Shown one piece after another: positions 1 through 64,000 of a stretch of DNA of 64,000 nt. This DNA comes from Cycas panzhihuaensis. Taxonomy: Eukaryota > Plantae > Cycadophyta. Within the stretch, counting starts at the first letter, position 1; every line of letters starts with the position of its first letter. A program made the translations under genes and the position numbers. The stretch is from contig CM041465.1 in assembly GCA_023213395.1 (NCBI GenBank), positions 121,651,741-121,715,740 on the forward strand, in the 5' to 3' direction. A model generated the notes under the pieces. That model was not told the origin of the DNA. It saw only the letters and a program-made list of their open reading frames with translations, and made no database searches.

Positions 1-2060
1 TCACGGTCACTTAAGGACATTTGGGTGCACTGCATATATGTACATCCCCGATTAGCAAAGATCTAAGTTAGATAAACATAGTCTAAAATGCATATTTGTA
101 GGCTATGCCACTCATAATAAAGCTTACAAGTTGTATGATCCTATTGGGAAGAAAATGCATCTCTCAAGAGATGTAATCTTTGATGAAGAAGAGCATAAGG
201 AGTTGGAATCTGGATCCATCCAATCTCCTCTTGATAAAGGTAAAAGGATTGTTGAGTTTTTCCTTCCCTCTCAATCTTCCATATCATGTACATCATCTGC
301 ACCAGCTAGACCGTCTACATCATCACATACTACTCCACTTGATCCTAGCACATCTTCTTTTGATCCATCACTCAGACCAGAAGACATTGAGGTTCAAGCC
401 ACGTCAGTTAAAAAATTGCCAAAATGGTTTACACAAACTGTTCAAGACGGCCAAATTATTGAAGGAAAACGTCCATCAAAATATAGCCAGCAAACCAATT
501 ATGCACTTATGGCTGATGTGCTTTGTGTTGATGAGCCCTCCACCTTTGAGGAGGCATCTCAAAATGACAATTGGAAAGCTGCTATGGATGGAGAAATCCA
601 TTCTATTGAAAAGAATGGAACATGGGATTTGGTAAAATTGCCAAAGCATAAACAGGCAATCAATAGCAAATGGGTCTACAAAACCAAATTCCATTCTGAT
701 GGTACACTCAAGCACCAAAAGGCCCGACTTGTTGCAAAGGGTTTCAAGCAAAAAGAAGGCATTGACTATGAAGAGACTTTTGCAGTTGTTGCCAATATGA
801 ACACCATCAGACTCATCTTGGCCTTAGCTACTCAATGCAAATGGCCAGCATATCAGATGGATGTGAAGAGCGCCTTTCTCAATGGTGATCTTCAGGAGGA
901 AGTATATTTGGAACAACCTCTTGGTTACAAAGTATAAGGTAAGGAGCACTTGGTTTGTCGCTTGAAAACGGCTTTGTATGGCTTGAAACAAGTTCCTCGT
1001 GCATGGTATTTCAAAATCGATGACTATTTTTTGAGACATGGTTTTTATCGATCCACATCGGACCCCAACTTGTACATCAAAGTTGAGAAAAACGATGTTA
1101 TCTTTATTGTTTTGTATGTTGACGACTTAGTGATCACTGGTAATGACACTAAGATGATACAGATTCTCCAAGATGATTTGAAGAGAACTTTCATGATGAC
1201 AGATCTTGGACTTCTACATTATTTTCTGGGCTTTGAGGTATGGCAACAACTTGTGTCTATTTTCATATCCCAAGCAAATATTCTTGGGACATTTTGTAGC
1301 GGTTCAGGATGCATGACTGCAAACTAGCACCAACGTCTATGGAGAATGGAACAGAGCTTATTCTTAATGAGGAAGCTGAACCTGCAGATCCCACTCTTTA
1401 CCCGCAGTTGATTGGTAGCCTCATTTATCTCACCAACACTCAATTGGATATCTCATTTACAGTTGGGATTTGTTCTAGATACAAGTCTCAACCCAATCAG
1501 AAATATTGGAATGCAACAAAACGCATACTCAAATACATCAAAGGAACATTGCAGCATGGCCTTCAATATGCACATAATGAGGACTTCATCTTGGAAGGAT
1601 TCTGAGATTTTGATTGGGCAGGTTGTCAGGATAGTCGGAGATCCACCTCGGGTTACTGCTTTACCCTTGGTTTAGGAGTTGTTTCATTGAATTGCAAGAA
1701 GCAACCCAATGTTACCTTGTCCTCCACTGAAGTAGAGTGCAAAGCTGCTATCAGTGCAGCTTGTGAGGCTATTTGGCTACGACGGATTCTTGGGGAGCTT
1801 GGACTTAAGCAAAATCACCCCACCAGGATATATTGTGACAATCAGAGTGTACTCAAGTTGGCCAAGAATCTAGTCTTTCATGCACAGACCAAACACATCA
1901 AGGTTCATCATCACTTCATTAGAGAGCATGTGTAGCATGGTGAGATCAACCTCAAAGATGCGGACCTACAGAGGAGCAGACAACAGATATCTTTACCAAG
2001 CCTCTTGGTAGAGAAAAAATTGTAAAATTCAGAGATGGTCTTGGCGTCCGACTTACATTG
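1..2060 (+). pseudogene. Ty1/copia pol 3' part (integrase C-terminus, RT, RNase H), degenerate
   Basis: Motifs KARLVAKG, QMDVKSAFLNG, LYGLKQ, LYVDDL, CDNQS and TKHI are spread over ORFs broken by stops and frameshifts. Very similar to 40900-42950. Confidence 0.95.
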
Positions 2061-2077
2061 TAAACAATAAGGGAGGG

Positions 2078-2631
2078 TTTTAAACCTTATGTTTAAATGT
2101 TAAGTATGTACTTTATTCACTTTATTCTTTTATTCATTACGTTGTACTTTATGGGGTGACTTATCACTTAAGTGATAAAGTGCACACCCACATTCCTCCT
2201 AGTGACATAACATTGTAACTAAAGGGTCAAATGGATCCTCATGCGTCTTTGCTCACTTAAGGGCCCAAAGGGACACGTCCTTCATGCATGACATGCAAGA
2301 CATACATTTCATATAGCTTGGATGTTTGCCACTTGTCAAACATCCACCACTGTTAGGTAACCTCAGTTACTCTATATATTGAGACCTCTCCTCGTGTCTC
2401 ATATGTAGAATTTGAGTGTAATGTTATGCTACCAGTTTGCTAATCAATTGGTATTCTTTGGAGTAGGACTAATTCCTTCTCCTCATACTTTGGTATCACC
2501 TTGTTCCTTTGATCTTGGTCTTGCTTATCTTTTAGTTTTGCTCTTATGGTTTCTAGAACTAGAAGTGAACTATCTTCATGATCTTGAATTTTATTGGTCT
2601 TAGGTATTCTAATCCTTTGACCTTCTCAACA
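2078..2631 (+). mobile_element. 3' LTR of the copia element at the window start
   Basis: Follows the PPT AATAAGGGAGGG (2066-2077), starts like the LTR at 36127 (TG mutated) and ends CAACA. Confidence 0.75.
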
Positions 2632-2799
2632 GTTGAATAAAAGGAGATTCGAAAAGGGTGTTATTGGAGATGTGAATTCCAAGGAAAGCACGATACGACC
2701 ATGTAGATCAACTCTACCTTGCTTGTTCTAGATTTGGTTTGGCCAACTGTTGGATCTATTTGAAAGATTAGGGCTGGTCCAATTCATTGCCTAGTCCTC

Positions 2800-3878
2800 C
2801 ATCTTTGATCACTCCCTTTAGTTGTTGGATCTTCTTTGTAAGATTAGGGTTGTTAGTGTGTTTGAAGGTGGAACTTAAGTGGCAAAAGCCTCCAAGTCAT
2901 CTGCTAGCTTCAAGAGCATGTTTTAAACAACTTGAAAAATATAGTTGTTATCAACATGTTTAATGTAAATAATATCAAATTAGCAAGACAAGATAACTTT
3001 TAAGAATGAAAGAAACAAACAAAAAAATTGTTGATTATAAATGAATTTTGGGTATATGTATCTGGGAAAAGTTCCAAACTTGTTCTTGTTGAAAGTCCAA
3101 TAGATAGAAATGTAATCATTTATCATGATCTTGCTTTGGTTGATGCTTGTAAAGCTAAGGATGAAATAGTATTAGCATTTCTTCATATGATTGTGGATAC
3201 TACTGTTGATCAAAACATTGCATGTGCTTCTACTTCTAAAGAAGCTTGGGATAGACTGATTGCATTGTATGAAATACGAGATGATGTTTGCATTGTAATG
3301 ACAGAAGCCAAGTTATTTACTTTGAGATTTGTTGAGCCTATGATGGCATTTTTGTCCTCTATCAAAGAGATCAATATTGAGTTGACTACACTTGGGAAAC
3401 TAGCTTCCAATCAAGACCTTGTCATTGTCACAATTCATGCATTGCCATAGGAGTACAGTGGCTTCATTTCTTCAATCACATGAGGAGGCACACTTGGTGC
3501 CATGACTTTCAATCAAATTGAAAGTCTTTTACTATGAGAGGAGCAAATTTGCTTTCACGAGGGTGAGACATCTACGTCAAGAGCTTTCACTACCAAGTAT
3601 AAAAGCAAACAAACTCCCAAACCAAATCTCAACAAACAATTTTGGAACTTGAATATTGGCACATCTAAAGCCAACACTATTGTTTACCATTATTGTGGGA
3701 AAAAGGACCACATTCAACTAGAGTGCTAGAAATGTTAGCTCAACATACAACAATAGCAGCAACACCAACCACAATAACAACAACAGAGACCACAACAACA
3801 GTAGCAACAACTCCCCCCCTTGTAGACCAAATCGAGGTGGATTTCGAGGAGGTCACAGAGGAAGGGGGCATTCAGAGT
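2800..3878 (+). pseudogene. Copia 5' UTR end and gag fragment
   Basis: NEFWVYVSG...EAWDRLIALYE and a degenerate zinc knuckle; collinear with 38660-39730. Confidence 0.85.
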
Positions 3879-4499
3879 TGATAGGCTCATCTAATATCCT
3901 GGGCAGGTCCCTATTGGATGAGGAAGTAAAGAAAGGCAAAGATCTTAAATTGGTTAGCTAGCCAGTAGGTTTAATTACCAACCTTTGAGCCTCCAATGGG
4001 ATGGTTGAGGGTTGAATCCTTGACCCAAATAGAGTTTTTATCTCTTTGAAAGTAAAATATGAGACTTCATACACCTGAAAGTTCATAGAGCGAAAAGAAG
4101 ATATTTTGAGGTCCTCGCAATGGACTCATTATGCCTAGCATTAAATGTTCAGTTTTGTAATGTCATCCTAGCCCTCTCTATGTTTGTTTAAAGATTTTTT
4201 CATTTATTTGGTGTGCATTCATAATTTTTCTACTGCAATCCAAAATATTTTTATGTTTATATTTATCTTTCAAAGTTACTCGTTAAAGCTTTGTTCACTA
4301 CACGTTGGTATTTCCTTTCTTTATTTCCACTGATTTCTTCAACCTACAGGGCTTTATTCCTTTCTTGTATTCCACTGAAATATAGGTACTTATTCACTGC
4401 AAATGGTTTCATTTTAGCAATTGGTAGCTCTTGAATTGGATTTATAAATCTTCTTAAGTAAGGAAGTCAGTTCTTAGGAAGTCTTGTGGGTGAAGTAAG

Positions 4500-4830
4500 C
4501 AATAATAGAATAGCATTAGCCGTATATCTAAGGCTCTAAATCACAATAGGATATAGCTACTAATAGAATAACATCGGCCTTATATTTACCTATTAAAATA
4601 GTGCCATCTGATATATAATAGCCCTTGTCATTTGATAGATGAAAATTAAGATAGTGCCATCTCATAGATGATAGCCAATCCAAAAGCTTGATAGTGTATG
4701 ACTACTAATCAAATAGAAATAGCCTTGGATCTAAGGCTCTTAATAGGCATAGCGATAGCTACTAATAGAATAGAAATAGCCTTATATATACCTATTAAGA
4801 TAGTGTCATCTAATAGACAATAACTAATCT
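4500..4830. repeat. Degenerate modular repeats, with an inverted copy at ~5900-6090
   Basis: Recurrent AATAGAA(A)TAGCCTT..ATCTAAGGCTCT and CCTATTAAGATAGTGCCATCT modules; the reverse complement of 5900-6090 aligns to them. Confidence 0.6.
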
Positions 4831-5070
4831 GAAAGGGTGAGGGTAGTTCTGAAAGGAGGAGATAAACTCTAGTCGGGCCCTCACTTTATTGATTGATTTA
4901 AGGGGATAACGACCAACATTTTTATCCCCAAATCCTTCAATCTAATTGATAAGGGCACAATGATTTGTTGAAAAAGCCCCCAAGCCCTGGGCATTCAGGT
5001 CTCCCCTGGCCCTATTTCTTAGTTCTTCCTTCGATAAACCCTTTGTGTATGATCACAAACTTGGGACCAA

Positions 5071-5525
5071 CTCTGATACGAATTGTGGCAATACTTGTGC
5101 ATTTATGATAGAAAATAATAATAGTTATAGCATAAAACATTCATAACATAATCATCTGAGCATTCATAATAGTAGATTTCCATAGTGATCTAGAGATAAT
5201 AGCAAATCACAGAATAATAACGTATTTGCACAAGAAATAATGTAAAATATCAAATGAAATAACAACAAAATGGCCTCTTCTAGGGGGGAGCGTTTCCTCC
5301 CAAATAGCATAGCAGTTCTTTAATGGCTCTAGGCCATTAGTCTAACTCAAAGATGAAATTCTCCAAAGTTGTTTTGCAAATGAAAATGGTCTCTATTTAT
5401 AGCCCTATTTTTACTCTCTCTCTAAAACTCAATTTCTTTATTCTGTCTCCTAAAATATCAACTTCACATTAATAATTCCTCCTTTATTCTCCTAAAATTG
5501 ACTTCACATAATTAGGAATGCCATA
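5071..5525 (-). mobile_element. Truncated LTR element: 5' LTR (5084-5525) plus degenerate tRNA-iMet PBS
   Basis: Termini TGTGGCA...TGCCATA; CTCTGATACG at 5071-5080 is a PBS in reverse; reverse TATA (TATTTATAG) at ~5394. Confidence 0.7.
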
Positions 5526-6129
5526 AGGCTCCACTACCATCTATAGTGTAGGGCCCAATCTAATAGTGATCTATCTTATGGGATCTCATAAAGCCTCCTA
5601 TCTAGGCTTGGATACTATTATCTAGTTGTATGGTTCTTGATGTGCTTTTGAAGTCCAATCTTGCTCAAAAAAGTGGTTTGGAATTTGATGCATGTCATAT
5701 ACGATGCCATAAGTTGATGCATATCATATACGATGCCAGTCGAGTGGGTACTCACCTACTATTTCACATTCAATCTATTTCCTCTTGGCGAGCTATAGTA
5801 ATTGCTCCCATGAAGGCAACTAAAAATATTATAGAAATAAATTTGAATGGAAGGAAAAAATCAATTGATAAATGAGCTCCAATACATTGCATGTTGTTTG
5901 TTAAGAGTCTTAGATGTAAGGCCATTACTATATATTCCATAATCATATCCTATTGTTCTTTAAAGTCTTAGATCCAAGGATGTTGCTATATGATCAGTAG
6001 CCATATACTATCAAGCAGTATTCTTAACTATTGTCTATTAGACGGCATCATCTTAATAGGGAGATCTAAGGCTATTTCTAGCCTTTAACCGTCACTTTGC
6101 TTGTTAGAGCATCAGACAAGACCTTTTCA

Positions 6130-7614
6130 CAAGTCAAATTGATCATGTCATTCAAGTGTGCAATGTACATCAATGATGGTTCATTAATATCCATTGATTT
6201 AGAAGACTACTCCATTACCTTGTACAAAGAAGATTGATAGGGGTCAGGCAATCGCCTCTCTAGTAACCCCATGAAAGCCTTTTGACTTCACTTGTATGGC
6301 TTGCACCTAAGGATCTAGACCCTAGGCATTATGGTTGTTGTAGCTACCACTGACTGAGTCGAGAAACATGAAATAGGCAAGATCAATATGGACATGCCTT
6401 GTTTGGAGGATATCTACGATGATATCAATACAATGATCAAGCAGATCCATGATGTTAGTTGTTTTGTAAAGAGGCCTGATCATGAATACTTTTGGCAAGA
6501 AGTTCATGGTATAATGAATGCAAGGTGAGACAAATTCAACACCCACTTATACAACTTGGCTGATGCATTGAATCCAAGGTATTATGTAGTGGGCCCAACT
6601 CAAATGCAGCAAATAGAAACAGGATTTCTAGCAAATAAAGATAATCTTCACAGATATTCGCCACAAATTTTATGCAATTAACAATGGTAATTCTCCATAG
6701 AGATAACAATTTTAGCAGATAACATATATTTATAGCACATAAGTCTTCATAAAATATCACTCAGCAAACATAGTTCAACTATCCATGCAATACAACATCC
6801 ATACATTGATAAATAACGACAAAAGATGAAATGATAATAAATTAATAACAAAACTTGGTACATAATCCATTAGTTGCAACCCTCTTCGAGGTGGGAGTGA
6901 TCCTCCAATAGGCACAAGGCCTATATACAAAAGTGGTAATAAATTCTCCAAGATTGATTTACAAATGATCAAAGGATTTTCTATTTATAGCCTTTATTTT
7001 TTCTCTCACAACCAACTCCTAAATTCTCTCTCTACAAAAAACTAACTTCATAATAAAATATATTGAATGACTCTCTCTTTAATCCTCCTAATTTCATAAT
7101 AATAATTCCTTCTATAGAAAACCGACTACTTTATTTTGGGAATGCTACATATTATGACAGCTCTTGCATTATGTTTGAAATTAACAAAAAGCCCTCATGC
7201 AAGGACAAGGAGGTCTCCAATGGTTTCAAGGTAGCCCTTAAAACTTACTTTTGGATATGGATGATACCTTGGAAATCTTGACCCTATATTTGAATGTGTT
7301 CAAGTATTACTAGATAAAAGCAAGATGGATCTCGTCTCCTAGTGGATGAATAATGCTGTAGGGGTTGACTTCATGCAATCACGTAGCATTCACATTGTTT
7401 CACAAGCAATAAGCCCCTCTTTGACAAAGAGGAATTGGAGCACATATGGATTCACTCAGTCTATGGAGCGAAATGGGTTTGGGTCAAGTAAGACTGAAGT
7501 CTTGGCTTTTACACATTCTAACCTTCACATTCTTTCTCATGGTAAGGAGAATTACACAAAGGAGGGTCCTTTACAATTTTGGGATGTTAATCCCAAAAGC
7601 ACAAACTTAGAAGT
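6130..7614 (+). pseudogene. hAT transposase relic (catalytic region and C-terminal dimerisation domain), split by LTR insertions
   Basis: ..NAR*DKFNTHLYNLADALNPRYY resumes after the solo LTR as YDSS..KDKEVSNGFK, then SQAISPSLTKRNWSTYGFTQS..HSNLHILS, matching the hAT ERNWS motif. Confidence 0.85.
6585..7149 (-). mobile_element. Solo LTR inside the hAT transposase
   Basis: TGTAG...CTACA termini; TSD TATTA (6580-6584 and 7150-7154); the hAT frame rejoins on removal. Confidence 0.9.
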
Positions 7615-9769
7615 TGTGTGCTGCTCAACCTCGCACTGCTCTATAATCTACCATTCATACATAGAAATGCAACAAGCACATACAAGGATTGGAGCATAGA
7701 AACCAAGCTTTCATTATGGGCACTACGTCTAGTCCTCTCACAACCAGATGCAGGCCAGAGTGGAGTACATAGGCCACTAAAGCGGCAAAATTGAGAACAA
7801 GAAGAGACACACAATTGTCTTTGATTGTCCCTATTTGTTACAATATATTCGGTTATAGTAGTTTCAACCAACTAATTCCTAAGAATAACATAATTACATA
7901 ATTCATTTATTTATTCTCTGCTACTGCCTGCATGACATCATTCCTGCCCAGGATATGTCACTACTGCCCGAGTTGCACCAATGACTATTTAGGTTGCACT
8001 TGCTATCCTCCTGGTCGCACCTACTATCACCTTGGTTGCACCCAGTGCCTGTCTAGTTGCACCTAGTGTTTGTCTGGTTGTGCCATCCGTTCCTTTATAA
8101 TTGTTCAGCTGTTCCATTTAAAAATTGGCTACTATTTTTGTGGCGATCTTGACTATGTTGTGACTATTCCCAGCTGTTCCATTGCTGCTGCTATTACTGG
8201 AGCTTATTTCGCCACTCACATCTCCCTGGTGGCCACTTTGAAACAAGTAATTCTACTCGTTTCTACAAAATTTTCAAAATTCTTCTCCCTTCTCTTCCCC
8301 TTGTCTCCTTCTCCTTTCCTTTACTTTTATCATTTCTTCTTTTATATAGTCCAAATCTGGCTTGACAATCTATGGGGGAAGTCTTAAACCTTTCTGTTTT
8401 AGATATTCACATAACAGAGTGAAATCCCTCAAGGCATCCAATTGGGGTAATGTCATTTGTTTCCCTGAATGTAATTGTTCTATCTCCTGCTGCAACTTCG
8501 TATTCAATTTCTACGAATACTTCAGCTCTGATCAGTAAGATCTCATTTGTTGCCATAGCTCCCATGCACCGTTTTGATTCTTCCCAAGATTTTAAAACCC
8601 ATGCTCCCAACCAATAAAATACTTGTTGTAATTCTTCAGGGATCTCCTGATCAAAGCTTTCTTTGAATTTCTTCAGCTGTGGAGTGACTTCATCCACGGC
8701 ATCCACCCATTGTAATATGAACTTTTTAAAGGCTTCCAGTTTCTGTTCAGTTTCAAACAACTGTTGTTCTAACTGATAAATTCTTCATAGCTCAATTGTC
8801 GATGGCCTAGTTTTACTCTCCAGCTCTGTCACTAATTTTCTCGTTACCTAGGCCAGAAATGATGTCTTCCACCTTGACACATTTTGCAGTTCACATTTCA
8901 TAGGATCCAGTCCTTCTTCCAATATCCCCTTGTCTACATCGTATTCAATTTCTGGTGGCTCTTCTTTTATTTGATCAATCAGTTCCTGCTTTCTCTTTTC
9001 GTGGGCCAATTTTCTCCTTTTCTACCTTTTAATTTCATTTTCCACCAGTTTATGTTCTGTGTGTACTTCTTCTTGTTGAGAGAATGGATCTAGGGATCTA
9101 GTGCACTAACACTACACAATGGCAAATAGTGTAGACAAGCACAATGTACTCAACAAGAGAAATGCTAATAGCTTGAGCTCAAAGAGGAGAAGTGTAGAAT
9201 ATGATCACCCTCCATGTAATTTCAGCTTATATAATGAGAATGCTCATTAGGGTTTGGAATTTGAGTTTTCCCTCCCAATGGCTTTCAAATGAGATTACAT
9301 GAAATTACAATGACATGAACTTTATGTCATTTCACTTAAGTGACTTAAGCATAGTCACCTTATCCTAAAGTTATAAACATAAAAGTGACTATCTAATTCT
9401 AACTTTATGAAATGACCATGTGACAATAACATTGTCACAATCCCCCCATTAATGGCAGGAGGTCATTTTCCTTTATCCTATTCTAATCTATGAGGCCTTC
9501 ATTTTAGCCTCATCACTACATTGAGAAAAAAAAAATTCTACAACCTACAAGACACTTTTGTGGGAAAACCTTCAGGGGAATAAAAACCCACGGACTTGAT
9601 TTCCTATTCTATGAAGTGGTTCAAACGGCTCTTTGAGTGTAGTTAGATAGCCAAGCAGTACAAGTTGGTTGTGCAGCTTCAATTTGCTGAGTCTCCATAT
9701 ACCGTTTCGTCATCCCCCATGCCCTTTCGGGTTTTCATAGGTTCTGATTTTAGAAATAAGTACAACCCA

Positions 9770-9872
9770 ACTCCTTTCGCGCCCACAAGGGGTTTTCACG
9801 AATGGGAGAGAGTAGAGACTTACTCTAATCCTTCTGCGCCCAAAAGGGGTTTCCACGAATGGGATAGAGTAT
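9770..9872. repeat. Two-copy 57-bp tandem repeat in an LTR-like block
   Basis: GCGCCCA.AAGGGGTTT.CACGAATGGGA.AGAGTA at 9779 and 9836. Confidence 0.85.
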
Positions 9873-9899
9873 GCTGGTCCTGTGTGCCATCTCCTTCAA

Positions 9900-10787
9900 T
9901 CAGTTGGAGATGGAGGCCCTGAGGTCGAGCTGCTGTCGGAACTGTTCAAACTTCACCCTTTGCAGTAGTTTGGTGAAGATATCATCCACTTGATCTATTG
10001 TGGGGCAGTGTTCCAATTGTATTGTGCCGTCATGGACCAGTTCCCAGATCCTGTGGACTTTTGTACTAATCTGCTTTGTACGACCATGAAAAACAGGATT
10101 CTTGGCCATGTGGATTGCTGACTGATTGTCCACATGTAAGCTCGTTGCACATGTCTGGGTGATATCCAAAGTATGCAATAATTTGCGAAGCCATATCACC
10201 TCCTTGCTAGTCTCAGAAGCAGCTATGTATTCGGTTTCAGAAATAGAATTTGCAGTGATTCTTTGCCACCTTGACCGCCATGAAATTCGAGCTGTTCCAA
10301 GAAATGTGATGTACCCGGATGTTGATCTTCATGTATTTTTGTCACCGGCAAAATCCAAGTCTGTGTATGTTGTAAGTCTGAAATCATTGTTGTGCTCATA
10401 CAACAAACCAAGTTTGCTGGTTGTCTTTAGGTACTTCAACACTCGTATTGCTGTTTGCCAATGGTTCTGCTTTGGAGTTGTCATGTGACGGGCAAGAATG
10501 CCAACGGCATGGGCAATATCTGGCCTTGTGTTGGTAACATAAATGAGGCTACCTACAAGTTGCCGATAGAGTGTTACGTCTGCCTCTCGAGTGTCTTCAT
10601 CGGAAAGTTTGACATTGGGCTCCATTGGAGTATACATCGTTTTGACATCTTCTAATCGGAACTTGATTAGAAGATCGTTGATATATTTTCCTTGGGAGAG
10701 AAAGATTTTTCCATTACATTGAGTTTCCTCAATTCCCAAGTAATATCTCATTAGTCCGAGGTCAGACAGTTCGAAGGATTTTGACAA
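9900..10787 (-). pseudogene. Copia RT C-terminus and RNase H fragment
   Basis: FELSDLG, YRQLVGSLIY, TRPDIA and VDNQSAIHMAKNPVFH motifs. Confidence 0.92.
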
Positions 10788-10835
10788 GTCACACTTCTCC
10801 TATTTTTCTCTTTCCTAGTCTTATCCCCTCTTTCT

Positions 10836-11000
10836 TGTGTTCTTCTTTTTCTCCCTCTTGTGGAGCTTCTTCATCCTTTTGTTCTTCTCCTCCTCCTCCT
10901 TGGGCGGCTTCTTTTTTCTTTTGTTCTTCTCCCTATTCTCCTTGGGGGGCTTCTTTTTTCTTTTGTTCTTCTCCCTTTCCTCCTTGGGGGACTTCTTCTA
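10836..11000. repeat. 42-bp (14-codon) tandem repeat, about 4 copies
   Basis: GTTCTT anchors at 10839, 10881, 10923 and 10965; the minus strand reads EEQKKKEAPQG. Confidence 0.85.
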
Positions 11001-12339
11001 CCTTTACCTCTAATATATTTCTATTAATTATTGTTGCCTGATACCTCTTCTGCAACCATTCTTCTACCTTATTTTGTAACGCTATCTATTTTTCATCTTG
11101 TTTGAATGTATTTATCCAACAAGTCAGAGGTGCATGTTCTTCTCTAGACTTTGGCATTCCTAGCTCTGACATTGAGCAAATAACAACCCTTGAATCAAGG
11201 TAATATGATAGAATGTTGTCGTTCTAATTGATTCCCTAATCAATTGTAAATTCTGTAATAATTTCTGTGGCATAAGGCTGTCCCAATTAAATTGAGTACC
11301 CTGAGCCACCCTATTCACCATACTACGCAGATTAGCAAGGCATACAAGTTTTTCTGTGTTAATATAACTTTTGTAAAATAAAATGGGCCAGAAACCTCTT
11401 TTCTTCTGCTTTTATTCTTGCAATTTTTATTCCAAAACTTGAGGTATCCTTAGCATCCACTCCCATTTGTTGAGCCGTATTTTCTCTTGAAATTAAACTA
11501 TCTCTTCTTACTGGTTCGTCGTCCCTAGGAAGACCCATAATAGCCGCTACTGCTTCAAGTGATATCTGAATTAATTCAGGCTATTCTGCAATCATCAATG
11601 TTATAGAATTCACAAATCATAAGACCGGAGGAAATGTCCCAACAAGCACATATTTCTGGAATCCCACATCACACATTAACTTTTTGTGTATATCCCCATC
11701 CCGCATAAGTTGCCATTCTGACTGAATGCGGGGGTCGTCTGTCTCTTGAAAGACAACTTCCTTCGTCATTTGAATACAGTGTCTGCTCCTGCTACAATTG
11801 AGACAATTACCATGTTGTTCGAGTCGCTACTAAGTTGTAGAACCACTTTGATGTCGTTGAAGGAGTTGCTTAGGTACGTTGGAGTACATACGTTATTGGG
11901 TATTCTATACATGTCATTGAAGCCGCTTCTACTTCTGGTCGAATTTTGCTAGTTGTTCTCTCTTTGTTGCTCACACTGTCAGTCACTTGAACTTTGCTAT
12001 CGATCCTTCATTACTGCTAGTCCTTGAATTCTTCGTAGCGCACAAAAGGGACGGTGAAATGGCTTTTGTACGATTGTCTAGCGGGATTGGGATCCTTGGT
12101 TGTCCCATTGTTATTATGGTGCAGGGTGGTCGCACCTCCTGTTGTGCAAGCTACCTTTTTGGGTAGTTATTTACCGGCCACCCCATTAACAGAATATGAT
12201 TACCCTTACAATATTTCATAATTACTATTACATCAAATTATCCGGTTCCCTTTTCTGACTAGACAGTCCCACTCCCTTGGTTTCTGTGCTCTTTTTTTTT
12301 TTTTTTGGAAATGCTTTATACAATTTTATCCTACTGCCA

Positions 12340-15300
12340 TTGACAAGCTTAGTCAAAGGCTTACCATCTAACTATTCTAGTTTAACAACCCCGTTTTCAC
12401 AAATGTGAATGACCTTGTAAAGGCCTAACCACCTTATTTTCATTTTGCCTAGTTTCATTTTAAATTTACTATCATACAATAAAACTAAATCGTTTACCTT
12501 ATATTCTAGTCTTTTCAAATGTCGATCATGCCAAGCTTGACGTCTTCTTTTTTCTATCTGTAGTTCCCACAAGGCTTGAGCCTGTGCTTCATTCAATTTT
12601 AATAACTGAATCAGCCTCTGGTCGTAGGAAACATTTGCTTCCAACCTCAATTGTTGCAGTACTCTCAGACTTTCTAACTAGAATTCCAAGGGAACCACAA
12701 CTTCCAATCCATATACTAATTGAAACAGAGTATGTTTATGTGGCCTTTTCCTCATTGTTCGGTCTGCCTAAAGAACTGAATGCAATTTATCTGCCCAGTC
12801 TGTTCGATCCACATTGTAAATTTTCATCAAAGCTATCTTCAAGATTTTGTTGGTGTTTTCGACTTGTCCATTAGCTCTGGGATAGTATGGTGAGGATTTA
12901 CTGTGCTGTATCAAGAACTCCGAAGCCAAATGTTTTATTGTTTGATTCAGAAAACTTTCTCCTTGATCTGATACTATCTCTAAGGGGCAGCCAAATCTAA
13001 CTGTAATTATCTCATATAGAAACCGAGCTGTACTTCTAGCATCACATTTCTTCATAGGTTTGGCTTCCGTCCATTTTGTCAAAAAGTTCATAGCCACTAG
13101 TATGTATCTTGCATTGGTTTTTCAAGCCGGAGGACTAAGTGGTCCCACAAAGTCTAGTCCCCATTTTTCAAATGGGGCTTGGGCTAGTATGGGATGTAGG
13201 GGTAAATAATTTCTCTTAGAGGGCTTACCCGTTCATTGGTAAATATCACAAGTCTTTACCAAATTTTCAGCATCCTTGAACAAGGTTGGCCACCATAATC
13301 CTACTAGTAAGATCTTTTGTGTTGTAGCCTCACTTCCGTGCTGGGTTGAGGTTGCTCCTTCGTGAGCTTCTCTTAGTACTATTTGTGCTTCATGTTGTAA
13401 TATGCATCTCTATAACACTTCATCTGGTCCCATCTTATATAACATGCCACCTATTAGCTGGACGGGAAAGGCTTTCTTAATAAAACTTCTCCTTTCTGCC
13501 TTTTCTAACCCCTTAAGTGTTTGTACTGTGGATAAATATTTTGCGATTCCCTCGTACCATGATGGTACAGCTTCAATAGAAAATAATTTATGGTCCGAAA
13601 AATCATCAAATATCCCAGTACTTAGTTCTCCTTCCTTTATTCTAGAAAGTTGATCTAGTATCACGTGCTTATCTCCTTTTTTCACCACAATTTTAAACAT
13701 AAATTCTTGGAAGAGCATTAACCAGCGACTAATTAATTAAATATTGCAAAGCTTGATGATCAACAAAGAACACAAAGGGGTTAGCCAATAAATAATGCCG
13801 AAATTTTTGCAAAGCATAAATCATGCTAAGTCCCTCTCATTCTGAAACTGTATAGTTGCATTGGGCCAACGTCAATTTCCAGCTTGTAAATGTGACGGGA
13901 AGATCAGTTTTTTCATCAACAGGTTGTGCTAACACACATTCGACAACATACAACGAGGCATCCAGATGCACATGGAATGATTTGTTCGATCAGAATCGAG
14001 CGAGGGCTTCCACTCTCTTCCTTTTCAAAACATCAAAAGCCAATTGTTGTCTTAACATCCATTCCCATTTCTTTGCTTTTTTCAACAATGATTCCAAGGG
14101 ATAGGCAATTTGAGCATATCCTCTTATAAATTTTCAATAATATTCGGTCATCCCCAAGAATCCCTTCAAATTCTTTGTGTTTTGAGGAATTGGAAAATTC
14201 AAAATCACCTCCACCTTTGCTGGGTCTGTCATCAATCCTTCTTTTGAGACAATGTGGCCTAATAAAGACCCCAATGGCACCATAAAGGTACATTTGTCTG
14301 GATTTAGACATAATCTACTTTTCCTACACATTTCCAACGTTAGCCTTAACTGAATCAAATGATTTTTTAATAGACTATACAAAGTCTAATCATCCAAGAA
14401 TACTTCAATTGCCCTCCTTATCAATTCTAGAAAAATGTTTAAAATTATTCTTTGAAATGTAGTTGGGGCATTAGTCAGCCCAAATGATATTGCTCGGTAC
14501 GTATAAGTGCCCTATTCTATGACAAATGTTGTCTTCAATTGATCTTCAGATGCTATTTGGACCTAATTATATCCACCGAATCCATCAATGAAAGAAAATA
14601 CTTCGTGTCCTACAACTTTGTTCAATATATCTTCTGTGAAAGGGATTGGAAATGAGTCTTTCTTTGTGGCTTTATTCAAAGCCCTGTAATCGACACATAC
14701 ACGCAATTTCCCATTCTTTTTAGGTACCAGCACAACTGGGCTCACCACTCACTATTTTCTACCTCAAAAATTTATCCTGTCTCTAGCAATTTATCCAATT
14801 CTGCTTTTACTTGCTCCTTATATCAAGGGTTCACCCTGTAAGGTCTCTACCTTATTGGTTTTGTATTTTCCATCAATTCAATTTTGTGCTCTCCTAATTC
14901 AGGGGGAATCCCCTTTAGGTCCTTATAGGACCATGCAAAAATGTCTCTATATTCAGAGAAAAGTTACATTTTCTTTGCATTATTTCTGGTTCCCAATATT
15001 CTCCTAATTTTATCCACTTAGGATCTTTTTCTGTTCCAACATTAATTTGTTTTAGTTGGAGCTCTTTCCTTTGAATGGTTTTCCTATTTGGCCTTAATTC
15101 ATAGGTCGGAGTTTGGCAGATTTCCTTTTGACCATATTCTAAAACATAATATGTCGGAGGAAAATTTCGTGCTTCATCTTGTTTATGCATTTGATAACAA
15201 CTCATTTCCCTAGAAGAAGGAATGCTTTGTTGTTCCTCTGAACCTTTCAACAATTTAATATGTGCAGGAATTTTGGACAAACATTTTTCTACTACTAATT

Positions 15301-17750
15301 TATTCCTTGGAAACATTCTAATCAAATCACAACCGTATATTTGTTTATTGGCAGGCAACAAATACAAGTAATCATCTTGTTTATTATTAGGGAAAAAATC
15401 TTTTACATAATTTTTTGTTCCTCCCCTTTTGGCATCTTGAGGTACAAAATTACCTATGTTGCCTTGATCCTTCTGTTGCTCATCCGAGCACAGCTCCAAT
15501 TGATAGCAGTTCGAAGATGCACCTCTTATTTCTTCCCACGTTGTTTGCAGCCAGTCCAACAAATAAGTTGATGATGCTTCACTAGGAAGATGAGGAGGAG
15601 TTTTTAATGCTTGAAATGTTGTTTCTGAACAGGGATTGACTGTGGTGGTTGATGTAATTGTAGTTGTAGATGTTGTATCTACATCTTTTATTTGAGGCCC
15701 ATCCTAACAAAGGGGTAAAACTACTTTCTTTCCTGTAGTGTGCAAGGTGAAAGTTAATTTTCCCCAATCTTGTAATGTTTCCGTTGCAAGTAACCATGGT
15801 CTTCTTAGAAGAGCTAGATAAGTCTTATTGTGATCTTTCATCCTTACAATTGCAAAATCTAGGCAGACTGTAATTCCTGCAACTATAACTGGAATATTCA
15901 GTAGGGTCCCCATTGGTCTTACTTGCAATTGGTTGGCCAATCTTATTTCTTAATCTGGGGAAACCATCTCTGGCCGTCCCAAAGAAATCCAGGTGGTTTC
16001 TGGGAGTACATTCACTCCTGACCCACCATCTACAATAGTTTTGCAAATTATCATACCAAAAAGGGTCATAGGAACCCTAGGATCAATTGAATTAGTCTTC
16101 AATGCCCACAACACAAGTTTTTCAATATGGTCTAGGATTCCTTGTTGAAAATAGCCAGCCTCCCACCATTTAAAGATGATTGAGATAGGGATGGAAATAC
16201 CTATTTTTGTCAGCAATTTCTTCATTTCCTGCATCTTCTACTAAGGATTCTTCTTGAATTGTTCCCCATGAAACGTTGTTCGTCTTTGATAAACCTTACC
16301 TTTAAATCTATTGTCCTGGTTCATTTCTTCTTGCTGTACTATCTTTGTTGCTTCATGCAGGGCTTGCACAGCTTCTTACAATCTCTTCTTTTCTACTGCC
16401 GGATTAAGAAAATTTTATAAAACTGGTGTAGAAATGATTTTTCTGCTTCTTGTCTGGATATACACTAGTTGTTCTTTGTCTGGAACTTTTGTTGCCAAGT
16501 TAGAAATCTACACCTTCAAACTGGGATTCTTTGGGCAGTTTGCCCATTCATGGTTTGCCGGACCGCATTCTTCACAAATATAGTTTCCTTTTTGCTTTTG
16601 CAATGGATAGTCCATCCGAAAGTGCCCCCATCTCGAGCACAAATGGCAGCGAGCTGGTTTTGTTTTTCCTTTGTACTGTTTAAAGGAATTACCCTCTTTT
16701 CTTTGATAAAACGATTCCCTTACTGGTGTTCTATAATAGCATTCCCATGTATGGTGATTCCCTCTTTTGTAGATTTTGCACCATTTCCTTGCCACCATTT
16801 GTTGATGCTCATTCTTAAAATGCCCTGGTTGTCCACAGGGAGGAGGACACCATATATTTTCTCAAGATTTTCCTATCTTCAATTTAGCTAATTCTGTCCT
16901 CAGTTTTTAAATCTCTTCATTTTGTCGGCTTGTTCCAAGGAGCACAACCAAGGATTGTTGTTTTAACAATTCAATTTCTTTTTGCAAAACTTCTACTTCT
17001 GGATTTACCATCCATTAGGACATATTTGTTAAAGTCTGCCCAAAATTCTAAACTCTAGTTTGTAAATATCGAGTTTTCATTTGATTTTCAAACTGTAGAG
17101 TTAAGTCTTTGACTTGCTCATAGTTGTTCATTGGATGAAAGATAATCTTTTTTTTCAAATGAGGTAGCAACCCTTGTACAAAATACTTCAAAGATAACAT
17201 TGTGTTCATAGGTATAGAAGGATCCATTTTATTCATAATGATTCGAAGTCTTCCATCAAAATCATCAACAGACTCACCTGGTACCTGACGAATTTCCTCC
17301 AGGGCTTGGAAAATTGCCATCAGATCCCGCAATCACTGGAATCTATCCAAAAATTGCATCTGCACCATTTCCCATGTTGGGTTCACCGTCGCAATATACT
17401 GGTACTAGGCTATTGCTTCTCCTCGCAATGTTGAAAAAAATCATGCTTTAATTTCATCTGGATCCTTGATCTTCTTGATTTTCAACATATTAGAAAACAA
17501 AGCAAGGTGATCCCCAGGGTCTCCTGAGCCATTGAACTGCAAGTTCCCAAACATAGCATCGTTTTGAATTATTACATATGGAGGGTTTATGTGAATTCCT
17601 CCTGTTGAATTTCCTTGCACTGAGTTCGGCAATCCCACTGAAGCTGATCCACAATTTTGGTTGTTTGAATGCCCTCTCGATGAACCACTTATTCCTCCCA
17701 TCCCCTACTTTCCTACGTTCATGGGGGTATTACTCCTGCTTTCTGTCTAT
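12340..17750 (-). pseudogene. Gypsy gag-pol, degenerate
   Basis: Gag with CCHC knuckles (16508-17700), protease IVDGGSGVN (~16030), RT VPKKNGKLRVCVDYR, RNase H DAS, integrase IVSDQG and PYYPRANGQ. Confidence 0.93.
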
Positions 17751-18292
17751 CCTAGACTTCCTCCTACCAGCGCCGAACTCGAAATCATCTTTGCCATCTT
17801 GTTAAACAATGGATTTAGCATGAGAATGGGAATCCTTAACCTCTAATATGTGGCAGTGCCAGTCGATTGCTGTAGTGTTGTATACTTCTAGATTTATTGA
17901 TCGCCTCCTGTCCTCATTCACCTCTTCATTCTTTCCTTGGTCTTCTTCTCCCACATGCCCTTCTTGATTTTTTGTTTGAATTCATTGAACTTCTTTGCAA
18001 TTCTCTGTTGGGTGGTTTCGTCTCCCAGGGTTTTCTTTTTCCCCAATCTTTTCTTGCTCTCTTAGGGTTTGGCTTTCCTCTCCTCTACCATTTGCAGGCT
18101 TCCTCTTTGCCTTCCTCCTCTCTACGAGCTCTCTAGGTTTGCGGAAGCCTTCCTACGTTTTCTTGAGTTCCCAACACTAACTACGATTCTGTCTCGTCTC
18201 AACCTTTTTCAAACAATTGCTTCTTGGTGGCATGGACTAGATCCTTAGACCTTTCATTGTTGGCGATCTCTTTCGTTCTTCACTACAGGATA

Positions 18293-18308
18293 CCTGGCAA
18301 CGGAACCA
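18293..18308 (-). promoter_or_regulatory. Primer-binding site complementary to tRNA-Glu
   Basis: TGGTTCCGTTGCCAGG lies 1 nt from the 5' LTR; plant cytosolic tRNA-Glu ends ...CCCGGCAACGGAA-CCA as I recall it. Confidence 0.75.
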
Positions 18309-21300
18309 ATGTGTGCTCCTCAACCTTGCACTGGTCTATAGTCTACCATTCATACACAGAAATGCAACAAGCGCATACAAGGATTGGAGCATAGAAACCA
18401 AGCTTTCATTATGGGCATTGCATCTGGTCCTCTCACAATCAAACGCAGGCTAGAGTGGAGTACATAGGCCATTCAAGTGGCAAAATTGAGAACAAGAAGA
18501 GACACACAATCGTCTTTGATTGTCCCTATTTGTTACAATATACTCGGTTAAAGTAGTTTCGACCAACTAATTCTTAAGAATAATATAATTACATAATTCG
18601 TTTATTTATTCTCCGCTACTGCCCCCATGACGTCATTCCTGCCCAAGATACGTCACTACTGCCCGACTTGCACCAACGACTGTGTAGGTTGCACTTGTTG
18701 TCCTCCTGATCACACCTACTATCACCTTGGTTGCACCCGATGCCTATCTAGTTGCACCTAGTGTCTGTCTGGTTGCACCATCTGTTCCTTTATAACTGAT
18801 CTGTTGTTCCATTTGAAAATTCGTTGCTACTGTTGTGGCGGTCTTGATTGTGCTATGACTGTTCCCAGATATTCCATTGTTGCTGCTATTACTGGAGCTT
18901 ATTTTGCCACTCACAGAAGCTACCCTGTTACAAGCATAATGTGAAGTTGGCTCCAAATAAATTATTACAAGCCCAATTATATTAATATGAAGTCGACTCC
19001 AAATAGGCTTGTGAAGTAAGCTCTAAATATGCCCCAACTTATGGTTATAAATAAGGGAGCTCTAGTTAATTATTTTCATCTTTTGGAATTATTATTTTTT
19101 CATATTTCCATAATAGCTTAAAGCCATTGCAGCACTCCAATGCCTTGGAGGAACCATCACCTTGAAGAGGATTCATCATCTAATATTATCATATGTTGTT
19201 TTTGAATATTAATTGATTTATTTTCTATTGTGATTTTGATATTGTAGTGGGCATGCCACAGCTAGTATTAGAGCTAGATACATAGGGCCTTTGCACATTT
19301 AAATGTATCCATTACAAGAGACAGAGTTGGAATATTTTGTTGGTGTTTGTTGGAGTTGGAGTTATCCATTTGAATGTCAAAGGGCAAAGTTGAAGAGATG
19401 CTTGCCATTTAAGGACAAAATAATACCACAACTAGGATATAAAATCATGTTTCACCCCTCTTTGAATTGTTGATTATTGTGAACAAAAAAAATAGAAAAC
19501 TATGATATAAAGATGTGAGTTCCATTGAAGGACAAAAATTTTTACATGTTGGAAAGCATCTGTGTTTATTGAAAGAGCCTGTTTGAATGCATCTCAAAGG
19601 AGAAGGCATTCTTGAAAAACTCATATGTTTTGAAGGCCTATGAAGAGCAATCTAGAATGAAATCCTATTATGTGATTAAAGAGGTCACTATATGACTATG
19701 TGATTAAAAAGAGATCTCTATATTGTCCCTCCATTCACTATGCAAAGTAAAACTATGGGATGTGCCTTCCCTTCACTATGTTCAGGAAAGGTTTAACGTC
19801 CATTGACCACATGACTGTTAATACAGGGATGTGATTCATGTTAGATCTCTATTGTAGGCTCTATGGTATTCTATTGCTTCTATCTTGATTTGTCTTAGAT
19901 GGATCTGAGCTCTTCATCCTATCATAGGAACATTCTATGTTGATGATCCTCTTCGTCCATAATCGAGGGAGTTATGCTAGTCATGAACAAGCAGGGCCTT
20001 TGGGTGTTGGAGATCCATCCCTTTGCATCGAGCAATAACTTGAACCAAGTGTTTGGTCGTCAGTCAACTTGTTGCAATTGCAACACCTCATTGAATGTGT
20101 TGTAGTAACCCCCTCAATCTCATATTAAATGCATTGGAGTTTGTGTTGAGCTACCAAGCATTATGCAGGAGCTATTATTGAGGAGAAGAATGCAGGAAGA
20201 TTCTAAGTGACCTTGGGGAGGATTGTCATACCAATAAGCATAGGTATTTGAAATCCATAGATTTTTGGAGTTTGATACAATAAGGAGCTTCACCTCTGAG
20301 TATTTTTCTATGAAAGTGTTTCATTCACTACCCTACCAAGTAGCTTGTTCGAAAGATGCTTAGTTCAAATTCATCCACGTGATCGTTGGATGCCATTCCA
20401 TGTTGTATTCACCTTTGAAGCTCGTCGTTCATCAATCCATTTGGAAGTGTTTGAGCAAAGTTTCTAGTGCCAAATTGACTCTGTAAAATGATTTCTTTAG
20501 TGACTTTGCAAGCCAAATTTGTGGGCAATTCAGATCTGCAAGGAGCTTCAAAATCACCACAAATCGCTTCTGTGTCTCTTCAAAATTGCCAAAAATTTGC
20601 ATTAGTTGTCGCATATCACATGCCAAATATATATTTTTTGAAAAATCATAGTTTGATGCGTCTTCCTCGATTTTTGTTAGAAGATTACCTCTTCACACAT
20701 CTTTGGGAGGTGGAGTAAAACTAATAGTATAGGATCTACTATGGATCATACTAAAATAGTGGAGAAGCTTGTTTCTTGCTAATTATGAGGTATATGCAAT
20801 TAAGGACATAGATTGAGGAGAATCTATATACCCCTCTTAAAGTCTTGCAAGACTCGAGAGTTGCGATCAACTTCAATGACCATACCAAATTTTTTTACAA
20901 ACATTTGGAGATATTTAACCCAATTGGAATTTAGTTTGAAGTCCACTAGCCTCCTATCTTCTAGCTGGACGTTCTATGGAGAGAGCATATGACTAGGTGC
21001 TTAAGCCTTAAAGGGGTAAACCCCAATCTATTTTCAATTTGTGACATTTTAGGAGCAAGGTGTGCATTTCTTGGGATAACTTTTGCTAATTCAATTCTAT
21101 CTGATCTACTAGAATCTTGGTTCAAAAATCTTTGAAATGAGTTATCACATGAGCATTTTATATATATATTTGTTAGAGAAATTGCTATTTGAAGCTACAT
21201 GCAAGAATTTAAGGAGACTAGTAGTTAGTGTGGATTGAACCATTCAAAATGTCTAACAACATGCAAATTACCTGAGAACATCTTGTGGATTTGGTAACCA

Positions 21301-22439
21301 CCTTAAAAATTTCCTTGTAAAACTAAGGGGATTTCATCAAAAAATGACCCCAAATAGGAAATTGGAGAAGTAGCACAAGTGCACAGACAATATGAGGATG
21401 CAGGAGCTTAGGAGTAAGATAAGGAAGTCACAGTCAAAGAAGACATGGCAAAGCAAATTGCTTCAGATGATGAACAACTTATGTAGGAGCAACATGAACC
21501 CATTAACGAGTAATCAAAAGAGGATCCAATGGTGATAGAAGAATTTGAGGAGCGGTCTAAAGAAGAACATAAGCAATTCGAGAAAGAGTCCAAGCAATCA
21601 AGCAAATCCAACAAGGTATTCAACATAGTTCCTGATCCTATTTTGTACATGTCCATTTCCTTTGGTAATTTTATTGTTTTGCTTGAACTTCCCCATACCA
21701 TTACTTTAAAAGTTCCTCTACTCCATATCCAAAAATATTCCATAGTTGATTTAATACCTAAATCCAATGATTCCTAATTTTTCGTAGGAGAAACATTGGT
21801 CTCACTTTAGTCCCGTCATCTTGGTTCCAATTCTCACCTAGTTTTATCCATTAAGAAATCTTCTTCTGCACCTATCCTAGGACCCCTATCAAAACCCTTT
21901 TCCTATAAAGAATGTCTAGCACTAATCCCATATCCATCCATTATAGAATCTTTATCTCCTAAGATTGCTCATCTCTCCTATAGTATTCACTCTTCAATTC
22001 CCATCACATTTTCCTCCACAAACTATTCTTATTTATCTCTTATCCATTACCCTTCTAAGATCCTTAGTTGTCCAAACAATCCCTTGTTGGAATATAATGT
22101 TTAATGTGAGAGTCATTATGAATTGCAATTAAATGGTATTTAGTGGGTAGTTAGGTGGTTATATAACAACCATTAACAACCTTAAACCATGAGTTATATA
22201 TGTACACATTCGATTATTCAATAGATAAGTTAGTTTTTTTTTTTTTTTTGTAATGAGTGTGTGCATTTTTTCTGCATGGTATCAGAGCACGTTTGAGAGG
22301 TAGCCATGCTCATACTACTTGAGATGGTACTTCTCAAACTTGGGATGTGATGACATCAAGTAGCTCAGGGATGTAGTGTTAGGTAAGCAAAAGGGTTCCA
22401 GTGAAGCTTTTCTCTTGGTAAAGGTTTGGGGCAACAGCA

Positions 22440-23153
22440 ATGGCTATAGAGGTTACGAGGTCGATTCCACAAAAGCATAACAGGGAGGCTAAAATCAAAC
22501 GTGAAGGCATGAAGAAGACAATGATCATAGTAGATGCTAAAGATATTATAAATTGTAATTCCAATGCAGGCTCAGGCTCATCTGAAGAGGAAGATAAAGA
22601 AGCAGATGAACGTTTATTTGCAGAAGAAGAAGAAGCAACTTCTAGAAGTAGTGAAAAAGAATATGCAGAACCTTCTAAAAGGTTGAGCAAGGTGGAGAAG
22701 GAAAGTTCTAGAAGCATCGGCAAGGAAAACGAAGAGGAAGAAGGTTATGCTGACAGCAGTGAAGAAGAAGACAACAATGAAGAGGAAGGCATTGTCATTG
22801 ATAGTGAATGGTGAACAGGGGAAGAATCGATTTGTCGAGGGCTCCAATGCATTTTGTGTTGCATTTTCCAAAATTATGGAAAAGAAAGTTTTAGGCGATG
22901 CTTTGGGGCTTGTTTTGTCTACACACAAGAAACTTATTGCAAAGAAGCTAGCGAGCTCAAGGTTAAGAGTGAGGCTAAGAAAGAGAAGTGCTTGCTTAGA
23001 GAAAAGGATCATGTGAAGCCAAAAAGCTTCTTGGATGCAAAGGAAAAATCTCTTATTAGGTTGGCAACCAAAGGAGTTGTGAAATTATTTAATGCGATTA
23101 GCAAGGCACAAAGTGTTTAGGCTGGTTATGACATTTCAAAGTCACAGGATGCT
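22440..23153 (+). pseudogene. RRP15: Captured RRP15-like ribosome biogenesis gene fragment
   Basis: Acidic N-terminus, AFCVAFSKIM..VLSTHKKL and EKSLIRLATKGVVKLFNAISKAQ (Rrp15p signature); frameshifted. Confidence 0.88.
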
Positions 23154-23327
23154 TGTTAGGAGTTTGAAGGATTTTTATTGCAGTATCTCAACAAAGTCTA
23201 GGGGACTCAAATAATTGACGGTGGGTAAAAATTGAAACCATAATGCAATGAAAGATTTAGACCCCCTGCCTCCATAACTGTGCAGAGAAACGAACAAGGA
23301 ACACTGCCTTAAGAGAAAGCAAAGACT

Positions 23328-23649
23328 AGGAAGGAAGCAATTGATGAGATATTCTTCAAGAAGAAGAAGAAAAGGGAGGAGATTACACCTCACGAGGCAC
23401 TAAGATGTCCTTTAGGGGATACAAAAAATAGTAATGTAGTCGGTGAGAAGGACACCAGGGGTTCAACTAATCCAAAACAAAAGAAAAAGAAGAAAAAGAA
23501 AGGAAACGAACGGCCTGATCCTCCACCATGCCCTACAAGGGAAAACCCATGATGCCTTTACAATTTACTCAACAGAGGAGATCGGATATAACAAGAAGGA
23601 TGTAGATGCCACCCCTCTCTGCCCCTTCGACTGTGATTGTTGTTTTTAA
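23328..23649 (+). pseudogene. Captured DUF1764-family gene fragment, including the stop codon
   Basis: AIDEIFFKKKK followed, after one frameshift, by KTHDAFTIYSTEEIG...TPLCPFDCDCCF*. Confidence 0.85.
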
Positions 23650-23815
23650 TGGGATTTTAGACAACCAGTTTTGCGCACAACATATGATCTATCCATTTTT
23701 GTCGCTTCAATGTTGATGGACACACAAGGAACACCGTCTTTGTGATCAAATTTCATTTTTGGCTATTGTGGAATTTAAATATATATTTGTGATTGAATAG
23801 TAAGGAGCAGGGGGG

Positions 23816-24400
23816 ATGGCTACCAAGGTCAACCTTCCCAATGGGGTTGTTGTAGAAGGGAAGCATTGTTATTCAATTTGGCACAGTACGTTCAAGATAG
23901 ACACCAAATACATGTCCATCAAGCCAATTGGGAAGGGTGCATATGAAATTGTGTGTTTGGATAAGAACATAGAGACCAACGAGAAGGTTGCAATTAAGAA
24001 GATTCCCAATGTCTTCGAGAATTAGACAGATGCCAGAAGAACCCTTTGCGAAATAAAGCTTCTTCGTCAATTGATGCACGACAATATTATTGCCATGAAA
24101 GACATCATGATACCTATTGGTCGGTCCACCTTCGACAATACTTATCTTGTCTATGATCTGATGGATACTAACTTGCACCAGATTATTAGGTCTTCTCAAG
24201 ACTTGACGAATGATCATTGCCAGTATTTTCTTTATCCGTTGCTTCAAGGCCTGAAGTATTTGCATTCTACCAATGTTTTGCGTAGAAACTTGAAGGCCAA
24301 TAATTTATTGTTGAATGCCAATTGTGATCTCAAGATATGTGATTTTGGCCTGGCTTGAACAAGTTGTGAGAAAGGATAGTTCATGATTGAGTAGTGGGTT
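23816..24400 (+). pseudogene. Captured group-C MAP kinase (MPK1/2/7/14-like), N-terminal ~195 codons
   Basis: MAT.V..PNG...GKH.Y..W...[21 protein letters not shown] and LKICDFGLA; ends at the activation loop; internal stops; no intron. Confidence 0.95.
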
Positions 24401-24591
24401 CACTTTTTCTATAAATTGTTTTTAATGCAAAATCTATTTTTATTGAATGGAAGGTTTTTGGTTCACTGATTTTTATGTTGATAGCAAAGGTATGTGTGCT
24501 TTGTGCCTCCATTGCTGCATTTAACAGTGGCCCTCAACTAAATATCTCCATTTTCGTTATCTTTAACGGAAAATAGTGTTGCATTTTATAG

Positions 24592-24853
24592 ATATCGAAG
24601 AATTCATGGGATCAAATGCCAAGCTTAGTGGCTTGGAAAAGCATAGCGTGGAGGTTGTGAGTAAGCATAACATGTCAGATGATTGTTGGCTTGTGATATC
24701 GAAAAAGTTTATGATGTTACTAAATGAATTCCTCATCATCCAGGAGGTAGCCTTATCTATGTGAGAGCTGGGAAAGATTGTACTCAACTTTTTGAATCAT
24801 ATCATCCACTTTATGTAAGGAAGATGTTGGGGTGCTACTGCATTGGAGAGGTC
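24592..24853 (+). pseudogene. Captured cytochrome-b5 domain of a front-end (delta-5-type) fatty acid desaturase
   Basis: SKHN..DDCWLVI / YDVTK*IPHHPGGSLIYVRAGKDCTQLFESYHPLYVRKML..YCIGE closely matches the moss/liverwort delta-5 desaturase N-terminus as I recall it. Confidence 0.85.
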
Positions 24854-24859
24854 AAATGG

Positions 24860-25228
24860 GTTGTAGATGAAGCAATGGCTATGATATTATGTCTTAAAAA
24901 TGAGAAGGCATCTATTGAGATTGAAACACAACAATACAAAAGAATGGTGGAAGAGAAAACAACTTATGATGAAGAAGCAATTAACATACTCAAGGAGATC
25001 ATGGTGAAGAGAGAAAGAGAGAAGGTTGCTCTAGAGAATGAAGTGAAAGGTTACTTATTGATAGAATTAACAAGTGGGAGAAAGGGCCACATACTAAGGC
25101 AAAGTATCACATGGATGAAAGCAACTCATTTTCACATGGAAGGGGGCAAAAGCTTGTGCTTCTCCTTGAAAAGAAAAATGAATGCCATGAAAACCAAGAA
25201 ACTGTTCCAGAGGGAAAGAATTTGTTGA
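24860..25228 (+). pseudogene. Captured GTD-binding/zein-binding domain (MyoB/FLOURY1-like) fragment
   Basis: DEAMAMILCLKNEKASIEIETQQYKRMVEEKTTYDEEAINILKEIMVKREREK. Confidence 0.9.
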
Positions 25229-25639
25229 GTATGCATACCGGGACTCACACTAGTAGATGAAAGTTCAAGTCAGTTACCACCCTACTTCCAATCTTTAGTA
25301 GGAACGATTGGGTTTTTCAATAGTTGCAAATAAAAGGATTTGAAGAATGCAAAATGCTGAGGTTTCATGGCAATGGAGAACGTACGCATTAGGCAGTAGG
25401 TCTTATTGAAACGCTTGCAACCAACATCTTTCCCCAAGGCTTCAATTGACATTCAAGCCTTTGTATGTACAGTTGGAGACACTACAAGGTGAATTTTAGC
25501 TTGAATTCAACTTTCAGGTAAATCTTGGTCCAAGGAAGGGGTAGCGGTGTAAGTTCATCTGTTAGTTGAGGTTCATGTCAGAACTAGACATTCAAGTTTT
25601 TGAAGCCTATGATTCATTTGTCAATGTAAATGTTGTTGA

Positions 25640-26400
25640 TTCATGAAAATATGACCCTATTTATTGAAGAAAAAAATTATTGGCACTAGATAAGATTGAT
25701 ATATGAGTTCAAGCATATATCGTAAAGACTAAAGACAAGCAGGTGAAGATAGTCTATGAAATTTGAAAATTGAAATCATCATAGTAAAGTAGGTGATGGT
25801 GAAGCTTTAGTCTCCCATGTTTTATAAGAGTTTTGTATTTGATCATGGCAGTTGTATTACTGCTTGAATGTATACCTTTGTAGTAAACACATGAAAAAGG
25901 CAGTTATTGATTGTTGTAATATGCGTGCTTTGTAAGAACCAATAATGATAGTTGTTTTGACCAAAGAGCCAATGATGATGATGATAATGATATTTGTGAC
26001 CAAAATTTGGTCAATGTTGGTGTTGAGAATCTCGTATGACAAAAGGCAAGATTAGCACAGGTTGGTAGACATTGCTTGCCAAGTAGTACAACTTGTTCTT
26101 GAATGTCTAGTTTTACGATATCTTTGTGGTCAAGTAGTTTGGATTGCTCTCGAGATACATCTCAATGAATTGAATTGTTGAAGGGGTTGAAATGTAACCC
26201 AGACGAAGATTTATTCAGTGTTGATGAATCATGTATCCAAAGATATTATTTAGATAATCGGTAGACACATAGGTTGGTTACCGATGTGATCTGGTGGATG
26301 GTGATATCTTTATATGGATGTCAACAACATTTTTTTAAATGAAGCATGTGTATAAGCACACTAAGTGATGTAGATTGATGGTGAAGCATCAGGAGAACAG
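25640..26400 (+). pseudogene. Collapsed copia gag-pol relic in cargo element 1
   Basis: Only traces remain: KARLA (~26043) and GW*YLYMDVNNIFLNE (~26296-26343), compare QMDVKxAFLNG. Confidence 0.55.
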
Positions 26401-28920
26401 AGGTTGTGTTTGGTATAGTTCTTTTATTGTAAGAAATTAAACATTATGGGGGGGGGATGTTGGAATATAATGTTTAATGTAAGGGTCATATGTTTAATGT
26501 GAGAGTCATTATGAATTGTAATTAAAGAGTATTTAGTGGGTAGTTAGGTGGTTATATAACAACCATTAACAACCTTAAACCATGAATTATATATGTACAC
26601 ATTTGACTATTCAATAGACAAGTTGATTATTTGTTTTTTATTGAGTGTGTGCATTTTTCTTACATCCCTTACTCATTATAACGCCTAGTCTTCTGTGTGC
26701 TCTATATCGAATCAATTTCCAAATCTTGCATACATCTCCACTCTTTGGATGCTTGTAGGCCATCCAACTACTGGCCTATTTCGAAAGATTCATCTGTCTC
26801 GATGGTGATCAGTAATGGTAGCCATAGTGTTGCTTTTTTCTTGGCCATATCCTAACTTCATTTCACTCTTCCACTGTACGGTCTTCAAGCCTGATCAACT
26901 TGATAGTTTTTCTTGCCCCCGTCAATGGCCCCTCACTTTGATTCGTTCTTCCTCTGTACTATCATCATGCCCGATTGACCTAACTTTCCCAAATGCCCAC
27001 CACTGATCCTTTTTAGGTAGAATCAAGAGTACACCTATGAGGCTGCAAACCCACTTGGCTCTATGAGGGCGAGACACAGAAAAGGCCTTCAACAGAGAAA
27101 GTAAAGAGGCCTTGCCCCACCTTCCTGTGTTCCCCCCGTGAACCGGTGTAATCTACACAAGTGCTCTCCAAATCATGCTGGATAGTAACCCATCACACAA
27201 CTCTCTAACTTCACTTTCTTTGTGTTCTGTCCAAACCCAAAGGCGTGTCAATTCGATGGTTTTATAGCATTCTTGAATTCCAAAGTAGAAATCCAATCAG
27301 AGTGCCCTCTTAATAGTGACCCTTTTTAATCAGGATTTCATGTTGTAGTGTTCTCTTCCTTTGTTTAGCTCGATTTTGTTATATCATTCTTGAATTCCAA
27401 AGTAGAGATCCAATTAGAGTGCCCTTAGCCTTGGTAATCAAGATTTCACACTGATCACTTCATCAAAGCCCAGTTTTTCCTCATTACTCAATCTTTCTTA
27501 CAATATGCTCAGTACTTTTAAACAATACCTATTAGGTAACCATCATGACTATTCTTACCACCTTATCACCTATTCCCCAAACATAACCTATTCCTTTTTC
27601 ACAAAATATTCTTTATATTTTCAATTCCCCACCTTTGCCCTTCATCTATTCGAGAAAAATCCTTTTTTCAAAGTGAAAAATCCATGGACAAATTGTGCAA
27701 CTAGAAAAATAGGTTTTTAGCCACGTGCCATTAGCATTACACAAGTCTTAGGATTGTTTTTATATAGGAAGGGATATGAAGCTCATCCAATTCCAGACAT
27801 AATCAACTGCATGCACAGGTCATGTATTGATTATTTCCAAAAGATTTCATACGGGTGGACCAAATTATTATGACATATAAGCCTTAGAAGATGGTAGATT
27901 GAAGACTAAGTGGAATGCAGCTTCAATTGATTCCTTGCATTGTGTTTATACTTTGAGGGCAAGGCATTTTAAGGAGGGGCTGGAGCAGAGCGGGGGGTAG
28001 GGGGTAGGGGAGTTGTTACAAGCATAATGTGAAGTCAACTCCAAATAGATTATTACATGCCTAATTATGTTAATATGAAGTCAGGTTCAAATACGCATGT
28101 GAAGTCAACTCCAAATAGGCCCATGTTATGGCTATAAATGAGGGATCCCTAGTCAATTATTATCATCTTTTGGAATTATTATTCTGTCATATTTGGATAA
28201 TGGATTAAAGCCATTGTGGCGGTTAGGGGCCTTAGAGTGTTAGATTGTATAATATAAACTTATGTAATTTTATGTGTCACATGTCTAAATTAAAAATTAA
28301 GTTATTATAATGTTTTTATCTTAGGTGTATTTAATTAAACTTGTGGAAGGTCGTTGAATATGCGAAACTGCATTTCAACGAACCTCCTTGGTACTTAACC
28401 TCCTAAATTCACAGCAATTCACCAGGAATCTAGGAGGGCTGTCCTAATGATGCCTGAAGGCTGGTCTATTTCTTAGAGGTATTTTCTATGCATGTTTTAA
28501 ATTCTATATTTTAATTAATAAAATTATATAGCTTAGGAGGTGGTTTTTTATTCCCCAGAAGGGGTTTTCCACTGTCAACTTTGTGTGTATGCAAGGTCGC
28601 TTTATATCGTTTATATCTGTAATTTCTTAACTGTGTTCTTGTTATTGTTTTATTGTGATCCTGTTAATGACACTGTCATATGCATATTCTCCTACATGGT
28701 ATCAGAGCACGTTATGCCCTTTTTTTTCTGTCTGTTATTTGATTTTTTGCTTTTCTTCCTTTTTTAAATTATTTTGGTCATCTGAACTATGTATTCAAAA
28801 TCAAAAGAAACCAAGTTTTTTTTGAATACGCCATTAAAGCCAAAAACTTTCACTAAACAATAAATTTTCTTAGAGACAAAACTGCCATTTATACAAACGG
28901 CCTTTTATTTAAACTGTCAT

Positions 28921-29208
28921 TAAGACAGACCGTTTTACATACCAGTTCATAGAATTTTTACAAGACAGACCGTTTTACATACCAGTCCAGAGAATTCTTA
29001 CAAGATAATTTTTTTTACATACCAGTCCGTAGAATTATACAAAACTGAAACCCTTGCCATTAAGGCAGAATTATACAAAACTGAAACCCTTGCCATTAAG
29101 GCAGAATTATACAAAACTAAAACCCTTGCCATTAAGGCAGAATTATACAAAACTAAAACCCTTGCCATTAAGGCAGAATTATACAAAACTAAAACCCTTG
29201 CCATTAAG
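28921..29208. repeat. ~40-bp x3 and 36-bp x5 tandem arrays in the copia 5' UTR
   Basis: ACAGACCGTTTTACATACCAGT units followed by AGAATTATACAAAACT(G/A)AAACCCTTGCCATTAAGGC units. Confidence 0.92.
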
Positions 29209-29547
29209 CAGAACCGTACAAAAAAATTCCATCACTGAAAGCCTTCTTTCTTCATATTAGGTTTTCCTGTGACAGTAGAGGTGTAGTAAGTCCCTGTACA
29301 ATAGGGTCTATAACCATGCAGCAGCCCCATGTGTAGCAGCACCGCCATATTCAGCATTTTCTTTTGGCAAGATTGTCATTCCTGTCAGAACACCAAAAAC
29401 GGCTGGCAAATTTAACACATACAACAAAATAAAACAAAAAGAGGGAACAAAAACAAGCAGGGCAGCCAGTTTGCCACAAACCCCAGATATAAAAAAAAAA
29501 AAGAATTCAAAGCCAGGCGGAGAAACCCTAGCCGCCAAGGATCTTAT

Positions 29548-29945
29548 AAAGTCCAGACAGTGGAGCCTGCACAGAGAGGTCAAGCCGCCAAAGCTTGAAA
29601 GTCCAGACAGTGGAGCCTGCACAGAGAGGTCAAGCTGCCAAAGCTTGAAAGTCCAGACAGTGGAGTCTGCACAGAGAGGTCAAGCCGCCAAAGCTTGAAA
29701 GTCCAGACAGTGGAGCCTGCATAGAGAGGTCAAGCCGCCAAAGCTTGAAAGCCTAGGCAAGAGAAGCACACCGCAGAGGTCAAGCCGCCAAAGCTTGAAA
29801 GCCCAGACAGTGGAAGATTGCACAGAGAGGTCAAGACGCCAAAGCCTACAAAGCAAAGTGAAGCCGCGCCATCTCGCCCAAGCCTACAAAGCAAAGTGAA
29901 GCCGCGCCATCTCACAAAGCAAAGTGAAGTTGCGCCATCGTCGAA
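29548..29945. repeat. 50-bp x ~6 tandem array followed by ~30-bp x3 repeats
   Basis: GTCCAGACAGTGGAG at 29551, 29601, 29651 and 29701, with variants at 29751 and 29801. Confidence 0.92.
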
Positions 29946-30888
29946 CCTGCACAGCAAGAAGGAACGCCGCCTCGAAAGCGATATGGAGAAACAGGTAGGG
30001 TTTCTAACCTAACCCCCCCTCCCGGATTTCAATTTTCATTTTTTTAATTTTATTTTGTTATAAAACAAAAGTCCGTCGGGTCCGCCGACCCTCGTTTTTT
30101 ATTTATTTATTTATTTATTTCTAAATATAATACGCCCCCCCCCCCTTTTTTTTATATATAAGTCTTTATATAAGTCTATTACCCTTTTAATTCTATAATA
30201 TACTTTACATTTTCTTGATTCAAATGAATCAATATTGTCAAAGTTAATACCTTGATTTCGTTTGCATTAATACTTTCACCTCATGTTGCATTTTACATTC
30301 TAATTAAAACCCCTCTAGAGTACACACTGTTTTTTTTAAGGAAATTTCTTCCCCCCTTCATTTTAACTATTCCTTTCCTTATAATTTTTTTTAACCTTGA
30401 AACTTCTCTTTTAATACTTTGACAAATTAACTCAATACACCCTTTTAAATATTATTTTCAAAATCCTATGCTCTAAAGTATGCCTTCAATAAAGTATATA
30501 TAATTTTTTTTTTATTATTCTTTAAAACAAGTTAATGAGTAAACTTAACTTTTTTTCTCTCCTAAGTAAATAGAATTAATCATATCTTTTATTTTTTCCT
30601 TTAACACGTAATCTATAAGATTTAAACTAATTTCTTATATATATACAATTTTGTTTATAAGGGGAAACAGTTTATTTTCTTCTCTAAAAGGGATTTTTTT
30701 CTAAGTGGAATCATTTTTTTCCAAAAGAAAACCTTTTTTCAAATATAACTGCTTAATTATTGTCTGTTTCTGTATAAAAATCTATGATTTTTTTATGAAG
30801 ATATCCTTATAAAGATTAGTGTGTTTTGAGTAGTTATTAAGTCACATTCAGATTTTTTAATCCTTAAATACATCTCAACATTCCCAAT

Positions 30889-31943
30889 ATGGCATTAATG
30901 CTGAGGCAACACCGTGTTCCAATTCCAGTGTTAACCGACTCAAACTATGCCGACTGGAGGAATCGCATATCCCATCAGCTTAAACAACAAAAAGTATGGC
31001 GATATGTAACAGGTGAATTTCAAAAACCAAAAGTTGATGCTCATCGAGAATCTTATGGTATATCTGATGAACTCAGATGCCGCATTAGGCACCATATTAA
31101 ATTCTCTTTCACCAGAAATCAGTCGGCAGTTTTCTGAAAAAGATGACTTAGCCACTATCTGGAAAACCTTGGAAGAAAAATACAACAAGGTTGATACACA
31201 TCAAGTAGCAATCCTAGAAGAGCAACTATATAATCTTACCTTTGATGACTTTACAAATGTTGAGGATCTCTTAACAAAAATTCAATGAATCAATAAAGAT
31301 TTAGACAATTGTATTAAATCAAAAACCAAGGAAGTTGACATAGAAAAAATAACTACACATGTCAAAGACGACAACACTATCGTACGTCTTGCAGTTAATA
31401 AATTACCACAACACTTCAATCTTTACCAAGTTGCCAGACAACAAGCTGGCAATCCACCCATCACATTCAATCAGCTGACAAGTCAGCTAATTGAACATCA
31501 AACAATGTTAATCAGAACCGGTGCAATAAAAGATAAATCACAGGCTTTGTTTTCTAAAACTAAGCCACAATTTAAACATAAACAACAGAATAATAACTTT
31601 CATAATAACAATCAAAAGTATCAGAAACCTCAACGAGGTTCATCTTCTAATACTCACAATAATGTAAAATATTCTGGTCCAACTAAAAACCAGAATGCTT
31701 CCAATCAATACGTTTCTAACAGAAATAATGCATCTTCTTCTCAGAACTCTAGTTGTGCCTACTGTCATAAAAGAGGCCATACTATTGATATATGTAGAAG
31801 TAGAATAGCCTCGGAAGCATGGAAAGCTTCCAAGGGACTGCAAAATAAACAGCAATCCCATCCTCAATCTCATTTCCAATCAAACTCTCAATCAAGATCT
31901 CAAAATCGTCAATTTCATAACCGTTCCTTGGCAACAACAACTT
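30889..31943 (+). pseudogene. Copia gag
   Basis: LTDSNYADWRNRI...VWRYVTG, IWKTLEEKY and zinc knuckle CAYCHKRGHTIDIC. Confidence 0.9.
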
Positions 31944-32279
31944 CTGTCATATGCCTATTCTCTTACATAGAGGAACCCTCACCTTAAAGAGGATTGATCA
32001 TCTGATATTATCATTTGTTGTTTCTAAATATTAATTAATTTATTTTTTGTTATAATTTAATATTATAGTGGGTATGCCACACGCTTGTTTCCCCTCTTTA
32101 ATCCTTTTGACCAACCATCTCTCAATCCCACTCCTATATGCTTTTTTCCTAGGAAAGAATCTTCTTTAGCAATTGCTACATTATCCCATGATGTTGTTCA
32201 AGATCATCCTCTTGGAAATGTTGATTTTAGATCTATGATTAAATTTGATGTATGTTGTAAAATTTCTCCTAAATGCTAG

Positions 32280-33520
32280 CCAACCCCATTTATTCTCTCT
32301 CTTTAGGCTGGCCTCTAATTCTCTTTCTTTAAAACCAACTTCTACCACATGTTATTTAATGTTTCTATTTATAGGATGCTTAACCCCCATTATAATCATC
32401 ATTGTAAGGAGACTATCCCAAGTTTGTGATTTCGACCCTATTTGGAGACTGCACTAGAGGACACCTTGCCTCAAAGAGTGTAATTTCTCTAAACTCAATA
32501 TTTCATATATCAATATTTTGAAGGATTCTATCTGGTTGGCATATATATAAATTTATGTATATTCAGTGGTTATTCTATTTGGTGCATAATTAATAGTTAT
32601 TTTGTCTGGGGTAATTCTGTCATATATGAAATTAGCATGGATTTGTGTTTATTTCATTGATTTTGGTGTGAATTTCCATTGGACTTCCCACAAGTAGTAT
32701 TAGAGCTTCATTATCAAGGCCATTTAGTTCTAGTAGATCGAGATTTCAACAGTCCAATACTTTATTTTAGCAAAACAAAAATCAGATTTTACACACAAAA
32801 TTCTAATGTTTCCCATTAGAAGACAAACTTTTGCACTCAATTTTGTTTTTTCTGTTAGAAGACAAATTTTGGCACTTAGAAATTTGAAATTATTAATCAA
32901 AAAAATAGATTTCTGCAATTAGAATTTTGATTTCTATTGTTAGAAGACCTATTTTTATGTCAACATAAAAAATTATTAGTCAAAAACCAGACTTCAAACA
33001 ACCAAACAAATATGATTTCTATAGTCGAGAAGTCAATTTTATCAAGTGGCAAGTTGATCTAAAGCAAGATTTAGCCATTCTTGAGTAGAATTTTTTGGGC
33101 AATACAATGGGAAGAGAAAACAAGGGTATCATAAGTGTTAAAAGATGGTCAAAGATTTTTTCCAAGTATGAAATTAAGATTTGATAGGACACTAACATTT
33201 GGAAAAATGGTGAATCAATCTTTAGTCATAGCAAAGAATGTTAGCAAAAAAGTAGATGCCTTAAACAACAAAGTCATAAAAATATATGACTAACTAATGA
33301 AAGAAACAACTAGTTGCCGTAATTTAGGCCTTGCAAGTAAAAGGAATATTAGACATGCCCAAGCCTAAAAATAACAATAAAAACAAAGAGACCCAACATG
33401 GGGAAAACTCTCACCACAACGAGGAAAGAGATAGAAGTGATAGACTTAGATTTGACTAAGGTCTCAAGAACTCCAAATTCCTTTTGGAAAAATTTGACCT
33501 AGAGGGACCTAGTGTAGATG
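32280..33520 (+). mobile_element. Decayed gypsy 5' end (LTR end, PBS, gag start)
   Basis: CCACA-AG-TAGTATTAGAGC at 32688-32706; LEKFD gag motif shared with 51037 and 59560. Left boundary uncertain. Confidence 0.5.
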
Positions 33521-33599
33521 CAGAACCAAGAGAATATGATGTGGATGGAGCTAATGGGACCACAATTATTGTAGGAACATTTTCAATGGTTGGAGGAAA

Positions 33600-35990
33600 A
33601 CTAGTAGTTGTTGTAGAATTATCAATAGGAAATGAAATTTGCTATGGATCCAATTCCTAATTCTCTTCAGAAAAAATGACATCCCGAGATGTATGCATTT
33701 GTTGTGTAGCAAGATCATATAGTTTGTAAGATTTGCATCTAGACATATATCCAATGAAGATGCACTTCCTGCTTTTGTCATCTAATTTCTTCCTTTGTTT
33801 TTTTGAAATGTGCATATATGTTTGTGCATCCAAAAGTCTACAAATGTGAAACTGTAGGCTTTTAACCTGACCAAGCCTCTTGGGGTGTGATATTTATGAC
33901 TGCCTTGGTTGGACTCCTGTTGGTAAGATATGCAATCATGTTGACTACTTCGGCCTAGAAGTGAAGTCCAAGATTTTTGGCGACAAGCATGGCCTTGCCT
34001 TTACTGACCAAGGTCCAATTCATCCTCAGCAACTCCATTTTGTTGAGGAGTGTAAGGGGTAGAGAACTGTCAATTGATGCCTTTATCCTTGCAAAATTGA
34101 GCAAATTCTTTTGATGTATATTTGTTGCCATTTTCATAGTGAAGGATTTTGAGTGGCATGCCGGATTCTAGTTCAACTTTACTTTTGAATTCTTTAAAAT
34201 TTTCAAAAGCTTATGATTTCTACTTCAGGAAGTAGACCCAAACCTTGCAAAAAAAGGTCATCAATGAAGGTAATGAAAAAGCAACCATTAATTGACTCTT
34301 GTGACATGGGCCCACAAATGTTTAAATGAGCAAGGCCTAATGGTTCTTAAGCATGCCAAACTTTGCCATTGGATTTGAAGGGTTCTCTATGATGCTTCCC
34401 CATAATGCAAGATTCACAAAGATAGTTTGTTTAATTTTTGGCAGAGCATGCATCATGTTTAGTTTGAATAACAATTGAAGGTTGTTCATACTCATATGAC
34501 CAAGGCATTGATGCCATAATTGATCTTTGGGAAGTGACTAAGTAACAGGTGTAGGTTGTTTCTTAGCAGTTGAAGCGGAATTATTATAAGTGCCAGTATC
34601 TTCGTGCAGAAATGTAGGTGTTGATGTGGCATCCAACTTGTAAAGTCCATGACCCTCATACCCAGTTGCAATCACATTACCGTTGACATCACTGATGAGG
34701 CATTTACTAAGATGGCTAAATAACACATCAAATTTTTGCTTCTTTATCTGACTAATGGACAACAAATTTCTTGTCATCCTAGGTGCATAGAAGACATTAT
34801 TTAGGTTATGCTTAACATTAGAATTTGTTAATGAAATGGGAACATTGCCAATTTTAGCAATTTGTAGTACAACATCATCACCAAATGTCACTATTTGATT
34901 CTTCACTAGCATAGTATTTGTGAGCAAATCTTTGGAACTAGTCATGTCATAAGACTCTGAAATCTATTAACCGAGATTTGTCAGTAATGTGGGTTGCAGA
35001 AGCAACATAGAACAAATTCTAAGAATCAACCATGTGGCCTCCTTGATTCTGATTTCTTCTCTGGTTGTGGTTTTGATTTTGTCCGTAGCCATGATTGGTG
35101 TTTTGGGTATTCTAGTTCAGTCTTTTGTTTCTTTGGAAGTCGTTGCAGCCACGATTAGGATTGCCTATATTTGTAGAGCAATTCTATTGTTGTTGTTGTT
35201 GCTAGTCGGCACTCTTTTTCCTGCATTCTATTGTTGCATGGCCGATTTTGCCACAATAGTGACAAATTATTTGATTTGTATGTTGTTGATGTGGTTGTTG
35301 TTGGTTCAAATTCATTGAATTGAACTGCTGGATCAGATTTGGTCTTTGTTGTCTTTCTTTATGACCTGCAACTAAAGCAGGTGTCGATGAGGAAGAATTG
35401 GGATCTCCAAGTCTATTTAAGATACACTCCTCTTGCAAAAGTTCAATGTGGCAAGGCAATTGCAATGGGATAGGTTAGAAATAAGGGAGTTAAAACTAGC
35501 AGGTAATACATTGACAATGGATGACACGAGTCACTATTTGTAGGTGGTTGACTAAGAGTAGTTAACTAGTTCCATAGTGCTTTAATTTGGGTCAAATGGG
35601 CTTTGACATATCTAGCATAAGGAATCGAATACAGTTGGGCCTTAAGCATAACAACTCATGCATTGCCTTTTCTCTCATACAGAGAGCAGAGTATGTTCCA
35701 TGCTTCAACAGAGGTAGTGGTTGTTTCAATATTTTGGTTGATATTTTCTTCACAAGAGAGGTGTAAAAAGGAAAGTGCGACTTCATCATTTTCATTAAAT
35801 GCGGTAAGGGCAATAGGATGAACTGATATAGTGACAGTGGGATTATTAGGATTTTGAGTGGGAGCTAGTTTAGTGTAGTAATAGAAACAGAAGTCCACAA
35901 TTTATTCATTACAAGTATATTCTTGACTTGTTTCTTCCAAGCCAAGAAGTTGTCACTACCTATCAATTTGATGGTATTAGTTGCAACCAT
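33600..35990 (-). pseudogene. Copia gag-protease-integrase, degenerate
   Basis: EAWNILCSLYE, CHYCGKIGHATIEC, RNLLSISQ, GLYKL and LWHQCLGH motifs. Confidence 0.9.
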
Positions 35991-36126
35991 ATGTAGAGCC
36001 ATGATGATTGAATGAGTGTAGATACCAACAATGTCTTATCTACCTAGAAAGGTTTACTAATATTGTACCAAAAGTCTCTATGTCTCCTCGTCTAATAGCC
36101 CCTGGTAGTTGAGACAGTCATGTCTA

Positions 36127-39100
36127 TGTTAAACCTTGTGTTTTACCTTATGTTTACATGTTAAGCTTATGTACTTTATGTTTATGTATTATGTGTGCAC
36201 TTTAATGTTTTATGTGCACTTTTGTACTTTAGGGGTGACTTTATCACTTAAGTGATAAAGTACACACCCACTTTATGTCTAGTGACATAACGTTGTCACT
36301 TATGTCACTTGAGGGTCAAATGACCCCCTTGCACTTTTGCTCACACAAGAGCTGCCAACGGACACCTGTCCTACCTGCGAGCAGGCCTAGCATGATTGAC
36401 ACTTGTCAATCATGTAATAGCCCTTGGCCTCTCATTTCCCTCTATTTAATGAGGCCTTTCTTCATTGTTGTTCATTCAAGAGTTGGAGCTCATTGTTACT
36501 CTGTCAGTTTGCTAATCAAGCTAAAGCATTCTTTGGTGGTTGGACTAATTCCGATACCCCATTCATGGTATCTTGATCTTGCTCCTCTTTCTCTTTGTGT
36601 TCTTTGTGTTTATGCTTAATGCATTTAATGATATTGTGCTTTGTTAATGATCTTGGACCTATGTGGCCATTAGGCCCATTCTAACAATTGGTATCAGAGC
36701 TGAATGGTTTACTAGAGCTGAAAGGTTTGGTCACTAAGTTTGATTGAGTTTTGGCTTAGTATCCTTTGCAAATACTTTGCATATTAGCTTGTTGTCCCCA
36801 TACTTGTCTGCTATCCTTGGAATCTGCACATCACTGTCCTCAAATCCTCTTGCTAAACTCGCCTGCATCAAGCCTCAAAAGGTCAGGTATATTTGGAACC
36901 TGCATAAATATCAGGGTCTGTCCCTGTACCTGGAGGTCTGTCCCTGCACAAAACTGCACACAGGATTCAGCACTTGAGTCTGCCCACTAAAGGGGCCGCA
37001 GCAAAAGCTTCTGGTACTTTGTCCTCTCACGGACCTGCACGAACTGTCAATGAGGAGTTACGGGAGCCAGCCCTGTTCTATCTGGTAGTCGTCCCTGCAC
37101 GGAGCTTGCATGGGAGGTACTGTGCACAGAAGCTCCGTCAACAAGAGCCGCACGAAGGGGAGTCCGTCCATGGGAGGTCACACGAACCTGCACCCGTATC
37201 TGCCCACACGGGCGCCTGTCCACGGGGGACGCAACTCTGCGCACGGAGCGCACGTCAAGACCTGCACACGGGGGCTGAACAGAAGAAGCTTCTGGAAGCT
37301 TCCGGAAGACTGCACGCTCACGGACTGCGTACAGAGGAAGTCCACGTCTCACAAGGGACGAAAGGGCCTGCACGCGATTCGATCCAGTGCACGGAACATT
37401 CCACGGAATATTCACAGAAGGTTCCATTGTCACGGGAGCCGCAAAATCAAAACACGGACAGCGAAATTCGACTTTGGCATATGTTGCATATTCACTTTAC
37501 TATATTCTAAAGTATATGCCTAATTTGATAAAGTCTTTTATAAAGTCTCTTTTATTAAGAGAAATTTTTTATTATTAATCGAGGTTAAGAGGCTTTTATT
37601 ACTTTAAGAGGAATTTTTAATCAAGGGGGGGTTTAATGCTCTAAGAGGCTTTAAGCCATTCAGCTATTTGAAGACTGTTTTAAGCAAACATTCGCAGCAT
37701 AAGTGCTTTAAGAGATTTTTTTTTTGAGATTTAATCTCTTTTTTTAAAGCATTTTTTGTGGCTCACAAAAGTACTTTTTTGGTACTTAAGAGGATTAAAT
37801 TTTCTTTGATGGAAAGAGGACTCATCAAATGACTCATGCTAAGTCATTCTCCTCTCATTAAGGATTGAAGTTGCATGATTTAAATGCTTGAAAAGACTCC
37901 CTGCGTGGTGTTCTAGTGAGGCAAAGTTACAAGAAAGGTTGATTTCAGCCTTCATTTTATGCTTTTTTAAGCTCTTTTAGCATTTTGTTTAATGCTATTA
38001 AAGTAGTTAGAGCTTAATTGAAGTGGTCAATAAGCATCTTCGTATTGTAAAGGTGATAAACATCACCATTTGAGTTGATTTTTTGGCACCTTGTATGGTG
38101 ACCCATAGCCTTCAAAATCTCAAAAAGGAGGCTGAATTTTGTACTTAATAAAAATCACACTTTCTGTTGGATTGTTGAGACTATTTTAAAGTCTCAACAA
38201 CTTGCTGCTTGGAGTTCGTTTGGTGTTTGGAGTACATTGAGTACACTTTGGCAAGTGGTTCTTTCTCTACATCGGTTTTGGAGCGTTAAAAAGAACCCAC
38301 TTCTGCAATCATCATCAAGGTTTTGCATCAATTTTTTCACTAAGTACTAAAATCTCAAAAGTACTTACATTATTGTACTCAAGCATTTTACTTGGACTTT
38401 CAAAAGCACTTAAAACTCAATCAAAGTGCTCATTATTGGCATGTACTTGCTTCTTAAGAAGCCTATCATTGTAAGCTAAATCATAGCATCTACATTAAGT
38501 ACATAATCCAAGTAAAAGTACCTTAAAATTCACTTTAAAATTTTCTAAAAAGTGAATTTTAAAATCTGGCTGGAGAGGCTCGAAAAAGGTTTAAACCTTG
38601 CCTCTGCTACACTTAACTTTGGATCAACTCAATAGCCGAAGTCCTCCACCCCTCATCACTCCACCCAGTTGTTGGATCTTCTTGTAAAATCAGAATTGGT
38701 GGTGTTGTCAGAAGGTGGAACTTAAGCGACAAAGCTTTGAAGTTACCAAGTTATTTGTTAGCTTTTATACAAGTGAAAGATGACTGCAATTAACATGCTC
38801 AATGCATGCACAATAAGGTTAACATGACAAGCAAATTATCAAGAATGGAAAAGAATCACACAAAATCTCTTGATAATGAATGAATTTTGGGGATATGTTT
38901 CTGGGAGAATCCCCAATCCTGCACTTGTTGATGATGATGAAGTTGATATTGATTATGAGCGTGTTGCTACTTGGGAAGCCAAAGACGAGATTGCTTTGGC
39001 ATTTCTTCATATGATTGTGGATGTGCATGTAGATCAAAACATCTCTTCTGCTAAATCTTCTAAAGAAGCTTGGGACACTTTGTCCTCACTGTATGAAAGG

Positions 39101-42100
39101 CGAGATGAAGCTCGCATTTTGATGGTGAAAGCCAAACTGTATTCTATCAAATTTGTCAAGCCTATGTCGGTTTTTCTGTCCTCTATGAAGGAGGTTTGTA
39201 ATGAATTGAATACTTTAGGTAGTCCTGCTACAAGGGATGAACTCATCACATCCATCACCAAAGCATTGCCAAAGGACTACAACGGCTTCATATCATCTAC
39301 CACACGAGATGGTTCACTTAAGAAGATGACATTTAATGAACTTGAAAGCTTATTGCTTCAAGAAGAACAGATTTATGCTAAAAACAATGAAGAACCATCT
39401 ACACCAGGTGCCTTCACGGCCAAGTCAAAGGCCAATCAGATCTCCAAACCTACATTCACAAAGTAGTTTGGAAACATGAACATTGGATCTTCTAAGTCCA
39501 ATGTTGTATGTCATTATTGTGACAAATCTAGCCACATTGCACCTGATTACAGAAAGAAGCAGGCAGATCTACGACGACAACAGTAACAGCAACAACAGCC
39601 ATAAGGACAAAGACAACAGTAGCCAAAGCAACAATATCAACAAAGATTTCAGAAATGACGAGCAGTTAGAATCCCCTCGACCAAATCGAGGTGCCTATCG
39701 AGGAGGTCCAAGAGGAAGGGGGGGTCAAAGAGGTGGCTACCAACGCCACTTTAATCAGTTTGCCGATGAAGACAAATTGTTTTGTGCATATCAGTCATCC
39801 AAGGTTGATCACACTTGGATAGTTGATTCAGGAGCTTCTCAGCATATGACAGGGAGTGAAGAACTCCTATGCAATATTAAGGAAGGTAAAGGTCACTCAG
39901 TGACCTTTGGAAATAATGAATCTGTTGACATTTCAGGCATAGGCACAATAGCTCCTTTCCATTCTACAGAAAATCCTTTCTCAACATTTCCCAATAGTGA
40001 TGCATACTTCATTCCTTCCATGGAGAAGAGTTTGCTATCTGTTAGCCAGTTGGACAAGCAACAGATGAGCGTGTTATTCAAGAATGGGAAATGTATCATT
40101 AGTGACAGATCGTAGCTATTGCCTATGAGGATCAAGGTCTTTACAAGTTGGATGCCAATAACATTACACTTGATTCTGCTTATTCTGGTTCCATGGTCAT
40201 TATATTTTTGTCAAAAATGCAATTATGGCATCAACGTCTAGGTCACTTAAGCCTAGATAATTTGAAGTAGATGATGAACAAAAACATGGTATATGGACTT
40301 CCAAAGATATATGGTTCAAAATGTCTTTGCGAAGCTTGCATAATGGGGACTCAGCATCGTTTGCCATTTCCTAAAGGCAAAGCATGGCGTGCATCTTATC
40401 CATTGCAGTTGATTCACTCAGACTTATGTGGACCCATGTCCACTCAATCATTTGGAGGAGCATTGTACTACATATCCTTCATTGATGACTTTTCTCATAA
40501 AGTCTGGGTCTACTTTATAAAGCAAAAATCAGAAGCTTTCTCTAAGTTCAAAGAGTTCAAAGCTGAAGTAGAAAATGAATCTGGCTACTCAATTGAAACA
40601 TTAAGGACAGATAATGGAGATGAATTCACTTCAAATGAATTCAAACAATACTGCAAGGACAATGGGATTCGAAGACAACTTACACTTCCTCATACTCCTC
40701 AACAAAACGGAGTCTCTGAAAGGATGAATAGAACTTTGGCTAACAAAGCCAAAACTATGATGCATGCGAAAGGACTTCCTCGAGCTTACTGGGTCGAAGC
40801 ATTTCACACAGCAACCTATGTGGCCAATCGGAGTCCTACTACAACAGTCGCCAACATTACACCTGAGGAGGCATGGACTGGTAAGAAACCGACTATTAGC
40901 CATTTGAGGACATTTGGGTGCACTGCATATATGCACATACCTGATTAGCAAAGAACAAAGTTGGATAAACATAGTCTCAAATGCATCTTTGTAGGATATG
41001 CCATTCATAGCAAGGCCTACAAGTTGTATGATCCAGTTGGGAGAAAAATGCATCTCTCAAGAGATGTAATCTTTGTTGAAGATGATCAGAAAGAGTTGGA
41101 TGTGGCATCAATCCAACCCCCCATTGATAAAGACAAAAAGATTGTTGAGGACTTCCTCCCTCTCAATCTTCAACACCATGCACTTCATTTGCACCTCTTG
41201 TACTGTCCACTTCATCATCGTCTGCTCCACTTGAACCTTCCACATCATCTTCTGTTGATCAATCACTTAGACCAGAAGACATTGAGGTTCATGCTACATC
41301 ATTTCAAAAGTTACCTAAATGGTATACTCAAACAGTGCAGGACAGTCATATTATTTAAGGGAAACGTCCATCTAAATATAGGCAACAAACAAATTTTGCA
41401 CTTATGGCTAAAGTGCTTTCTATTGATGAGCCTTCTACTTTTGAAGAGGCTTCAAAAAATGTCAATTGGAAAGCTACCATGGATGAGGAGATCCATTCTA
41501 TTCACAAGAATGGCACATGGGATTTGGTCGAATTGCCTCCACATAAACAGGCAATCAGTTGTAAATGGGTCTATAAGACCAAATTTCATTCTGATGGTAC
41601 ACTTAAGCGTCAGAAGGCACGCCTTGTGGCGAAGGGATTCAAACAAAAGGAAGGCATTGATTATGAGGAAACCTTTGCACCAGTGGCAAACATGAACACC
41701 ATCAGACTCCTTATGGCCTTAGCTGCACAATGCAAATGGGCAGTTTATCAGATGGATGTGAAGAGCACCTTTCTTAATGGCGATCTTCAAGAGGAGGTAT
41801 ACTTGGAGCAACCTCCTAGTTACAAAGAACAAAGCAAGGAGCATCTTGTGTGTCGCCTCAAAAAGGCTTTGTATGGCTTGAAACAAGCTCCTAGGGCATG
41901 GTATGCAAAAGTTGATGAATACTTCTTGAGACATGGGTTTCATCGATCTACATCAGATCCTAATCTGTACATCAAACATGAACAAAACCATGTCATTTAT
42001 ATTGCCTTGTATGTAGATGACTTAGTGATCACTAGTGATGACACTAAGCTCATCAAGATTCTCCAAGATGATTTGAAGAGAAGTTTCGAGATGACTGATC

Positions 42101-43522
42101 TTGGACTTCTCCATTATTTTTTAGGCTTTGAGGTATCGCAGCAGCTAGGCTATATCTTCATCTCCCAAGCAAAATATTCTTGGGACATCTTGCAGAGATT
42201 CAGGATGCATGACTGCAAGACAGTGCCTACACCTATGGAGAACGGAACCAAGCTTACTCTTAATGAGGAAGCTGAACTCGCAGATACCACTCTCTTCTGA
42301 CAGTTGATTAGTAGTCTGATATATCTCACCAACACTTGTCCATACATTTCATTTGCAGTTGGGATTTGCTCTCGATTCATGTCTCAACCCAATCAGAAGC
42401 ATTGGAAAGCAGCAAAACGCATACTCGAGTACATCAAAGGTACATTACAGCTTGGTCTTGAGTATGCACATAATGAGAACTTCACTTTGGAAGGGTTCTC
42501 TGATTCTAATTGGGAAGGATGCCAGGATAGCAGGAAATCAACCTCGGGTTACTGTTTTACCCTTGGTTCAGCAGCTGTTTCATGGAGTTGCAAGAAGCAA
42601 CCAAATGTTACCTTGTCCTCCAGGCAGTACAAAGTTGCGATCGGTAGCGCAGCTTGCGAGGCTATCTGGCTACGACGGATTCTTGGGGAGCTTGGACTTG
42701 AGCAGGAGCAGCCTACCAGTATTCATTGCGACAATCAGAGTGTGCTCAAGCTAACTAAGAATCCAGTCTTTCATGCACGGACCAAGCATATTGAAGTTCA
42801 CCACCATTTCATCAGAGAGCATGTACACAGTGGTGAGATCAATCTTCAATATCGACCAACGAGCAAAGCAGACAAACATCTTTACCAAGCCACTTGGTAG
42901 AGAGAAATTTGTAAAATTTAGAGATGGTCTAGGGGTCCGACTTAACATAGTAAGCGAAGGGGTTATTAAACTTTATGTTTTACCTTATGTTTACATGTTA
43001 AGCTTATGTACTTTATGTTTATGTATTATGTGTGCACTTTAATGTTTTATGTGCACTTTTGTACTTTAGGGATGACTTTATCACTTAAGTGATAAAGTAC
43101 ACACCCACTTTATGTCTAGTGACATAACGTTGTCACTTATGTCACTTGAGGGTCAAATGACCCCCTTGCACTTTTGTTCACACAAGAGCTTCCAATGGAC
43201 ACTTGTCCTACATGCAGCGAGCATTGCATGATTGACACTTGTCAATCATGCAATAGCCCTTGGCCTCTCATTTCCCTCTATTTAATGAGGCCTTTCTTCA
43301 TTGTTGTTCATTCAAGAGTTGGAGCTCATTGTTACTTTATCAGTTTGCTAATCAAGCTGAAGCATTCTTTGGTGGTTGGACTAATTCCAACACCCCATTC
43401 ATGGTATCTTGATCTTGCTCCTCTTTCTCTTTGTGTTCTTTGTGTTTATGCTTAATGCATTTAATGGTATTGTGCTTTGTTAATGATCTTGGACCTATGC
43501 GGCCATTAGGCCCATTCTAACA
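36127..43522 (+). mobile_element. Full-length Ty1/copia LTR retrotransposon
   Basis: LTRs 36127-36686 and 42964-43522; TSD GTCTA; PBS 36689-36700; PPT ~42953-42963. Confidence 0.97.
38780..42948 (+). pseudogene. Copia gag-PR-INT-RT-RNase H polyprotein, several stops and frameshifts
   Basis: WIVDSGASQHM, HSDLCGP, LRTDNG, PQQNGVSER, KARLVAKG, LYVDDL and CDNQS in copia order. Confidence 0.96.
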
Positions 43523-44135
43523 GTCTAATGGTGTACTTGTGTTAGAATATAATATTTAATGTTGTGTGAGTCTTAGGGTCAATAGTCTCAAGTATTAGAG
43601 GGTAAGAGTCATTTGTCATCATAACATTATTAGTTAAGTTAGTAGTGTAATGTCATTAGTTAGAGTAAAGGTAATAGTCTCGCATGCATTAGATCTATAG
43701 TGTGATCTCCCACCTACTTAGTATATAAAAGTGGTTGAGGTGGTATATGAAATACAAGTTATCATGGAGACTCATATAGAGTCCCTAGTATAGTTGGTGT
43801 TCTGATGTAATCTGTTGATGTTAAGTTAATTCATTGTGGTCCTTGTCCATTGATATTGCTGGGTGTTTGTTAATGAATGCTTTCCATATTATTCTTAACA
43901 TGGTATCAGAGCAGGTCGATTGTTAAGGCTTTTGGTATGCAGATAAGGGAGGAAGGTGACTCCATTAGGGCGGCTGATAGATTAAAGATTTAAATTGAAG
44001 AGGTGAAGTTCCAGGTCATCATTAATACAAGGCATGCCAAAGTATCAGGACGACAGAAATCTGAACCGGGTAATACTGTTCCCTAGTGTACTCTCTACCA
44101 CCTCGTATACCTTTGGTTTATCTACTTCATATAGC

Positions 44136-44450
44136 CTAAGTCTTGGTGATGGTCGCAAACTTGTAGCCATTGCATTCATCAATGCTTTCTGAAGTTTGTC
44201 TCTCTCTAAGATCCTTAAAATAAGTATGTCGAAGAGTTTGCCTAGCTGATAGCCTGTCATCAGAGTTGAAGGCAAGCAACTTATTAAGAAGCTCTATATA
44301 TCCTGAAGATACATGTGGAATTAAATTGAAATCTGCCTGTTGTGACCTCCTTTTTATTTTATCCAAAACCTGTTGTGGGGGAATTCCCAAAATCTTGTGG
44401 ATTTTTTGCATCTGATCTAGCTCATTATTACCTGGAAATAATGGGAACAA
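44136..44450 (-). pseudogene. MOK: Captured MOK/LF4-like kinase C-lobe fragment
   Basis: FPLFPGNNELDQMQKIHKILGIPP..KIKRRSQQADFN/LIPHV..LLNKLLAFNSDDRLSARQTLRHTYFKDLRE; appears to have an in-frame deletion of about 11 aa. Confidence 0.78.
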
Positions 44451-44728
44451 GGTGAGGAGTCAGAGAGAGAGAGCTAGAGCCTAAGAAAAAGGAAGTCTGC
44501 TGAGTTGATGCCCTCTCGAAGCTTCATCTACCTTCTATTCTTTTGCACTTTATCAATAATTTCTCGAGGCAGGAGACTCAACAGGTGCAAGTCTATTGAC
44601 GGGAGCAGTGACAGTACACAGCCAGGTGACAAAATACCCGAAAGTCCACTAGAAGGTTGTCCAACGACTCGAAAATAGTTACAAGCAAGGAGATTGGATC
44701 TGGTGCATATGATGGGCCTGTTTCATTT

Positions 44729-44788
44729 GCAATTGACATAAGCATAGTGTCTGTTCTCTATCACATATTCCACCGTGGCAGTGTTAAT
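44729..44788 (-). pseudogene. tufA: Captured 60-bp fragment of plastid-type EF-Tu
   Basis: Hand translation [20 protein letters not shown] versus the EF-Tu consensus [20 protein letters not shown]; not in the ORF track. Confidence 0.85.
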
Positions 44789-46004
44789 GTACTGGACGTA
44801 TTACCATTGATATACTGTAAACGATCTCTGCAATGTTTGCATAACCAAAACCACTTAGTAGTTTTGAACTATCACAGGCTTCGCTGGAATTATCATCTAA
44901 CCTCCTCTCCACGGTAAGATTCTCAATACTCCTCACCTATAGACCAGTAATAGATTGTGTCTATTCAGCCTGTCCATTTCATTTTATTATTGCTGGAAAC
45001 AATTTTAAGCAATCTTAACTGAGATACCTTTGAAGTGAGCTTGAAATTTTCCAAATGCACTTCGCTGGATTCAACAACTGGGGAGACTGATTTAAACAAA
45101 GCATGTACTGCTCCTAAGATGATTCAATTCCCATATCATTGGTAGAATGTAATCCAGTAGATAGAATCAGAGATGACCCAGCTGTAGCCATGAAATAGTG
45201 GTGATAGCAGATGACCTTGTCAGACACAACTGCTTAGAATACATAAAGTGAAGAGTCTTTCTACATGAAGATCGTGCATGAGACAACGTGAGAGGCGTGC
45301 GAGCCAAAAAATTTCTTGAGGAGATCCGAGTTGTATGTACATAATTGATGTTGAAAATCTGTGCATGACCATGGACAAACTCTACAGCTAAGTACAAATC
45401 ATGGTAAAACAGGGTTAACTTGAAGAAGACCTTCAAGTTATTCAAGGATAACCCAAGCTTGAAACTTTTCTATGAACTGACCTTGTGGATGCACATTCTG
45501 AACGTGAGTAGAAGAATGTGAGTTCTGAGCTAAGATGACGATAGTCCAGAACAGTTGGTAACATCGTAGCAGCTGACATTGTTTGAAACTGGGTCATAGT
45601 CCGTGCTCAAACCAGGGATCATTAACACAATCAGAAAGGACTGAACTTGTTACGTAGATTGTTATGACAGATGATCTTTGTGGAGTTGTGAAGAAAGCTG
45701 TTGAATAGAAAGCTATTTGAGGGATGGCTGATGGATCCACAAACAGTGGTAGAGAACCAATAAATGAGCAGGCTGTTGTTAACTGAGTTGTATAGCTACT
45801 GGACAACATCAACTCACTTATTTGGTAAAGTCTTTTGAGAGTTCTAAAAGTCAAGTTTGAGATAGTACCTAGCTAATTTAGATACTTTAGAATTGACACA
45901 GTTGTAGACGTCTATTTTGCTGCTAGACATCTTCCAGTTGAAGGTTATCTTGACAAGTTTTTTTAAGTATATGAATCTAGCCTAATACATTTTTTTCATA
46001 CATC

Positions 46005-47399
46005 ATGAAGTTGAGTGACGTCATAGTTTTTGTGCCTGGAAAAAATGAATGCTGGCTATCGGATCTCCCTTTTCCTTTGTCCAAATATATTGGAACTAAT
46101 TTTCGTTTTTGGAGAATCAAGATGGAGAGCATATTCGTACTAAAGAAACTTTGGAAAACAGTTATGGGTACTGAAATAGCTCACGAAGAAGGGGAGGAAA
46201 CCTTCAAAAAGAAAAACAGAATTGTCATTGACGTAATACTTGCAGCGTTTGATAAGGGTAACCTTCCTTCTTTTTATCACTTCATTGTCCGAGTTACGCA
46301 AAATCGACTCAACCGAGGATACACGGAAACTCTTGAAGTGCATGAAAAAGGACTTGAAGAAGTGCAGCAGAATATCAAAAGGGCAAAGAATCAAAGGAAG
46401 AAGTTGAAGAGGAAAGAAAAAAGGGAAAAGCAGAATGACAAAGTCTTGACTCCATCAAATACCCTAAGTCTTATCAAAGAACCGGCTTTGGAGGTTGAAA
46501 ATTCCAGACATCATTTTTTATCGGCAATAGTCCATGGAAACACAAGTAGCTTAACAAAAGGTATGGACAATATCATCCTGGTTTGTATCAACAAATTTAC
46601 GACTAGGATTCAAATAGTGTCAGGATACACATTGATATGCATGTGGTGGAGACTTTCCATAATATCTCTCAATTCAACCTCTATGTTCATCTTTGAGAGA
46701 ATCCAAATTATGACAGCATATCCTACAAGGTCATTAGAAGGTTCTTTCAAAGAAAGAAGAAACATGGGAAGAATATCATATGAACAAAATCTTGTGCATC
46801 AAGATCACTGCAGGTTTTTGATAGGTTTATTGACCTTGAAGCTCAATCATATCAAAGTAATGTTTCACATTTGTGTAGCAGTAATAGGGAAATACATGCA
46901 TATGATCATAATGAAGGCTCTCATCATTCTTGGCACAACGAATTCCCTGGATAACATAAGAGGAACAAAGTATCTTGTTTTTTAACAAGGGAAATTCAGA
47001 AATGGATCATTATTGCTCATTGCCTTTCAAGGTAGTGATCAATGGATTGAAAAGTCAATCATCTTAGTAAGTTTGGAAATAGACAAGGAGAAGTCAATTT
47101 ACTTCATATTCATTCTAGGACAACCATACCTCTCCCATGAGTACACACGAAGATTCATCAAACAGGAAACAAGATGCAACATAGAAAACAAGACATACAT
47201 GTTTTTTAGTACATTAGATAAAGATAAAGCTCAAGACATCATCATCAAAAAGATTCCAAGACTCAAGGGATGGATGTTCAAGCATCACTTCAAAGACAAG
47301 CCAAGTCAAGTCCTATGTCAGTTTTGTCATGTTTCTATAGTCTCAAACTCAAGTCAAGTCCTATGTCAATGTGTGTCAGTCATGTCAAATTGTCCTTAG
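46005..47399 (+). pseudogene. Collapsed copia gag-pol relic, including a 326-codon open ORF
   Basis: KYIGTNFRFWRIKMESIF..KKLWKTVMG is a copia gag N-terminus; GEVNLLHI (~47087) resembles the RNase H end. Confidence 0.65.
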
Positions 47400-49050
47400 T
47401 TCAAACATTAAACATTAAGGGGAGGTGTTAGAATATAATATTTAATGTTGTGTGAGTCTTAGGGTCAATAGTCTCAAGTATTAGAGGGTAAGAGTCATTT
47501 GTCATCATAACATTATTAGTTAAGTTAGTAGTGTAATGTCATTAGTTAGAGTAAAGGTAATAGTCCCACATGCATTAGATCTATAGTGTGATCTCCCACC
47601 TACTTAGTATATAAAAGTGGTTGAGGTGGTATATGAAATACAAGTTATCATGGAGACTCATATAGAATCCCTGGTATAGTTGGTGTTCTGATGTAATCTG
47701 TTGATGTTAAGTTAATTCATTGTGGTCCTTGTCCATTGATATTGATGGGTGTTTATTGATGAATGCTTTTCATATTATTCTTAACAACTTGCTCACACGT
47801 GGCAGTTCAGGGGCTCTATATACCCAAAGGTGTGTGAGAACTAGAAGGCTCTATCGCCTCCTTTACACTGTGGATCCACCCATGCCGAATTTAGGCCTTA
47901 ATGATTAGGTCCTCATATAAGGGTACACTTAACAACCAAGGCAGTCACCCTCTCTGGGTCTAACTTGGTCTCCAAATTCCAAATTTAATGGTTTACACCT
48001 TAGCCCATCATTCAGTACACTTGATAATGAGTTGTCTCTTGGCTTGCTTGTCTAGGCACATACAACTCACGTGTGCAGGAGTGATTAATTTCAGGGGTCC
48101 TAACCATTCCCCTTGTAGAGCTGGTATGGTCTCAAAATTAATTTGGAAGGCATTTTTTTAATGTTTCAAGTTGAAATATGTTATTTTATTAATTATTTTC
48201 CCTTTATTAATTAAAAAAAAGAAAGAAAATAGCATTAAATAAAACAAAAAATAATGTAATTTTTTTTTGTATTTTTTAACTTGAAAATATATTTTTAATT
48301 TAAAAACAAAAGTAAAGAGTTAGGATTTTAAAAAAAGCTTTAAAAAAGACAAAAAGTATTAAAAACGAGTTAAAAAATGATTAATAATGATAAAATAACT
48401 TAATTTTAGTAAAAAGTGAATATTAAAAAATAAATATTCAAAGAATATTTCAAAGTGTATAATATAAAGTTATAAAACTATAAAAATATCAAAAAATTTA
48501 AAAATTTGATTTGTGCATTTTAACAAGGGCGAGTTTTTGGACCTTTGAGAGATGATTTCTCTCTGCTGAAGCAACAAAATGTATATCTGACCTTGGGTCT
48601 GAGAAGAACATGGCAAAGGGATCATTTCAAGTGGTCATGTCGCAGGGTTTCATCAGTTGCATGCAAAGAACAGTTAAATGGAAGGAAAAAAATGGTGCAC
48701 GACCAACGTGGAGCAAGTATGACTCAAAATGGCATGTTTTGATTAATTGAAGCTATAGACAATAGTGAAATGGGGTCGTGATGATGCTCAGTGAATAATA
48801 GAATTGATCTGGAGAGATTTTGATGGAAAATTGAGCCAAAATGAGTTTTTATCGGGTGCATGGCCAAAGTATGGTAGTCGTGACATCCATACACATAAAA
48901 TGAAGGTTGGAGTGCAGAAAGACCCTGGGTTTAGAGCAAGATAAGCCAACATATGCCTGATACAATTCACCCATAGTTATGTGAGGAGGGTTAGCAAAAA
49001 ATACTGAAGAAATGTAGTGAAAAATCACCAAAAAAGTGAAAAATTAATGT

Positions 49051-49484
49051 GCTCTGATACCAAATGAGAGAAAATAGATTAGGTATTTTCACTACCAAGA
49101 TCTAAATCATTAAAAATATATAGCCACAATCACATTAACATGATCAAAGCATGAAAACTTGGAGGTGAAGAAATTATGTTCAAACCCCAAAACAACGTTT
49201 CATTAGCATAAACAAAGCTCACACAACATAAACCCTCTCAATAATCCTTGTACAATTGCCAACAGAGGTTCTCAATATATAGAAAGTACAATGGTCTTGC
49301 ATGGTGGACAAGTGGCACACATGCACTCATTGGTGAAAGTGGGCTTTTAGCCTCTCAACTAGAATTCACAACTTCAAGTTACAACTTAAGGTACATTTGC
49401 ACTTTATAATATTATGTTACTAAAGTGCCTCACACTTACATTACAATTAGAAAGTATATCAAAATGAATTAGTGAATTCTATCA
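49051..49484 (-). mobile_element. 5' LTR (49065-49484) plus tRNA-iMet PBS, probably of the 33600-35990 copia
   Basis: GCTCTGATACCA at 49051-49062; TG..CA ends. Removing the two later insertions leaves ~1.4 kb of UTR before the gag ATG at 35990. Confidence 0.7.
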
Positions 49485-49489
49485 AAACA

Positions 49490-49990
49490 GAACCATTAGA
49501 TGCTTTCACCACAAAGCATAAAGGGAAGCAACCTATGGCTCCCAGCAAAATTTTCAAAACAAATTTGGCAACTTGAACTTTAATGGTGGAAAAACAAAAT
49601 CAATCACTTGTTATTATTGTGTCAAAGTTAACTACATACAACCAGAATGCAAGAAGAAGAAAAATGACGTGTCAATAGCAACAACTCCATCTGGACCAAA
49701 TCAAGGTGGTTATCGAGGAGGTAGTCCTAACAACCAACATGGGGCATATCATGGTGGGAATCAAGGCCACACTACACAACTTAATCAAAATGATAAATTG
49801 TTTTGTGCATATGGTGATTGTTAAAACGACAACACTTGGGTTGTCAATTCTGGAGCATCTCATCATATGAGAAGTGATGCAGGTATGTTGATTGATACAC
49901 ATGAGACCAAGGGTGAAACAATGACTTTTGGTGACAATGTCACAATGGAAATTTCAAGAGTTGGCAAAGTGGCTCCTATTGACAATTAAC
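49490..49990 (+). pseudogene. Copia gag C-terminus and protease fragment
   Basis: CYYCVKVNYIQPEC, KLFCAY and WVVNSGASHHM. Confidence 0.85.
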
Positions 49991-50649
49991 ATGAAGTGTT
50001 CTTGTTTTCTTTCCCTTGTCTAGCTGACTTGGCAAGGAGAATCTAGCCGACTTGGCAAGGAGAATTTGGCTGACTTAATTAAGCCAAAAATGCCTTAGTT
50101 CTGGCCAACTTTAAGTAGCAAGTCTATTTGACTTAAATCCTTTTTTTGGTCGGGTTCCATCCCAGGATTGTGGCCACCTATTTAAGGGAAAGGTTGGGCT
50201 CAGTCTTGGGCATCAGAACAGAGTTGTTGGTTGTTATAATCTCGACCTTAAGCTTGCAATTTCTTTGGAGGGAAACTTACCTCCAAGAGGGAAGCTTTAC
50301 CAGGTGTTACCTTATCAATTTTACTTCATATTTTGATTTGTGCTCTCATTTATTTCATTAATAATTGTTGTAAGTATTCCAAAGGTCTCTACATTTTTGG
50401 TATTAGAACTATATTTATGTATTTTGTTCTATTTGTTCTCTATTTTCTTCAAAAGGATTGTGTAGGCTTGCTACAAGTGGTATTAGAGCTTCATTGGAAT
50501 CTATCCGAAGGAGAAATTTCCTCAATTCAACAAGGAAAATCAAGGGAAAAAGAGCAAATTTTGGGTCAAAAAAGCCTTCCACATAGGGGAAAACTAGCCT
50601 AGATTCGTCCCTTGAACGGAACTAAGATCAAGGAGAACCCTTAACAAAA

Positions 50650-53600
50650 TGGTGAACCAACCATAAAAAATAGTAGCAGATGTATCCCAGTGCATTGATA
50701 CACTTAACAACAAGATAGCTCAGATCAATGACACTGTAAATGAGATTAGAAGTGATATTCAACAACTCACGACTATAGTCATAGGGAAACCAAAGGATAT
50801 AGGTCCATTCAGCCATCTCCTCGCCCCTATTGAATGGAGGAATAAGATGAGCTCGTGCGTGGTGGTCCAAAGTTAGAGGAAAACACAAAAGAAGAAAAGG
50901 AAGTAGGGAGAGAAGACATATTTTAGAGACGATTCAACAAAGGATTTTGGGAATACAAAGAACAAAGGGATTTCTAGTAGAGGAACCAGGAGAGTTGGGA
51001 ACCAGATTATGGCCTTACAAGGACAAAGTTTTCATTGGAGAAATTTGATCTAGATAGATCAAGGGATATCTGAAGATGAATATTACAGATGGAGACCTAC
51101 TTCCAAGTCTATGATAAACCAAACGAAGAAAAAATTTTAACCGCCTCACTTCACTTGTATGGAAAGGCCCTCCAATGGTTCTACTGGTGGAAGAAGGTCC
51201 ATGTGGATATTTCTATTGACCCATGTGGTTCCCTAAAAGTAGGATTAATAGATCAATATGAAGATTCGTGGAACACATATTACTTCTCCCAGTTAACCAA
51301 ATTGCAACAGACAGGATCTGTTCAAGCATACTTGGAATAGTTCCAAGCCCTCTAGTGCTTGGTTACTGATCAAATACCAGTCGAGCTCATCGTCAAGACC
51401 TATATCAAGGAACCCAAGGGAGCCATCAAATACCACGCAAAGACAATGGGGGCCTCAAACATAAGAGAAGCCATTTGGCATGCAAGGAACATTGAAGCAG
51501 GATATGGAGAAGGTAGGCCAAACTACATTCAAAGAAGCAACCCACCAATCTACCAAAACTCTAATTGGACCAGGTCAAGAACAAAAGCAGATCCCCCACT
51601 CACAGGAAGAAACCCAAATGAAGCAAGCAGAGTATCAAGAGACAAACACCTTAAGAGAGGAACATGCTTTAAATGCAGAGGGAAATGAAATAAAGACCAT
51701 CAATGTCTGTCAAAGAAAGTCTTTACGATCCAAAATGATGAAGTAATTGCCTTAGGAGAAGATCAAGAAGAAGAAAAGATTCGAGAAGAAGGTGAAGAGG
51801 CTGAAGTAGAGGAGCTTCTAGATCTGGACACTGAAAATGTGCAAATATTACTGCAGGCCATCATGGGACGAAGTAACACACCTCATGCTAAAAAAATGGG
51901 ATTTAAAGATTACCTTTGATATCACGATAAAAATATGAAAGTAAAATATGTTCCAAGTATGAGGCATGAATGATAACCAATAAATGAAATAAACAAAAGA
52001 TGAAGTATGTACAATACAAAAGACAATAATAATGTGGAAAAATGATCACCTTCCAAATTATTGCATTAGGCATGAATGCATACTTATAGTACATTTGACC
52101 TCATACTTGTCTAATCATATGAAAGAACCCTTATGTCTACCAATGGGACAATTACATGAATAGGTGTGCATCCATTTGCACATCTCAATATCACAGAAAA
52201 ATATACCTATAATAGTTAAGGGGGACACTTAACAAAATACATAAACCAACATTAAACATTATGTTTTAACACCTCAAACATTACGGTTCTAGGGGATGAT
52301 ACAAGGATCACCAGTTGCCATCCTCATCGACAGTGGGAGCACCCACAATTTCATAAATCAACCTACTGTGGAGAAATTGGGCATACCCATCAAAGCGCTC
52401 AATACTTTATAGGATGACATTGCAAATGGAAAATCCATGACTTGTGGGGGTTATTGTCTAAAGGTCACTCTTTAAATTAACGATTACTCAGTAACCACCC
52501 TCATGTTTGCGATGTCAATAGGAGGAGTTGACATCGTATTAGGGGTATAATGGCTACAGACATTAGGAAATGTAGTCACTAACTTCAGAACACAGGTCAT
52601 GAGCTTTCGACAGAAGGGCAAACATCATACACTACAAGCACCCTTTACACCCCCAATGTAGTTGGTGACATCCCACCATATGGAGAAGAAGTTGAAAAAA
52701 ATCCCACTACATACATAGTGACATGTTACATGATCGCAATAGATGACATCATGATGGAGGTATAGGAAGTCATAGATGAATACAATTCAATGTTCGAGGA
52801 ACCCCTGCTAGGGCTTCCCCCCGATCGTGTATGTTAGCATGCCATCAAGCTAGTATCAAGGGCTGCACCAATCAACATTTATCCTTATCACCATCCCTTC
52901 TAGCTTAGGAGGGAGATAGAGCAAATAACCAAAGAACTCTTACACTAAGGATACATCACAAATAACACAAGTCTATTTGCATCCCTAATTATACTTAAGT
53001 GGAAAAAGGACAGGACCTACCATATGTGTGTTGATTTTAGGGGATTGAGCAAGATCAGTATCAAGAATCGCTATCCTATCCCAAAAATAGATGACTTGTT
53101 GGTTGAAATACATGGGGCAAAATACTTGTGAAAGATCGATCTTCAGTAAAGATACTACAAGATCCGCATCAAAATAGAGGACGTGCACAAAACAATATTT
53201 TGCACTCATGAGGGGTTATTTGAATTCAAAATTATACCATTTGGTCTAATGAATGTGCCAACAACGTTCCAAAACACCATAAATATCTTACTGAGACCCT
53301 TCTTATGGAAATTTGTGCTAGTTTTCTCTGACGACATTCTAATCTATAGCACAACATGGGAGGAACACTTAGAACATATCAAGGTCGTTCTCCAAATCTT
53401 ACAGAGCAATTAACTTTTTGCCAACAAAAAGAAATGCATGTTTGGGAAAGGGGAGCTTAAATATCTAGGACACGTTATCTCGCAATAGGGGATCAAGATG
53501 GATCCCAGGAAGGTCCAAGTCATCATTAACTGGCCCACTCCCAAGAATGTCATAGGGGTCAAAGCCTTCCTAGGCATGATAGGATTTCTTAGGAAGTTCA

Positions 53601-54902
53601 TAAAAGGTTACGCTCACATTGTATCACTGCTAATCGATCTCACAAAGATGGATATGTTTGCTTGGAATGCCCTAGAAAAGGATGCTTTCCAAGGCCTCAA
53701 GAAAGCAATGATCACTTCTCCTATGCTTGCAACTCCATATTTTTCTCAACCTTTCACTCTAGAGTGTGATGCATCAGGAATTGGGATAGGAGCAGTCCTC
53801 CTCCAAAATGACCAGCCACTGGCATACGAAAGTCGAAAGCTAAACAATAGGGAGCAACTCAAACCTATCTATGACAGAGAAATGCTTGCAATTATGCATG
53901 TTGTTCATTAGTGATGCCAATATTTACTGGGGAATAGATTCGTGGTCAAAACAGATCACGACAGCCTCAAGTACTTCCTTAACCAGGACAATCTCTTAGA
54001 CGAGCAACAGAAATGGGTGCGTAAGCTTTAGACATTCAATTTTGGTATTGTATACAAAAAGGGCAAAGAGAATGTGATCGCAGATGCATTATCATGGATA
54101 TTAGAAGACAATAGTGAGTATGATCAAACTACAAAAATCTCTCTACAAGCAATAGTGGCCACTCCTAGCTAGATTCATGAACTAATCCAAGACTACCAGA
54201 ATGACCCTCTCTCGAGGAAGATATTGGATGATATCAAGAACCAAGGGAATACCAAGTATAGTCTAGAAGGAGGCTTGATTCTATGGAAGGGTAAGATATT
54301 TATTCTAATATCATCAAAAGTAAAATAGATGCTACTAGAAGAAGCACATTTTGTGCCTAGTGCAGGACACACAGATCGAAAAAACCTATCGTAAGGTATG
54401 GGAGTCCTTCTTTTGGAGAGGGATGAAAGCTTACGTTCTCAAATTCGTATCAAAATGTGATTCTTGTCAAACGAATAAAAGTGAGAACATAAAAAGTCCT
54501 GGCTTGCTCCAACCTCTACCAACCCCACAAAAAAAAGGGAAGAAACCTCAATGGATTTCATCACAGGCCTACCAAAATCAAAGGGTAAGGATGCCATTTT
54601 TTTGGTTGTCGATCGTCTAACAAAATATGCACATTTTAGGGGAATTCAATTGATAGCAAAAGCAAGCCAAGTAGTCAAAATTTTCATGAAAGAAATATTG
54701 TGTCTACACCAGTTCCCTAAAGTCATAGTCAGTGACTGTGTCCCAAAGTTTACAAGCCATTTTTGGCAAGACTTGTTTAGATTGGTGAGTACAAAGCTAT
54801 CCATGAGCACAACATACCACCCACAAATTGATGGTTAGACTGAAGTCATAAACAAGTGCCTAGAAGGGTATCTACGAAATTTCATCTCTAACAAACAACA
54901 AC
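50650..54902 (+). pseudogene. Chromovirus A gag-PR-RT-RH-INT, degenerate
   Basis: LIDSGSTHNFI, PFGLMN, FSDDILIYS, LECDASG and MDFITGLP motifs. Confidence 0.93.
51886..52271 (-). mobile_element. Solo LTR
   Basis: TG..CA termini; TSD CCTCA; minus-strand start TGTTAAAACATAATGTTTAATG. Confidence 0.9.
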
Positions 54903-57900
54903 TGTAGCAGAAGCTTTTAACTTAATTCAGAAATAACACAAAGATTCACAGATACTGGTCTAATATAGGCTCAAACAGATCTCCTCAATCTCAAATAATA
55001 ATGAATATTGGAAATTCACCATAAAACACCAAAATAAAGTAATGGAAATAGTACAAATAAAGGTAAATATATTGTCCAAAATAATATTGGAAAGTACAAA
55101 AATGTATAACAAAATATCCTTATTGAGTGCTTGTCCTTCGAGACGGGAATCCTCCAAATATCTCAGGCCAAAATTGTAGCCCTAGAGCTGAAAATGTAGA
55201 AGAGATCCAATTGAAGTGATGATCCAAAATAAGGGCTTTGATCCCTATTTATAGTGGTCAATTATTATCCTGTTTGAAGTCGGCCAGAATTAAGACAGTT
55301 CACTAGGAGTGAACCATTAATGAAGTCAACCAAAAAATTGGCTTACTGGTAGGCTAATATTCCTGCGCTCATTTCTGGGGTTTAAGTCGATTGACAAGCC
55401 CCTAAAGAGAGGGTTTTCTTGGAACGCAACGAGTCCCCCCCCCCTTGAAAACAATGCTTTGCCCTCAAAGCATTGGTAACTTTGGAAATTGTTGTATCCA
55501 TTCGTCTGACTCCCATGTCGCGTCTTCTATATCGCCATTTTATGAGGTACTCTTTGATTTGTCTTGTTCGAAGTTGCCTGGTGCGAATTTGGAGAATCCC
55601 TTCTGGTTCTAGTGTAATCTATCATTCTTCATTGAGTTCTGGCAAATATGTTTGTGGTACTATTTTGTCGCCAATCTTTTTCTTCAGGTATGAAACATGA
55701 AAAGTATCATGGATCTTGCTTGTTGTCGGTAACTTAAGTTTGTGGGCTACTTCCTCGATTCTATCAAGTATTTGATATGGTCCAAAATATCGAGGAGCGA
55801 GCTTTTGTGTCTTTGTCTTGTTTAATGATGTTTGTTTGTATGGTTGCAATTGGACAAAAACCCAATCGTCTTTCTGGTAGCTCCTTTCCAATCATTGCGC
55901 ATCTGCTTGCTGTTTCATTCTGTTCCTTGCCATTGCCAAATTGTCCTTAAGAATTCTAAGTTCTTGGACAACTTGAACCTGGGATGATCTATTCCATGTC
56001 AATAGAGATGGTGGTTGGTATCCATAAAGAGCCTGGAATGGTGTCATCTTGGTGGAAGAGTGGTATGTTGTATTATACCACCACTCCGCTAAGTGCAGCC
56101 ACTTGTGCCACTAATTTTGTTTACCTGAGCAGAAATTCCTCAAGTAACCTTCCAGACATTTGTTGACTATCTCTATCTGTCCATCAGTTTGGGGATGATA
56201 CGCTGTGCTCATGTGTAATTTTGTACCTGCAATTCTGAATAAATCCTTCCAAAATTTATTGGTGAACTTTGGGTCCCTATCGCTAACAATAGTTTTAGGA
56301 AACTCGTGTAGTATATGGATTTCTTTCATGTATAGTTCTACAACGTCACTTGCCTTCACTGTTGATTGTAGCCCTCGAAAATGACTATACTTTGTTGATC
56401 TATCGACCGTGACAAAGATTGCATCGTTACCTTCTGATTTTGGGAGTCCTATAATAAAATCCATTGAAATTTCTTCCCATTTTTGGTTGGGAATTGGTAG
56501 GGGTTGTAGGAGACATGGGGTCTTTACACATTCTACCTTATTTCGTTGACAAGTATCACATTTTGTCATGAATTTTTGAATGTCTAATTTCAAGCCCTTC
56601 CAAAAGTATGTTGCTTTTATCTTCCGATATGTCTTGTCTATACCGTTGTGGCCTGCTTCTAGGACCGAATGTGCTTCTTGCAGTATAATTTCCTTTAATT
56701 TGGAATTTTTGGGAATACAAATTTTGCCGTTCCTAAGAATCAGATCGCCCTTTTGTTGGTATTTATCTGAATTGCTTCCCTTGATGTTATCTAGGAGTTT
56801 TTGGTATCTTGGATCTGCCATATATTTAGTTCTGATGGATTTTAACAATGAGGGTATAATTGTTGATATCAACTATAATGAAAGACCTTCTTTCGTTTCA
56901 TCTAAGATTCGTGATAATGCGTTTGCTATAATATTCTCTTTGCCTTTCTTGTATACTATCATGAAGTCAAAATTCTGCAACTTACTTACCCATTTTTGTT
57001 GCTCATCGGACAATGTCTTCTGTCTGAGGAAGTATTTCGTTGTCATGATCTGTCTTTGAAAGGAATTTCCCAATAGATATTGTCGCCATTGCTAGATGGC
57101 GTGCATGATTGCGAGGATCTCCTTATCATAAATGGGTTTGAGTTTTTCTCTGTTATTTAACTTTCGACTCTCATAAGCTATTGGTCTTTCATCTTGGAGT
57201 AAGACTTCTCCTATTCCGAATCCCGATGCATCACACTCCAATATGAACGATTTTGAAAAATCAGGTATTGCTAAGATTGGAGCTGTTATCATGGCCTTCT
57301 TAAGATTACGAAAAGCTTCTTTTGCTTTCAGGTTCCAAGAAAACACATCTTTCTTTGCTAAATCCATGAGTGGTGCTGCTAGGTATGCATAACCCTTTGT
57401 GAACTTCCTAACAAACCCTATTGTCCCTAAGAATCCTCGAACTGCTGTAACATTTGTTGGGGTTGGCCAATTGACAACTGCTTGTATTTTCTTTGGGTCA
57501 ATCCTTATACCTTCTCTAGTTATGATATGGCCTAAGTACTCTAGTTCTTCCTTTGCAAATGAACATTTCTTCTTGTTGGCAAAGAATTGATTATCGCTCA
57601 AAATTCTGAAAACCATTTTCAAATGTTATAGATGCTCTTCCTATGTCTTACTATAGATTAAGATATCATCAAAGAAAATTAACACGAATTTGCATAGCAC
57701 TTGCCTGAAGATATCGTTCATGGTGCTCTGAAATGTTGCCGACGCATTTGTTAATTCAAATGGCATTACCTTAAATTCGAATAGGCCTTCATGTGTTCTA
57801 AATGCTATCTTGTAGACATCTTCTTCTCTTATCCGGATTTGATGATATCCTAAGTGTAAATCAATTTTTGAAAAATACTTTGCTCCATGAATTTCGCCTA

Positions 57901-60611
57901 ATAGATCGTCAATGCGGGGGATCGGGTACCTGTTCTTAACTGTTAATTGATTAAGACCTCGGTAGTCCACACACATTCTATATGAACCATCCTTCTTTGG
58001 ACTGATAACAACTGGGGCTACGAATGGGCTTGTGCTAGTGGTAATGCTCCCTTAGGATAGAAGTTCACTTATGATTTTCTTTATCTCTTTCTGTAAATGA
58101 TACGGATGTCTATATGGTCAAATGTTGACTAGTGCTGCACTTGGTATAAGTTCAATTGCATGTTGATTTTCTCGAAGAGGCGGTAGTCCTTTCGGTTCAT
58201 CGAACATTGTCTTGTATTCTTCTATAATTTGTTGAATCTCTAGTGGAGTATTCTCAATTTCAACCTTATAGCATGTCATAATATATGCTGATGGGTTTTT
58301 CCTGAGGATCTTCTCCATTCGGTGTGATGAGACCAATTGTATTGGTGGCGTTGCCGGTGCCTGCAATCGATACTTACGTCCTCCCTGGCGAAAGCACATA
58401 AATCCGGTCATATAATTAGTGACTATATTACCCAGAGTTTGAAGCCACTAGATTCCCAATATTGCATCCATGCCACCGATTTGCATTGTGAACATGCATG
58501 TGTTTGTGCAATATTCACCCATTTGTAAATTGACTTTTCTGCAGAATCCTCCGCACGGTGTTGTTTTCCCATTTGCTATTGACACTTGGAATGTATTTAT
58601 TGGTTCTATTTTAATTCCAAGCTTCTTTGTTGTTTCCCTATTTATAAAGTTGTGTGTACTACCACTATCGACTAGAATTACAACAGGTGCCTCTTTTATA
58701 ATCCCTTGGAATCGAAGTGTTTGTGGCGTAACACTTTGTCCTGTAATTGCTTGGAGTGATATGTGTACATTTTTTGTATCTAGCTCCAATAGTTCGTCTA
58801 CTTCATCTTCCTCTGGCTTTTCTTCAACTTCTTCATGAATTTCCTCGGGTGCTTCTTCTTCCTCTGATATTGTTGTATCTTTGGTATTAATCATATATAC
58901 CTTCTTGTCGGCCCATTGATGTTTGCGATTCCACTCTGCACCACATTTGAAACAAGTTCCTTTCCTCGTGGTCTTCCTTTGTTGTTGTCTCTTCATTATT
59001 TCTAATTGCTAATGGAGCCTCCGCTTTAGTTCCTGACCTATTCCAGTTTGGGTTAAATCCTTGTGAGTTTTCCGTTCTGCGTGTGAATGTAGGTCTAGTT
59101 TCCCGCAATTCTGCTTCCACGCATCTTGTTATTTTGATTGTTGAATCTAATGTTGGTACCTCCATTGCTTTTAGACGATATCTTATTGGAGGTTTCAATC
59201 CACTAATATATGTTTCCAGAGGGAGTTCTGGTGGCACAGTTGTCGGAATTAGACATTGTAACACTTGAAACTGTTTAGTAAACTCTTGGACTGAGTTTGT
59301 TTGTTGTAATCTTGTCAACTGGGCGAAATAGTCCGTACTCCATGAGTCTTCATATTGGGTTATGAGCCCATGCTTCATGTTCTGCCAGCTTTTTGCCTGT
59401 TTCCCACTTGTTTGAAGCCACCATGAATACCATTTCAAGGCTCGACCATACAAATGTAATGATTCCAAAGATACTTAATCGTGTTCCAGTATCATGGAGA
59501 TTGAGAAATAGGTTTCCATCTGTAAGATCCATCCTCTTATATCCCTTGATTTATCGGGGTCAAACTTCTCTAAGGTGATCTTTGCCATTGTCACCCCTTC
59601 GTTACTCTTGCAGGTTCTTCTTTGATATTCTCCTCCTATTTTAAATCTTCCTTTGAAATTACTTGTATTTCCTTGTTCTATTTCCTTTTCTTGTTTGGCC
59701 CATATTGGTTCTGCTTGTGGTCTGTCCAATTTTATGTTGATTTTGTGCATGAGGTCTGTGAGGCCTGTTAACAAAGCTAGGATTTCCTTTCCTACTTCGT
59801 TTGAGGTGATATGTTCCTGACTGGATTGGCCTTGGGCAATCGACATGTTCTTTTGTTGTATAACCTTCTTAGAGCATAACTCTATTTGGGCTCTTCTCAA
59901 AATCCACGGGCGGGAGGGTGGGGAAAATTTTCACTTTCTTATCGCAAAAAGAAAAAAAATGTCACCCTCCTGATGGTTGTTAGATTGTATTGATCCCCTT
60001 CGAAAATTTTTTGACTCTATTCTCTGGAGACACTTTTCCATAGGATAGCTTCAACGAAGCTCTGATACCACTTGTAGCAAAAGCTTTTAACTTAATTTAG
60101 AAATAACACAAAGATTCACAGATACTAGTCTAATATAGGCTCAAACAGATCTCCTCAATCTCAAATAATAATGAATATTGGAAATTCACCATAAAACACC
60201 GAAATAAAGTAATGGAAATAGTACAAATAAAGGTAAATATATTGTCCAAAATAATACTGGAAAGTACAAAAATGTATAACAAAATATCCTTATTGAGTGC
60301 TTTTCCTTCAAGGCGGAATCCTCCAAATATCTCAGGCCAAAAGGCCGAGCCAACTGCAGCCCTAGAGCCAAAAATGTAGAAGAGATCCAACCGAAGTGAT
60401 GATCCAAAATGAGGGCTTTAATCCCTATTTATAGTGGTCAATTATTATCCTATTTGAAGTCGGCCAAAATTAGGACAGTTCACTAGGAGTGAACCATTAA
60501 TGAAGTCGGCTAGAAAATTGGCTTACTGGTCGACTAATATTCCTGCGCTCATTTCTAGGGTTTAAGTTAGCTGACAGGCCCCTAAAGAGAGGGTTTTCTT
60601 GGAACGCAACA
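54903..60611 (-). mobile_element. Full-length chromovirus gypsy element B, nested in antisense within A
   Basis: LTRs 54903-55431 and 60073-60611; TSD ACAAC; PBS 60059-60070; PPT ~55435-55447. Confidence 0.96.
55470..59900 (-). pseudogene. Chromovirus B gag-pol with chromodomain
   Basis: [45 protein letters not shown] and KEYLIKW motifs. Confidence 0.95.
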
Positions 60612-61190
60612 ACAACTTTGGAACAAATGGCTTTATTAGGATGAATGGTGGTACAACACCACTTACCATATAGCAGCAAGAATAACTCCCTTCTAGGTGC
60701 TATACGGGTTCAAGCCACCATCCCTTCTCACATGGTCAAAGACATCGCACGTACAAGGTGTTCAAGAACAACAAGAGCAAATGGATCAAATGCTCCCAAT
60801 ATTAAAAGACAATTTAAACATTGCAAAAAATTGAATGAAATAACAAGTAGACTTACAAAGATTTGAAAGATTCTTCTCAATTGGTGATTGGGTTTTTCTA
60901 AGACTGCAACCATACATGCACTTGACTCAGACAAACAAGCAAACAAAAGCTAGCACCTAGATTTTTCAGGCCATATCAGGTTAGTGAAAAGATCGAAGAA
61001 GTAGCCTATCGGCTAGCCCTACCTCAAGGGAGCCATATTTATGATGTCTTCCACGTATCATGCCTCCAGGGAAATAAGAGAATACCTTATGAAGTGGAAA
61101 ACCTTGGATGAAGAAGACACCACATGGGAATCCAAAGAATGAATCCGCCAGCATCCAAACTTACCATGCTTTGAGGGCAAAGCATGCTTT
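60612..61190 (+). pseudogene. Chromovirus A integrase C-terminus and chromodomain
   Basis: [20 protein letters not shown] and [15 protein letters not shown]. Confidence 0.85.
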
Positions 61191-61395
61191 CAAGGGGAGG
61201 GGACCTGAAGCATTCATGTTTTCTTTCCCCTATCAAGTCGACTTGGTAGGAAGAATCAGGCCGACTTGGCAGGGAGAATTTGGCCAAATTAATTAATCCA
61301 GAAATGCCTTAGTTTTGGTTGTCTTTAAATAGCAAGTCTGGCTAACGTAAATCCTTCTCTCTAGCTGACTTCCATTTTTGTTTTGGTCAAGCTCC

Positions 61396-64000
61396 TATTA
61401 GAATATAATGTCTAATCCTTTGTATATTAATGTATTATAATTAGTGACTTAACTATAACATTTAATATAAGTCATGTAACATAGATGTAATTTATTATGT
61501 TGGTCATGCCTCTAACCCTAACATATTATTAGAGGCTTCCTATATAAATATGTATAATACCTCTCAATATACTCAAGGGAGTTCATTATCTTCTACGATC
61601 TTTGATTCACTTTGGCTCATCTGCTCTAACATGGTATCAAAGCCACTCTTGCTGCCTGCGAGTTCTCTGAACTGACGATTTCGTACCATCATACAGACAG
61701 ATCCGTACAATTGCATGGACCAAATTCAGTGTGCTCATAATTGTCCAAAAAATGGTGAGTAGGTGTGCCTCACCAAGCTAAGTGACTTTTGCTAAAGGCG
61801 TGATCCCAGATTCTGGCTCATTTGCCCTAGATCTAAGAAAATATGGTTGCCACCCATGTGAGGCTTCTCAGGTCCATTTCTCTCTGTACAGAGTGATTTA
61901 CTAGTCAAATTTGGTATCAAATTAAATCTCTTAAAGAGAGCTTTTCGATGATATATGGTACGATGCTGCTCACTGCACATGTGAAAAGAAATAAAGAAAA
62001 TTATCAAAAAAGCCTAGCCACCACTCTAGATTTTGACCTTGTTTTTCTTAGCAACAAAATGTCAGATAAGAAATCTGACACCAGATCCGAGCTCAACTTG
62101 AAAAAAAAATTCTTTTGAGTCTAGTTTTGAGGAATTTCGAGAAAGTCAATTTTTGGCCCTTACCAGTTCGTACGGCCTACTACACTACAAATCCACTCGA
62201 TTCAGGGAAGTCTCCTCAGTTTAATCCTCCTGCATTTCTCATTTACTTATTCTATATTTGAAGTTTCTTCTTTCATTATTAAGAAAAAAAGGAAGGACGA
62301 AAATATTCTTTTTATCACTTCACTTTTCATAGTTGCATCTTCACTATCTCTGTTTTCTCCTCCATGGGTAGATAAGTCTGCTTGGCAACTACCCGTTCCC
62401 GACTATAGAGACCCTATTCTGAGGGTCTATAAAAATCACGAGGATCTGTCATTTTGGGCTAAGCGCATTGTGGGTTTTTTGCCTTCTGCATGAAGAATTG
62501 GACATCACACTCTTGAACCAAGCCTTAGATAGAAATCGACTACGAAATTGTGCCTCCACGTACCTACGGATATATAGGAGGACTCTATAGGACCTTGATC
62601 CCATCCTAGAATAGGGAGCCTGACCGCCCGTTGAAACCTCGTAGTGCAGTGGTTAGCGGTTAGTTCCACGAAGCTACCAATCTCGAATCCCTTCTGGAGG
62701 TTTATCGACGGGCCTACGAGTCTAGGCAATCCTATGTCTAGACTTGATAGAGCTCATCATGGCCTCCTCTCTCTGCCTTACTAAGTCTGAAAAACTTACT
62801 AGGGATAACTGTGAGTCTTGGAAGACTAAGATGAGATCTATTCTTGTGGCTCAAGGAGCATGGGACTAGATAGAGAATATCAAAGTAGAACCTATCGATG
62901 TTGCAGAAAGGAAGATATACTTAGAGCAGAAAGGCCTTGCCCTTGCCTCCATTACTCTATCTATTGTGGATGCTATTTTGCCTCATATAGCTAGTGTTGC
63001 CACCCCTCACGAGGCATGGACCACTTTGAGGACCTTATATGCTCAAACATCACTGCTCGCATCATGGCTCTGAAATATCAAATGGATTTACTAAAGATGT
63101 TAGAGTCAAAGGACTTCACCACATTCTTTGCCTGCTTCAAGCTGCTAAATGAGAACTTGGTGTCTGTTGGAGTCACCTATTCTGATGGTGATCTCATTGA
63201 CCTCATAATACACAAGCTTCCTGGCCAATTCAAAAATTTTGTCACCTGCTACAAGATGGCGGTCAAAATAGCTTAGCCTTCCTTTGCTACCATATGTGGA
63301 TAACTCTTTCACTACGAGCAAACTAAAACCAACTTGGAAAATGAACTAGAGAATGCTTTTTCATCCAGAGCTAGTATCTGGGGCAGGAGCAATCCTACTA
63401 GAGGAAATCTTCGTGGCACTAATCAAGGGAGAAGATGCTCAACCAACTACAATTTTGGAAGAGGACAATCTCTTCCACGTCCAAATACACAACAATATTT
63501 TGGAGAATGGTTCGGCCATCAAATCATATGTTCCTACTGTGGAAAAACCCGGTCCTTATACCACTAATTGTTGTCATTGTAAGGCTGATCTAGAAAGGGG
63601 CATTATAGCATTAGGGAGCTACTCCAGGCAATCCGAGAAGAATGAGTCCACAAAAACAAAAGAAGAAGAGACAACATTTGTTACTGCACTTTCCTCAACT
63701 ATATGCAACCAAAGCAAAGATGACTGGTTCATAGACTCAGGAGCTTCCAGGCACATGACTCATAGGTGAAACTAGTTTAGCACCGTAACTCCTCTTTAGG
63801 GTGTAGGATCAGTTGAGCTTGGAGATGACACCACTCATGCAATATAAGGACGTAGAACTGTTCCAGTTGTCATGCCAAATGGAAACATTAAAAAAGTTGG
63901 CCGAGTACCCTGTGTACTTGGGATGATTGAAAACTTACTGTCCATCTCCCAACTGGCCGACAATAGACTCCAATTCTTGTTTGATGGTGATGGATGTATT
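61396..64000 (+). mobile_element. Copia element running off the window (LTR 61396-61631, PBS, UTR, gag, protease)
   Basis: PBS TGGTATCAAAGC at 61632; gag EAWTTLRTLY and CSYCGK; protease WFIDSGASRHM. Confidence 0.9.

Follow-up and report, generated by a model that had tools for sequence, protein, structure and literature searches.

The window analyzed here, a 64-kb stretch of the Cycas panzhihuaensis genome, contains an LTR retrotransposon of 4,580 bp that lies as one unit at positions 22085-26664. Repeat comparison delimited a 5' LTR of 192 nt (22085-22276, plus strand, TGTTGG...CTGCA) and a 3' LTR of 207 nt (26458-26664, plus strand, TGTTGG...TTACA), which are direct repeats with TG...CA ends and are 92% identical (K2P distance, 0.086); the 3' LTR carries a 20-nt tandem duplication at 26470-26509. 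As read directly from the sequence, the PBS TGGTATCAGAGC (22277-22288, plus strand) adjoins the 5' LTR, the polypurine tract (PPT) GGGGGGGGGA (G9A; 26448-26457, plus strand) adjoins the 3' LTR, and a 5-bp TSD, TCCCT, flanks the element at 22080-22084 and 26665-26669. The PBS is of the type that we take to be complementary to the 3' end of initiator tRNA-Met in plant LTR elements; no tRNA gene was found within the 64-kb window. Short-read contigs from one run contained an empty site in which 22085 is joined to 26702, with a single copy of TCCCT and with the 31 letters between matching 26670-26701. This site is paralogous, lying inside a copy of the flanking repeat; no orthologous empty site was seen. 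Its presence in independent contigs confirmed the boundaries of the element and, together with the TSD, indicates that the whole chimera integrated as a single LTR unit. The complete LTR/PBS/PPT/TSD unit at 22085-26664 that an earlier sequence-only reading had described was thus upheld by direct reading, by LTR comparison, and by the empty site.

A leader hairpin was located next to the PBS, at 22290-22341 (plus strand), on the basis of contig depth and of folding compared with shuffled sequences. It folds with a predicted energy of -27.5 kcal/mol (z score, -3.5), and none of 200 shuffles folded equally well. Summed contig depth was 590-2135 over the 5' LTR compared with 2-8 for unique DNA, stood at approximately 128 at 22317, and dropped to single copy inside the 22316-22487 bin. 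The hairpin appears to be common to the element family, with the cargo starting directly after it. On the 3' side, a repeated internal region at 25176-26447 (plus strand) was defined by contig depth, which is 17-61 at first and climbs to 700-4650 on approaching the PPT.

The element is old, dead, and nonautonomous, and its LTRs are short and TRIM-like. When TRIMs are defined by LTRs of ~100-250 bp, no coding capacity, and a total length below ~1.5 kb, the LTR length and the lack of coding capacity fit, but the element is too long at 4.58 kb (~1.75 kb minus the cargo). The carrier probably belongs to the Copia lineage, to which only the PBS type and the LTR start, TGTTGGAAT, point. Pfam analysis of 20 stop-free pieces, in which a pol remnant was sought, gave no match. 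Motifs suggestive of Copia pol occur within 25176-26447 (QKARLAQVG at 26040 and YMDVNNIFLN at 26308) but are not above chance, and tblastn queries consisting of the Copia RT open reading frames of the window itself returned four weak colinear motifs. Since the reverse-complement control and shuffles reached the same score as this motif chain, and Pfam was blank, the "ruined gag-pol" of the sequence-only reading was dropped. No inverted repeat with arms at both cargo borders was detected, so no TIRs bracket the cargo; neither this search nor a nonexhaustive look for Helitron ends identified a Pack-MULE, Pack-CACTA, or Helitron carrier. What the LTR pair does enclose, at 22343-25175, is the content expected of a Bs1-type element, namely, host-gene fragments, five of them supported by Pfam.

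The cargo measures ~2.83 kb and lies between the leader hairpin and the 3' internal region. It is made up of pieces of five unrelated genes, all on the plus strand, which is the sense of the element, and all pseudogenized. Pfam identified them in order as Rrp15p (E value, 8.8e-14), DUF1764 (3.1e-14), Pkinase (1.3e-23), Cyt-b5 (1.1e-6), and Zein-binding (2.9e-21), and the spacing between the recognizable coding parts ranges from <15 to ~205 nt. These results bear out the RRP15, DUF1764, mitogen-activated protein (MAP) kinase, and MyoB/GTD-type fragments recognized previously, together with their shared sense orientation and close spacing. For the piece that had been called a delta-5 desaturase cytochrome b5, the Cyt-b5 domain was substantiated by Pfam, by a protein-cluster atlas, and by PDB; the desaturase origin was not, the domain being generic only.

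The RRP15 fragment (22343-23225, plus strand), detected by Pfam Rrp15p and tblastn, has a start that was estimated from depth to within 10 nt on either side. It comprises ~97 nt of presumed 5' untranslated region (UTR), Met1 at 22440, and codons 1 to ~262 of ~340, and it has decayed through two frameshifts and several stops. Full-length, mRNA-derived RRP15 proteins aligned colinearly with it in tblastn from residues 1-5 over ~240-260 codons, and its closest named protein is Ginkgo Gb_04480. The DUF1764 fragment (23313-23649, plus strand) retains almost the full coding sequence (CDS) through the natural stop, with one frameshift (A-rich run near 23480). It matches positions 43-100 of the 100-position Pfam profile, with an additional weak match to positions 3-50, and its presumed 5' UTR lies inside 23226-23312. 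A homologous-protein search with this piece gave no candidate, a blank that length and word limits make weakly informative.

The MAP kinase fragment (23743-24400, plus strand) was identified by Pfam Pkinase, by tblastn with MAP kinase fragments, and by parent-like contigs. At least 73 nt of presumed 5' UTR precedes Met1 at 23816, and the coding part runs through ..DFGLA..FMxE(Y), with stops at 24023, 24356, 24377, and 24392. The homologous-protein search returned only short fragments of at most 68% identity and no parent. Because tblastn with MAP kinase fragments found no kinase homology 3' of this piece, the 91-nt stretch at 24394-24484 (GT...AG, T-rich) was rejected as a retained MAP kinase intron and was assigned, as an unproven reading, to the putative 5' UTR of the next piece. 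That piece, the cytochrome b5 fragment (24401-24846, plus strand), would begin with ~205 nt of presumed 5' UTR (24401-24605), followed by an ATG at 24606 and the domain up to ..CYCIGEV, and contains one frameshift and one stop. Pfam gave a second, weaker Cyt-b5 match (0.056), the nearest atlas clusters were all Cyt-b5, and the PDB matches were to cytochrome b5. The Zein-binding (GTD-binding, MyoB-type) fragment (24855-25175, plus strand), supported by Pfam and by parent-like contigs, is internal to its gene (profile positions 32-92 of 92) and is joined in frame to the cytochrome b5 piece, from which <15 nt separates it.

Four of the five pieces (RRP15, DUF1764, MAP kinase, and cytochrome b5) are anchored at Met1 behind a presumed 5' UTR, the UTRs having been assigned by position alone. 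The MAP kinase, cytochrome b5, and DUF1764 pieces open at or beside their N termini, and ~70-205 nt of noncoding sequence precedes each. At their other ends, the RRP15, MAP kinase, and cytochrome b5 pieces stop within the CDS, and the DUF1764 piece ends within ~90 nt past its stop codon. None of the inner joints inspected at base level showed a poly(A) tract or a TSD. Genomic gene models that are truncated (Gossypium, Papaver, Protea, and three JGI contigs) begin or end at two columns through which the RRP15 piece continues unbroken, and this continuity over two predicted exon boundaries indirectly suggests a spliced mRNA source. Such intron loss, bracketed from other plants, is inferred for RRP15 only; the MAP kinase piece may be a single large first exon and hence silent on splicing.

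Contig depth over the cargo was approximately single copy, equal to that of the unique flank and flat across all five pieces, indicating that sibling copies are absent, and the depth of the LTR contigs was hundreds of times higher. The TSD and empty site support the earlier proposal of a "Pack-LTR" that transposed as a unit as far as one-unit integration goes; later amplification is not supported, and the label "gene-collecting" overstates the case. Short-read contigs from independent runs of three organisms covered five of the six inner joints; one of these organisms, for example, yielded a 1,038-nt contig across 23064-24105. The joint between the Zein-binding piece and the internal region was spanned by none of the contigs listed. 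Parent-like contigs were seen for the MAP kinase piece (90-93% identity, one diverging from the cargo at 24393) and for the Zein-binding piece (92% identity, reaching 25171), and none were seen for the RRP15, DUF1764, and cytochrome b5 pieces. The difference of 7-10% between parent-like contigs and cargo, alike for the two pieces (7.1% and 7.7-8.1%), is close to the LTR-LTR distance of 8.6%, consistent with capture and insertion having occurred at about the same time. No RNA run was found to contain the stretch, from which silence does not follow. The element decayed without further copying and shows no sign of function.

The all-sense orientation of the pieces, the position of four of the five at an mRNA 5' end, and the continuity of RRP15, together with the absence of TIRs, poly(A) tails, and internal TSDs, favor an RNA-level origin of the cargo. 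We consider it probable that reverse transcriptase switched onto copackaged host mRNAs and that the resulting chimera integrated once. As we infer the RNA source, its packaging in the particle, and how many jumps took place and in what order, reverse transcriptase would have left the element RNA during minus-strand DNA synthesis in the virus-like particle and copied copackaged host mRNAs in succession. Because the enzyme moves 3' to 5' on RNA, the order of copying would have been the zein-binding gene, the cytochrome b5 gene, the MAP kinase, DUF1764, and RRP15. In four cases it would have run off the mRNA at its capped 5' terminus, forcing a jump to a new template. It would finally have returned to the element RNA immediately downstream of the hairpin beside the PBS, a landing that would preserve what second-strand transfer and integration need. 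The chimera would then have integrated one time, creating the TCCCT duplication, and decayed afterwards. That the entire chain belongs to one replication cycle, with capped mRNAs copied to their extreme 5' ends and a jump forced each time, is a reading that we hold tentatively and with some doubt. Other elements of the same genome, including that at 43539-47786, bear antisense cargo, and one simple minus-strand model cannot cover those elements.

Stepwise transduction as in the retroviral-oncogene or classical Bs1 models, in which read-through or fusion transcripts add one fragment per cycle, is the mechanism classically proposed for the three Bs1 fragments (PMC13317346), and the very high summed depth of the LTRs suggests a high copy number and hence numerous earlier rounds of replication. 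We nevertheless consider it unlikely here. Intermediates with partial cargo are absent, depth being flat and approximately single copy over the five pieces, and the divergence from parent-like contigs is similar for two of them (7.1% versus 7.7-8.1%). Read-through should also bring along promoter or intergenic sequence as well as exons farther downstream, whereas the pieces start in presumed 5' UTRs and are truncated 3'.

A patchwork assembled at the DNA level after insertion, either as break repair filler (SDSA/MMBIR type) or through a nested Helitron or Pack-type transposon, would draw on processes known in plants, where both multitemplate filler and multigene capture by Helitron/Pack-type elements have been described (PMC13317346, PMC13477047), and the intron test that bears on it is only indirect. 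Yet TIRs and a second TSD are absent around the cargo, all five pieces lie on the strand of the element (a chance of 1 in 32 under random orientation), and RRP15 is contiguous over two predicted exon boundaries. Copying of genomic DNA would not leave four of five pieces anchored at Met1 behind a short upstream stretch, and we regard this explanation, too, as improbable. Five separate LINE-mediated processed pseudogenes, or an assembly artifact, are very improbable indeed: processed pseudogenes abound in large plant genomes, but the fragments lack poly(A) tails and TSDs of their own and have lost their 3' ends, not their 5' ends, and the contigs from three organisms that cover five of six inner joints speak against misassembly.

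Retrotransposon gene capture contributes to exon shuffling and can link donor genes to transposable element (TE) silencing. Template switching onto host mRNAs, as we propose it, would make the five ordered, same-sense pieces, most of them anchored at an mRNA 5' end, an unusually readable record of capture. It predicts that the upstream border of each sense piece is the transcription start site of the donor gene, which bears on the first- and second-exon bias seen in genome-wide surveys and so far unexplained. If run-off and jump were general, it would supply a mechanistic reason for the preference of TE-captured pieces for first and second exons in vascular plants (PMC13477047).

Compared with known systems, the capture is of the Bs1/TRIM kind and represents no new class. 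Bs1 of maize (Jin and Bennetzen 1994; Elrouby and Bureau 2001, 2010) is an exon-only multigene capture and, like the present element, has a low copy number, lacks a pol of its own, and holds several unrelated host-gene pieces between its LTRs. Bs1 has three exon-only pieces and an expressed chimeric open reading frame (PMC13317346), whereas the five pieces here are pseudogenized and absent from RNA runs and, unlike those of Bs1, sit in four of five cases at an mRNA 5' end. Soybean GmaRetroS15 and other gene-carrying TRIMs contain exon pieces that lack introns and derive from as many as three host genes (Gao et al. 2016, PMC4717578), and they share with our element short LTRs, a 5-bp TSD, and no coding capacity; they are 1.2-1.4 kb long and mostly multicopy after capture, in contrast to the 4.58 kb (~1.75 kb minus the cargo) and single-copy cargo observed here. 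A 2026 survey of 23 vascular plants reported large-scale capture of gene fragments by TEs, including gymnosperms and LTR retrotransposon examples, with ~13.7% of capturing TEs carrying at least two pieces and with first and second exons favored for reasons that it called poorly understood (PMC13477047). The present element comes from the same lineage, its RRP15 piece being closest to that of Ginkgo; while the survey treats the 5' bias statistically and does not settle its cause, this element displays the bias piece by piece, and the orientation and order of its pieces match the prediction of the run-off-and-jump model. In maize, a survey of LTR elements (Baucom et al. 2009) recorded 425 elements and at least 189 captures of gene fragments, with no element carrying pieces of multiple nuclear genes (PMC2774510). 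Against that survey, five pieces in one element are extreme within the range known so far, and the element is a long example of retrotransposon gene capture.

Each stop-free piece of the cargo, the host-derived part of the element, was compared with Pfam separately. The sequence-only reading had described five host-gene fragments on one strand, and all five pieces gave matches on the + strand, which is the element's own: RRP15 (Rrp15p, 8.8e-14), DUF1764 (DUF1764, 3.1e-14), a MAP kinase (MAPK; Pkinase, 1.3e-23, its N-terminal piece matching too), cytochrome b5 (cyt-b5; Cyt-b5, 1.1e-6, first half 0.056), and a zein-binding piece (Zein-binding, 2.9e-21, profile positions 32-92 of 92), whose profile is the myosin GTD-binding domain of MyoB-type proteins. 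The gaps between recognizable coding parts were about 88, 166, 205, and <15 nt, in agreement with the proposed spacing of within ~200 bp. The outer cargo borders, ~22343 and ~25175, were set by steps in contig depth and by a contig resembling a parent (the host gene from which a piece presumably came) that ends at 25171.

Searching a library of 1.84 billion proteins with the RRP15 piece retrieved full-length RRP15 proteins; the closest named protein was that of Ginkgo. In tblastn, RRP15 proteins were colinear with the cargo: the alignments open at residue 1-5 (22440-22449) and close at residue ~243-275 (23153-23225). Because the alignments begin there, ATG 22440 is, on homology, the genuine RRP15 start codon; the piece retains ~260 of ~340 codons, with two frameshifts and several stops. 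The DUF1764 piece reaches the last profile position and a natural stop at 23647. The MAPK piece runs from Met1 at 23816 through DFGLA to FMxE(Y) near 24400 and contains four stops, and tblastn found no kinase homology 3' of it; the proposed group C membership is a candidate assignment that would fit the N-terminal sequence, by comparison with Arabidopsis MPK1/2. The cyt-b5 piece extends from ATG 24606 to CYCIGEV near 24846, with an F..YHP motif that we take to resemble the fused-desaturase type. It had been read as the cyt-b5 of a delta-5 desaturase; the generic cytochrome b5 domain stands, but the match is to the domain only and does not carry the delta-5 desaturase origin. The zein-binding piece follows in the same frame, and together these two pieces form the window's 166-codon open stretch, 24728-25225.

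A repeat search of the window found a direct repeat flanking the element interval, and a complete LTR/PBS/PPT/TSD unit, as first proposed, was read base by base: TSD TCCCT (22080-22084), 5' LTR (22085-22276; 192 nt, TGTTGG...CTGCA), PBS TGGTATCAGAGC (22277-22288), PPT G9A (26448-26457), 3' LTR (26458-26664; 207 nt, including a 20-nt internal tandem duplication), and TSD TCCCT (26665-26669). The interior (22289-26447) comprises a leader, the cargo, and a repeated internal region. The PBS is presumably the type that pairs with the initiator tRNA-Met 3' end in plant LTR elements; a tRNA search of the 64-kb window found no tRNA gene. Folding gave a leader hairpin at 22290-22341 (-27.5 kcal/mol, z -3.5), and contig depth suggests that it is common to the LTR family. 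Of 187 aligned LTR sites, 15 differ (K2P 0.086), equivalent to roughly 3 My if the rice rate of 1.3e-8 is applied and to ~20 My under the slow 2.2e-9 that is often assumed in gymnosperms.

Short-read Logan contigs from four low-coverage runs, representing three labelled sources (organisms A, B, and C), were aligned to 21800-26950. In organism B, one contig derives from a paralogue of the flanking repeat; in it, position 22085 abuts sequence that matches 26670-26701. This element-free site has a single TCCCT, and the element borders and TSD are therefore real. Near-identical contigs span the leader/RRP15 joint in organism C (22320-22565), the RRP15/DUF1764/MAPK joints in organism A (23023-23804), and the MAPK/cyt-b5 and cyt-b5/zein-binding joints in organism A; in organism B, a 1,038-nt contig covers the RRP15/DUF1764/MAPK joints over 23064-24105 at 98% identity. 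An assembly artefact is thereby ruled out, and the chimera is older than the split of the three organisms. A run search found no RNA run on record that contains the element stretch.

Summed contig depth, which in all figures given here is not copy number, was 2-17 across 22316-25067 versus 3-8 in the unique flank (26788-26950); it climbed from 17-61 to 700-4650 across 25068-26443 and was 590-7500 over the LTRs. The cargo is therefore about single-copy, and the LTRs and 3' internal region are those of an abundant family. The element sits within another repeat (21800-22084 and 26670-26787; summed depth ~180-560) that ends near 26788, where depth falls to single-copy, and the ORFs of this repeat gave no Pfam domain.

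The sequence-only reading had also placed a ruined gag-pol beyond the cargo, and this claim was not borne out. No Pfam family matched any of 20 stop-free pieces of 25040-26460 and of the gaps between cargo pieces. Comparison with the window's own Copia RT ORFs gave four weak colinear motifs (EPSTFEEAS, IEKNGTW, QKARLVAKG, and YQMDVK..FLN); the score of this chain was equalled by a reverse-complement control and reached by shuffles, and a gag-pol remnant was dropped. The 3' internal region is sequence common to the LTR family, and only the PBS type and the LTR's opening TGTTGGAAT suggest Copia membership. In contigs from other members of the family, 25669 is joined to 25962, 25666 to 25770, 26098 to 26222, and 26164 to 26285; the element thus has ~100-290-nt stretches (25666-25962 and 26098-26285) that are absent or replaced in relatives and could be further small insertions.

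A near full-length Copia element lies at 36129-43515 (LTRs of ~550 bp, 36129-36679 and 42966-43515, 96-97% alike), with ORFs matching Retrotran_gag_2, Pol_BBD, rve, and RVT_2 (3.8e-80). It has no nucleotide match to the cargo-bearing element and, by this comparison, is a different family. A second cargo-bearing LTR element (43539-47786; LTRs 99% alike) begins 24 bp after it, with an identical PBS, TGGTATCAGAGC, and an LTR start, TGTTAGAATATAAT, resembling that of 22085-26664. Its cargo is the C-terminal half of a MAK/LF4-like kinase in antisense (44139-44459) and is therefore not 5'-anchored. Elsewhere in the window are a truncated Copia RT (56-934; RVT_2, 5.5e-35), a minus-strand Gypsy-type integrase (56111-56869; Integrase_H2C2 and rve), and, just 3' of the element, a 56-nt direct repeat (27253-27308 and 27370-27425; 89% alike, 117 nt apart).

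How the five pieces came together can be judged from their ends. A Pack-type DNA transposon nested in the element would bracket its cargo with inverted repeats, and a repeat search found none around this cargo. Separate LINE-made pseudogenes would be expected to carry poly(A) tracts and duplications, and neither was present at the inner joints inspected at single-base resolution; moreover, the pieces are cut at the 3' end, not the 5' end. Together, these observations argue against both explanations. Four of the five pieces open with a short non-coding stretch and a true or near-true N-terminus, the stretch upstream of the start being ~97 nt before Met1 in RRP15, at most 87 nt in DUF1764, at least 73 nt in MAPK, and ~205 nt in cyt-b5. 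Combined with the shared strand, this is a pattern that random genomic breakpoints would seldom yield.

For RRP15, introns were assessed from truncated models that had been predicted from the genomic DNA of other plants. In five such models (Gossypium, Papaver, and three JGI contigs), homology sets in at a single alignment column that immediately precedes (L)xEKGHV; in three of them this column directly follows LQ, which a ...CAG splice acceptor would be expected to give. Immediately after KDAK(G), homology is lost in the models from Papaver and Protea. Both columns look like conserved exon borders, and the cargo is uninterrupted at the corresponding positions, 22991/22992 and ~23156. This continuity, bracketed by other plants' models, moderately supports a spliced-mRNA source for the RRP15 piece. 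The MAPK piece is uninformative on splicing; over 23743-24115 it is colinear with a genomic contig that resembles a parent.

In the same runs, the MAPK and zein-binding pieces have contig counterparts at 90-93% identity; length-limited protein searches with the MAPK and DUF1764 pieces found no parent protein. One MAPK-like contig diverges from the cargo for 106 nt from 24393, exactly where kinase homology ends, and so appears to behave as a parent gene should. In all four runs, one contig at depth ~5 passes from 25042 straight to 25171, leaving out 128 nt (GT..AA), and another parent-like contig is unbroken across this interval; the shorter form may come from a second zein-binding paralogue. 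Divergence of the cargo from parent-like contigs (7-10%) is similar to the LTR-LTR distance (8.6%), and contig depth in the four runs gave no sibling copies with part of the cargo. These data are weak evidence for capture in or near the cycle that made the insertion, rather than slow accumulation.

Minus-strand synthesis travels 3' to 5' on RNA, and successive template switches would produce a sense-oriented chain. In the path that we infer, reverse transcriptase would have quit the element RNA near 25175, copied part of the zein-binding mRNA, and switched into the cyt-b5 mRNA. Having copied this to its 5' end, it would have jumped into the MAPK mRNA, again copied to the 5' end, then into the DUF1764 3' UTR, continuing to that mRNA's 5' end, and then into RRP15. 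From the RRP15 5' end, it would have rejoined the element RNA immediately 3' of the stable leader hairpin. Four of the six jumps would have been forced by template end. The integrated product is non-autonomous, without later copying.

The element is a long, clean case of an already known kind of gene capture. Hundreds to thousands of LTR-captured genes have been catalogued in rice, sorghum, and maize (PMC3726574), and a 2026 study covering 23 vascular plants put captured fragments in the hundreds of thousands for each gymnosperm genome, with ~13.7% of capturing TEs holding at least two pieces and single TEs able to contain pieces of unlinked genes (PMC13477047). In maize, by contrast, none of the LTR elements surveyed contained pieces from more than one gene (PMC2774510). 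Captured fragments uniformly favor first and second exons, a bias whose cause "remains poorly understood" (PMC13477047); this element is of value as a readable example and points to a cause of this 5' bias that can be tested. Maize Bs1 likewise holds host-gene pieces in an LTR element, but three rather than the five seen here (PMC13317346), and in soybean the TRIM GmaRetroS15 contains intron-free fragments from three genes (PMC4717578), compared with five pieces in the cycad element.
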